NCBI RefSeq assembly: GCF_026210795.1
Contig: NC_089430.1
Span: 3,286,001-3,350,000 of the forward strand
DNA from: Rhizophagus irregularis
Taxonomy: Eukaryota
DNA: 64,000 nt
Reading direction: 5' to 3'
Below, in pieces: positions 1 through 64,000 of this stretch. Position numbers and translations under genes: made by a program. Position 1 is the stretch's first letter. The number at the start of each line of letters is the position of its first letter. A model generated the notes under the pieces. The model searched no databases. It worked only from the letters and a program-made list of their open reading frames with translations, and was not told the DNA's origin.

Positions 1-399
1 TATTAACTGCCACAATCCTCGTAATTTAATATTTGAATTACATTTTTGTAATTTTCCATCAATTACATCCACAATTGCACAATTTAATAAGTCTTTATGA
101 TTGATTTGTTCAATATTCAGCTCAACATTAATACTAGTATTAGCTGTAGTTTCTGATTTATTAGTATCATAATCATTTGCTTCATCTTCAAAATCATTAT
201 TTACTGAACTATCACTATTATTATCTAATGCTCTTTTCATTGCTAAATGAAAAGCATTTTCATTGTTTTGTATAAAATTAAAATCTTCCTCATAATCAGC
301 AATATTATCAAAAAAGTCATCAACTGAATTTTCTGGATTTATATTTAAGTCATCATTATCATACCTGTCTTTAAAGCTAAAAGTATTGGTTGAAAACAT
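1..399 (-). CDS. 5' part of an ORF running off the window edge (acidic N-terminus, then CAIVDVIDGKLQKC...LRGLWQLI), probably TE-encoded
   Basis: ATG at 399 on the minus strand; 133 open codons to position 1; lies inside a putative CACTG-ended element. Confidence 0.55.
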   Translation of the reverse strand, partial: MFSTNTFSFKDRYDNDDLNINPENSVDDFFDNIADYEEDFNFIQNNENAFHLAMKRALDNNSDSSVNNDFEDEANDYDTNKSETTANTSINVELNIEQINHKDLLNCAIVDVIDGKLQKCNSNIKLRGLWQLI

Positions 400-574
400 T
401 AAAATAAATTTAACTGTAATAATTAATAAAAAAAAATCAAATATAATTTTTTATATTAATAAACAAAAAAAAATTGTCATATTGGTAAATGTAACTAAAA
501 AATTATATGCAATACTTACTTTATAAATAAAATAAATAAAAAAATTAGTTTTTTTAATTTTTTATACCTTTTTA

Positions 575-1170
575 TACTTCTTTTACGCTCCTCCTGCACT
601 TCTTTGCACTTTTTTACGCTTCTCTGCACTTCTTTATGCACCTCTACACTTCTTTGCACTTCTTTTGCATCCTTTTACACTTCTTTTACGTTCCTTTGCC
701 TTCTTTCTACGTCCCTTTGCCTTCTTTTTACGTCCTTTTGCCTTCTTTTTACGTCCCTTTGCCTTCTTTTACGTCCCTTTGCCTTCTTTTTACGTCCCTT
801 TGCCTTCTTTCTACGTCCCTTTGCCTTCTTTTTACGTCCCTTTACACTTCTTTTACTCTTTTTGCACTTTTTTTACGTCCTTTTGCCTTCTTTTACGTCC
901 CTTTACACTTCTTTTACGTCCCTTTACACTTCTTTTACGTCCCTTTGCACTTCTTTTACGTCCCTTTGCACTTCTTTTACGTTCCTTTGTACTTCTTTTA
1001 CGTTCTTTTGCACTTCTTTTACGTTTCTTTGCACTTCTTTTACGTTTCTTTGTACTTCTTTTATGTCCCTTTACACTTCTTTACAATCTTTTTGCACTTC
1101 TTTTTATGTTTCTTTACACTTTTTTATACTCTTTTGCTTTTTTTTCACTTCTTTATACTTGTACGTTCTT
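575..1170. repeat. Pyrimidine-rich ~21 bp minisatellite (CTTCTTTTACGTCCCTTTGCA-like)
   Basis: Tandem degenerate copies visible directly; accounts for three overlapping low-complexity ORFs. Confidence 0.9.
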
Positions 1171-1843
1171 TTAAAAAAAAAAATTTGTAATTAGTAATTA
1201 AAGTATAAAAAATTTCAAAATAAAATACACAATTACCTTTTAACTTGCTCTATTTATCGTATATAAAAAATTTTAAAAAACTTTTTTTAAGTTAAATAAA
1301 TTTCTAACAGTTAATAAAATTAAAAAAAAATGAGTTATTTTACTACAAAAAATTTTAAAATACTTTATTTAGTTATAATTTGAAGTTTTAAATTACTTAC
1401 TGTATTTAACATGCAAAATATCTCTCACTTTTCTTTATTTTTTACAAAAAAATACACCAACTTCAAGTTGAGATCCACCTCAAAAAACAAAAGTTATTTG
1501 AAAAATTTTTTCGATATACTCTTAAAAGCCGTTAATAAGTATTATTTTATATATTTAGTTTAAGGGGTTATATTATTTAAATGTTGTGTTACATTTGACC
1601 TGTATTTTTTCGATTTTAACCAAATTTAGGCTGGCATTATAAAATTGGTCAGAATTAAGAAGATTTTGGCCAGAATTAAGAATTCGAAGATCATCAATTT
1701 AACCAATTAGAATAATTTTAGCCGATTTTGATCTACATACATATACTATATATTTAATGACTATGTCGCACTATAATTTTTAATATGACTATCATAATAA
1801 AAAAAATTTGCCCCCTAATTTTATTACATGCGCAGTGATTGAT

Positions 1844-3838
1844 ATATATTTCATTAGGCAATATCCCAATATGGCGTCGTAATAAACAGGATGCAAAGCA
1901 ACTTTTGGGATATTTACCAATTTTAGAAGCTGCAAATAAAGATCTGGTTCGTGATACCTTTCATAAATCTTTACGTCATTTACTAGAACCAATTATTTTA
2001 TTAAAAGATGGTATAGACCTTTTTATAAATAATGAAAATACCTGGTTTTATCCTAGAGTTTCAACTATTATTGCAGATTGGCCAGAAGCCGCAAGTTTTT
2101 GTTTAGTTTATAAATCCTCCAATTCAAGCCTTCCATGTCACTCCTGTTTAATTAAAAGGGACAATCTTGCAAATATAAACTTATCGGTTAATGATGTAAT
2201 ACTAAGAACTCGCTGATGAAATGCGTAAATATTTTGAAAATGATACACAAAAATCTGTTTGCATAGAATCTGTACCTAATTTTTTTTGGGATTTGCCGTA
2301 AGTATGCAAAAGTAGAAATAATTATAATAACATATATATATATTAATTATAAATATTTATATTATCAAGGAATATAAATATCTACTTGGCTACTGTTCCT
2401 GACAGAATGCATCATTTAGATTTGGGTTTATTTCGTTATCAAATTATCTTCACGTGCGATATCTTAAAATTGCAACATGTTAATGGTAATAAATTAGTTG
2501 AAGAAGTAGATCGCCGTCTAGCAGCAATTTCACGTTTTCCCGCCATTAAAATTTTTTCCAATGGACTGCAGTCAATTGCAAGATTAACTGCTAATGAATA
2601 TCGAAGTTTGATGAAAGTCATGATATTTGTTATTGATAATTTATATGATGAAAATAATAACGAAGTAGATAATTTTGTAAATAATGATGATCTTGTGAAA
2701 TTGTACGAATATTGGAATGAAATGTATATTTTAAGTAGATATGAAGAATTTAGTGAAAGTGACTTGGAGAAATTTAATGTATGTATTAAAATTTTAGTAA
2801 AATTGAAAATTTAAATTAAATAAATTAAATTAACATTTAAATTTTAGGATGCAATACATAGATGGGCGCGGATGTTTGTCAAGGCTTTTAAATTTGTTTC
2901 TCCTTCCAATTTGAAGTTGCCTAAATTGCATTCATGGGTTTATCACATTATTGACTCAATACGATCTTATGGCGCAATAAATGGCTATACCACAGAAACT
3001 TACGAAAGTCTCTACAAATATTTCGTTAAAATACCCTACCGAATTAGCAATAAAAAAGATGTCGAACCTCAGCTTTTACGAACTGTAAGTATTTGGAAAT
3101 TTATTTATTGTATATATTTATTATATAACTTAAAATGGAAATTAAATTAATAGATAAAACGTCAAGCAATATCTATTAGAATGTCTCAACATTCAGTGAA
3201 TCCGGCAAAAACACCTCGCACTTGTAAATTTTCTGCAAGACTCTTTGATTTCTCTTTACAAGATGCAAATACATTTTTTAATGAAAAAAAGATTCCGTAG
3301 ACAATAAAATGCAGACCGGTTTTGCTAGATTTATAAGTTGTCTGGATTCATATCTAGATTTACTTGATGGGTTCACAATTATTGGTGAAACCCGAATAAA
3401 CATATACGGATCAGTAACACTGGAAAATGGTGCCATAATGCGTGTCACAAACAGGTATCATAATAAAGTATGGTTTAGCGACATAGCTATTTCAATGGAT
3501 TCTGAAGAATCAAATGATTATATATCAGACAAAGGACTTTGTTATGGACAGGTATTTTTCCAATTTATGTAATAATTTATTATAAAGTATTAATAAATAT
3601 TTATTATTTATAGGCCTTATTGTTAGCAGAAGTATTAACAGACCCACCGCTAAATCTCGCATTAATTCAATGGTACGATTTTAAATCTAAAAGGAACCCA
3701 TATTTATATGGATGTCTTTACTTAAAATTGATAGAATTATATAACTTTGTAGCTATAGAGTCTATACATGGTGTCGTTCACATAGTACCCCGATTTGATA
3801 AACAAAATGAATATTTCGTAAATAAATATATTTTTTAG
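1844..3838 (+). pseudogene. Plavaka-family transposase, multi-exon, 5'-truncated, with a premature stop
   Basis: Motifs IYISLGNIP, ADWPEA..C..PCHSC, DRMHHLDLGLF, KLPKLHSW, TETYESL and terminal YFVNKYIF; GT-AG introns; in-frame TGA at 2214-2216. Confidence 0.8.
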
Positions 3839-3979
3839 TCACTTGATATAGGAGTTTTGATTTATTTTAATAAAATTATATCCTTAAAGAATTTATGGTC
3901 ACGTTTCCCATATCATAAATAAAATGCAGATTTATTTATTTAATTATTAACAACACAGGTGTGACATAAATAAATCGTG

Positions 3980-4127
3980 ACTGAAATTTGTATTCAATTT
4001 GTGTTCAATTTGTGTTGATAATTCTGGTAAAAAATTATTAATTTTGGCCAAATTTCGTTAAATTTGTTAAATTTGTGTTGAGTTTGTGTTGAATTTGTGT
4101 TGCGTAATTTTTTATTTATCACAAGGG
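3980..4127 (-). repeat. Probable Plavaka right terminus (CCCTTGTG) with TTTGTGTT subterminal repeats
   Basis: CACAAGGG ends at 4127, preceded by repeated TTTGTGTT motifs. Confidence 0.5.
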
Positions 4128-4677
4128 ATGATATTTAGTAATTGCATGTACGATGTACAAGATTTTTTTTTATGATTTTTTTAAGAAATGTACGCAAAAT
4201 ATTTAATCAGAATATAATTGTTTTATTTTTAAATATGATATATTGATGATTTTTTTTTAAAAAAAAAATTGATTTTTTTAAAATTCAATAGAATGTGCTA
4301 ATAATAAATTGGTTTATTTTTAAATATAATATATTGATATTTATATTTAAATAACCAAAACATGTACATGATTTTTAATTATTTTTAATTGAAATCAAAC
4401 TAAGATTTTTTTTTAAAAAAAAATTAAAATAAATTAAGTGATTTATATTTATATTTAGAATCATGATATTTATATTTAGATAATCCATATCCGCATGAGA
4501 TTTAATTAATATGTTTAATGATGAAAAGTCTAATAAATTAAATTTTAATTGAAACGAGAAATAAAATCAAACCAAAGAGGTATTGTTTAAATTTTATTTA
4601 AAGTGACATTTTACGACTTTCTTTCAAATTTTTACTCATCCCAAAATCAAATTATAAAAATCAAATCTAATCTGATA

Positions 4678-5302
4678 ATGCCTCGCCACACACGTCGTCG
4701 TTCCCACTATAACGTCCATTGGAACTGGGCTATGATAGACGAACTTGTTGACATACGCCGAGACAGAAACCGCGCCTACCACAATATTAATGGTAGAAGC
4801 CGCCAAGATTTTTGGGACTCTGTTGCCAATAGGTTCATATGACTAATATCTATAATTTCTTTAAAAAAGAATTTAAATTCAAATTAACCAATCCATTTAA
4901 TTGAATCAGAATAAATAGAATATTTCGAACGAGGGTTTCCGGGCAACAGTGCAGCCAAAAGTGGAGGAACCTCGTCAGGGATTACCATGTAAGTAAATAA
5001 ATAAAATTACATTCATATAAATTAAATGTATTTACCGAATATTCAAACTGATTTTGATATTTAGAACTATGTCCTTTATCGTAATGGTACCCCTGGGCGG
5101 CAGCTGTGAATGCGTACCGGCGCAAGATATTATCGCGAATTTAGAACGAGATTTTGGGAGAGGCCGGGTAATTATACTATAATAAAATTTATAATTAATA
5201 TTTACGTTCATGTTTTAAATTTGATAAATTTGATCAATTTTAGTCACGCATGATGATCGTAGGGCAAGGAGAAACTTACCTACGTATCGTAGAAGAAGAT
5301 AA
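4678..5302 (+). pseudogene. Four-exon Myb/SANT-like (trihelix-type) small basic protein with one premature TGA
   Basis: Spliced product W..AMIDELV..R...FWDSVANRINR...SGQQCSQKWRNL; canonical introns; CAG CTG TGA at ~5101-5109. Confidence 0.65.
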
Positions 5303-5660
5303 TTATTTTTATTTTTTTATTATTTATTAAGTGAGTAGCTAGACATTTGATCCGTACCAAATATCGGCTGGAGACTCACGTTTTTTTGGGCTGTGACTGA
5401 TACTGACGTCCACGCCGTACAGCCTGGGTACTATTTTATAAAATAGTAGCGAACAAGTATCAAATGTGTATTTTTTTTATTAAGTTATAATAAAAATTAG
5501 AATTTACTTTAATTTTTAACATAAAAATTGTAAATAATAAAAAATTCGTAAATAAAAATAAATTTGCTTTCCCAAACTTAAAAAAAAGGTGTTTATATAA
5601 AAGAAAAGGTGTTTATATTATTTTTGATTATTCAATAGTATCACATGCCCCTTGTATACG

Positions 5661-6230
5661 TTCTACTGCATATGCAGTTTACAATCTCGTAAATTTTTGA
5701 AATATTTCAACCGTAATATTACGCAGGTTTACAGTTTCGTAAATTTTCGAAATATTTTAACCGTAATATTACGCAGGTTTACAGTTTCGTAAATTTTCGA
5801 AATATTTCAACCGTAATATTACGCAGGTTTACAGTTTCGTAAATTTTCGAAATATTTTAACCGTAATATTATGCAGGTTTACAGTTTCATAAATTTTCAA
5901 AATATTTCAACCGTAATATTACGCAGGTTTACAGTTTCGTAAATTTTCGAAATATTTTAACCGTAATATTACGCAGGTTTACAGTTTCATAAATTTTCAA
6001 AATATTTCAACCGTAATATTACGCAGGTTTACAGTTTCGTAAATTTTCGAAATATTTCAACCGTAATATTACGCAGGTTTACAGTTTCATAAATTTGCAG
6101 AATATTTTGACCGTAATATTGCGTAAATCTTACGATATTGAAAACTTACATAATATTTTAACCGTAATATCACATAAATCTTACGAAATTGTAAACTTAC
6201 GTAATATTTTGAAATTTTTCAAAATATTAT
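5661..6230. repeat. 50 bp tandem array: 8 near-perfect units plus degenerate flanking units
   Basis: CCGTAATATT recurs every 50 bp from 5711 to 6111. Confidence 0.95.
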
Positions 6231-6300
6231 GCCATAAACTTTCGTAAACTTACAAAATCGTAAACTTACGCAATTTTTCGCGCTATAAAATTTCCTGATG

Positions 6301-7656
6301 TTAATAAGATGACCCAACAATCATCAGTTCGTTGTTCAAAGATCTGATATCCATCACATGTCCCAGATAGTGCAATATCCCGTTCATCTTTAAAAAAACC
6401 CCTTTGTAATAAATCCTTATATAACCTATTGAAAGAAACATATTTTAATGGCCTTTTTTTTTAAAAAAAAATTTACTTTAGTAATTAAATTATACTCACA
6501 ATCCATCAAAGATATCAGCATATATTTCCTCCTCTCCTTTGTTTTGGGAATAATTACGTCTATATTGTAATTCTTCGGCTCTTTCTTTATTCTTGTATTG
6601 AATTATTAGGCGTTCTTTTACCAAAAAAAAAAATGTTGTATTTACAGGTTTGCCATTATCATTAAATCTGTTTTCACCACAAATAGGGCAACTGGCTAAA
6701 TTTTCATATGATGATGTAAATGCAATACAACTGTTTTTGCAAGTATCGTATCTATGAGGTTCAAAAGGAACTATGCTATTGATTTTTTTTTCAACTTATA
6801 GATTGTTAAATTAGAATTAACATTATCAAGTATTTTGTTGAATGCGATGTCAGATATTGAATGGAGTACTTTTGTATGTAAAAGACGTAAACCTTGAATC
6901 AATTCATCTAAAATAAATAAATATTATTATTCTATCAAAATTAAAATCAATAAACATAGTATTAACTGTACCATCATTTATGTTTGTCATTTCAGATTCC
7001 TCAAATTCTTTATTATCATCTGTTAATTCATCATTCTCTTCAGAAATATATGCACTTGTTTGTGAACAATCACTTTCAGTTTCTATGTCTCCTTTATCAT
7101 CTTCTTCATCACAATCTTTATTATCAAGACTTTGCCTATCACTATTCTTATCGTAATCTTCGTTATTAGGAATTGGATTACCATTATTATAATCTTCGTT
7201 GTCAAGAAATGGCTCATCGCTATCGTCATCATCATAATCTTCTGATCTGCAATTAACATGATTTTGATGATTATTAAAGTATTATTATAACAATAATGTT
7301 TAATAAAAGTAAAATTTACTTTTTTTTATAAAACAATTAATTAATTACCTTTTTGGTATGTCTTTTAAAATTACAGGAACATGATCGTTATTTGAAACAT
7401 TGCTTTCTGAACTTGTATCTGATTTATCCGATTCATCGTCTTCGAACTTTCTTTTTTCAGCTGCGTTACAACTTGAAATTGATTCACTATCGCTTTTTGT
7501 TTCTGATCCACTTTCTGCTTCAGATTCATTAATTTTTTCAATATTTGCTTTTTCTCTTTTTTGATGTTTTTTAAAAGTTTTTCTAGTAGACAACCACTTT
7601 CCGTTACCATCTTTAGAATTTATTTTACAAATACGACAAGAACAAAGAAATGGCAT
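6301..7656 (-). pseudogene. CACTA/EnSpm Tnp2-type (Transposase_21-like) transposase, N-terminal half, truncated at 6300
   Basis: C.C..C N-terminus, acidic exons, YDTCKNSCIAF...CPICGENRF, ADIFDG, DGYQIF..DDCWVILL. Confidence 0.75.
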
Positions 7657-7829
7657 TTTGAAACGTGATAGAATTTATGTAACGATCTATTTTTATAAAC
7701 AATCACATAGTTTGTATTATTACATGATTGTATTAAATTTACGCATTAAAGTTAGAGGTTGTGTTACAAGATTGTGTATCATTATTAGAGATGATATAAT
7801 AATGACAATATTCGTAATAATTATACTGA

Positions 7830-8173
7830 TTGTATTATGAGCAATGGTTCACACAAAGCCATACTAATTGTTCAAAGCCTATTATGAGCAACGGTTCATA
7901 TAAAAGCCATAATAATTGTTCAAAGCCTATTATGAGCAACGGTTCATACAAAACCATACTAATTGTATTAAGAGATTGTGTTATGAGCAACGCTCGTACT
8001 GATGACTGATAAATTGAATCATTATATTTTATGTATTATTATCAATAAAGTTAATTTAACCGTGTTAATACTGATAAGAATGTAGTCCTAATACTTGTAA
8101 TAATCTTTCATTAATAATTTCATAATATAATTTTCATGATATTTTTTTTCTTTATGTCACCAACACTACAGTG
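7830..8173. repeat. Subterminal ~46 bp repeats and CACTACAGTG terminus of the Tnp2 element
   Basis: TATGAGCAACGGTTCAT..AAGCCATACTAATTG x3-4; CACTACAGTG at 8164-8173 reads CACTG on the minus strand. Confidence 0.5.
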
Positions 8174-8567
8174 AAATGCAAAAGTTATATTTAAAGGTAA
8201 CTCCCTCTCACCAATTGTTCGCAAGGCTCTCAATCAGTCAGAACCTAAAATAAAGTTATATCGGTTATTAGACATGTTTGATACTGGTCTCCTTAGTGTC
8301 CTCGAGCTGGGCTTTGATGCATAAACGAGTCGTAATATATTATTCACGGGGGTAATGAGTCAGTTTTTGGAGAGGCACTTTGTCAAACCATCAGGACAGA
8401 AAATCAGAAAATGGAGTCGAACAACTATAAATGGTATTTCGCGATCAATAAAAAATAAAAATAAACAACGCGTCAGTCGCGTCATGTTTAAGTATAAAGT
8501 ATAAATACATGCTATCTTTAGTGATTCTTCATTTCTTTACGCATTTTTTTAAAAAAATTTAAAAAAA

Positions 8568-9520
8568 ATGGAACAAACACCCGAAACTGAGGTATAAGAG
8601 TAAAAATATAAAAATATTTTTAATAATCTATAATCAAAAATTCTTACTTTATTACTATATTATAGCTCAGGCCCATATATAAGCCTACGTCTAAATATAA
8701 TTTACAAAATGCGTTAGGATTAAAAAATGAAAAGCAACGCTGGCTTGCTTATTTAGTAACTATTTATTAATTTTTAATAAAAGATAAAAATTGTTTTTTA
8801 ATAGTAAATTTTTGTAATAGGAGATAATGCGAGAATGTCTCTACGAAAAGAATGTAGATTTTACCGCCGATTATAGGAGTCAAAAGCATACAATAACTGC
8901 ACAAATAGTTCGTTTTGTAAATATTAAATTTTAATTTTCGTTATTTCTTTTTTTTTGAAGTATACTAAAAATTATTATATTATAGTTTAAAAAAAAGGCT
9001 CCTGACTTCCCTATAACCGCAGCCGATTGCCGATTGAGCTGTAAAGGAGATACTTGTTAGTACTATACAAAATAAACGTAAGTTAATAATAACTTTATTT
9101 ATATCTAGTTGGTTTATAGTAGAAATTAATTATTTCATTTTATTTATAATAGGCTATTATCTGAAAAAAAAAAATGAATTAGAAAATAATTTAAGAGTTC
9201 CACCACAAAATTCTCCAACATTACAGGACCATCCTCCACCATCTCCTCAAGCACAACAAGATCCTCCTTCTCCAGTTGAGCCTTCTGATGAACAAGTTCA
9301 GATCTGGCCTCCAGTTGAGCCTTCTGATGAACAAGTTCAGATCCGGCCTCCAGAACTACGTACTGATGAACAAATTCAGGTCCGGCCTCCAGAACCACGT
9401 ACTAATGAAAAAGTTCAAAGTAATCCTCCAAAAAGGGTCCGGAAACAACGTGTAAATGACAAAGAAAATCAAATTAATGTCCCCAAAAAAAGAGGAAGAA
9501 AAGCAAAATCAAGTAAATAA
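8568..9520 (+). pseudogene. Multi-exon hypothetical gene (MEQTPETELRPIYKPTSKYNLQ...), disrupted, with a 39 bp coding repeat
   Basis: GT-AG introns joined in frame; 7 bp duplication at 9022-9035; in-frame stops; 39 bp repeat x4 at ~9270-9420. Confidence 0.55.
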
Positions 9521-11065
9521 ATAAACTTGATCTCGGAGATGACAATTTCTTCGTTCTTGTATAAAACGAATCATACATAGTTTTGACTTAATTAGTTCAA
9601 TAAATCTTGTTATGATAAACTATTGGTTAATTCATCTTCTCATACACTATATCAGTATTCAGCATTTCATTCGAATTAAATTAAAAATTTGAAGACGTTT
9701 AGATTACCTCCGCATAAATAATTTGAATTGTGTAACGCGTAATTTGTCCACGCCTCATTACGCAATATTTAATTGTTCTAATCATTAATAAATAATCTAC
9801 ACACTATAAATTACTTTGATAAGAAATTTTACACATTTAATCTTTTTTGTTCTAAAAAATCGCTTAAATCTTATAAATACCTTTCCCTTCAATTATGATA
9901 ACTTACAAATGAAGATGGTTCACAAAAGAAGTCAAAATAAATTACAAGAACGAAAAAATAAATCCTTTTCGAATAATAAAAGAAAAAGAGATAAGGTGAG
10001 TGAACACTTGAGAACCGTCTAGAGTGGTTACTAGGTTCGCCCGTAGTTTTTCAGATCTTTTAGATAGCTTTTTTTATTTTTTTTCTTCTATTTTTTATTT
10101 TTTTATTTTTTTATTTTTTTTTTGGAGGGTTTAATAAAAGATGGAGTATATAATTGTATTTGGTTGTTATCTGGTTTCTAATTAAAAAATTGGTTTAGGT
10201 CAACTCTTTAAACGAAACAATTGAAAATAAAGATAAAGGTAATTATAAATTATTATTGTATAAATAATATATATCAATTACTAACATTTATTTAGAAATT
10301 ACACAATTAAAACGGCAAAAAACATTTGCCGTTGAATTATATCAACAAAAGTTAAACCAAATAATAGAAATAGAAAATAAATTAGAAAATAATTGCAAAT
10401 GTATAGAAAATGAATAATTTTGTTAATAAATTATATGTTATTATAATTCAGTTCTCCCAACTATTCTGTTCCCCAAAGAACTACGTGAAAAATTTTTTTT
10501 TTGATGGGAGAAAAAAATGATATGTTCCCATATGAAATAAAAATGATATATCTTCCCATACGAAACAAGTTTTGTGAGAAAAAAAATCATTTTTTCACGA
10601 GAAAAGGAGTTTGCCAAACAATCCTGTTACATTGAAGATCTGCTACTTTTACGTAATTACTAATAGCTCATTTATTTAATATTTGTATAATTTATAAAAT
10701 AAAATACGAATACTGACAAAAAGTAAATTTTACTTTCAGTTAACAACCAGATCGGCATACTGTACTATTCTGATTGAAGTTTCTAGCACGTTGTTTGTAA
10801 TTAATTTTGTACTTTTCTTTGTCCCCATTTTTCCCATTTCACAAAAAATTCATCAGATCTTATCGTTCTCGTGTATTTGCTAAAATCCTTCTTTTTGAAA
10901 CATGTATTTTCTCACGCATTTTTTCCTATATATACAATCCAATTACGTAAAAATTATTTTAAGTTTTCGTAACGTCTAAACCTGTAGTACTCTCTTTAGG
11001 TAAGTCAGCCTGCTGAGATAGTTTTAATGATAGGAATAACTTTTAATTTATATAATAGATTCACG

Positions 11066-11680
11066 ATGGTCAGACACCGCTCTCAACGTTCGAAGGAAAA
11101 ACGAATTGCTCACATTAAGAGCAAGAGAGGAAGTGCTCGTCAGGTAGTTGCAGGTGGGTTCCTCTCTATGATATCCTGGGGGCTTAGATTGTTCTAAAGA
11201 GGGCTTGTGGATGTTTGTCCTGAAATGATCCTGTGGACGTCTTTGGATTGTTCTAAAGGTGACTTGTGGACGTCTGTTCTAAAACGAATCTGTGGACGTC
11301 TAAGCGGTATCGGTGTCAACCTAAGATGGAAAAACCCGCTTGGTCGAATTGCGCATAGATCAAGTTAACCAATTTTTTTTCCCCCATTAGATTACATAAA
11401 GGAATTGGAAAAAAAGGTGCAGGAACTTCAAGAGCAAGTGAATGGTATGGATCGGGCTTACAGAGATGACCAGAGAGAATTGCTGCGGGTACATAATGAA
11501 TTAAAGAAGGCAGAGAAGAAGTAAGTAATCAACTTTTTTGCTAATAAGTTTCCTTAAATTAATATAATTTTTCACTTTTATTTTATTAGGATTACTCGTT
11601 TAGAAGGGGAGGAAAGGGATGAAGAAGGCCAAGAAAGAAGACAAAGAAAGGGACAGGGACGAGGGAAAAGGGGAAAATAA
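11066..11680 (+). pseudogene. Small Arg/Lys-rich gene remnant (MVRHRSQRSKEKRIAH...GRGKRGK)
   Basis: ATG at 11066; GTAAGT...TTAG intron at 11521-11589; frame disrupted. Confidence 0.35.
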
Positions 11681-12539
11681 AATTTTGTATAATGTTATTT
11701 ATATTCCTAATATATTTTTTCATCTATATGTTAATAAATATTAATAATATAATATGTTACAAATTGTTTATTATCGTTGTTGTAAGTTGTAAATATTAAC
11801 GTGCTTGGTAAACTAGTTTTAAGAATGAAGGATAAAATTTAGCGCAAAGAGTAGTGACAATACAAAGTGCAATAAAATTACAGGTATTGCGAATAAAATG
11901 ACTAAAAAGCCAAAAGACAGAATGAAAAAAAGAAAGATATAAATAAATGTAAACGAAAATGATGCAGACCTAACCTGACGTTATACATTATATGTTATAC
12001 TGTACGAACACTGTTGTGATATTAAAGTCAATCGGCAAATATATATATATATATTTCAAATAAATCTTAATAAAAAAATCAACGTGTAACTGAATGATAA
12101 ATTTTCTTTACCTGAAGATTTTTTTAGGTCTCCCGGTTCGTAAGACGAAAACGTCTAACGTAATGATTCAATTTATGATCGCATTGCACATTGCGTAAGT
12201 TTAATAACCCACCTATTATTTTTATTTATTTATTTATTATATATCTAATAATTATTTTCACACGAGAAAAAAAAATTTTTTGTCAATCCTAACTGTTACA
12301 TTCTGCTACCATCAAAATTGTCATTTTTTTTTTAGTGAGAAAATTTTTTATTTGCGGAAAAAAAAATACCGAATGGGAGAAATGTGGATGTTGCACAGAG
12401 TTTAATGTATCATGCTAAGGTGGTGGAACATCATTATTATAACACAATTAAATCTTACGCGTGCACTTCCATTTTTGGTTCATCAAATCCACTTTGCCAT
12501 TAAAGTATAAATACACCGCTTCCATTAAAAGATGTAAAG

Positions 12540-12995
12540 ATGTAATTCAATATGGTGCATATCACCTAAACTCATCAAATAAAATTAGTGATTTTAAAAA
12601 GCTAACTACTTGTTAAAATTATATGATAATTAAAAATGTAAACCGATAAAATTACACTTTGAGTTCTTCTCTTTCAAATTATCGGATTACTTTTCCTTTA
12701 TCTAACATATTTCAAAAGTTATTAAAGTTTAAAGTTAGCATATTTTTATATATCTCTATATTAACTTATATATAAATGAGAAAATTTCGGAATTATTCTA
12801 TCATGTGATATTGATTATAACCAATTATATTGATTTATTTGTTATAATAAATTGTGATCAAAATTTTAATTACTAAATAAAGTTAGACTATTGCCTTATT
12901 TAGAAGTAATAAATTCTAATTTAGTAATGATCATCATAAAATAAAAATTCGGACTATTGATGAGTTTAGGTGATATGCACCATATCGAATTACAT
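12540..12995. mobile_element. MITE-like element with ~39 bp inverted repeats
   Basis: ATGTAATTCAATATGGTGCATATCACCTAAACTCATCAA matches the reverse complement at 12957-12995 with 1 mismatch; TSD not resolved. Confidence 0.6.
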
Positions 12996-13531
12996 ATTAT
13001 GATTAATATGTCCAAACAAAAAAAAATCAAATTACATATTACGATTAATATGTCGCAGCAAAAAAGCCATAAAATAGAATTACATATTACGATTAATAAA
13101 TTTATCAAACAAAAAAATTAAAAATTCATTTTTTGGTTTTTCTTTCTCTAATTCTCTTCTTTTTTTAAAAAAATACTGAATTCTTTCTACCACCTTTATC
13201 GCAATTTTAAAATATGGACTCTTTAAGATCATTAAAAATACCAATTATCCAGCTGCAAAAAAGTATTTTACCTTATAATTTTGATTCTGGAGAACAACCC
13301 GAAACAGAACAGCCTGCAACAGGTTTGCAAAGTTAATTATTTATTTTGTATCTAATTCTAATAAATCAATTAATATCTACTTCAATTTTGAATCAATATT
13401 TCATAATTGGATATATTTAAAGATAAACAAGAACCATTGGTTCTAATAATTTCTCCAAGTGTTACAAGTGACGATGGTTCTTCTGGTTCTCCCAGTGTCG
13501 GGGTTGGGGTTTCTAAAACTTTTAGTAATAA

Positions 13532-16500
13532 GGGCCGTGACATATATTACGTAATTTCTTAGGGGGTGGGGGGTAATTAGTTATATTAGTAGAAATCTTA
13601 CGTTACACTGATCTGTATATCATGTGATCTATGATCATAATCTGATTCGCCGTAAACATTTTTTTTTTAATTTTCAGAAAAAAATTTTTAATTAAATTAA
13701 ATTGTTTTGTATTTTTAATTTAATATACGTAATTTATATTGCACAAATTTTAGATATTATGTACTCAGTTAAATAATAGTGATAGTTTTATAGAAAATCT
13801 GCATTTAAGATATTCTTGCAGTATATTCCTTTTTTAATGTACCGCTATTGCAAATAAAACTGAAATATACTTTACATTTTACGTATTTTTTACTTTAATT
13901 TTTCAAAGTGAGACAAAATTTTCAATTTAATTATTCAAATATATATTCACTCTCCATCTGACATGTATTCTCTTAAACCAAGTTGAATTTCATTAGATGG
14001 GACAATATGTTCTGGTTGTTGTGAAGGTAAAAGAGAAAAATCATCAAGAATCATAGAATTTTGTTTAACCTGATCCTTTTTTGGGCGTCCTCGAGTAGCA
14101 GGATGTGCTGTGCGTTTGTGATTTGTCAAAAAGGCAAGAGTAGGAAAATATTTTTGACAGACGGAACAACAAAGACGTGAGTACATATTTTTATCAATAG
14201 ATGGACAATCAGCATCATAGCCTGGTATTTTCAAAAGATCACAATATTGAAGAATGTGAATAGGATTCATAAAATGTCCATCTCTAGCTTTGGTGACAGG
14301 TGGCAAGAAACCATTGTTGTTTTGTAGAAAGTCCATGGCTTCTTCAGCTCTAGGTGGTTCACAACAACTTGTATTTTTACAGCGCTTGATATCAACCGAA
14401 TAGGTGCACAAATTACAATGTGTTTCAATCCAAGACCATGGTACAAAACATTCCGAGAAGGTATTTGCATCCTCTTCATTTTTTTTTGAATTTTTTTCTC
14501 GTCTTTTTAATTCTTCTGCCCTTTCTTTATCTGTACCTTCAAACTTTATATTTTCAAATGGATTAGTAAGTGTATCTACATAATGGACATCAACTTTCTT
14601 TCCAAAAATCAAATCACGACTCCAAATATCACACAAGGTTTCTCCCGCATATCGAAAATTTTGAGTAGCCAATTCTGGATTTATTACTCTTCCTTGTGTA
14701 TTCAAATGTATACCAAAATGGTTGATTGGCAATGTCGACACCAGCAAGTTTTCCAGACAATGTCGCCATACCTCTTTCCACAGGATTATATTTTGATTGT
14801 CCTGGAGCATGCGTCCTTACACTTAAATAATCTAAATCAAATTTCTTGAAGAGATGACAATATGCTTTTATATTTTTTAAAAATCTAGGATTTTCATCTG
14901 GTCCTCCATCCACCAACAATATCCAAATAGGTCGAATATTTCCATTTATTTTTAACACATCATCGTATTTGGAATCCATGGTAAGACTATTAAGATCTTG
15001 CATATGAGTAACTGAAGACGTACCAAGAGACCATTGAGGACGTACAAAAATTGCCAGTTGTCCTGTTCGAAGTGCATCATTTGAATCACTTGGCTTTATC
15101 ATCAAATATACTGATGGAATTAATTTTTGCGCATATCCAGTAGGAAAATCATGATCTGCTACACATATGGGTTCATTAACTGATTGTAGTGTATGAAAAG
15201 TCCGGCCTACTGCAGGTATTCCTAAGCCTATTTTCGCCTTGTCATCTTGAGAAATAATAACACTCATATCAGCAAATAATGAAGCAAATTGTCTTGCACA
15301 TTTAACAGATGCAAGACAGTAATGTCCATCAGGATGTTCTCGCATTTCAGTACGTGAAACTCCAGCTACTGCAACCCATGCCGGATGATGATGTGCTCTT
15401 GCAGCAATTGAATTGGCTTGACGAGGCAATAGATAATTATTTAATGTGGTTCGTGCCATATATACATTGTATCTTTCTTCAAGATTTTTACGCAAGTTTT
15501 CAACTATACGCACTTTAACTACTTCCTTCCTTCGTTTTGCATCAGCTGATCCAAATTCAACTGAATTATGAATTTGATCATGCAAGTCTGGGTATTTAAA
15601 GAGAATTGGAGGCCGACCACATCCATCATATCGCACAACTTCCTGATCTTCAGTAAGCATTTTTAATTTTTTCGCTCTACAATCTTGAACATACTTTGCA
15701 TTTCTTTTTAACTTCATGATTTTGTCTTTATTAGAGCTAATTTCAGTTCGAAGATCATTTATTTTTATGTACATATCATTTCGGATTTGAGGGTCAGTTG
15801 TAATATTGCAAATTTGCTCTAATTCGGCTATCTTTCTTTCAATCATTTTGATCTCATCAGTTGCTCTCCTTTGGGCTGATGCATTTGGTGAAATTTCCAG
15901 TGTTGAGTCTATGGAATGAATGATAGGAGGGGGTGGAATGGGATCTTCTCTTGGTATAGAATGCTTTGATATTACTGTTCGTATATCATACAAGTTAAAG
16001 GGAATTGCCAGGTATTGTTTAATTATATCTTCAATTTCTGTAGAATTTTTGTTTTTAATTTTATTCCATTCTTGTGCTGCTTCACGGCAAATATCAGCAC
16101 GGTTTGGAGTATAATTTGCAGTTTTTACCATGATGCTATATACATAAGCATTGGAAAATTCTTGATATTTATTTATAGGTGAGCGATATATTGGTTTTTT
16201 ATTAAATTTAGGAGTTGAAAAAAACATTTGACGACTCATTTTCGATATTAATATGATGTATTAAATTTAAAAAAATATTAAAATATGAAATAAGCCAAGT
16301 GGAAGATAAAAGTTTCGCAGCGCGTCAAAGTATTTCGCAAAACTTGCAATGAAACCGTGATATAAAATGATCGGCATGTTACATTAAGGAGTTTAATAAT
16401 TGTAATTTTTCGAAATTTAAACATTTTGATAGAAAATAAATTTTGGATTGTTTTTAAATTCGCATGAAAATTTATTAATTTTTTTTCGAAATAAAGCCAT

Positions 16501-16772
16501 TTTAAATATATTTGGATATATGTAAAATAAATATATATATATACAAATTTAAACTTAAATATCTTGAAAATCTGGATGAAACATCAAGAATCCAAAGAAA
16601 AAGAGAATAGAAATCGTATTGACAGAATGACTTTATTTAATCATAGAAGTGAATCAACCGGAAATTTTATAAAGTTGATAAAAATGTCACGTGATTGAAG
16701 ATCATATCTTACATGGGGGTGGGGGGTAAGCGTTTATATTAAATTGATATTACGTAATATATGTCACTGCCC
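13532..16772 (-). mobile_element. Zator-superfamily DNA transposon, full length
   Basis: 24 bp TIRs GGGC(C/A)GTGACATATATTACGTAAT; TAA TSD at 13529-13531 and 16773-16775; single transposase gene. Confidence 0.8.
13947..16239 (-). pseudogene. Zator transposase with a single +1 frameshift near 14737
   Basis: SQDDKAK, ADHDF, DGGPDENPR, HAPGQSKYNPVER; C-terminal C2H2 finger; GGT GTC G ACA TTG joins the two ORF frames. Confidence 0.75.
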
Positions 16773-17662
16773 TAATGGCACTAAAAAACCAAATATAAAT
16801 AATGAATTTTTTGACAATAATGATAGGAATGAAGAACAGGATCATGGTCAAGGTTAGTTTTAAAATTAATATGATTTTATATTTAATATATGTGCGAACA
16901 CGGTATAACAGTAATATTAAAGTTTATTAAATAGTTATTAATTAACACAATTTTATTTACAAAAAGTAAATTCCTTTTTTCTTATTTATATTTTATAGAT
17001 GATCAAGTAAAAGTATTGGATACCAATACTGATGATGCTAACGAAGATTTTTGTAAGTTTCAATTTATATCTTATAATCTTAGTAATTTAAAGCAAACAG
17101 TAATATTTAAATTTATGTTTATTATTTTCTATTTATTGTAATGTATAAGGTTCAACCCAAAAAAAATGATAAAAAAAGAACGAAAATTGGTAAATTTTCG
17201 CATTTTTTTTCTTACCTTGTTGATTAACAAAAGAGATACTTACTTTTTGTTATTTTAAATTATATTAGATACCTCGATGCGTAAAAGGGCTAAACCAGGT
17301 ATTGTATAATTCACAGAAAGTAAACTCTGAAACTTGAATTTGAAATAATATATATATTTTTCTTTAGACGAAAAAATATTATTGGCCATTAATAAGATCA
17401 GAGGTCCCACAATAGATTCGTTATTATATTCATTGAGCAAATTGAAAAATACCGGAGTTAAAAGTGTAACAATGAACTTGGTTAATAATAATATACGATT
17501 TATGGATTCTACAGGAACATTAGTAATAAAGCCAAATCACGTTAACTCTGATGATATAACAATTAATGCCAGTTTTCCTCATTATGATTATAATCAAGCC
17601 TCGGATCTCAGCTTCGAGGCAAATATTATCGAATTAAAGAAATTCAAAGAATTGGATATGGC

Positions 17663-18036
17663 TAAAGATATGATATGTAATTATTTTTAGAAGGTTGTAA
17701 AGTTGCAATTATTACAACATACATACAACACTTTTGTTGTAATTACAACACAATATTATAATTATTATATAGTATTATAATTACTACTAGTATTGTAATT
17801 ATTATAATGTGTTATAATTATTTTCAATTATACAAATATATATTATTATTTCTTTTTATGATGATATTTGTTCTATAAAAACTTATTTTTGTAATTTTTA
17901 TTTTTCAAAAAGAAAATTTTTGAATAATCATAAGTATTGTAATATTACAACACTTTAACTTTAAAAGTAGTAATAGGTTGCAACTCTTACTATTATAACA
18001 CAAGGTAGTAATTATCAATTACATACTACATCTTTA
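17663..18036. mobile_element. hAT-type MITE
   Basis: 8 bp TSD GATATGGC; degenerate TIR TAAAGAT....TATGTAATT. Confidence 0.8.
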
Positions 18037-19249
18037 GATATGGCAAGTATAAGATTGGCGGAAGATTTGCATAAGCTGCTAGGTTATATTGGTAAATTGC
18101 CAAATAATCCATCTATACGTGATAGGTCAATCTTCAGTAAAAAAGAAGAGTATAGAGAAGCCCCCATTAGTCATTTGGAAAAGATTAATTCAACACAAGA
18201 TTTTCAATTTTTTCGTGGTACTCAACGTATTAATTTGATTTCTGATGACAATCAAAAAAGTTGCAGTTCTTTTAAAATTTTACCAATTCGTGTGCAAGAA
18301 AAGACTTCATCACTTACTGAATTATCTGATAAATTCAAGAAGATTGCAAAAGATTTATTGGAGGATATATTTTTATCCGTAATGGGAGAAGCAAATGAGC
18401 AAGGAAATAAAGAAATGGCTAGATGCAAGGAACTAAGGTTCCATGTCAGGTTTTTTAAGTCATACATACAATTACAGGCTTTTTGTGAGATAAACTTAAA
18501 CAAAAAACAATCAGAGACGACAAAATCTCAAGCAAAAATATTAATTGCTCAATTTTACCCCTTAATTTCTTTACCGAATTTGGAATTGATGCTTCAGCAA
18601 GCACCACGTATATACAGGTTACTAGAAGTAGCCAATTTTGATTGGCGACTTTTAGATTCTTTCGAAGAATTAAGCGCATGTTTTTTTAAGAGTGGGGTAA
18701 AGACAACAATTAACTTTGAAATATGGATCAATTTGGTCCGTACAGGCAAGCTGATTAGTTATGACGAAGAATTAAAAACTCAAGAAAGAAATAGGGAAAA
18801 CAAGAGGATTAAAATTGAAATTATTAAGGAATATTTTGATATTTCAGGGGTTAATTTTGACAAGATGGTTGGTAATGAGTAGGTAGTAAACAGAGAAAAA
18901 AAAATTTTTTTTGCAGTCAAATAGTTTTGCATTATAATTAGAATGAATTTATATTATAATAATAAAAAATGGACTCGAAAAGCGTTGCAACCTCCAGATT
19001 TATAAATTAACATTATAAGTAATTTAGTAATTTTACATGAATAAAAGGCTAAATAATATGCAATCTTTTATTGTTTGCGCATTCTAACATTTGCTAAATA
19101 AACTTGCTATAATTGCTATCGTTTACTATCATAAATAAATAAATAAATAAATCAATTTGTGGCTTAGCCTATTTTTACATGAAAAAAACTCCGATATGTT
19201 ATTTATGTATACGTTTTTTTGTATTTATTTAAAAACGTTTTTTTTTGAA

Positions 19250-19745
19250 TACATTTATTATTACATCAATTTGTTGTTAATGGTTTGGAACATTGTTCCA
19301 GTTGGTTCGATATTTTGTTAAACACTTCATCAGATATAGAATGGAGTACTTTTACATGTAAAAGACGTAGTCCTTGAATTAATTTATCTAAAAAATTAAA
19401 TGTTAATTAATGATCTAGTTTAAAATTTTAAATTTATAATATTAAACATACCGTCCCATATTTTATTCTCTTTTTCTGCTGTTATTTCAAATTCCTCAAA
19501 ACCATCATACTCTTCAGAAGTACCACTTTCTGTCTCTGAATTATCATTATCATAATTATCAATAATCTTAAAAGGTCCATAATCATAATCATCAAGAATT
19601 TGATCATCGCTAAAATAATTGTAATTATTAGGAAAATGTAAGTTATATTTTTTATTATAAATAATCGATCAATTACCTTTTAGATGTATCTTCTAACACT
19701 GAAGGAAATGGAACATCAAAGCTTTGATTATTACTGTCACTAAAG
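19250..19745 (-). pseudogene. Second CACTA Tnp2 fragment
   Basis: DKLIQGLRLLHVKVLHSISD matches DELIQGLRLLHTKVLHSISD at ~6850-6910, with the same exon structure. Confidence 0.65.
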
Positions 19746-20782
19746 TCATATTATAACAACAATTAGTAAATTAGTAAAAGTAATTTTTACTTTTAGCAAT
19801 AACAGTACGATATATTAGCTAATATTTTAGGAGGTATAATGATAATTTTAATTATTTGTAGATAAAGTAAAAAAATTGACTATGCTGATTTTAAATAAGG
19901 GCAATTTTAACAAATAAGGGAAGGTTTTCACTTTGACAATCTCAATTTAGTGTAGCGAGAGGTCCCTGACAATAGGAGAAATAATGGTAAGACAACAGTA
20001 AAACAAAAATTTTAAAAAACTTTTGTCCATTGATGAAACTTACCGAAAGTTCATCATTCCAAAAATATGTTTTTCTTTCATATTTACCTAAAGTCCATTC
20101 CAAAGTCCAGATGTTCTGATTCTAAAAATGAAAAAACGTTAGTTATAATATTTTTAATATAAATACATTTACACCTAATTACCTGAAAGGCTGTTCCAAA
20201 TGGTTTTTTCTTTCAAATATCTATATAGAAGGAAGACATAAAATAGAGTAATAGATTGATTAATATACGTGAAGTATGAGTCTTCAGAAATAAAAATCAG
20301 CAAAAACAATGTGTATAAATAAGATAGAACAAGTATCGATATGCGCCCAGTCTTAAGCCGCAGGATCCTCTTCAAGAAAATTTTATTTTCTAGAAGAAGA
20401 AACCTGAGTCTTAAACGATACCAATTCTATGTATGCGCTTAGTTTTAAGCCGCATGATTCTCCTTAAGAGAAGAAACCGAAAATAACTTACAATTAATAA
20501 ATTAAAATTTAACTATGAACATAATACTGGTGTAATGTTATACAATGGAAAAAAAATGATGAAAAGATTGATGACATAGTAAATCATGTAAAATTTCTTT
20601 TTAGGTCATATTAACGAGAATTTTTTTTCCTTTTTTATGTATTCAACCGCAATATGGATATTGAAAAGATGAATCGTGTGAAATTTCTTAATGAACTGCA
20701 AATGCTTTTAACTCTCTTTTTTCCTTTTTTTTTTCTTTTTTTTCACATTTTCATTTTCAACATCCAATTTTATATCGTAAAC

Positions 20783-21996
20783 ATGGATATCTTGCCAGAA
20801 ATCGACTTAAGTGAGAACAGAATTACGAATAATACAATTGACAAACTAATCGAAACGCTTAAAACTACTAAGTTCAAGGTTAACCTTATTATACAAATTA
20901 AGATATATTTTAAATATAAATCTAAAGTTTTTATTTGAATTAGAAATTGAACCTCAAGAGTGTCTTCACTAAAAATAACAAACAAGAAACCTTTGAAATT
21001 TTGAGAAAAATATGCGAAGTAATTAAAAAAAGCACAAATTTGGAAGAACTGATAATTAGTAAAAATGCACTAGGAAAAAGCGGTGCAAAGGCGTTAAAAG
21101 TTTTTTTAACTAATAATGTTAATTTAAAGCACTTGATAATTGACGACGCGGGGTTAGGCGAAGGAGGTACAGTTATATTAGAATCGTTATTGAATTCGAG
21201 AAGGAAAACTTCTTATTTAGAAACATTTTCAATAAAAGAAAATGTTTTAGGAAAACAGTGTTCCAAACTGCTTTCTATGGTTCTACATAAACATAAAATT
21301 ACACTAACAAAAGTAATTTTGTCTCGAAACAGCTTTTATAACTCAGATCTTTGTCAAATAATAGAGTCTTTAAGTTTGTGTAAGAAGTTACAAATTATTA
21401 ATCTCGAAGATAATTTTTTCACTAAAAAAACATCAAAAATGCTTAGTCAATCTTTGGCTAACTGGCCGGATTTAAAACAACTAATAATTAATGATTGTTT
21501 GATATGTAAAAAAGGTGTTATATATATTTTAGAGGCATTATTAAAGGGTACCAATAAAAATATTGAATATCTGGGGTTTCAATATTGTAGTATTGATGAG
21601 AATGGGTTCTATACTTTGGCAAGTATAATTAAAAAAAGTCTAATGTTAAAAGTGGTGGAAATCAATGGGAATTATTCAATTAAAAAAAAATGTATGTCAA
21701 AGCTAAATTTGGTCTCTAAAAAAAATGGAACCTTGATAAATGGATTTGATGATTTAATTAACGAAGATGATGAGGGAGAAGAAAAGGAGGGAAAGGAAAA
21801 GGAATTGGACGATAATGAGGTAGAGGAAATTCATAATGACATGAAAGGGAAAGGTCATGATGGAAAGAAGAGAAAGGAGGAGGAGGGGCTGGACGTAGAG
21901 GAAGAGGAAGGAGACTATGATGAAAAGGAGGGAAAGGAGGAGGAGGGGTTGGACGTAGAGGAAGAGGAAGGAGACTATGATGGAAAGGAGGAGTGA
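20783..21996 (+). CDS. Divergent RanGAP (Rna1-like) leucine-rich-repeat protein with acidic tail; exons 20783-20878 and 20944-21996; 382 aa
   Basis: RI-type LRRs matching RanGAP (INLEDNFFT, WPDLKQLIINDCL, LGFQYCSID, VEINGN); D/E-rich tail; one GT-AG intron; no disruptions. Confidence 0.8.
21872..21992 (+). repeat. 60 bp tandem duplication in the acidic tail
   Basis: KEEEGLDVEEEEGDYD occurs twice. Confidence 0.9.
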
Positions 21997-22269
21997 CTGA
22001 TGATGAAATCATGAGTTTTATAATAATAATAAGATAGTGCCGTAGTACAGTTGCGATTTTATTGTAAAATTAAAATATTTTGTATATATTGTGCCAGCTG
22101 GCAACTTAATAAGCATCCCATGACTTTAAATTTTAGCTGAAAAGTTAATTGAACGAATAATTTACTTACATTAATTATTCTACGTAAAAATCATTCATAA
22201 TTTTTTATTTATTTTTTTTTTACATTTTATAATATAAAATTATAAATTCAGTCTAATGTGATAAATCAG

Positions 22270-23383
22270 ATACTATTATTAACCAAATTCATTGCTACAC
22301 TTTTAACTCCAGTTTTTTTCAATTTGCTCAAAGAATAGAATAATGAATCTATAATAGGATCTCCAATCTTACTAATAGCCAATAAACTTTCTTTGTCTAA
22401 AGAAAAATATATATATATATTACTTCAGATTCAAGTTCACAAGTTTTGCTTTCTGTTAATTATACAATACCCGGTTTAGTCACTTTTTTACATATCGAAG
22501 TATTGCCTAATATAATTTAAAATACCAAAAAGTAAATATTACTTTTGTTAATCAACAAAGTAGAAAAAAAATACGAAATTTTACCGATTTTCACTCTTTT
22601 TTTATCATTTTTTAGGGTTGAGCCTTATATAGAAACAATAAACATAAATTTAGTATTATTGTTTGTTCTAATTATTAAGATTATAAGATATAATTTGAAA
22701 CGTACAAAAATCTTCGTTAGTATTATTGGTATCTGATATTTCTAATATTTCTACTTGATCATCTATAAATAAGTAAAGAAGAATTTTACTTTTTGTAAAC
22801 AAACAAAGAAACGATGAAAAAGAACTACCATCACTTTCCCTAACATGTTTTTTGTTTGAATTTCCTTCGATATCTCGCGATGCTTATAATATAAATATGA
22901 AAATTGGATTAATAACTTTATAATAATTATACATAACAAAATCTCAATATTATTGCTATACCGTGTTCGCCTATATATTAAATATAAAATCATAGTAATT
23001 TAAAACTAACCTTGACTATCATAATTTTCAGAAAGACTTTACCAACCGTGCTATTAAGATTAGAAAGATCGATATTTTTAAAGATAATCCAGAACCATTT
23101 GTCCTAATAATTCCTCCTAGTGTTACTGGTGGTGATGGTCCTCCTGGTTCTTCCGGTGGCATTGTTTTTGAAACTTTTAGTAATAATGCACTAATAAAAA
23201 ACAAAATAAAAATAATGAAAATAATGAACTCTAACTTGGCATCGAAATCTATAATTATGAAATATTGATTCAAAAAAATTGATATAAAATTCGATTTATA
23301 TTGCCACACATTTTATTTTTTGTTTTTTTTTGTTCTCATTTTTTACCTGCACAATTCTTGCATTTGTCTTTAGTTTTTGACAT
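22270..23383 (-). pseudogene. Truncated paralogue of the 13214-18882 gene with exon 2 inverted
   Basis: Exon and intron similarity to ~16840-17490 on the minus strand, but the exon-2 homologue at ~23070-23240 lies on the plus strand. Confidence 0.7.
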
Positions 23384-23499
23384 CTTTTTTCAAAAAATAA
23401 TTCATGTCTTTTAAAGAAAGAAAGAAATTTAGTTTATAAAATTAAATAATCTAATTACGTTATTTTATTTAATTTTTTGCCGATCAAAATATTCATGTA

Positions 23500-23921
23500 C
23501 TCGATCAGAATATTTTAAGGACACATCATCACATACCAGGTCATTTGTGAAACCGATACGAATAGTATATAGTCCTTCCCAGAATATTTTAAAATATTAC
23601 AATTCGAAACACTATTTTAAATATCCATTTGTACAATTTCAGTATATTTTAAGAATATTATATTAACATACCTAAATTACTGATAAATTACTTTTAAGGA
23701 TATTTTCCATATCTAATCAGAATATTTTAAAATACCAGTCAATATTACATTTGAAAATTAAGTATATTTTTTGTATAATTTAAACTTATTTATTATTATA
23801 GAACACTATTTTAAATATACTGTTTGTACAAATTTCAGTATATTTTAAGAATATTATTACTATATAAGGATATTTTAACCATAAAACTAGTACAGTTTAA
23901 GGATGTAGACTTTTTATAGGG
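23500..23921 (-). repeat. CCCTA-type (CMC) terminus with AGAATATTTTAA subterminal repeats
   Basis: TTTTTATAGGG ends at 23921; similar motifs in the MITE at 33549-33879. Confidence 0.55.
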
Positions 23922-24065
23922 ACGTAGAACCATAGTCTTTTAGTTCTAGGCTAATTCTGGCTAGATATATAGTGTCAGTTGGAATTACTAAATATGGCAA
24001 TCACGTGATCCCGGATAAATAGTTTAGCCACTGGACAAAAAATTTTTTACTGGTTCTGTCATTGC

Positions 24066-24308
24066 TAAGGTTGCTTGTCTAAACCTATTCAAAATCCTAT
24101 GATTAGTTTCGTCAAAATTTTACTATAGATTTATTATAGTTTCGGCAGAGTTTTGGCAGTTTCAGCATTTATAATAAGTTTCGGCAGTTTCGCCTTTTCC
24201 AAAGTTTCACCAGTTTTTTAATATAACTTTAATATAGTTTCGGCAGAATTTCACTTTTCGGCGAAATGCCATCTTGCCAAATCCCCTAAATTTCGGCAAG
24301 CAACCTTA
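24066..24308. mobile_element. hAT MITE family A, copy 1
   Basis: TIR TAAGGTTGCTTG; TSD GTCATTGC/GTCATTGT. Confidence 0.85.
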
Positions 24309-25187
24309 GTCATTGTAACACAAAAATTTTTGTATTACACTTACTTGTAATTCTGGCTGGCACTATAAGTTCGGCCTGAATTAACAGCAGGATTGAAAAG
24401 ACTGAAAGACCGCGGTCTGTCTTAAGACTGGCAGTCCTGAGACTGAGTAAGACCAGTAGGACCGATGACCATCTTTAGTAGCAATTGCTGATCGTGCACT
24501 TTTAAATACTTTTTTAATTTTAAGAAAACTAATCCAGGAGGAAAAAATGTCAAATTTTTCACCACTTTTTTTGTCAAATACATAGAAAGTTTTGTCTTTT
24601 TTATCATAAATTAAAGTTCCCTCTCTATATTTTGCTTTTTTATAAAAAAAATAAATCTGTTTTCCATTAAAACTAGGTTGAAATCTATATAATTCTTGAA
24701 GGGCCTCGGGATGCTTAATTTTTTTGATTCCTGTAAGTTGGTTTAGTCACTTAAAACACGTTTCTAAAGTAAAAAAAACTTTAATTAATAAAATATTTTA
24801 TTAAATAAAAATATTTAAGTCTACTTTTCTGACTATATTTATTAAATTTAAGTATATATATATATGTATATATGTATATATATAGCCGATTAAAAATTTC
24901 TTTTCATAGAAATATTTAATCACGTTTTGAAGAACCAAAAAATGAAAAAAAGATCTCATATTTGTTATACTTTAATGGTGTAATAATATTGTATATCAAA
25001 TTCTTTTATCGGAAATGATTTATCTTTCAAATTTTTGACATTTATTAGTGAATTATATTAATTTAATATATAAGACAGTTTTGTTAACCTAAAATCATAT
25101 TGTGTAATATTCAGTTAGATTCCTCTCACCCCTTGATAATGTATGAAGATATTGTGAAGTCTGATAACTTTTCTAGGGAGTTCTGAG

Positions 25188-25432
25188 TAAGATTGCTGGA
25201 GAAACTAAGGGGTTTTAGCAAGTTGGCGAAATGCCAAAATGGCGAAACTTTGCCAAAATTATATGAAAGTCTTATTAAAAAATTGGCAAAACTCTGGAGA
25301 AAAGCGAAACCTGATTAAACTTATTATAAATGCCGAAACTACTGAAACCTTGTTAAAACTATAATAAAACTATAGTAAAATTTTGGAGAAACTAATTGTA
25401 GAATTTTGGAGAGGTTTAGGCAAGCAACCTTA
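25188..25432. mobile_element. hAT MITE family A, copy 2
   Basis: Perfect TSD GTTCTGAG; TIR TAAG(A/G)TTGCT. Confidence 0.85.
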
Positions 25433-26022
25433 GTTCTGAGTCCGCTGCTCTTACTAAAATACCATTGAGTTTGTTCCAATATCTATTTATATCTTCTTGA
25501 AAATACTCTGTAAGATTGGCTTTATTCTTAATTACTTTTTGATCTAGCGAGTTTAGTTGATTTTTTATATTAAGCCAGAACTTATTACACTTTTCCATTT
25601 CAATGTCATCACAATCATACAAAACTATGGTGTGGGCATTACCAGCACAGGTCGAAATGCTAAAAATCGGCAAAAAAATGGCACGAAAAGCAGTGGCTAT
25701 TCTTGGCTATTCTTGGCTGTTTTTGGCTATTTGCGAATTAACCTATACTATTTGTAAATAGTTTATATAAATTTGCGAATAGTTTATGCAATTCTAGCCA
25801 TTTTTTTGCTTGTTTTTGGTCATTTAACGTGTGCAGTAGGTAATTTGTCATATATTGTATTTTTTTTATTATTTCTTATGAGGATCGAGGTATCTATCAT
25901 AGTTAATGTAACTATGTCATAATCATTATGTGTGATAAACATTGAGGGGATAATTGAAAAATTCATTAAATTATTACTGTGATTTTCTGATATCCAAATT
26001 TGGTCTATTCTCGTGCTTACAC

Positions 26023-26237
26023 AGGATTCCGCTTACTTATAATAAAGGTCACTGTAGAAAATTGGTCCTTTATTAATAGTTTTTACCTTACTTTTTTCTT
26101 AAATTCTATTGGTTAATTAGCTAAAATCATAACAATGTAACATAAAATTTTCTTTTATAGTAGGATCTGCAAAGAATTTTATATATGATTTTTACCTTAA
26201 GCCTGGGGGTGACCTATCTTATAAATAAGCAAATTCT
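26023..26237. mobile_element. AGG-terminus, 8 bp-TSD MITE
   Basis: TIR AGGATTCCGCTTACTTATAA (degenerate at the right end); TSD GCTTACAC/ACTTACAC. Confidence 0.7.
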
Positions 26238-26634
26238 ACTTACACCCTCTCTGTGATAAGTATTTTTTAGTACTTTTTTATTGAACTTTCTATATAAACC
26301 AATGTCTCAAGATCATTAAAAAATTTGGGTTTTGTAATATGTTATAGACTTGTGATGGGTACGATCAATATGACCATTTGAAATCAAGTTAAAATCTCCT
26401 ATTAATATATGTACTATATATATTTGATTTTTTCCTTATAGTTTCATCACACATTTCCTTTTTAAGTTGTTCCAAGGTGTCATGAAAAATTGTTTTATTT
26501 TGTGATGCTGCGTAAATAATTTATATGCAAAATAAAACATTTCTGAATAAAAAGTATGCTGAGACTAATTTCATCTGAATAATCCCTACATACTTTCTTA
26601 ACGGACTACATGAACAACCAGGTGTATCCAGATG

Positions 26635-26878
26635 TAAGGTTGCTTGCTGAAACCTAGGAGTTTAGGCAAAATGGCGTTTCACCAAAAAGCGAAATTCTGC
26701 TGAAACTATATTAAAGTTATATTAAAAAACTGGCAAAATTTTGGAGAAAGGCGAAACTGCTGAAACTTATTATAAATGTCGAAACTGCTGAAACTCTGCC
26801 GAAACTATAATAAATCTATAGTAAAATTTTGATAAAACTAATCGTAGGATTTTGAAGAAGTTTAGACAAGCAACCTTA
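26635..26878. mobile_element. hAT MITE family A, copy 3
   Basis: Perfect TSD TCCAGATG; TIR TAAGGTTGCTTG. Confidence 0.9.
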
Positions 26879-26985
26879 TCCAGATGTGTATACATTCGAA
26901 AAAAAGCTGCAGGTTGTTCCAGAAAATGAAAGACCCCTACCTGACTCCGTGATAAGAGGACAACCTGAAAGATTTGTACCTGAAC

Positions 26986-28100
26986 AGGACCCCGCTTACT
27001 TCTAATAGAGGTTACCTATAAGTCTAAGGTAAAAATTACATAGAAAAGTCAAAAAAAACTGGTTGGTAAAATTCTTTATAAATTAAAAAAAGTAAATGTA
27101 ATTCTGTGGTAAGTTTTTTTTATGTAACTGTTAAGTATATGGTAAAATTAAACAGGATTTTAAAATGTAACTTGTAATTATAAGGTAAAATTTATAATTT
27201 TGTAAAATTTATTACTAGTATATACTATTTTTAGCATAAAGTTTATTACACAGACATGTAAAATTTATTATACTATTTTTAGTTACAAGTTTATTACACA
27301 GACACATAAAATTTATTATACTATTTTTAGTACAAATTTATTACACAGACATGTAAAATTTTATTACATAAACACGTAAAATTTATTATACTATTTTTAG
27401 TTACAAGTTTATTACACAGATATGTAAAATTTTATTACACAAACACGTAAAATTTATTATATTATTTTTAGTTACAAGTTTATTACACAGACACATAAAA
27501 TTTCATTACACAAATACGTAAAATTTATTATATTATTTTTAGCATAAGTTTATTACATGGACACGTAAAATTTCATTATACAAATACAGACACATACAAA
27601 TTTATTACACAAACATGTAAAATTAAAAAAATAAATATGTAAAAAAGAATTTTTTATAGATATTCATGTAATATAAAAAATTATAAAATAAAGCAAAGAA
27701 CGGAAAAAATGGGTGGTTGGAGGTAGTAGGTGGGATAAATATAAGTTATTTTTTTTATTTTTTTTTTGTCAAAAAAATAATATATATATTTGTAACTATT
27801 GATCAATTTTGAACTTATTTTAAATAGGAACTTTTTTACATTTTTTTAAAATAATTATATCTAAAAATTAGGCCAATTTTAAAAGAAATAAAAAGTACCA
27901 AATGTATAAAATAAATTATGTTTTATACAATTTATAATTATAAATGTTACTGAACTTGTAAGGTAAAAATATATGTGATTTAAAAATATAACTGGAAAGG
28001 TGGTAAAATTACTTAGTAAAAGGAAAATTAGAGTAAGGTAAATTTACATATAAATCTTAAAAATTTTACGGTGACTTCTATTAGAAGTAAGCGAAATCAT
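26986..28100. mobile_element. AGG-terminus non-autonomous element with internal ~46 bp tandem repeats (27220-27620)
   Basis: TIR AGGACCCCGCTTACTTCTAATAGA (degenerate at the right end); TSD ACCTGAAC/ACCTGAGC. Confidence 0.75.
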
Positions 28101-28276
28101 ACCTGAGCGGATACTCTGACATCGTATCAGGAAAGGCTAAGACTAATACCTAGTTAAGTGAGAATGCTATCTAGATACTGAAGCTACTTGGGAACCCACT
28201 AGTCAATTAGAAGAAGATGTTTCTGACTTAGTTTGCAAGTTTTAGGAATAAAAAAAAATTGAAGAATTAAAAGGTC

Positions 28277-31223
28277 TTATTTTTTGTCTCCTCGATTCAC
28301 GTTAGGAACTATCAGAATAAAAATATTTTTCCTATTGCAAGTAAGGGCTATATACTCACGTGATTTATGGACATTGTGGTTGTAACGTTTTAGACACGTC
28401 TGGCTTAACCCTCGTCCTTCCTGTACTTTCTTTACTCAAAATCGTGAGGTTTTCAGTGATAGTACAATCAGGGGTAAGTTCGATAGACACACCCTTTATC
28501 ATGCCGAATGTTTTACCTGATCCTGAAGTACTGGATATATTATGTATAATACTCTTATCAACATTCAGCCCTAATTCCTCAACAGCTTTCCTCTAAATAA
28601 AAGACATGTTAGTACAAATGTCAGCTAAATATTAAATCGTTATCCCATTAACTTTCCTATCCAGTGCTAAAAGATCTTTAGTATTCTCCAAACGAGATAT
28701 GTCAATATCTATAGGATCATTCTCCCTGATATCCTCTTCTTATTCCTTCTCAGCTAAGTCCTAATCCTTTGGAATCTCTGTAATTTTACCAACAGACTTC
28801 AACTCCTCTTAAAGAATCCCACAGAGCAATTTTCTAAAATCTACAGATCTCAATAGATTCATCAAGTCATTCTTGGTAATGGCTTTTGCAGGTATAGATT
28901 TAGCAGTAATCTTTGCAGGAATCTTAACAGGAGTTGCTTTACCTTTTAAGGGTGCTCCAGGAAAGCTAACTGCTGTCTTACTTGAAGATAACTTAAGAAG
29001 TTTCGAGATACTCGAACCTACTTTTTTTTTGATCCAGAATGAACCATATAAATATCACCATCCCGTTCTACTAATTCCACCTTTTTACCAAGACTCATAA
29101 CATTATTATTAATGTCTATAGCATCGTCATTAAGATCAAGATTTTTCATTTGCTTGAAACAATTCCAAATCATCACATCTATCTTTAGTTTTTTGAAGTT
29201 TCTTCGCAAGTCTTTTAAACATTCCAAGTCCCATAATAAGATCAATATCATTAAGATAATCATGATCATTCCAAGCAGGAGCATCAGAATCATCACCAAC
29301 ATCATGATGTTCATTAGGTACTCCTTCATAATATTCATAATCTTTTTGTTGAATGACACGTTTTTGTGGCTTTGGTTGAACAGGTTGAACTGGTGGTTTA
29401 CGAACTGGTGGCTGTCTCAAATTCTTCTGCAACTCCCAAATTTGCGCTTAAAATGTTTCCATCTGTTTCTTAAGCATTTTATCCATTTCTTCTTGAGTAA
29501 TGCTATCTGAGTAACTGGTTTTAAGATACTGTAGATAACTGGTTCTTGTGAAGTATTAGGAGTTTTAAGTACTTGTCAATGAGCATTTTGCTCAGTCTGA
29601 CCACGCCACATTTCTCCTTTCCTTTTTTTAACTCTTTCTAATCATTCTACCAACTCATCTACAGGAGTATCTACACCGATTCTTTCAGCTTCTACCAAAT
29701 TATCCCTATTCAGTTCACAGAAGAACTGGTTAGTTATAACTTCAGAAGTAAAGTTTAAGACCTGTATACCATTCCTAATTTCATTATAAAACTCATGAAT
29801 AGGTCAACTACCCTGTTCAATACTACTAAATCATAAACGCAATTTTGCTAGAGTAATATCTACCTATTTTAACAATAGTATGATAAGGTCAAAAAGGTAT
29901 AATGTAAGGATTTCCAGCACCAGCACCACTAACATTCATAATAATACCTGCAGCAGTAACAAAATTAAGATTAGCATCAGTAAGTTCCATACCCGCTCGA
30001 TCTCTCCATATATCATTATTAGCCCTATTTATCTCATAGTCAGGCCATATTTCGGTCATGAAATTACCTGCATTATTGTGACCTTGTTGATATTGAGTAG
30101 CTACTGAATTTGCAACCAAAACATGATTGGGAGCAGCGGCAGTAACGACTGCATTGTTAAGAGCTAATGCTCAAAAAGCGGCTTTATTGCAATTAGTAAT
30201 AACACGTACAAGTATATTTCGAAGTCTAACATTTTTTCCTAAAATATTGTTATCATACCATTCTGCAGCATGACCTTTCAAACAAGTTCGAAGAATACTT
30301 AAAACTTTCTCGTAACTAGCTAGAGGGCCACCAGATGCATCAGCAGGATTGATATTAAAACTGTGAAGGTACTCCTTATATAGCTTAATAAATTGATTAA
30401 AATTTTCATCTTCACGTCCTTCAAAAATAGGAAGTCCTAATGCAACAGTAGCCATATCACAGAATGTTCTGGATTGTTGGGAGAAGGCGGAGGAAAGTTC
30501 AATTGTCTAATTCGAAACTATTGTACCTGAATACACAGAGCAGCTATCTGTTGAAAAAGTCGATTTCTAAGACGTCCCAATGTCTGGATCCCAAAATGCA
30601 TTTGATTATTAGCATGTACTAATTGTGCATCAACCTGTCCAAGTTGCGCATTAGCTAATACAAGTTATCTTCCAGTTCAAGTAACTCTCATCTGCCAATG
30701 ATTCAGAAGAATATTACCATGATTGATTGCATTTTGAACCTCATTACAATCTTTTACTGCTTGAGTATAATCTGCTTGTATTACATTACGTTCATGTCAT
30801 GCCTGATTACGCTCACCTATAGCCTATTTATGAAGCTCTACCATAGTATCATAATCTCTTTGTAGGTTATGATTTCCTTCTGTAAAATTATCATTAATTG
30901 TACGTATGTCACGTAATTATTGTAAACGTTTCATCAAATGCATTTATCCTATCATATGTGTAAGCTAACAAACTTTTTGTAGTATCAAGTTCTTCATGTT
31001 TTGCTTTACAGTATTGCATTAATATATTAATAATATGTTTGATTTGATTATTCGCCTCGTGTATCTTTGAATCAACAGATAAATGACCCCTGGTAGTCAA
31101 TAAATTTGCATGAGCCTTAAGTATTCTAATTAACTCATCATCATCTTCTTCATTGGCCAAGTGTGCAAGAGGTAGTCCAGTAGGTTCTGAAGGAGAATAA
31201 ATTGCAATTGGTGATGTTGACAT
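28277..31223 (-). pseudogene. Coiled-coil region, retroelement Gag-like protein and retropepsin-like aspartic protease; no RT
   Basis: LPIFEGREDENFNQFI...LRTCLKGHAAEWY; IEQG..PIHEFY..NQFF; protease-like YLADICTNMSFI..KAVEELGL; ends with TAA at 28277-28279; many stops and frameshifts. Confidence 0.7.
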
Positions 31224-31255
31224 TATATTTAAACTAAGTTAGAACAAAATTCAAA

Positions 31256-32843
31256 TGGATCTCTATATATACAATTTGGATGAGTATACGATCGACTCAA
31301 GACAGAGTAATGAGTATGCTACAACATGGCTATTCTCATTAGCCATAACAGGTAGCGTAAAACCATTATGATCATTAACTTGCTAATGGGAGATAAGAAA
31401 GCAAAAAAGCTATTAGCAGCAGAAAGCGGATGGTAATTGGTACGTACGTATTATGTGATGCAGTACTTTTAGTTGGCAGATACCAAGACCTTGCACAGGT
31501 CGAAAAGTAAAAAATCAGGCACTAATCGGTCACCAATCAGGTACCTGATTGGTGACCGATTGGTAACTGATTGATGCCTGATTTTTTACTTTTCGATCTG
31601 TTTTGCCTACTATTAAAATAGGTCACCCTGTGGCCTAAGGTAAAGTTTACATATAAATCACTTTGAAGATCTTACTATAAAAGGAAATTTTATGTTATAT
31701 TGTTATAATTTTTTTTCTTTTTAGTTAATTAACCAATAAAATTTAAGCAAATCCTAAGGTAAGGTTTTATATGAAAGTGAAATTTCTACTAGTAACATAT
31801 CTTAGTAGTAGGCGGAGACCTCAGATACCTTGAAAAACTAAAGTGGGCAGTCGTACGTGATTTTTTCGAAGAAGAAGAAATCTTATTTACCGCAGTAATC
31901 CATAGTGAAATTCCAGAGATTAACTCTTTTGATTCATTCTAAGCTACTGTAATTATATTCAAGGATCTAACAGATACTTCCAAAAAAACTCAGAACCTTA
32001 TCACTAGTTACTTTACACATGGACGACACAAAAATATTTTATGTATCTATATAACCCAAAAATTCTTCACTATTCCCAAGGCTATTCGTGAGAATGTGAA
32101 TTATATCTCTCTACATGGAAATTATGGAAGCTTTATAAATACTAAGAGAATCATCTGTCAATATACAGAAGAATCTGAGTCATTAGCTCCAGTAATTGAT
32201 GACTTTACTCTACAACATGAATTTGTAGTGTTCGATCTTAAATGATCTAAAAGTGATCTATTATCTAGATGGGATATTAGTCTCAGTTCGATAACAGAGC
32301 AATCTCAGTTTGATCTCAGTTTGAACCCAATTCAATCTCAATTCAATTTCAGTTTGATCCAAGTTTGAACCCAGTTCAATCTGAGTTTAAACCCAGTCTG
32401 ATTGCAGTTCGATCAAAGTTTAATCCATATGGACAGAAAGCTGTAGCTGAAGCAAAAAAAGGGTGGATACTTGATTGAATTTACTCAGGTATTTCTATTC
32501 TCTAAAGAGTGTAAGCATTTACTTGTACCTGGTGTCTTAGCCAAGAATGCAGATATCTGAATTAAGTATGTCAGCTAGTATGTCTTTTGGAAAGCTTATA
32601 GACTCTCTGGTAAGATCTTAGGAGAAGACTTCCAAAACTTCTTTATAGTGGTAGAACTGCGAAGACCAAAACTTCAAAACCTGAAACCATAAAAGAGTTA
32701 TTCTCCCGATATGAAGCTCTGAAGTCTAGTCACTCTTTAAATAGCAAAAAATAATAGAAGGTATTGAAGTTCTTCTACAGATCTTTTTCAAGGGTAATAT
32801 GGATTGTAATGCACTACGAGTAAGGATTAATAGTATCTTGTGA
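31256..32843 (+). pseudogene. A32-like (FtsK-HerA) virion packaging ATPase with C-terminal extension
   Basis: Eroded Walker A (LAITGS...IINLL), Walker B VIIFKDL, then [33 protein letters not shown]; frame restored after removing 31485-31821. Confidence 0.8.
31485..31821. mobile_element. AGG-terminus MITE with a nested palindromic MITE (~31490-31601)
   Basis: Perfect TSD CAGATACC; removal gives VGRYLEKLKW. Confidence 0.75.
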
Positions 32844-32877
32844 AAATTTCACGTAATTCGTCTACAGTAGCTCTAAG

Positions 32878-33256
32878 TAGAGTTCCAATCCATCATCCGA
32901 CGGATGATCAATCTCTTCTCATTTATTTTTGGAAAGAGACATTTATGTTTCATAATTTATAATTTAGGAACTGCATTCAATGTAAGGTGATCAGACTATG
33001 CATTATTTAATTAATTGAACATAAAATAAATGGGGTGAAATCTTAGTCGGATTGAAATTTTCATCCGTCGGATGATATTTTAATCTGTTCCTAATTTTTC
33101 CTCACTTTCATTTTTGAAAAAAAAGTTTATTTATTAAATTATATACTGTATTATGCTCTTAGGATATCCTTAAAAAAAAATGCTCTTTTATATTAATTAA
33201 ATGAGCGTACAACTGTCAAAATGTGATTATCCGTCGGATGACGGATTGGAACTCTA
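32878..33256. mobile_element. hAT MITE
   Basis: TIR TAGAGTTCCAATCC; perfect TSD GCTCTAAG. Confidence 0.9.
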
Positions 33257-33548
33257 GCTCTAAGAATCATACTAGCACTTTTTTTACGGCCCTCAAAGTC
33301 AATTCGTAACATCTTAGCTTTTAACATTATAGCTTTTAAAGCTCAAAAAGCAAAGTTCTTAGTCATCAGATTACTCATATGACTCATATGACTCGTATAA
33401 TTCTTATAGAATGTAGTGAATAGCTCATCAATACCATCTGGATATGTATCACATAAGAACTGATATAAGGCAATTTCTCCGCTATCACATCCAATGGCTA
33501 CAAGCTGTTCAAGTAGCCATTTTCTAATATTCTCATATAGCTTTCCAT

Positions 33549-33879
33549 CCCTATAAAAAAAATTTTACTTAAAATATATTTAAAATATATTTAATTTTCT
33601 TATTTTATACTTAAAATATACTAAAAATTGAATTTTCACAAAATTTGAATTTAAATTGTATTTAATATATACTTAAAATATATTTAATTTACATTTAAAT
33701 TTTGCCCATTTCAGTATATTTTAAGGATGTTTAAAATAAGAATATTTTAAGTATATTATTATATACTTAAATTATACTTAAATGATATTTAATTTTTACC
33801 TATTTCAGTATATTTTAAGTATAAAATAAAATTTCAAGTTTATTTTAAGTATATTTTAGCAAAAATATTTTTTATAGGA
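33549..33879. mobile_element. CMC/CACTA-type MITE
   Basis: CCCTATAAAAAA terminus; 3 bp TSD CAT; removal restores LMDGK. Confidence 0.75.
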
Positions 33880-35211
33880 CATCCATAAGTTTTATATTTA
33901 GTCTCTATACGAATAATTGTATAAAGTCCATATTACTTTTCTGATGGATAATCTGAATTAACTTATTCTTGACAAGTCTTAAGGCTTGCAGAGGATCACT
34001 CTCATCACTAATCTTCTTTATAATCTGTCTATATAATACGCTGGATAATCCTCTATGTACTGCTTTTGCAGAGATTACTTCACAATTCTGATACTGGTTT
34101 ATTATGATTGACATGGCTATTTTTCTTTATGTAAAAAAGAATTATTCAAAATTACATAACTATTCAGAGCAGTCCTTACACAACCTATTCGTTAAGTCAC
34201 TCAGATTTGTAAGCATAAGATATTCCTTGCACAACTCGATATTAAGCTCTGCAAATTTTCGGGTATGGCTTCTAACGTACGTACGATTGTTAACACTGAG
34301 GAAGGCGTCCTGTTAGTCATATCCTGCTCTAGGATAAGATCATTATACAGTATAACGCTGCATAAAACACCTGGTATAATTTAAGAAACCCGCTTAGATT
34401 GTATAGTATCCAGGGAGGTGTTATGTGGGAAGGAGGGTACTATAATAGGGGATACGTTGAAAGGAGGGTATTAATCATGTGATAATTAATATACTGGTAA
34501 TCTTAAAAAGTAATGAAAAATTCAATAAAACTTTCCGCAAATATAAAAATAATTTAATTTATTGCAAAATGATGATTGTTATAGAATTTTAACGATTTAC
34601 TAGACAAATCTTTTTATCAGATGACCTGCAAGGGGTAGCACAATTTTGAAAAAAGCGCAATAAAATGATCATGATATTCAATCACGTCAGTGTTCTTCGC
34701 ATTTTTACAAATTTTAATTTCTTTATTTCATTAATAAAATGGTTCGTCCTCAAGCAAATAAAAGTAGTAACTGTCTAACAATAACAGAGAAAAAAAGGAG
34801 ACACTGGAACATATGCAAAAAAGTTGCAATTATTATGTATTATGAAAATGGCCATAGTAAAAATAAGACAGCAGTAAAGTTTAATATTCAAACAAACCAA
34901 CTTCGCAACTAGATATCTAAAAAACCTCAGTTACTCAAAGTATAACTAGATGTTAAACGTTTAAATACAGAAGCAAAACCAAAATACCCTACTTTAGAAA
35001 CTGCTTTACTTATTTGGGTAAAAGAAAAAAAAATCAAAATGCAGTTATGCGAAGCATGATTTAAATGAAGGCCAAAGCACTTGTACAACAACGCCAATGG
35101 TAAGTTACATGTTCTGGTGTTGGATCTTTTGCTTTAGTAATAAGTGGCTAAATGGTTTTATACGACGAAAAAATTCAAGTAATCGCTGCTGTACTACTAT
35201 TGTGCTATGTT

Positions 35212-36876
35212 AGGATCCCGAAAAATACATATAAAAATCAGAGATGATCGGCAAAATTTTGCCTTAAAATAAGCAAATATTTTTACTAAGATCAATACAC
35301 AAAGTTGATTTCTGACTTTATAATTTATATTAGAATAAGCAAATTTTTTTTATGACATTTGTATATTAAAAAAATGAAATCATGGCTTTTTTTTTAATTT
35401 AATTAGTTGTATTTAGAATATACTTCCAGTATAATTGATTTTCAATTGCTAGCATAATGCCAAATTGCAAAAATTAATTTGTACTGACGTATTTATTTAT
35501 ACTACTATATTTAATTATTTGATAATTCAAGTATTAACACTAAAACAAAAAGATTGTTCATTATTTTTTTATAAATTATAACAAAAACTTAGAATATAAT
35601 TTATAAAATCATTTCTAAAAGAAGATCCTATTTCTAAAGAAAAAAAATATTAATACTACTTTCACATATAAAACAAAAAAAATTCCACCCTATTCTCAAC
35701 TTATTAAAAATTTCAGTTTAGTTTTAATCTAAAAACCATTTCTAATAGAAAAAACAATAGAAATATTAATAATACTTCTAAAATAAACAAAATAAAGCTA
35801 AAAAATTCTTTACTTACAGTGAGCATTGGAGTTCCAGTCTGAATTCCAAGTTCCTAAGAAAAAAGTAAAAGGAATATTAGTATGGTAATATTTCCAAAAA
35901 AATTGACTATACTTTTCTCTTAACTCATATTTTTCCAAGATATTGGTATCTAAAATAATAAATTTTAAATTTAAGAAGTTGCTTTTAAAGAAAAATAATA
36001 AAAAGGAATATTAATAACATTCTAAACCAAATATTTTTTTTTAATAAAATGGCTTGTTGTTAAAAAAATATAACAATAAAGGCCAAAAAAAATTTTTATT
36101 GAATAAAACGGTTTGTTACAAACCAAAAAAAATATTTTATTTTTTTCTTTCAATAAAACGGTCTGTTAAAAGTCAAAAAATTGAAAAAAATTATCTATTA
36201 TCAATCAGATTAGCCGTCAATTACGTATTTTCAAAAATTTATGTATTATACTATACGTAATGCTGCTTATTAGGGAATTCCAAAGCATTATGCTGCTAAT
36301 TAGTAGAAAATCGCTGGAATTCCAAGCATTATACTACTAATTAGTAGAAAATTGCTGGAATTCCAAGGCGTTATGCTGCTAATTAATAGAAAATTGCTGA
36401 AATTTCAAGGCGTTATGCTGCTAATTAGTAGAAAATTGCTGGAATTCCAAGGCGTTATGCTGCTAATTAGTAGAAGACTGCTGGAATTATATATATATAT
36501 TTTTTTTATTAAAAAATACCGTTGACTACGCAAATTAAAATATATGACATATATAAAAATGATTGTTATTACGCAAACTATATATATAACCTTTTAAAAA
36601 ATCTCAAAATCTACAGTCAAACCTTGATATAGCGAACCCTTGATATAGTGAATTTTTCAGACAACTATAATAAATTTCCCCTTGCTATAACGAATTAACC
36701 AATCAAATCTCTTAAAATCTTCACTATAGCCCTATAGCGAAGTTGGCAGGCTCAACCTGAGGTTCGTTATAACAAGGGTTGACTGTATACAAATAAAATT
36801 TTATGACTTTTGGAAATTTTACTAATATGGTTAAGCAAACTTACACGTGACCTTTATATGTATTTTTCGGGGTCCT
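35212..36876. mobile_element. AGG-terminus non-autonomous element with ~42 bp tandem repeats (36260-36490)
   Basis: TIR AGGA(T/C)CCCGAAAAATACATATAAA; TSD GCTATGTT/ACTATGTT. Confidence 0.8.
36614..36785. mobile_element. Tc1/mariner-type MITE
   Basis: TA|CAGTCAA...TTGACTG|TA; inverted copy at 46067-46238. Confidence 0.85.
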
Positions 36877-38433
36877 ACTATGTTTACCTGATGATCTAGT
36901 TGAAAAACAACAAGAATTTTTATCATACATTGTATATCGGCGTATTCAGTATGATTATCCTTTAGCATATATCAGTAACATGAATGTAGTATTCTGCACA
37001 AATCAATTCGTAACACAATGTGATCCTGATTGCTCCTGAATAATAAAAATGTATTTTGCAAATAGCTTTTGATCTACTCTGCACAACAGGACATGAAAAA
37101 GCTAACTTTACAGTAGTTTTAATGTGTATGGCAAATGGAAGAAAACTTCCTCCACTTATAATTTTCAAACTTAAAAATGTTCCTTAAGAAAATTTTTCTC
37201 CAGAAGTAATTATTCGTGCAAATCAAAAGAGTTGGATGAATGAAAATAAGATGCTTTATTGAATCAAAAATATTTGGACTAAACGTGAAAGAGTTTTTAA
37301 TCTACAGTCATTATTAGTTTTGGATTCGTTTTTGTCACATAGTAAATTCTGTTAAAAGGCGTTTTGGTAAAAAAAATACCAATATTGCTGTAATTCCTGG
37401 AAGATTAACATCCCACCTACAACTCTTAGATGTTTCAGTGAATAAATCATTTAAGACCAAGGTAACAATTATTACTCTGATCCCTTTAACAATATCATTT
37501 AATTCTATTTTGCTTTTTTGATTTCTAGTTATAATAAAAAAAAAATAAAAAATATTAAAATTTGTTATTATTATCCTATAGATGCGACAAAACTATAATG
37601 AATGGATGGCAGAAGCTGTTAAAGAGTTAACACCAGCTGGTAATTTAAAAAAACCCTCTTACGAAATCGTAGCAAAGTGGGTTAGAGATTCATGGAATGC
37701 AGTTGATGTTAATTTAATTCAGAAATCTTTTAAATGCTGTGGCATCTCTAATAAGCATGATGGAACTGAAGATGACTGGATTTTTAACTATAATCGACTT
37801 GGACAAGGAAATTAGCCAGAGGATGAAGTAGAAATGCCATCAGATAAACATGGCAATGATGAGGAAGGGAAAACAGATGGTGAATATGTTGGTAAGGAGA
37901 GAGAAACGGATGAAAAATATATTAATGAGGAAGAGGAAGAAGATGATGAGGAAGAATACGAAGGAAAAAAGGATGATGAGGAAGAATATGAAAGGAAGAA
38001 GATGAAGAGGGAGAATATGAAGGAGAAGAGGATGGATATAATGATGAATATCATAGTCATTACAAACAAGGAACAAATTACGTTAACATATGGAATGATT
38101 AGCGGGTAGCTTTGAATGTGTAACAATGCTTATTATTCGTTAATAAAGCTTATTAGTTTTCAAACTGAAGTTTTTTTTTACGTTTATAAGTTAATTAATA
38201 AATTAATAAAGTTAATATATTATTATTTATTATATTTAATTTATTTATTATAATATATATAAATGATTACTTTACAAAATCAATAATTGATTAATACCAG
38301 GTACTATTCAAAATCAGATATTGATTAGTACTGGGGTACTTTTCAAAAATACTAGAATGTAAACTTTAAGTAATACCCCAGTACTAATTAAGGGGAGTAT
38401 TATTCCAGGAGGTACTATATGTAGTGCTGTATG

Positions 38434-39146
38434 TAGGGATGGTTAGGTTGGTCCTGGTTCGGTTCTGGTCCTAGGACCTATAAGTCCTATTGAACGGACC
38501 TGCAGACCAGGTCCTGTTAGGACCAGTCCTGAACCTGGTCCCTGGACCTGGTCCTGATTAAGTTATTTATAGATTTTATGAATTTAGTAATAACTAAATA
38601 TAAAAAAAGAGAGTTGCAATATTGGGATTCACTTTTTTATATTGATTTTATATAAAAAAAGTGAGTTGCGATATCGCGATTCACTTTTTTATATTGATTT
38701 TATATAAAAAAGTGAGTTGCGGTATCGCGATTCACTTTTTTATATTGATTTTATATAAAAAAAGTGAGTTGCGGTATCACGATTCACTTTTTTATATTGA
38801 TTTTATATAAAAAAAGTGAGTTGCGGTATCGCGATTCACCTTTTTATATGATTTAATATAAAAATGTGAATTGCAATATCGCAACTCATTTTTTATATGA
38901 TTTTATTAATATAAAAATTGTATTGCAATATTGCAATGCACTTTTTTATAATTTATAATTACTTAAAATCAAATTTACAGCAAATTATACATATATAATT
39001 TAAACATATGGATCTCTTATAACCTTATTGGCTAGGACTTTTTAGGACCTGGTCCGCTTCTAGTCCAAAATTTGGACCTAAAGATCTGCAGACCAGGTCT
39101 TAAGACCAAGTCTTTAGGTCCAGGACCTAGGACTTTACCATCTCTA
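38434..39146. mobile_element. hAT non-autonomous element with ~51 bp palindromic tandem repeats
   Basis: TIR TAG(G/A)GATGGT; perfect TSD GCTGTATG. Confidence 0.9.
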
Positions 39147-39620
39147 GCTGTATGGTACTCATCCATGATTCTATTCGCAACTTTTCGCTGAACATATACT
39201 ACATGTCTTTCTAATGATATCAAGCAACATCTCTTAAGGTCATCTCTGATATCTTGTATCTCATTGAAAGTTAATCGCTGACTACTATGCTGTGTCTCCT
39301 TCCTCCAGTCAATAATAATATTTATAAGAGTGACCTCTCGATAATGGACAAAGTAATAGTTATAGTTGTTTCTAAAATTCAATTGCATAATAGTGCAAAA
39401 TTGTGAATATCTCAGGATCTATTGATCAGATTTTGATGATCTTACTACCATTCGATTCGTCTCATCGAGACGAATCTAATGATATGTGTTTCATTTCTAT
39501 AGCACTGATATTGACGGAGTTTTTAATGAATTTTGGTGTTGAAGCACGATCTAGTGATTGGATTTGAATGAATTTACCACTATTCGATTCGTCATGACAA
39601 GACGATTCTAAAGGCGGTAA

Positions 39621-41990
39621 CATCAGGAAATTTTTTAAGATGCAGAACTGCAGAGATCTGTAAAATTAGCAGATCTCCACATTTTTTTTGTTAATTTATG
39701 CGGAAGTCAGTTATGCAATAATCTGCAATTTTGCATATTTCTGATTTTTTATGTATGCATTTCTGCAGAAAGTCTGCGATTTTGCAGATTTCTGCTTTTT
39801 TTTATGTGAAATTTATGCGGAAGTCTGCAATTTTGCAGATTTTTGCTTTTTTTTCATTAAAATATCAGTTCGATCTGCAATTTTATCATTGATTTAATAT
39901 TTAAACTTTAATTAACTCTAACTTGATTTAATACCTAAATGATTTTTTTTACAATACTCTTTAAAAAAAAAAACTTTACAAAACTTTAAAAAAATAATTT
40001 TTTCTACAACACTTATTACTAAAGAAAAAAACTTTGTAAAATAATTTTTTCTACAACACCTTTCAGGAAATAATCTGTTAAAGATTCTAAAGAAAAAATA
40101 TTTCTATTATTTTTTAAGCTTTGAAACTTATCAGAGAAATTTTTTTTTAAAAAAAAAATTTATTTGCAAGGTTCGGAGTCTTTTTAAGGCAAATTCGTCC
40201 AACATTCAGCACATAATCTGCAACATGCAGGGAAATCAGAACTAAAAAAGGAGTCGTATTCCTTTTTTTTCTTCTTTGAAAAAAAAAATTTTTTTTTAAT
40301 GAACGTCAGTTAACGTTCAGTTTGTAAGTCAAGAAACATAATAGAGCTTATTGTCAATTTTAATTTGGAGGTATATCACCTCTGAAACTTTAATTATTTT
40401 TAGAGAAAAAAAATTTTTTTTATATTATATAGGTTAGATGAAACCTATCGATGATTTAGTTTGGAATTCAGAGGTATGCTTACCTCCAAAATTTAATTTA
40501 TTTTTTAAAAAAAAAATATTTTTTTTTATATTATATAGGTTCTGAATGGAATCTATCGATGATTTTAGTTGAAATTCAGAGGTATGCTTACCTCTGAAAT
40601 TTAATTTATTTTTTTAAAAAAAATAATTTTTTTTATATATTATATAGGTTCCGGATAGAACCTATCAAAGATATTGGAATTCAGAGGTATGCTTACTTCC
40701 GAATCTTAATTAATTTTTTTAATATTATATAGGTTCCAGATAGAACCTATCAAAGATATTGGAATTTGAAGGTATATTAACTTCCGAATCTTAATTTATT
40801 TTTTTAAAAAAAAAATTTTTTTTTATATTATCTAGGGGATAGGTAAATATACGGGGGGCCAACTCAAGGTTACACAGGCTGATCAATTACCGATTGAACT
40901 GAAGCCTTCATAAATTGAAATTACACAAACGAAATTTCATATTAAAATTTCGCTTTTTTTTATTTTTTTCGACACGCACAGCATAAGAAAGTAGCTGATC
41001 TCGAAGTTAAGTTTGTTCATATTAGCTTTATATAGCCGAAGTTTTTTCATCCAAATTGGACCACTGGTTAATTTCTTTCGTATTTTTATATGTTTTATTA
41101 CGCTGACAATAGGAAGTTAGAAATTACAAACTTTTTTTTTGAGATTTCAATAAAAAAATAATTTTTTTTTGCTTAAAACATTTAAAAATAGTGTTTTCTT
41201 CTTTCGTTGTGCATTATTTTCAAGTATTTAATAAACTTTTATATATTTTTGAGGTATTTAAAATAGCCGATCAAGTTTTTTGAAATATATGTAAGCGAAA
41301 CTCGACAAAAATTATATATTTCCGTTAGCTTTGATTTTGTTATTTTTCAGCTAATTTTTTTTCATAGATCATATTGATTATCGGCCCATTTCTCGCTTTA
41401 AACATGGGGTATTTTTGAATTTTAATATAGTTACTTATAAAATTACTATAGGCTTCGTTCTGGTCTTATGACTATGGCCTGTGTAACCTTGAGTTGGCCC
41501 CCCGTATATTTACCTATCCCCTAGATATTATATAGGTTCCGGATGGAACCTATCGATGATTTTAGTTGGAATTCGGAGGTATATTAACTTCCGAATCTTT
41601 AATTTATTTTAAAAAAAAAATAATAATTTTTTATTATATTATATAGGTTAGGATCCTGGGCATTATTGATGATTTTAGTTGGAATTCGGAGGTATGCTTA
41701 CCTTTGAAATTTAATTTATTTTTTTAAAAAAAAATAATTTTTTTATATTATATAGGTTCCGGATGGAACCTATCAATGATTTAGTTTAGAATTCGGAGGT
41801 ATCTTTACCTAGAATGCTAATTTATTTTTTTAAAAAAAATAATTTTTTTTATATATTATATAGGTTCTGGATGAAACTTATCAAATTTGTACGTCATATT
41901 ACGTGATGAGTTGACGATCTGGTAAAAAAGGAGTATTAGCCATTTTTGGCAATAATCTGCATAAATCGGCATTATTAAATTTTTCCGGTT
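39621..41990 (+). mobile_element. Non-autonomous element (CATCAGGAAA / CAACCGGAAA ends) carrying ~110 bp exon-intron-like tandem units
   Basis: Imperfect TIR; the same CATCAGGAAATTTT terminus occurs reversed at 6287-6300; TSD unclear. Confidence 0.5.
40832..41524. mobile_element. Young non-autonomous TIR element with 48 bp perfect TIRs and a 7 bp TSD
   Basis: CTAGGGGATAGG...ACACAGGC identical at both ends; ATATTAT duplicated. Confidence 0.9.
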
Positions 41991-42434
41991 GAGTGGCAAT
42001 TTGTCCCTTAATATTAATCAATTAGAGGTTAATATTAACAGGGTATGAAATTTAGCAATTTTAATAATTTATATATATTATTTGTTTAAAATTTTATGAT
42101 TTTTATTTTGTGTTTAATATATATTTAATTTTTATATACTTTATAAAGAAAATTGTTAAAAATTTCAAATAATTTGTGATGTTAATATAAAATTAAATTG
42201 CTTGCTAAAAATAAAAAGATTAATATTAAAATAGTAAAAATATTTTAATATAACAAAATAATGAAATTATTTTATTATTAAAATTAATTAAAGTGAAATA
42301 ATAACAATTTTAATATAATAAAATTCATTAATAAGTAACTTTATATAAAACCAATTATGGTTTGATGCAAAAATGTTGATATATAAAAATTATTATCTAA
42401 ATTGGTAGTATTATATAAAAATTAACAATCAAGT

Positions 42435-43826
42435 TAGTGCTTCTAACAGATCGGTTCAAACCGGATTTAGCTTAAATCTGATCTGATCTGATTTTTATTT
42501 TAATAGATCTGATCTGATTTGAATTTGATCAGATCTGGTTCAATTTAATCCGAATCTGGTTCGGATCCATTTGAATCTGATTTGAATCTGATCCAAATTT
42601 GGTCCTTGTACTAAAAAAAGGAAAGGGAACGTTAATTACGTTCCTTAAAGTAAAAAAAATAAAAATAAAAATAAAAAAACGAACTTACCATAGTTCGTTC
42701 TTTTAAATCCTGGTCATTCAGCTTCGTCTCGCGTCTAGGTTTCCTAAAAATAAAAGAAAGGGAACGTTAATTACGTTCCCCTAAGTAAAAATAAAAAAAA
42801 AACCTAAAAAAAAGAAACGAACTTACCATAGTTCGTTCTTTTTTTTAAATCCTGGTTGTTAACGTTTTAATGACTTCATTCGTCCAGGTTTCCTAAAAAA
42901 AAGGGAACGTTAATTACGTTCCTTTAAGTAAAAATAAAAAAAAAACTTAAAAAAGAAATGAACTTACTATAGTTCGTTCTTTTTTTAAATCCTGGTCGTT
43001 AATGGCTTCATCTACGTCTAGGTTACCTAAAAAAAAGGAACGTTAATTACATTCCCTTAAGTAAAAATAAAAAAAAAACTTAAAAAAAGAAATGAACTTA
43101 CCATAGTTCGTTCTTTTTTTTAAATCCCGGTCGTTAATCGGCCCATTCACTCCAGGCTTTTCTAAAAGAAAAAAAAAAAAAAAAAAAAAAGCGAACGTTA
43201 ATTACGTTCCTTAACGTAAAAATAAAAAAAAAACTTAAAAAAAGAAATGAACTTACCATAGTTCGTTCTTTTTTTAAATCCTGGTCGTTAACGACTTCGT
43301 TCACGTCCAGGTTTCCTAAAAAAGAAAGAGAACGTTAATTACGTTCCCTTAAATAAAAATTAAAAAAAAACCTTAAAAAAAAGAACGAACTCACCATAGG
43401 TTCTTAAACGTTCCCTTCTTAAATCCTGGTCGTTAGGCTATCTTGTTACGTCGGAAGGCTTCCTAATAAAAAAGAAGGGAACCGTTAATTAAGTTCCCTC
43501 AAGTAAAAATAACAAAAAAAAAGAAACGAACTTACCTAGTTCGTTCTTTTAAATCTTGGTCGTTCGGCGTCCGTTTGTCCAGGAAAGGGTTTTTAAAAAA
43601 ATGAATTTTTTTTTTTTAAAAAAATTTAAAAAAAAATCTGATCTGAAATCTGTTCAGATCGGATCGGATTTTCTCATGTTTGATCTGATCTGATCTGAAT
43701 CTGATCGGATCAGATTTTTTTTTAAATCCGATCTGATCTATGGATCAAAATTTTGAAAACTGAACCGATCTGACTCAGATCAAATTTGCGAATCCCAGAT
43801 CAGATCGGATTTTTTTCGGAGCACTA
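42435..43826 (-). mobile_element. hAT non-autonomous element with GATCT-rich subtermini and seven ~140 bp internal units
   Basis: TAGTGCT termini; TSD AATCAAGT/GATCGAGT. Confidence 0.75.
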
Positions 43827-44360
43827 GATCGAGTCATATAAGTATAACAATTATATAATAAGTAAGAAACATTTCTACTTTCAATTTATCAAATAAAAAT
43901 ACACCTTTTTTACTTCATAGATAATACAAAACATGATTAAATCCTTTTAATTAGCAACAAAAAAAAAATAATTATTTATATTCACTAATAATTTTTAGAT
44001 ATTTGACAATACCAGAAATAATATTAAAACTTATTACTACACAAAAGGTTGCTATAGTAGTTCTTATTATTAGAAAGGTAACAATTGTATGTATGGTTGC
44101 TGAATACAATAAAAATAAGATCTTATTATAAAAAACTATGGCTAATTAAAAAAAAAACTTAACTATAATGTTGTTGAGTTTATATATAGTTTTGTTATTT
44201 CTGCAAACAGCAAATATTTTCAATATCCACTTTCAATATATGTATTACAACAAAAACTTAAAGAAAATAGTCATATATTTCAAAATGAACATTAGTACTT
44301 CATATACTTACTTTACCATTGTAAACTACAATTAATCAAAGAAGTTTAGTCTACTGTATA

Positions 44361-44527
44361 CATACTGCCCAAATTATTTTAAAATGCTATAATTATAATT
44401 TAAGATGCTATAATTCATTCAATTTATATATAATTTACTATGTAAAGTATCAAAATAATTTGGGATGCTATAATTATTTGGAATTTTACTTATAATTATG
44501 GCAGCCTAAAATAATTTGAATGGTATG
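44361..44527. mobile_element. Degenerate TA-flanked MITE
   Basis: TA|CATACTGCCCAAATTATTTT ... AAAATAATTTGAATGGTATG|TA. Confidence 0.6.
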
Positions 44528-45966
44528 TATAGTTTACTGTAAAAGGTGTAGTTATTAAAGCCAGTCTTTATTTTAATCTTTTCGCTATTAGATACAAATT
44601 ATTATATGCTTTTAAGAAAAAGATTACTTCTAAAATTACAGTTGGGTTTTAGAAAAAATGTCTTAATAAGACGAAAAAATATAAATATTTATGTAATGAT
44701 ATGAAAATAAAAATAAAGATTCTGAAGTTGAAGAATTTGATGAATTATATAGGCTGATTTGTTTTTTTTTTTATTAAAAAGAGTTATTGAATTGATTTTC
44801 ACAATTTTTGTTACTCAAAATTGTTTTGTAATACCAAAAAATCATCTGATTGATGATCACTTGACTAAATAATAAGTTGAACAAAAATTTACATTTGCGA
44901 AACTAAATTATTAAATATAAAAAAACTGTGAAAACCCCCATTTCACTAATAAAAAACCCATTTCTCATATATATGGAATTTTTAACATATATTATTAAAA
45001 AGTAAGTATATTTTAATAAGAAATTTACTACAAAAAACCACTGGTGGTCACCACCAGTGTCACGTGTTTATTATTTTTATTGATAAATTAATAAATTATT
45101 AGCTCCCTTGTTTATTGTTTAATATGTATTTATGCGGTTAGCAGTTTCTTAATTAGTATTAACGCGTAATAGTTTAGCCGTTTATGTTGAGTATTACGTC
45201 ACAAAATAAAATATTGCTGTGGTTTGCTTCGCTAAAACAATAGTAGCTTCGTGTCATATTGTATCGCTTATTGTTTCGCTGCGGCTTGTATTCTGTCATA
45301 TATCCACGAAGCTCCCCGTATTTTTTTCTTTACTTCTGTTTGATAGTTTACGCTGGACCATTTCGATCAAGTTTCATAAAAACACACCAACTGTTCTGTT
45401 TGGTGACTGTTATATCCCACCTTTCAAATTATCTAGGAACCATGCCAAATGGTTCATTTCTACAAAATAAAAAAAAAGAATGTTAGCAAAATGTTCTTAT
45501 ACTAAATTATTAAACACAATACTCCCACCTATAACCCACCTTTAAAATCGCCTAGAAGTTGTGCCAAATGGTTCATTCCTACAAAAATAAAAAAGAAGAA
45601 CATTAACTAAACATTTTTATACTAATTTACTAAATATTACCACTACACTACCCCATCCACCTTTGAAATCGCTTTAGAGCTGTAACCAAAAAGTCCGTTT
45701 CTACAAAATAAAAAAAACAATTGGTTAGTATATTAAAAATAAAAAAAAATTTTTTTATAAAAAAATTGATCAAATTAGTGAATTACATAATTCACATATT
45801 CATACTGAATAATTCATTATAGTAGCCTTATTTATTTCTGTTTGTTCTAATCTGATCTGATTTTCACAAAATTTTTTTTGGCCAATCAAAAAACAGCGTA
45901 AATTGAACAGAAAAATTCGCGTTATGATCTATTTCATTCTGTTCCAATTTTTTTCTTTCTATAATT

Positions 45967-47299
45967 ATGTCTAAAAAGGATATTGAATATACTTTAATGT
46001 TATTAACAATACAGGATTTAAATGACTCTTTTGACTCTTTTAATGATAATGAATTAAATAATAATACAGTCAACCCTTGTTATAACAAACCCTAGGTTCT
46101 AGACCTCAACTTCGCTATAGGGCTATAGTGAAGATTTTAAGAGATTTGATTGGTTAATTCGTTATAACAAGGGGAAATTTATTATAGTTGTCTGAAAAAT
46201 TCACTATATCAAGGGTTTGTTATATCAAGGTTTGACTGTAATAATTTAATAAAAAAAATACTTCTTGCTTTATCCTCTTTACATTATCTTGTTCCTCAAA
46301 ACTATATTCCTAAGTCTCAACATTGGTATTATAAAATCTTACCATTATATGATGATATACGATTTAAAAAAGTTTTACGAATGGAAAGATAACAGTTTAA
46401 CAAGCTAATACAAGTTTTACAGAACGATACAGTTTTTCAAAATAAAGGAAATAAGCCATAGGTACCAGTTGAATTTTAATTAGTAATATTTCTTAGGCGT
46501 TTAAGTTCTAAAGATGATATTTTAAGTATTTGTTCTCAATTTGAAATATGTGAAGGTACTGTAATTCTTTATATTAACTGTGTAATAAAGGCTATTAGAA
46601 ATAAAAAATTGGAGTTTGTTCAATTGCCTAAGAATAATAATAATCGTGCTATTGTTTATGCAGGATTTTAAGCTATTGGAGAGTTTCAAAATATTATTGG
46701 AGCAATAGATGGTACTCATTTTATTTTAAATGAAGCACCTGCACAAGATCTAACAGCACTTTTTACAAGAAAAAAAAGATACGTAATTCATTGTTAAGGA
46801 ATTGTTGATTTTAAAGGAATTTTTATTAATTATATAATAGGATGGCCGGGATCAGTGCATGATGCACGAGCCTATGCTAATTCTGATTTTTTCTTAATAA
46901 AGCAAAATATATTGAAGGAGATGATTATGTGTTAGGTGATTCAGCATATCCGATCTCTTCCTTTTTAATTACTCCTTTTAAAAATCCATTTAATCATCGA
47001 CAATGTCAATTTAACTTTATTTATTCAAAACATAGAGTTGTTGTAGAATATGCCTTTGGTAAATTAAAGGCTAAATTCAAAGCATTAAAAGAATTATCTG
47101 TAAAAGATATAAAGACAGCAATTAAATTAGCAGATTGTGCTATATTATTGTATAACTTTCTTGAAATTTGTAGGAAAATTTGGGAGATTAATGATCAAAA
47201 TGATGATGATGATAATTATAATGATCAATATGATTGGGAAGATAAAAGTGATGAAATTTAAAATTAGAAGGCAAACTTAAAAGAAAAAGAATGTCATAT
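45967..47299 (+). pseudogene. PIF/Harbinger (DDE_Tnp_4, HARBI1-like) transposase; element left end at 45824
   Basis: IIGAIDGTH, GWPGSVHDAR, LGDSAYP, HRVVVEYAFGKLKAKF; several stops. Confidence 0.85.
46067..46238. mobile_element. Tc1/mariner-type MITE inside the Harbinger transposase
   Basis: TA TSD; same family as 36614-36785. Confidence 0.85.
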
Positions 47300-48757
47300 G
47301 GGCCGATCCTTGGAATCTAATTTTTTTACACAAAAATAATTTTATTAAAGCAAATATAAATTATCATTTATATAAGAATAATAAATTTATACCAGATAAT
47401 GCAAAAAAAACTAATTAATTATATAATTTTTAATTTTTTTTTAATATAAGATATCATTAAAATTTAAAAGATCAAATATAACTCTCATGACAAAATCATT
47501 GATAATTCTTCGTAGAAATAAGCTATACAAATAAATTTACATTCATTTGAAAGAGAAAATCGAGATCTATCTAATGAATCTAAAAACAAGTGAATTGAAT
47601 CACTAGTTGTTCAGTAATCACGTTTAGTATATTATTGAATTTTATCTAAATTTGATCATTAATTACTTCACATATAGTGATTCAATTTGAATGATCTTTG
47701 CTCCCTAAGGTGATGCCAACTTTTATCTTTAAAATAAATTTAAAATAATTCGTTTAATATATGTAGATGTTTAGGAATCATCAATTATATTATTAATATA
47801 AAATTTTATAAATTTGATAAAATCTGATATAAAAAAATTTATTAAATACCTGTAGATGCAAGCTACACGAATGAAATTATATTCATTTGAAAGAGAAAAT
47901 TGAGGTCTATCTAATAAGCCTAAAATCGAATGAATTGAATCACTGGATTGTGAATAATTACGTCTAATATATTTATTTTTAATTTTTAAATTTGATTTGA
48001 CTTTGATCGTTAATTACGCCTCATCCAGTGATCCAATTTTCCTGATCTTTGATTCTTACGATAGAGCAAATTCTCAGCTTTCAAATGAATGTAAAATGAT
48101 GACGTTAGCATATCTCCAGGAATAATAATGCACGATTTTGTCACCTGCATAAAGTCCGATCTGAAAATTTTATTTCTTACCAAAAAATGCTTTCATAAGA
48201 GAATCCCAAATTCTTTTACTTTATTTAAAAGATTTTATTTGCCATTTAAGGATTTTAGTAGAATAAATCTAATGAAATAATTTTAAAAGATAAAAAACAA
48301 ATATATAATTAGTTATTTTTAAAAAAAAGAATATCTTATTATTCATTTTACAACTATTTTACATCATAATTATTTTTTATTTGCATGTATTTTTTACAAA
48401 GAAAAAACAATAAATTAAAGCTAAAAATTATGAAAAAATATGTCTTATCTATGTATATAAAATATTAAGTTTTTTCTTTTACTTACCACTTAAAAATAAC
48501 TGCTATATTTGCTTATAAACTTTTTTGTCATATTTAATAAAAGTGAATAGAAAAATGATGGAAAAGTGATGGGAGTGATGGGGAAAAAGAAGTGGTTATT
48601 ACCGTTATTTTTGAATATTGATTAAAAAAATTTTTTTATTTTTTATTAAATCTGAGTTACGTAAATATGTAACACATATTTAATTTAGATTTGTGTAATG
48701 TTAATCTTACAAATTTTTATAAAAATCTTAATTTAGACTAATTCCAAAAATCGGCAC
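47300..48757 (+). mobile_element. ~1.46 kb non-autonomous element, copy 1 (ATAT TSD, possibly Sola-like)
   Basis: TIR G(G/T)GCCGAT..TTGGAAT; near-identical inverted copy at 51324-52790. Confidence 0.8.
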
Positions 48758-49063
48758 ATATGCCATTGTATATAATATAGTAAAAGAAAAGAAAAGCAAC
48801 TAAAAAAAAGGGAATACAGTTCCCCTTTGATATAACGAACCCTATGTTTTAACTGATCAAAGCTTCGTTATAAGCAAATTCGTTAATACTAGCCCTGTTC
48901 ATTTCTGTTCTGTTCCGATCTGATCTGATTTTCACAAAATTTTTTAGCCAATCAAATTCATTTAAAAATTGGATCAATAACTGGATTAACGGATTAAAAA
49001 AATTGATGATCTAAGTGTTCTGAATACGCGTTTTTTACAGTCTCACGTTTAAATTTACTAATA

Positions 49064-50158
49064 ATGACTTCAATAACTTCTAAAAATAAGAAAAAAGTTT
49101 TGTCAGCAAGCAATAAGGACGTTAATACAAACATAAAACTTCATGTTACTATACGTCTAGAATCAACCACATTAAAACAAAGTAATTTGCCCATTAAGGT
49201 GATTGCATCTGAATCAACTTTAACTCATAAAGAAATAACTCAAACAATTATTAACCTTTCTGATGACCTTACTGAACCTACTAAAGATGTTTGTATTTAT
49301 ATTTTTGTCTAGTATTAATTTTATTTACTTTATTTTAATATATTCTATTTACAAATAGCTGGACGCGAAAACTACCTAAGAAGAACCACAAAAAATTGAA
49401 GTTTCTATGGTAAAAATTTCAGTTTAATACACTTAATTAGATTTCTATAAATTAAGACTTACTTACTTTAGCTACCAATTAAAGGTACTAAATGTAAAAA
49501 GCAAGTTTTGAAAATAAAAGTTAAATCAAATGATGATGCTAAGTGGACAGATAGCGAAATTAAAATATTGCTTAAGTTTTGGAAAGAAAATTTGGAAGAA
49601 TAGAAACAGGGAAAGGTGAAGGTTTATCAAAAAATTATAAGTAAAAATGTGTTACCAGGTCATACTCTTGATCAAATCAGAAATAAGGTTGGAAAATTGT
49701 GTGAAACATATTTGCAAAAAAAAAAAAAGCTAATTCTACTAGTAAAGGTAATGTAGAATGGATTTAGTTCTTACAAATGGAAGAAATTTTGTCGCTATCA
49801 ACCCAGATTATGTTACAGATTCAACTTCATATTTTCCTCCTATTTCTTATGGCGAAAATTCAGATAATAAAAAAAATTATAAAGCTAATGAAACACGAAA
49901 AAAGAAAAGAAAATCAACAGGAATTGAAGGTATATCTGGGGTAATTGCAGTAATGGGAGAATCAAGGGATAGGTTTTATGAAAAAAAACTAGACTTAAAG
50001 GAGCGTAAAAGTTAAAAGAAATTCGAATTGGAGGAAAAGAAATTAATTCAGCAATACGAGTTGAAAAAGAGTAAGTTGGAGATAGAAAGATTGCGTGCTG
50101 AAAATGAAAAAGTTAAATTAGAGTTGAAAATGTTGAAATTTCGCAAAAATAATAAATG
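49064..50158 (+). pseudogene. Myb/SANT-like accessory gene of the Harbinger element
   Basis: KWTDSEIKILLKFW...QIRNKVGKL; coiled-coil C-terminus; preceded by a Harbinger TIR copy at 48891. Confidence 0.7.
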
Positions 50159-50180
50159 AAAATTTTTTATTGATTTGAAG

Positions 50181-51203
50181 AACAGGACGGACATCTCCAT
50201 ATTATCATGATATTGCCGATCATTTTGCTGATCACTTGTCCAATATTATCATATAAAAAAATACCGTTGAATTAATTTTTTCACAAATTCTACATAATAA
50301 TGTATAAAATTTCAATTTTATTTACTTTATTTTATTTATTGTTAATAAATTAGTTCTTAAAATGATTCATAAAGATTTTGTCAAATATTAGACATATATT
50401 AATTTTACAATAATTGTAAACATTTATTTAATGATAACTTTTGGGTTATCAAAAATTATTCAGGTTTATTTTAGTCACTAATTCTTGAATATCTAAATAG
50501 TATATTGTGAAAGTTTCAAGTTTGGTCCAAAGTTCTGTGGCTTAGCTTGAAGCTTCAAAGTCAAATTAGCAGATGATCAGCATATGGGCGGACTTATAGC
50601 AAAAGGTGGGGCTCGGACAATCACGTGATTTCAAAAAAAATTGAACTTTAATATTATTGGTTAATTTAATAAATTATAATTTATTCCATCATTTTTAAAG
50701 ATTTTTAAAATCAATTTTTTGCAAACTAGAGTAAATTTTTGCAAGGAATTCATTAAAAGCATTAGTTTTTTTCTAAAGCATCTATATTATTTGTTAAATG
50801 CAATAATAGAAAAATACAAAATTTGCAAATTCTTAAATAAAAAAATTTTTTATTAATATATTATAAACAAAATTTTTTTTTTCTGAAAGGTTAAATAAAG
50901 TAATATATAATTAAAATAAAATTTCAAAAAAAAAATTTTGGCCAAGCCCCCCCTTTTGCTACAAGTCCGCCCATATATATGAATTATTGAAAATCTCAGC
51001 CTAAGGCTAAATTTGGAACCACATTTTATTTTGCCACAATACTTTTATATTTAATTATTGATAACCTAATTATTAAACAAAACAATTAAATATTATTTTT
51101 AGAACATTTATAGCTTGAGATAAGGCTTCAAAGTTAATGTGATATCACATTTATTATGATCGGCAAATGATCAACATGTGATATAGGGTATGTCCGTCCT
51201 GTT
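50181..51203. mobile_element. MULE-type non-autonomous element
   Basis: TIR AACAGGACGGACAT; 9 bp TSD GATTTGAAG/GATTTAAAG. Confidence 0.8.
50586..50972. mobile_element. Nested MITE with ATAT TSD
   Basis: TIR GGGCGGACTT(A/G)TAGCAAAAGG. Confidence 0.8.
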
Positions 51204-51323
51204 GATTTAAAGTTTACCTTACATAATTAAATATATTTATTAAATATAATATAAATATAAAATATTTTTTTTGTAAAATTTGTTTATTAATTACTTGTTA
51301 TGCTACATATTAATTTAACATAT

Positions 51324-52790
51324 GTGCCGATTTTTGGAATTAGTCTAAATTAAGATTTTTATAAAAATTTAATATTTTAGTAAGATTAACATTACACAAA
51401 TCTAAATTAAATATGTGTTACATATTTACGTAACTCAGATTTATTAAAAAATAAAAAAAAATTTTTTAATCAATATTCAAAAATAACGGTAATAACCACT
51501 TCTTTTTCCCATCACTCCCATCACTTTTCCATCATTTTTCTATTCACTTTTATTAAATATGACAAAAAAGTTTATAAGCAAATATAGCAGTTATTTTTAA
51601 GTGGTAAGTAAAAGAAAAAACTTAATATTTTATATACATAGATAAGACATATTTTTTCATAATTTTTAGCATTAATTTATTGTTTTTTCTTTGTAAAAAA
51701 TACATGCAAGTAAAAAATAATTATGATGTAAAATAGTTGTAAAATGAATAATAAGATATTCTTTTTTTTCAAAATAACTAATTATATATTTGTTTTTTAT
51801 CTTTTAAAATTATTTTATTAGATTTATTCTACTAAAATCCTTAAATGGCAAATAAAATCTTTTAAATAAAGTAAAAGAATTTGGGATTCTCTTATGAAAG
51901 CATTTTTTGGTAAGAAATAAAATTTTCAGATCGGACTTTATGCAGGTGACAAAATCGTGCATTATTATTCCTGGAGATATGCTAACGTCATCATTTTACA
52001 TTCATTTGAAAGCTGAGAATTTGCTCTATCGTAAGAATCAAAGATCAGGAAAATTGGATCACTGGATGAGGCGTAATTAACGATCAAAGTCAAATCAAAT
52101 TTAAAAATTAAAAATAAATATATTAGACGTAATTATTCACAATCCAGTGATTCAATTCATTCGATTTTAGGCTTATTAGATAGACCTCAATTTTCTCTTT
52201 CAAATGAATATAATTTCATTCGTGTAGCTTGCATTTACAGGTATTTAATAAATTTTTTTATATCAGATTTTATCAAACTTACAAAATTTTATATTAATAA
52301 TATAATTGATGATTCCTAAACATCTACATATATTAAACGAATTATTTTAAATTTATTTTAAAGATAAAAGTTGGCATCACCTTAGTGAGCAAAGATCATT
52401 CAAATTGAATCACTATATGTGAAGTAATTAATGATCAAATTTAGATAAAATTCAATAATATACTGAACGTGATTACTGAACAACTAGTGATTCAATTCAC
52501 TTGATTTTAGATTCATTAGATAGATCTCGATTTTCTCTTTCAAATGAATGTAAATTTATTTGTATAGCTTATTTCTACGAAGAATTATCAATGATTTTGT
52601 CATGAGAGTTATATTTGATCTTTTAAATTTTAATGATATCTTATATTAAAAAAAAATTAAAAATTATATAATTAATTAGTTTTTTTTGCATTATCTGGTA
52701 TAAATTTATTATTCTTATATAAATGATAATTTATATTTGCTTTAATAAAATTATTTTTGTGTAAAAAAATTAGATTCCAAGGATCGGCCC
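51324..52790 (-). mobile_element. ~1.46 kb non-autonomous element, copy 2 (inverted)
   Basis: Near-exact reverse complement of 47300-48757. Confidence 0.85.
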
Positions 52791-53407
52791 ATATGGAATA
52801 TGAAAACCCTAAAAATAATCCTATGGTTGAAGTGATAAAGATGATTCTATATTAGATAGTGACAAAGGTGAATATCATGATACTAAATTGATAATATAGA
52901 AATTACATTATGTTTTAGTATGCAATTTTAGTTATAGAACAAATTAGAAACTCACCTTAATATTTATGTTATTTAAGAAGGTTTTTTTTACAAAAAAACA
53001 AGGCTTGAATATTACATGAATTAAATAGAAATGGACAATTTTACAGATGAAAAACAAGTAGTACAGCTATTCTGATTTTTTGAGGAAATTAATAATATTT
53101 AAATTTTTTAATATCACATACTTTTAACAGCTTAAAACTAAATGAAACCAATCTTTTTTTTTTATGATGCTTATTTGATTAATCAAGAATATATAGAACA
53201 GGTATGAAATAATTGATTATTTAATGACATGATATTAAGATTAAGGTGTAGGATTAAGGTTAGGATTAGTTAAGGTTAGGATTAGAATGTAAAATTGTAT
53301 AGGATTAGAGTGTAGAATTGTGTGGGATTAGAGTATGGAATTAAAATTAGAATTAGGGCTTAGAATTAGGGTTAGGCTTAGCATGTTTATTGTTGCTAAC
53401 TTTATTT

Positions 53408-53748
53408 TAGAGGTTGGAACTGACCAAAAAAACCTTATTCGATTAATAATCGATTAGCCAAAGGCCCTAATCAATTAATAATCGATTAATATTAAAATAT
53501 TAAAAATTTTTTTTTTTGACTGCAGATTGCACCAAATTGTTTTTGATCATACATTTAGTTATAGGAAAGTCTTATTTATTATTATTATCATTAAAAAATT
53601 AATACAAATTCAGAGAACACGTGACCAAAAATTCACAGCTCTGGGCCGCATTAGATAATTTGACCAGAATTATAGGTTGATAATTTTAATCGATTAACTG
53701 ATTTTTGAAATACCTTAATCGATTAACCTTAATCGATTCCAAACTCTA
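53408..53748. mobile_element. hAT MITE
   Basis: TAGAG termini; perfect TSD CTTTATTT. Confidence 0.85.
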
Positions 53749-55228
53749 CTTTATTTATTTTTTTTTTTAATTTTTGATTGATAGTTCAACTTGCAAAAAT
53801 GGATTCTGGAAATATGATTATGAAATTAAACTAATTCTACTCAAAAAATTTGATTAAAAATATGCTATTAGATGCAAATTAAACCTGAATTATTACCAAC
53901 ACATTCACAGTTTATTATTTTATTATACCAGTGTAAATATCTGCTAAAACTATATCAAAGTAAAGGAGCATCACAAAAAATAATTAAAGAAAACAAAAAA
54001 AATCAAAATGTTAATATAAATGATAGCATTCTGAAAAAATTATGAAAGTGTAGAGGTTTTGTTATGATTTACGAAATTGCAAGGTTCTTAGCAAAAAAAT
54101 TGATGTTATATTATATGTAGATAATTAATTTAGATGTTATAAATAAATTTTATGGTATATACCATATCAATAATAATATGGAGGTGTTATCACATGTGGG
54201 CAATTTTCTTTAAAAAATTTACTTTAATTTTAAGTTTTATTAATAGCATATTGGTGTATCAACTTTTTTGCACTGGACCATATTTTCTTAGATAGTTTAA
54301 ATAATTCTGTATATTTTACTTTAAAATGTTAATTTAAAATTCCATATATTAAGATACACTTAAAACTTTTTACTATTTAAATATAAATATAGTAATTAGA
54401 TTTATATTTTAAAGTAATTTATCTGTAGTAATATTTGGTTTCAAATACCAATAATTAAAAGAAATTATATAAAATATTGCAAATAGTAAATTTATACTAA
54501 TATTAAAAAAAAAATGTTGGTAAATTAATCCTTTGTAATTCCTGTAATATATTATACCAAAGTTGAAGAATCAATTCAAATGGTATATTTTGTATTAATG
54601 ATGCAAATAGAATTTGACATATATTATAAAAATATAGGGTGTAAGTTATTTATTTAATTCTATTATAATTAATAGTATTTTAAAAAGTTTAATAAAAAAT
54701 TTAGGTTAGCATTATGGATTCGGCGGAATTAAGAAAATTTTGGCTAAAATTACAATTTAAAGGTGATTTTTAAGTTTTACTTATCCGATCTCTTAATTAA
54801 TAAGCCAGCATATTTAAACTTGTTCCAATTAAAAATGTAAGATATTTTATAAAATATAAAAATTGGTTTGTAAATACCAGGTTAATTTCTTAATACTAGT
54901 TGAATAAAAAGTTCATTTATAATTTTCTTTTAAATATCTTTTCAGGTTTCAATTTTAAATTAAAATTATTACTTTAAGGCGCACCTAATTTCATCTCTTC
55001 TAATTAGTGCATTTATAAAAAGTAATGAAACTTAGCTATACTTGTTTATATATTTTCTTTTTTTTTTAAACAAAAAATTGCTTAATAATATAAGAATTGG
55101 ATTGTTATAAACATTGATTCAGATCTAATATCATTAACATTTATTATTGTAGTAATTACTTTTTTTTTTTTAGATATTAACGCAAGTTTGTCACATTTAA
55201 CGTGACATCTAAAATTAAGAAAAGTATA

Positions 55229-57916
55229 TTAATTGGAAATATGAGAGATTCCATTAGTCTTTGATTTACTTTTTACTACGGATTTCCGTTCCGCAGAAGC
55301 CACCACAAATCCATGAAAAGGGGGCGAAGGTTTAAGGGGACGACTAAGATATTCAGGATGATATTGAGTAGCGACATAGAATGGGTGACCTAATAACATG
55401 TTAAATAAATAAATAAATATTGAAATCAAACAATATGTTTACAAAAATAAATGAAATAACTTACCCTTAAGCTCCATTATTTCCATCCTATTTCCAGTTG
55501 TATCGCGCCCTACAAAATGTAAACCTTTTTCTTCAAGTGTTTGCACGTACTTAGGGTTAACTTCATACCGATGTCGATGGCGTTCAGAAACATGATGGTC
55601 ATCTCCGGAGATAAGTTCAGCACTCTCATAACATTTTCCTTAATAAACCATAAACAAAATTTCAATATCAGAAATTTATTTTTTGAATTTATGCTCTTAA
55701 TGCTTACGTATTTTTGACCACGATTCTGTTCCGTCTTGGAAAATAGTGGGCCTTAATCCCAGTCTCATTGTTCCGCCAAGATGTGTCGTTGAAATTTCAG
55801 GCATATTAATAACGACCTGATGCTTCGCATTTTTGTCAAATTCTTCTGAATTAGCAGCTATCATTGTTGAATCACAAAATAAATTATTATATTCGCAGTA
55901 TGCTGTATAAAATAATTATAATATACCTTCGAGACCACAAACATTGCGAGCAAATTCGATTACAGCTACCTGTAACCCTAGACAAATTCCTAAGCAGAGT
56001 AAGAGCAAACATTTTTACGAAATCAATTAATAAGTTTTTTTTTTTTTAACGAAAAGTCAAATTAATAAATATACCTAAATATGGAACTTTATTTTCACGT
56101 GCAAATTTTGCTGCGGCAATTTTGCCTTCTGTGCCACGAAATCCAAATCCTCCTGGAACTAAAATACCGTTAGCAGACCTTAAATTTTCCCATGATTCAC
56201 GGTACTTTTCCGGATTTTCTTTTTCGTATTCTGCTTCTAAATATGAAGCTTCAACCCACTATTCAAATTAAAGAAATATGATATTTTACGAATTAGTATA
56301 TTATTTATGCACTTATTTAAGAATACAAACATAATCTTACATACTTTAAGATCTATCTTACGTTCACAGTTTAATCCAGAATGTTCAAGTGACTTTTTGA
56401 CAGAAAGATATGAATCCTGAAGATTTGTATATTTCCCTACCAAGACAATTACAACGGGATGTAAAAAACGATCATGACTAAAAGAAATCAATTTGATTAA
56501 ATGTTTAATCGATAATATAGCATCCATAATCCTACAAAATTGCGTACTCTTCTGTTAATTTTGTCCATTGCTTCAATAAATTTTCTCCTTTTTCGACTTG
56601 AGTTTTAGAAATCAGGATTTTATCCAACTTGAGTCTATTTATTAGAAAATCTAAAACGCCTTGTTCTTTTAATAAGAGAGGAACATGATAGGTCGAGGAG
56701 ACGTCTCGAACAGAAATTACCTTAAGATGGATCAAAATTAATCAATAGACTTCAATATGAAAAATTATATCACCACATTATTTTATTTATTTTAACACAT
56801 ACTTGTTCTATTCCAACATGACAAAACATTGAAATTTTATTTTGAACTTCAACTTCTAATTTTTGGGAGCAACGACATGCGATCTGAAAGAAAATTGAAT
56901 TTTTATTATCGAAAAGAAGTCAAAATACTAATAAATAATATTAAGTCACAAATTTACCAAGTCGGGTGATAATCCTAAAGCTCTCAATTCTCTTACGGTA
57001 GCTTGAGTTGGTTTAGTTTTTTGTTCACCTACAGGACCAATAATTGGAACAAGTGCCACGTGACCTAGTGCAAAATTTTCTGATCCAACTCGAAATTGAA
57101 ATTGGCGCATTGCTTCAATAAATGGGGCGGATTCTATATCACCGACAGTGCCGCCCAACTTAAGGTTTCACGATGATATCTTTATTTAAAATTAATTTAG
57201 AATAAAAACAATAAAAGATTGCAGCTATACCTCAATAATGCAAACGTCAGGTTTTTCACCACTTTCATCAACAGGTATTGATGCTACTCGTTCAATCCAA
57301 TTTTGCATTGCATCAGTTATGTGAGGAACCTAAAATAGGTCGATCGGATCAATAAAATTTATTTTTTTAATGATAAATGATGAAATATTATATAACATTA
57401 TACCACTTGTACAGTCTTGCCCAGATATTCACCTTTTCGCTAATTGGATAAAAAAAATAGTAAATTAGGAAAATGAACATGCTTGAAAAAGATAATACAA
57501 TCAATTTATTTGATTTTAGGTATAACCTCCTTATTGATAACTTCTTGATAAATCTTGCCGGTTGTGATGTTATTATCTTTCGTAAGAGTTATATCGAGAA
57601 AACGTTCATAGTTTCCTAAGTCAAGATCGACTTCCCCGCCATCATTTAATACAAAAACTTCACCTATTGGATAAGGAATGATTAAAATATACCGATTTAT
57701 ATCCATGACTTTCATGAAAGTAAACAAACCATGTTCAAAAGGACTCATAGTTCCCGCGTCGATGTTCATATAAGGATCGATTTTTATAGCAGTAACCCTT
57801 AACCCGATAGTTTTTAATAAGAGACCCAAAGAAGAAGCAAATATTCCTTTCCCAATACCCGAAATAACACCTCCGGATATCAAGATATACTTTATTTTCT
57901 TATCAAGGTTTCCCAT
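55229..57916 (-). CDS. URA7: CTP synthase, 13 exons (57916-57730, 57663-57527, 57439-57404, 57329-57231, 57158-56958, 56883-56803, 56720-56548, 56477-56345, 56258-56075, 55989-55927, 55857-55708, 55638-55465, 55389-55229)
   Basis: [73 protein letters not shown]; all introns GT-AG. Confidence 0.95.
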
Positions 57917-59446
57917 GTTTGATATAAACACAAGGTAATGATATTCGTAGGTTTATAAACAAAGTAAAGAAGAGCAAATACGAAAGAAAGACACTTGAAT
58001 ATTAAGAGGAGAGAAAAAAAATTTTTTTTATTTAATGTTTTGGGCCCAGTTTGTCATCACGACAACTGGGAAAGAAACCAGATCTTCATAAAAAAATTTT
58101 CATTATATACTTTAAAAAATTTTTTTTTTGTGATACGACAATGCACGACTCATTACATCATCATTACTGTAAACGCGCATTAATAAATGAGCATAATTTC
58201 CTATTTTCTTGTTATTTGTCACGTGATAGATTTTTAAACAAGTACAGTATTAGTAGTATGATTATATATTAAATGAAAATAATTCATGATTAATTATAAA
58301 ATAAAATAAAATAAGGTGGTATTATGTTTTTATTTAATTTAAAAGTAAAAATGTAATTACTTTATAAATAGTATACAAGATTGATAAATAAAAGCATGAA
58401 ACTATATAAAACAAACTACCTTTATAAAATAAGGATTAACCAGTTATTATATTAAAAAAATCTTATGTTTATTAAATTAAAATTTAGTTAAAATAAATAA
58501 TAATAAGTATAATAATATAAAACTTTTTTAAAAAAAATATTTATTAAAATAAAAAAAAGTTCACATTTATTTTATATTAAAGAATCTTGTTTAAAAACTT
58601 TCATATTTATTTATTTTAAAAAAATATCTTTGTATTTAAAATTTCATATTTACTTATTAAAAAAAAATTTTTGTACTGTCAGTATTTATTTGTTAAAATA
58701 TATATAAAAAATATTACTTTTTATAAAAAAGAGTTTTGCTAACTTGCCCTTTGGGTTAAATAACTTGGGTTAAATTACCTTCCTAAAATTTATAATTTAT
58801 ATTAATATTTTTTTTTAAAAAAAAATTATTCATGTTATTATTTATTTCACTTTATATAGATTTTATTTTATTTGAATATTATAGAATATAATAACTAATT
58901 TTTCTTATATTTTTAATAATGTTTCTCATTTTTTATTGTAATTATAATTTACATTTTTTTTTTGAAAATTTGGGTAAAATAGGACCCCAGATATCTCCAA
59001 AACAGGTCATAAGTCACACTTTTGGCAAATTGGCTCATTTTCAAAAATCGTTTTTTATAAATATCTCGGCATCTAGTGATCCAATTTTGATAAAATTTTT
59101 TTAAAATTGTAGAGCTAAATGAGTTTCTACAAAATAAAAAAAGTTCATTAAAATTGAATCACTGAATGCTGAGATATTCACAAAAAATGATTTTTTGAGT
59201 TTCAGCAAAAAGGAGTATTTTTGGCCAAAAGTCTATTATAACCTTTATATTAGATATCTGGAGTTCTAGTAAAATTATAAAATTTACTAAGAAATTTTAA
59301 TTTTTATATAATTAATAAATAGTATAATTAGTTTTATTAGTAAATTTTATGTTGTAAAATATTGTATTTTTTTTTTTTTTTAGATGATCTATATAAAAAA
59401 AAAAAAATATAAATAAATTTTAAATTTTAAATATATTAATTTTTTT

Positions 59447-59813
59447 GAGAATTACTAAACTTAACCTGAGGGAATTTTCCTCCCCTTTCTTTTTATTTCA
59501 ATTTTTAATTAAAATATTGACTTGTATAGTAATTTAAGAATAAGATTATATGTAAATTTATGAAAAGAAAAGGTTTTATTAAGTTAAAAAGGGTAGTTGT
59601 TCAGATGGTTTTTGAGAAAATTACATAATTTTGATTTTATAGTTAAATTGTATTTTTCATGATAAAAATTTTTTTTAAAACCAAAAATTGCCAAATTTTT
59701 ATGCGATTAATATCCACTTATATTTATTTTATATATTTCATAAAAAAAGTTTATTTTTTTTAAATTTTTAAGGGGAGGAGGAATTATCCCCCCGGTTAAG
59801 ATTAGCAATACTC
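59447..59813. mobile_element. MULE-type MITE
   Basis: ~40 bp imperfect TIR starting GAG; 9 bp TSD AATTTTTTT. Confidence 0.65.
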
Positions 59814-60599
59814 AATTTTTTTTTTTAATATATAGGTGCCAGAAATTTACATTCAAAAATAATTATATTGTTTAAAAATATTTACCACCTTAAAAAAACA
59901 AAATTTTAAAAAACTAAACCAGTAATTTTATTTTTTAAAGTAAATATTATTAAATTACTAGCCAGATTTTTAAATAGATATTTAAATAAAAAATTATGAA
60001 CATTTAAATTTGAATAATTTTTATATGATTAATTTCATTTTAAAATATATAATAAGCTAAAATTTTTTATAATTTAAAATAATAATATTATAAAAATATT
60101 TTATTAATTATTTTAAGAAAATAATTAATTATAAAAAAATTATTATATATATATATAAATATTTTTGAAGTTGGAAAAATTCTTTCATGTAAATCTCATT
60201 TCCAAAAATTCACATGAAAGGTAAAAATAGTTTTTTGACAAAAGTGTTTAGGAAAATTAACACAAGTAAGAAATAAACATTATTTTTAAAGAGTTCTCAA
60301 CCTTATCTTTTTAACCATGTCAATAGTAAATGTAACTATTAAATATTTTACCACAGAAGTTAAAAAAGAAATTAAAGTATAGCTTTATTACTCAGAAATG
60401 TTAACCTATTATAAGACAAGTTTACCATATTTTACAGACTACAGTACCTTTCTTATTACAGTATTCTATAAAAAAGAACTTCTATTTTCTACTGATTTTA
60501 CTATTTAAAATAATTTAATAAATACCTAGGTATTACATATGATAAATACCTAATTATATATAAGTTTTATATATATCTACTAATAATAAAATCTCATGC

Positions 60600-61380
60600 A
60601 ATAGTGGAGGGTATAAGGTCAAAACCTCTGAAATCGTATTATACTGCAAGTGACGATGGTTTCCATTATACGGTAATTATATACTAAAAGTTTTCTTAGA
60701 AGAATAGCGCTAAACTTCTTTAACACCTGACTATCTATTGAAGAAAAGGAAGAAGAACCAAACTTTTTTGCTAATATTATAGAATTTTTCAAAGCATAGT
60801 CATATATAACAGCTATTTTGACTTTTAAATGAACTATTCCAAATATTGCCAGATTTTTTCAGCAAGAATCAGTCAGAATAACAAAAAGAAGTCAATAGGA
60901 AATGCGGCTGATATGAACTTCATTATAGATTATAATGACACAAATTCAGCTAATAATGACTCAGATTCACTTAATATAATAATTTCTGATAATACATCAT
61001 ACCAATTATAATAAGTACAATTTCTTATAAAGAAAATTATTACATCACCTTAAATTCCATTTAGACAAAAATGTAGAAAGGAAAAAAAGCTTAAACAACA
61101 AGCTGAAATTGCAGATTTTTTATTAATAAAATCTCTTTAGATTAGAAAAAGCTTTTCTTACAAAGTACTCTTGAGGATTTGAGATTAAGCAGATTAGTAT
61201 CTAAGCCAAAACCTACTTCTATAAAGGAGAAAAAAACTAAAACTGTCAAGAATACTAAGAAAAAGGTAACATACATAATAACTAGATATCAATCAATAGG
61301 ACTGATCATAGCTAATATTAATGATATTATTATTTACGATATTTTTTCAACCTGAAATAATACAGACTTCATCAGAAAGT
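60600..61380 (+). pseudogene. Heavily decayed coding relic, possibly non-LTR ORF1
   Basis: Fragments KKVTYIITRYQ..INDIIIYDIFST*; many stops. Confidence 0.3.
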
Positions 61381-63061
61381 CATAAAAAAAATATTTATTA
61401 AACGTATATCAGTTATTTAATGTACATCATAAAGAAATGTTAAACATCAGATTCTGCAATATACTACTGATATTATAATATTTGATATACATCACTTGTC
61501 CATTAACAATATACATTATTTTAAAGATAATAAACATTATATCAATATTTTATTATTTATGTTAATATCAATGTTAAATATTATTGAATAACAAATTATT
61601 TTATTAAATTACATTATCTATACTAAAGTCTACTAAATCTTTATAACTTTACTAATCTAATTAATTCAAAAATATTAGTTAAATGTTTCTATTAAAATTA
61701 ATAATGTTTTTGTAAAAAATAAAAAAATGGTAAAATTTCTAAAGTTTACAAAGAAATCACCCTTTACAACATTTCTAATTGAATCCTTTAAAATTTATAA
61801 AAAAAGCAAAAAAAAAGAAAATTCAGTGTTTTTGTTAAAAAAAATAAAAAAAAAAGGTAGGTTTTGCAACGAAACTTACCACTTTTAAATTAACTCAATA
61901 CTTTAAAGGATTTACAAAAAAAAATTTCAAAGTTATTTTTCAAAATTTACTGATTCTATCATATCTTAGTGTCCTAAGAAGTACAATCTACAATAAAAGA
62001 TAAAAAAAAAGTATTAATAAAAAAAATTAAAAAAAAATTTCAAAAAAAAGTTTTGAAGAAAAACTTCAAAACTTATATAAGAAGCTGACCCAAATTTCGA
62101 AAACAATTCCTACAAATAAACAAAAGAAGAAATGATTAGTTTTTTTAAAATAAAACAAAAAAAATTTAAAAAAAAAGTTTTAAAAGTAAACTAAACTTTC
62201 AAAATTTACTGATCATATTCACAAAAAAGCAGTGCCTACAAAAAAAGAAAAAAAAAGATTAAAATAATTTTAAAAGTTTTAAAAGTAAACTTTACTTTCA
62301 AAACTTACAAATCATATCATTTAAAATCTGGAAAGTTCAATCTACAATACCTGCAAAAAAAAATCAAAAAAATCAAAAAAAAAATAAATAAATACCATAT
62401 ATCCAAGATGTTGATCTACAGCAAGGTACCATTTTACAAAAAAGAAATCATTAAAGTCAGCTATTTAATATCAAAAAATTTAACCAAAGAAGTTCAAGAA
62501 GCCATTATGTAAAGATATTCTTAGTTTATTAGTTTCATCTAATGAGTTATATATTAAAGAAGTATCAAAAAATTATACAACTATATTCAAGATTATTTAA
62601 TCGAACCAGAAAGAACTGAAGTTCAATATCAAAAGAACAAAAAAAATATCTACAAAAAAAAAATTATCAAATAAATTTCAAATAGAAACTTACCATATCA
62701 ATATTTGCATATCTGAATTCATGCTAAAGTAACTGATCTTACAAAAAAATAATATAAAATTTAAAAAAAATAAATTAGGAAAAAAAAGTTATATTTCAAA
62801 TTTCAAATCAAAATTTACCATATATTTAAATTCCAAAGCTGAAAAAATTGATACCTACAAAAAAAACAAAAAAAATTAAAAAAAAATAAATTAAAAAACA
62901 TAAATTTTGAATCAAAGTTAAAAAACTGGACCTCTACAAAAAAATATTAAAAAAAACATTAAATCGTTTCTTATATTTAAAATAAAAAAAAATTTTTCTT
63001 TTCCCATTTCTCACTACCTTAAAGTCCAGTTTTGTAATATTCAAGCTGACATCTTCCTAAT

Positions 63062-63533
63062 TAGTGATTGGAATCGATTATCATTATTAGAATCGATTTT
63101 AGAATCGATTAATCATCAATTAATCGTTAATCGAAATTATACTACTGTCAGTCACGTGACTATCAAAATTATTAAGATCGACATAAAAAATTTCCTTTTT
63201 GGGAATTTTGTACAACATAACTTGAATTTTATTGGATAACAAAATTTCCTTTTTTTGGATTTTTGTTAATGTCACGTGACATCGACCTAACTTCTTATTA
63301 ACGAACTACCTCAAAATATCACGAAACAGCCGGCATTAAGAAATTAAGAAATTAACTATGTGACAAATAATGTGTGACAAATAGGCCAATACTTGTAGGG
63401 TACACAGGGAAAATCTTATTAACGCTACTGCGTCACAATAAGTAAATTCGATTTTTATTCAATAATCGATTTAAAATTGATTCTTATCGATTTTTGATAA
63501 ATTCGATTATTGTAAAATCGATTCCAATCTCTA
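63062..63533. mobile_element. hAT MITE (ATCGAT-rich subtermini)
   Basis: TIR TAG(T/A)GATTGGAATCGATT; perfect TSD TTCCTAAT. Confidence 0.9.
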
Positions 63534-64000
63534 TTCCTAATATATGTCTATCCTACAAAAAAAATAATAATAAAAAATGTTAAGTTGTTTCTTAAATTAA
63601 AAAAAAAAATCAAAAAAAAATAAATCAAAAAAAATATGTAAGTTTTAAAATAAAACTTATATTACTTTCAAAAAAAAGAGGTGAAAGAAAAGTGTGAGAA
63701 AAAAGATGGATGTAAGAAAAAGAAAATAATGAAAGGGGAAGGAAAAAACAATAGGAAAAAGAAAGAAAGTAAAGAAGTATAGGAGAAAGAAAGAAGGAAA
63801 AGGGAAAAGTTTAAAAAAGATAATCTTTTTTTAAACTTTTGATATGTATAACGCATAATGACATAATATTTAATTTTAACCAACATATAATTATAAATTA
63901 TGATTGAATTATTTAATTTTACTAGTCAAATATAAGCCAAATTTTACTAAGGCTGAATATTCCTTTTTCAACTAATGAGAAAAGAGGAAATGTGAGAAAG

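What the first reader, a model, noticed from the sequence alone, without database searches (positions are those of the whole stretch)
26560..39620. Decayed chimeric virus-like element: Polinton-type integrase/chromodomain and A32 packaging ATPase plus retroviral-type Gag-protease, no RT
Seen: after removing seven inserts by their TSDs, the region collapses to a dense, intronless cassette. Order: integrase C-terminus/chromodomain (+), Gag-aspartic protease (-), A32-like ATPase (+), unknown ORFs (-). The Gag and ATPase start codons are only 32 bp apart (31223/31256), and both convergent pairs overlap at their 3' ends (28277-28305; 32827-32843). No LTRs, RT or RNase H follow the protease. Established: Polintons/Mavericks pair RVE integrase and packaging ATPase with jelly-roll capsids and an adenovirus-type cysteine protease, whereas Gag plus retropepsin belong to LTR retroelements. 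Inference: a DNA-virus-like element may have replaced its capsid/maturation module with a retroelement Gag-PR module. I do not recognise this as a standard element type.
Basis: partly seen in the sequence, partly recalled or inferred. Interest (0 to 1): 0.9.

Follow-up and report, generated by a model that had tools for sequence, protein, structure and literature searches.

The report
Fungal Polinton with retroviral-type capsid
This is a broken copy of a mobile DNA element of mycorrhizal fungi whose intact relatives join DNA-virus genes (integrase, DNA polymerase, packaging ATPase) to a retrovirus-type capsid and protease gene with no reverse transcriptase, so it likely packs DNA into a retroviral-type shell in place of the usual DNA-virus capsid.

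Summary
The cassette is real and is not a chance nesting. The window holds a decayed copy; intact relatives in soil metagenomes keep the same order: rve-chromodomain integrase > < retropepsin < Gag < coiled-coil | A32 ATPase >. All 13 of 13 loci long enough to show it carry the Gag (about 8 independent lineages). The Gag of an intact relative folds confidently as a two-domain retroviral/Ty3-type capsid protein with a ~95-residue insertion that matched no solved fold. A run of A's ends 8 of 8 Gag ORFs (0 of 121 other ORFs), with the protease in the -1 frame. Two overlapping contigs span one element between inverted repeats (~12.7 kb): it adds a protein-primed PolB and a D5 helicase, and has no RT and no ORF left for a jelly-roll major capsid. 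These are probably the known Glomus Polintons, tabulated in 2014 as lacking a capsid; a 2021 figure legend lists Gag/retropepsin labels, without discussion in the text I read. Particles and ATPase-driven packaging are inferred, not shown. Reader corrections: 31223 starts the coiled-coil ORF, not Gag (30455); one overlap and the right boundary are unsupported.

The parts
26585..26635 (+). Integrase C-terminal region, first surviving piece (catalytic core absent from the window)
   Evidence: tblastn to L011/L012/L022 integrase, 71% over 17 aa; no rve-core hit in the window
26636..26877 (.). Insert 1: short inverted-repeat element, 10-bp TSD
   Evidence: other copies at 24066-24308 and 25244-25433; joint skipping it in run X9
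26878..26983 (+). Integrase C-terminal region, second piece
   Evidence: 62-71% identical to residues 282-314 of intact integrases L012, L017
26984..28099 (.). Insert 2: 7-bp TSD, inner inverted repeats 26995-28091
   Evidence: joint 26978>28102 in run X5
28099..28251 (+). Chromodomain ending the integrase (several premature stops)
   Evidence: PF00385 E=8.2e-10; 52-60% to intact integrases
28277..29030 (-). Retropepsin ORF in the -1 frame of Gag: basic linker, then protease domain (catalytic Asp codon near 28620); broken by stops and a frameshift
   Evidence: matches L009/L012/L017/L018 proteases, which hit gag-asp_proteas/Asp_protease_2 and DDI1
29018..29030 (-). A9 run directly before the Gag stop codon: likely -1 slip site for Gag-protease fusion
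   Evidence: 8 of 8 intact Gag ORFs versus 0 of 121 other ORFs
29018..30455 (-). Gag ORF: capsid N-domain, ~95-aa insertion, capsid C-domain, tail; broken by stops and frameshifts
   Evidence: fold of intact relative L018; window copy groups with P0096/P0097/P0099/L001
30437..31223 (-). Coiled-coil ORF with proline-rich end overlapping the Gag start; fused in frame to Gag in other lineages
   Evidence: 78-83% to L001:379-1167; junction conserved; coiled-coil Pfam hits in relatives; fused forms L040, P0179, P0195
31224..31254 (.). 31-nt head-to-head gap, likely a bidirectional promoter
   Evidence: 31-78 nt in 22 of 22 relatives examined
31255..32843 (+). A32/FtsK-type ATPase with a helical C-terminal extension; Walker A damaged in this copy; interrupted by insert 3
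   Evidence: PF04665; motifs intact in relatives
31485..31821 (.). Insert 3: 8-bp TSD, contains a palindromic repeat at 31495-31601
   Evidence: joint 31476>31822 in 4 of 4 runs
32827..34100 (-). Conserved ~195-aa ORF of unknown function (cluster C3), interrupted by inserts 4 (32878-33256, 8-bp TSD) and 5 (33549-33879)
   Evidence: profile hits at 33259-33597 and 33842-34099; joint 32877>33273
34163..34300 (-). Remnant of a ~165-aa ORF (cluster C6; relatives carry a 2-cysteine adaptor motif)
   Evidence: PF08793 E=1.4e-4 in L025
34400..39146 (.). Later insertions, not part of the element: a large nested transposon remnant (Tc1/pogo-like by eye, not tested) and an 8-bp-TSD element at 38434-39146

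Best explanation
This is a decayed copy of a Glomeromycota Polinton-type DNA element that carries a retroviral-type Gag and protease where Polintons carry jelly-roll capsid and cysteine-protease genes, and it likely uses that Gag as its capsid, with the A32 ATPase likely packaging the DNA genome. Shown: conserved gene order; retroviral capsid fold (predicted, high confidence); protease in the -1 frame behind an A-run; intact ATPase, integrase, protease and polymerase motifs in relatives; inverted repeats; no RT. Inferred cycle: the ~12-13 kb element is excised and copied by protein-primed PolB with the D5 helicase; a back-to-back promoter drives coiled-coil/Gag/protease one way and the ATPase the other; slippage on the A-run gives a minority Gag-protease that matures the shell; the ATPase loads DNA; the chromodomain integrase reinserts it. 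The insertion in the capsid protein would lie on the outer surface (by its position between the third and fourth N-domain helices) and varies between lineages.
For: Synteny: capsid profile hit upstream of the ATPase in 13 of 13 family-1 loci that reach past the coiled-coil ORF (about 8 lineages), protease in 6 of 6 that reach past Gag, integrase tail to tail in L011, L012, L017, L022. A second lineage (ATPase ~40% identical, sister clade 98/96) has a different gene order yet also a Gag-like ORF with zinc knuckle (L040; Atlas 0.94 to Retrotrans_gag clusters). Fold: pLDDT 90.5; the top 37 of 50 rows shown are all retroviral/Ty3/Arc/PNMA/Copia capsids, PEG10 Z 10.0 rmsd 2.3 over 83 residues, HIV CA Z 9.4 rmsd 6.7 over 142 residues spanning both domains. 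A-run 8 of 8 versus 0 of 121. L017 1-123 is the exact inverse of L031 9718-9840 and the two contigs overlap at 99%; their 11 genes leave no unassigned ORF over 200 aa. ATPase dN/dS 0.07-0.37, mostly 0.1-0.2; capsid 0.16-0.50 in 7 of 8 pairs; protease 0.28-0.29. In other Polintons the ATPase tends to go when the capsid goes (PMC4028283 passage), yet here it is the best-conserved gene. Gag and ATPase stay linked while the polymerase is exchanged (624-aa type in L012/L023/L029/L031, 1176-aa type in L019/L020).
Against: No particle, packaged DNA or expression was observed. Four scans of IMG/VR viral contigs (ATPase, Gag, pPolB, integrase) found no member. No retroviral-type capsid is known to me to use a packaging ATPase or to have a portal vertex (recalled). 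The full gene inventory rests on one element inferred from two contigs of different data sets; its outer ends and TSD were not seen. No stable RNA structure follows the A-run (z -1.1 to +1.1), and some protease ORFs have their own AUG. One capsid pair gave dN/dS 2.0 on 14 differences. Small ORFs (C3, 197 aa) were not folded, so a divergent minor capsid protein is not excluded. The family-2 Gag did not match the family-1 profile (probability 1.5%) and its protease had no Pfam hit.
Confidence: 0.6

Rival explanations
1. Gag does form a shell around the element's DNA or integration complex, but by co-assembly as in retroelements; the ATPase has another job (DNA handling, segregation along the hypha) and is not a packaging motor.
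For: Retroviral capsids assemble around their cargo (established); several Gags of the family keep a CCHC knuckle (L040, P0179); family-1 ATPases carry an extra C-terminal domain absent in family 2.
Against: Family-1 Gags lack the knuckle; the ATPase keeps Walker A/B and the GRH motif in all full-length rows and shares a 31-78-nt head-to-head gap with the Gag unit.
Confidence: 0.2
2. The element is a capsid-less self-synthesizing transposon; Gag-protease is useful cargo (for example a decoy or restriction factor against retroelements or sibling elements) and packages nothing.
For: Glomus Polintons are listed without capsid, one of them also without ATPase; no hit among viral contigs; small stand-alone capsid-C-domain ORFs occur in L017 and L007.
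Against: A decoy needs neither a full two-domain capsid, nor a stoichiometry-setting slip site, nor an active-site protease; it would not explain strong conservation of the packaging ATPase.
Confidence: 0.12
3. A non-autonomous retro-like element: Gag packages element RNA and borrows RT from LTR retrotransposons.
For: Gag-protease with a -1 slip site and an rve integrase are retroelement parts.
Against: Genes lie on both strands, ends are inverted repeats, and the element encodes its own DNA polymerase and helicase.
Confidence: 0.05
4. Chance nesting: an LTR retrotransposon fragment inserted into a decayed Polinton at this locus.
For: The window is full of nested inserts.
Against: Same order in about 8 diverged lineages with open frames and conserved junctions; no LTR or TSD at the module's edges; no RT domain in 24 of 24 long Gag-family proteins scanned.
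Confidence: 0.03

Closest known systems
Glomus/Rhizophagus Polintons P_Gi1.1, P_Gi1.2, Polinton-1_GI (PMC4028283 Table S1, supplement rows)
   Same: Same host group, 11-12 kb, no jelly-roll major capsid, penton or cysteine protease; ATPase present in P_Gi1.2. Mavericks are reported as expanded in Glomerales (PMC11952901, PMC8647823 passages).
   Different: No Gag or retropepsin column in the table rows seen; treated as having lost the capsid module. Identity with this family is likely but was not tested by sequence.
Element(s) labelled Matrix/Capsid/NC/Pro in Fig. 5 of Starrett et al. 2021 (PMC8502044, legend only)
   Same: Adintovirus-like PolB element annotated with similarity to retroviral Gag and retropepsin; Rhizophagus PolB is named in the Fig. 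3 legend; L019/L020 carry a long PolB with an endonuclease VII domain.
   Different: I could not see the figure or which organism the label belongs to; section 3.4 does not discuss it. No synteny, fold, frameshift or replacement argument in the text read.
Canonical Polintons/Mavericks and adintoviruses (Polintoviricetes)
   Same: rve integrase with chromodomain, A32 ATPase, pPolB, inverted repeats; the next-nearest ATPases in my scan sit beside an rve integrase/Bro-N (L052) or a PLA2 gene (L050).
   Different: Jelly-roll capsids and Ulp1-type protease not found; Gag and retropepsin in their place.
Mavirus-type virophages
   Same: Short pPolB plus separate superfamily-3 helicase plus rve integrase (PMC11161782 passages).
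   Different: Mavirus has jelly-roll capsids and a cysteine protease. Loss of the exonuclease here is inferred from length only.
Ty3/Gypsy elements and domesticated Gags (PEG10, Arc, PNMA2)
   Same: Two-domain capsid fold, retropepsin, -1 frame arrangement.
   Different: No RT, RNase H or LTR; integrase on the opposite strand; ~95-aa capsid insertion without a structural match.
Bidnaviruses; caulimoviruses
   Same: Precedent for a polinton pPolB paired with an unrelated capsid (PMC11161782 passages); caulimoviruses hold dsDNA in a Gag-like shell (recalled; their coat proteins appear as weak rows).
   Different: Bidnaviruses use a parvovirus capsid; caulimoviruses make their DNA by reverse transcription and have no packaging ATPase (recalled).

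Membership tests
Polinton/Maverick (Polintoviricetes) | rve integrase | tested here: met
   PF00665 + PF00385 in L012, L017, with D, D, E residues visible; only the C-terminal part survives in the window
Polinton/Maverick (Polintoviricetes) | protein-primed PolB | tested here: met
   In relatives: PF03175 E=1.8e-6, above cut-off, in L031; motifs A, B, C conserved in 4 of 4. Absent from the window copy. No PDB sequence match.
Polinton/Maverick (Polintoviricetes) | A32/FtsK packaging ATPase | tested here: met
   PF04665; motifs
Polinton/Maverick (Polintoviricetes) | terminal inverted repeats | tested here: met
   123 bp, 100%, L017 left end versus L031 9718-9840; two contigs, one element; not present in the window
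Polinton/Maverick (Polintoviricetes) | 6-bp target-site duplication | not testable with these tools
   No contig holds both outer ends
Polinton/Maverick (Polintoviricetes) | [quoted passage not shown] | tested here: not met
   In L017+L031 all six ORFs over 300 aa are assigned (integrase, Gag, coiled-coil, ATPase, pPolB, D5 helicase). One element only.
Polinton/Maverick (Polintoviricetes) | single jelly-roll penton and Ulp1-type cysteine protease | tested here: inconclusive
   No Pfam hit, but the 197-aa C3 ORF is unassigned and was not folded
Ty3/Gypsy LTR retrotransposon | Gag capsid and retropepsin | tested here: met
Ty3/Gypsy LTR retrotransposon | RT and RNase H downstream of the protease | tested here: not met
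   Protease stop lies 25-49 nt from the convergent integrase; no RT in L017+L031 ORFs or in 24 of 24 long Gag-family proteins
Ty3/Gypsy LTR retrotransposon | long terminal direct repeats | tested here: not met
   No long direct repeat in L012 or L040; ends of L017+L031 are inverted

The most novel reading that the evidence does not exclude
An overlooked lineage of integrating dsDNA viruses of arbuscular mycorrhizal fungi in which a Polinton replicon and its packaging motor were joined to a retroviral capsid and protease: DNA-polymerase-replicated genomes pumped by an A32 ATPase into a Gag shell, a virion chimera across the Varidnaviria/Ortervirales divide, with a swappable surface domain of a fold not yet solved.
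Probability: 0.45. Interest if true: 0.95.

Novelty: new variant of a known kind. Interest (0 to 1): 0.8.

Why it matters
It gives a concrete answer to why the abundant Glomerales Mavericks have a packaging ATPase but no recognisable capsid. If Gag is the capsid, a retroviral-type shell can carry a genome that never passes through RNA, and an A32 motor can work with a non-jelly-roll shell; both are directly testable with six small genes from intact copies. It would also be a candidate vehicle for moving DNA between nuclei and hyphae of a major plant symbiont. The window's copy itself is dead; the value lies in the family.

Tried and rejected
No whole genome was held, so copies could not be counted or their ends read. 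IMG/VR scans with ATPase, Gag, pPolB and integrase gave no member; the two ATPase hits L056/L057 are phage helicases by their neighbours. Prokaryote genome scan: 0 loci. Sequencing-run search: no RNA holder listed, which says nothing on expression. The capsid insertion alone folded well (pLDDT 85.7) but matched nothing at Z>=2 among 48,161 chains and nothing in BFVD; that does not prove a new fold. Foldseek of the capsid against PDB and BFVD gave no row at E<=0.001, though the best rows were capsids. Atlas search of the coiled-coil protein gave only unnamed clusters. A stimulatory hairpin after the A-run was looked for and not found. An intron at the coiled-coil/Gag junction, as in some gene models (P0097, P0159), was considered less likely because the residues such models add before the Gag ATG are not conserved; not excluded without RNA. 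Earlier-findings look-ups returned nothing. Nine literature searches found no paper describing this architecture beyond the legend noted; subscription papers (Kapitonov and Jurka 2006, Pritham 2007, the 2024 MMBR review) and Repbase entries were not readable, the PMC8502044 supplement was cut, and bioRxiv supplements are closed, so any of these may already note it.
Full report
Host and setting. The window is AT-rich, transposon-laden fungal DNA. The ATPase fragment is 76-80% identical to dozens of Rhizophagus irregularis proteins (91 hits), and the Gag N-terminus is 99% identical over 89% of the query to an R. irregularis gene model (P0093), so the host is very likely R. irregularis.

What is in the window. 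Six-frame reading, Pfam and tblastn with intact relatives give, left to right: integrase C-terminus and chromodomain (+, 26585-28251, two inserts), protease (-, 28277-29030), Gag (-, 29018-30455), a coiled-coil ORF (-, 30437-31223), a 31-nt gap, A32 ATPase (+, 31255-32843, one insert), a ~195-aa unknown ORF (-, two inserts) and a remnant of a further ORF to ~34300. Every gene is broken. Six of seven inserts have TSDs, and contigs from other copies skip the first four. The integrase core, polymerase and helicase are absent.

Intact relatives. A scan of JGI metagenomes with an ATPase alignment returned 55 loci; I analysed L001-L046 as the family and used L047-L055 (24-33% identity) as outgroups. 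Of the family-1 loci, 13 reach past the coiled-coil ORF and 13 of 13 carry the capsid ORF in the same place and strand; 6 of 6 that reach past Gag carry the protease; L011, L012, L017 and L022 show the convergent integrase. These are not 13 independent cases: L011/L012/L014/L022, L017/L031 and L019/L028 are near-identical groups, leaving about 8 lineages. The other loci are too short upstream to tell. A second lineage (L032, L034, L036, L038-L041, L043-L045; ATPase ~40% identical; sister to family 1) orders the genes differently; only L040 is long enough, and it has a coiled-coil/Gag fusion with a zinc knuckle followed by a protease-like ORF. Its Gag did not match the family-1 profile but scored 0.94 to Retrotrans_gag clusters in the Atlas; its protease is assigned by motif only (no Pfam hit). 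Named Gag relatives come from Rhizophagus, Entrophospora and Diversispora.

A whole element. L017 and L031 overlap over ~5.1 kb at 99% and L017 1-123 is the exact inverse of L031 9718-9840. Together they span at least 12.7 kb between inverted repeats and hold 11 genes: a 106-aa ORF resembling the capsid C-domain, DUF5679, integrase (364 aa, rve + chromo), protease, Gag (438), coiled-coil (441), ATPase (409), a 178-aa ORF, C3 (197), pPolB (624) and a D5-type helicase (780). There is no RT and no unassigned ORF large enough for a double jelly-roll capsid. This is one element from two data sets; outer ends and TSD were not seen. L012, L023 and L029 carry the same pPolB; L019/L020 carry a 1176-aa PolB with an endonuclease VII domain instead. 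The short pPolB keeps polymerase motifs A, B and C and an N-terminal Cys/His pair that I recognise from memory as OTU-like.

The Gag is a capsid protein. Residues 1-265 of the L018 Gag folded at pLDDT 90.5 from 52 sequences. Against 48,161 PDB representatives, the top 37 of the 50 rows shown are retroviral, Ty3, Copia, Arc, PEG10 or PNMA capsids (PEG10 C-domain Z 10.0, rmsd 2.3, 83 aligned; HIV CA Z 9.4, rmsd 6.7, 142 aligned across both domains), and unrelated rows start at Z 4.5. Sequence profiles agree weakly (PEG10 E=0.009; Retrotrans_gag in 12 of 24 long family proteins at E<=0.01). Residues ~70-168 form an insertion that folds by itself (pLDDT 85.7) and matched nothing. By position it corresponds to the outward-facing loop region of retroviral CA (inference from known structures).

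Expression signals. 8 of 8 intact Gag ORFs, and the window, end in a run of 8-10 A's just before the stop, with the protease frame at -1 and open from just upstream of the run; 0 of 121 other ORFs of 150 aa or more end so; 22 of 24 full-length Gag proteins end in KK[K/N/T] against 0 of 16 ATPases. No stable structure follows the run, so ribosomal or transcriptional slippage on poly(A) is the likelier route; separate initiation is not excluded. The coiled-coil ORF overlaps the Gag ATG in 13 of 13 loci and is fused in frame in other lineages. The two transcription units start 31-78 nt apart in 22 of 22 loci.

Selection and exchange. For pairs of at least 55% protein identity, dN/dS is 0.07-0.37 for the ATPase core, 0.16-0.50 for the capsid in 7 of 8 pairs (2.0 in one close pair with 14 differences), 0.28-0.29 for the protease, 0.08-0.16 for the integrase. 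In three runs laid on the window, depth over the capsid-coding part is 24-39, 24 and 255-283, against roughly 450-25,000 over the flanking cassette genes (the tool warns that depth is not copy number). P0159 is 65-74% identical to the window in coiled-coil and protease but has a capsid of the L017 type with no match in the insertion. Capsid domains therefore appear to be exchanged on a shared backbone.

How it likely works. The simplest reading is a Polinton whose jelly-roll capsid and cysteine protease were replaced, function for function, by Gag and retropepsin, while the ATPase stayed as packaging motor. The argument is retention: in other Polintons loss of capsid goes with loss of ATPase and protease (PMC4028283), whereas here the ATPase is the most conserved gene and is tied to Gag across lineages that swapped polymerases. 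Against it: no particles, no hit among viral contigs, no known portal in Gag shells, and no test of binding. I put motor-driven packaging at 0.6, co-assembly with another role for the ATPase at 0.2, cargo without packaging at 0.12, helper-RT dependence at 0.05 and chance nesting at 0.03.

Prior art (what I saw). PMC4028283: passages and supplement rows listing P_Gi1.1, P_Gi1.2 and Polinton-1_GI (11-12 kb) without major capsid, penton or protease, ATPase present in one. PMC8502044 and its preprint: passages, section 3.4 and part of the supplement; the Fig. [quoted passage not shown] PMC11952901 and PMC8647823: passages on Maverick expansion in Glomerales. PMC10640383: passages reporting no major capsid genes found in five R. 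irregularis strains with the profiles used. bioRxiv 10.64898/2026.06.19.733378: passages noting Glomus/Rhizophagus A32 ATPases related to Maverick-Polintons, with no occurrence of 'gag'. PMC11161782, PMC6431247, PMC11071296, PMC5294986, PMC13533422 and bioRxiv 2025.04.19.649669: passages only, no description of this architecture. So the element family is probably known and the Gag similarity may have been drawn once, but I found no analysis of it as a conserved capsid replacement.

Verdict. Observation largely right, interpretation supported. It works like a Polinton in replication and integration and fails the Polinton capsid test; it is not an LTR retrotransposon. New variant of a known kind, interest 0.8.

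Noticed in passing
window 29389-30339; P0159: The capsid-coding part of this copy is at single-copy depth while the flanking cassette genes are at far higher depth, and a close relative carries a different capsid type: capsid domains seem to be swapped between subfamilies.
   Followed up: partly
L017:125-445; L007:2505-2879: Small ORFs holding a lone capsid C-domain (behind a Cys-rich start in L017, behind an F-box in L007); possible copy-number or restriction factors.
   Followed up: partly
L012:6266-6790, L029:2125-2841, L025:2166-2660: Accessory genes: F-box proteins and a protein with a 2-cysteine adaptor motif (PF08793), a domain of large DNA viruses.
   Followed up: partly
L020:2151-5681: A 1176-aa PolB with an endonuclease VII domain replaces the 624-aa pPolB/D5 pair in one lineage.
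   Followed up: partly
window 20944-21996 (+): A 350-codon stop-free frame similar to Ran GTPase-activating protein (E=6.5e-26 to S. pombe Rna1) with an acidic tail; unusually long without an intron for this genome.
   Followed up: partly
window 13947-16260 (-): Nearly intact transposase with a weak ISAZ013-type DDE hit; Zator-like by recall.
   Followed up: no
window 1839-2814, 46887-47261, 57506-57952: Plavaka transposase fragment, Harbinger-type DDE fragment and a CTP synthase gene.
   Followed up: no
window 39035-39418 (-): 128-codon open frame with no match in relatives or Pfam; not shown to belong to the element.
   Followed up: partly
window 499-1194; 42630-43560; 38600-38900: Tandem repeat arrays and repeated palindromic units in non-coding DNA.
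   Followed up: no
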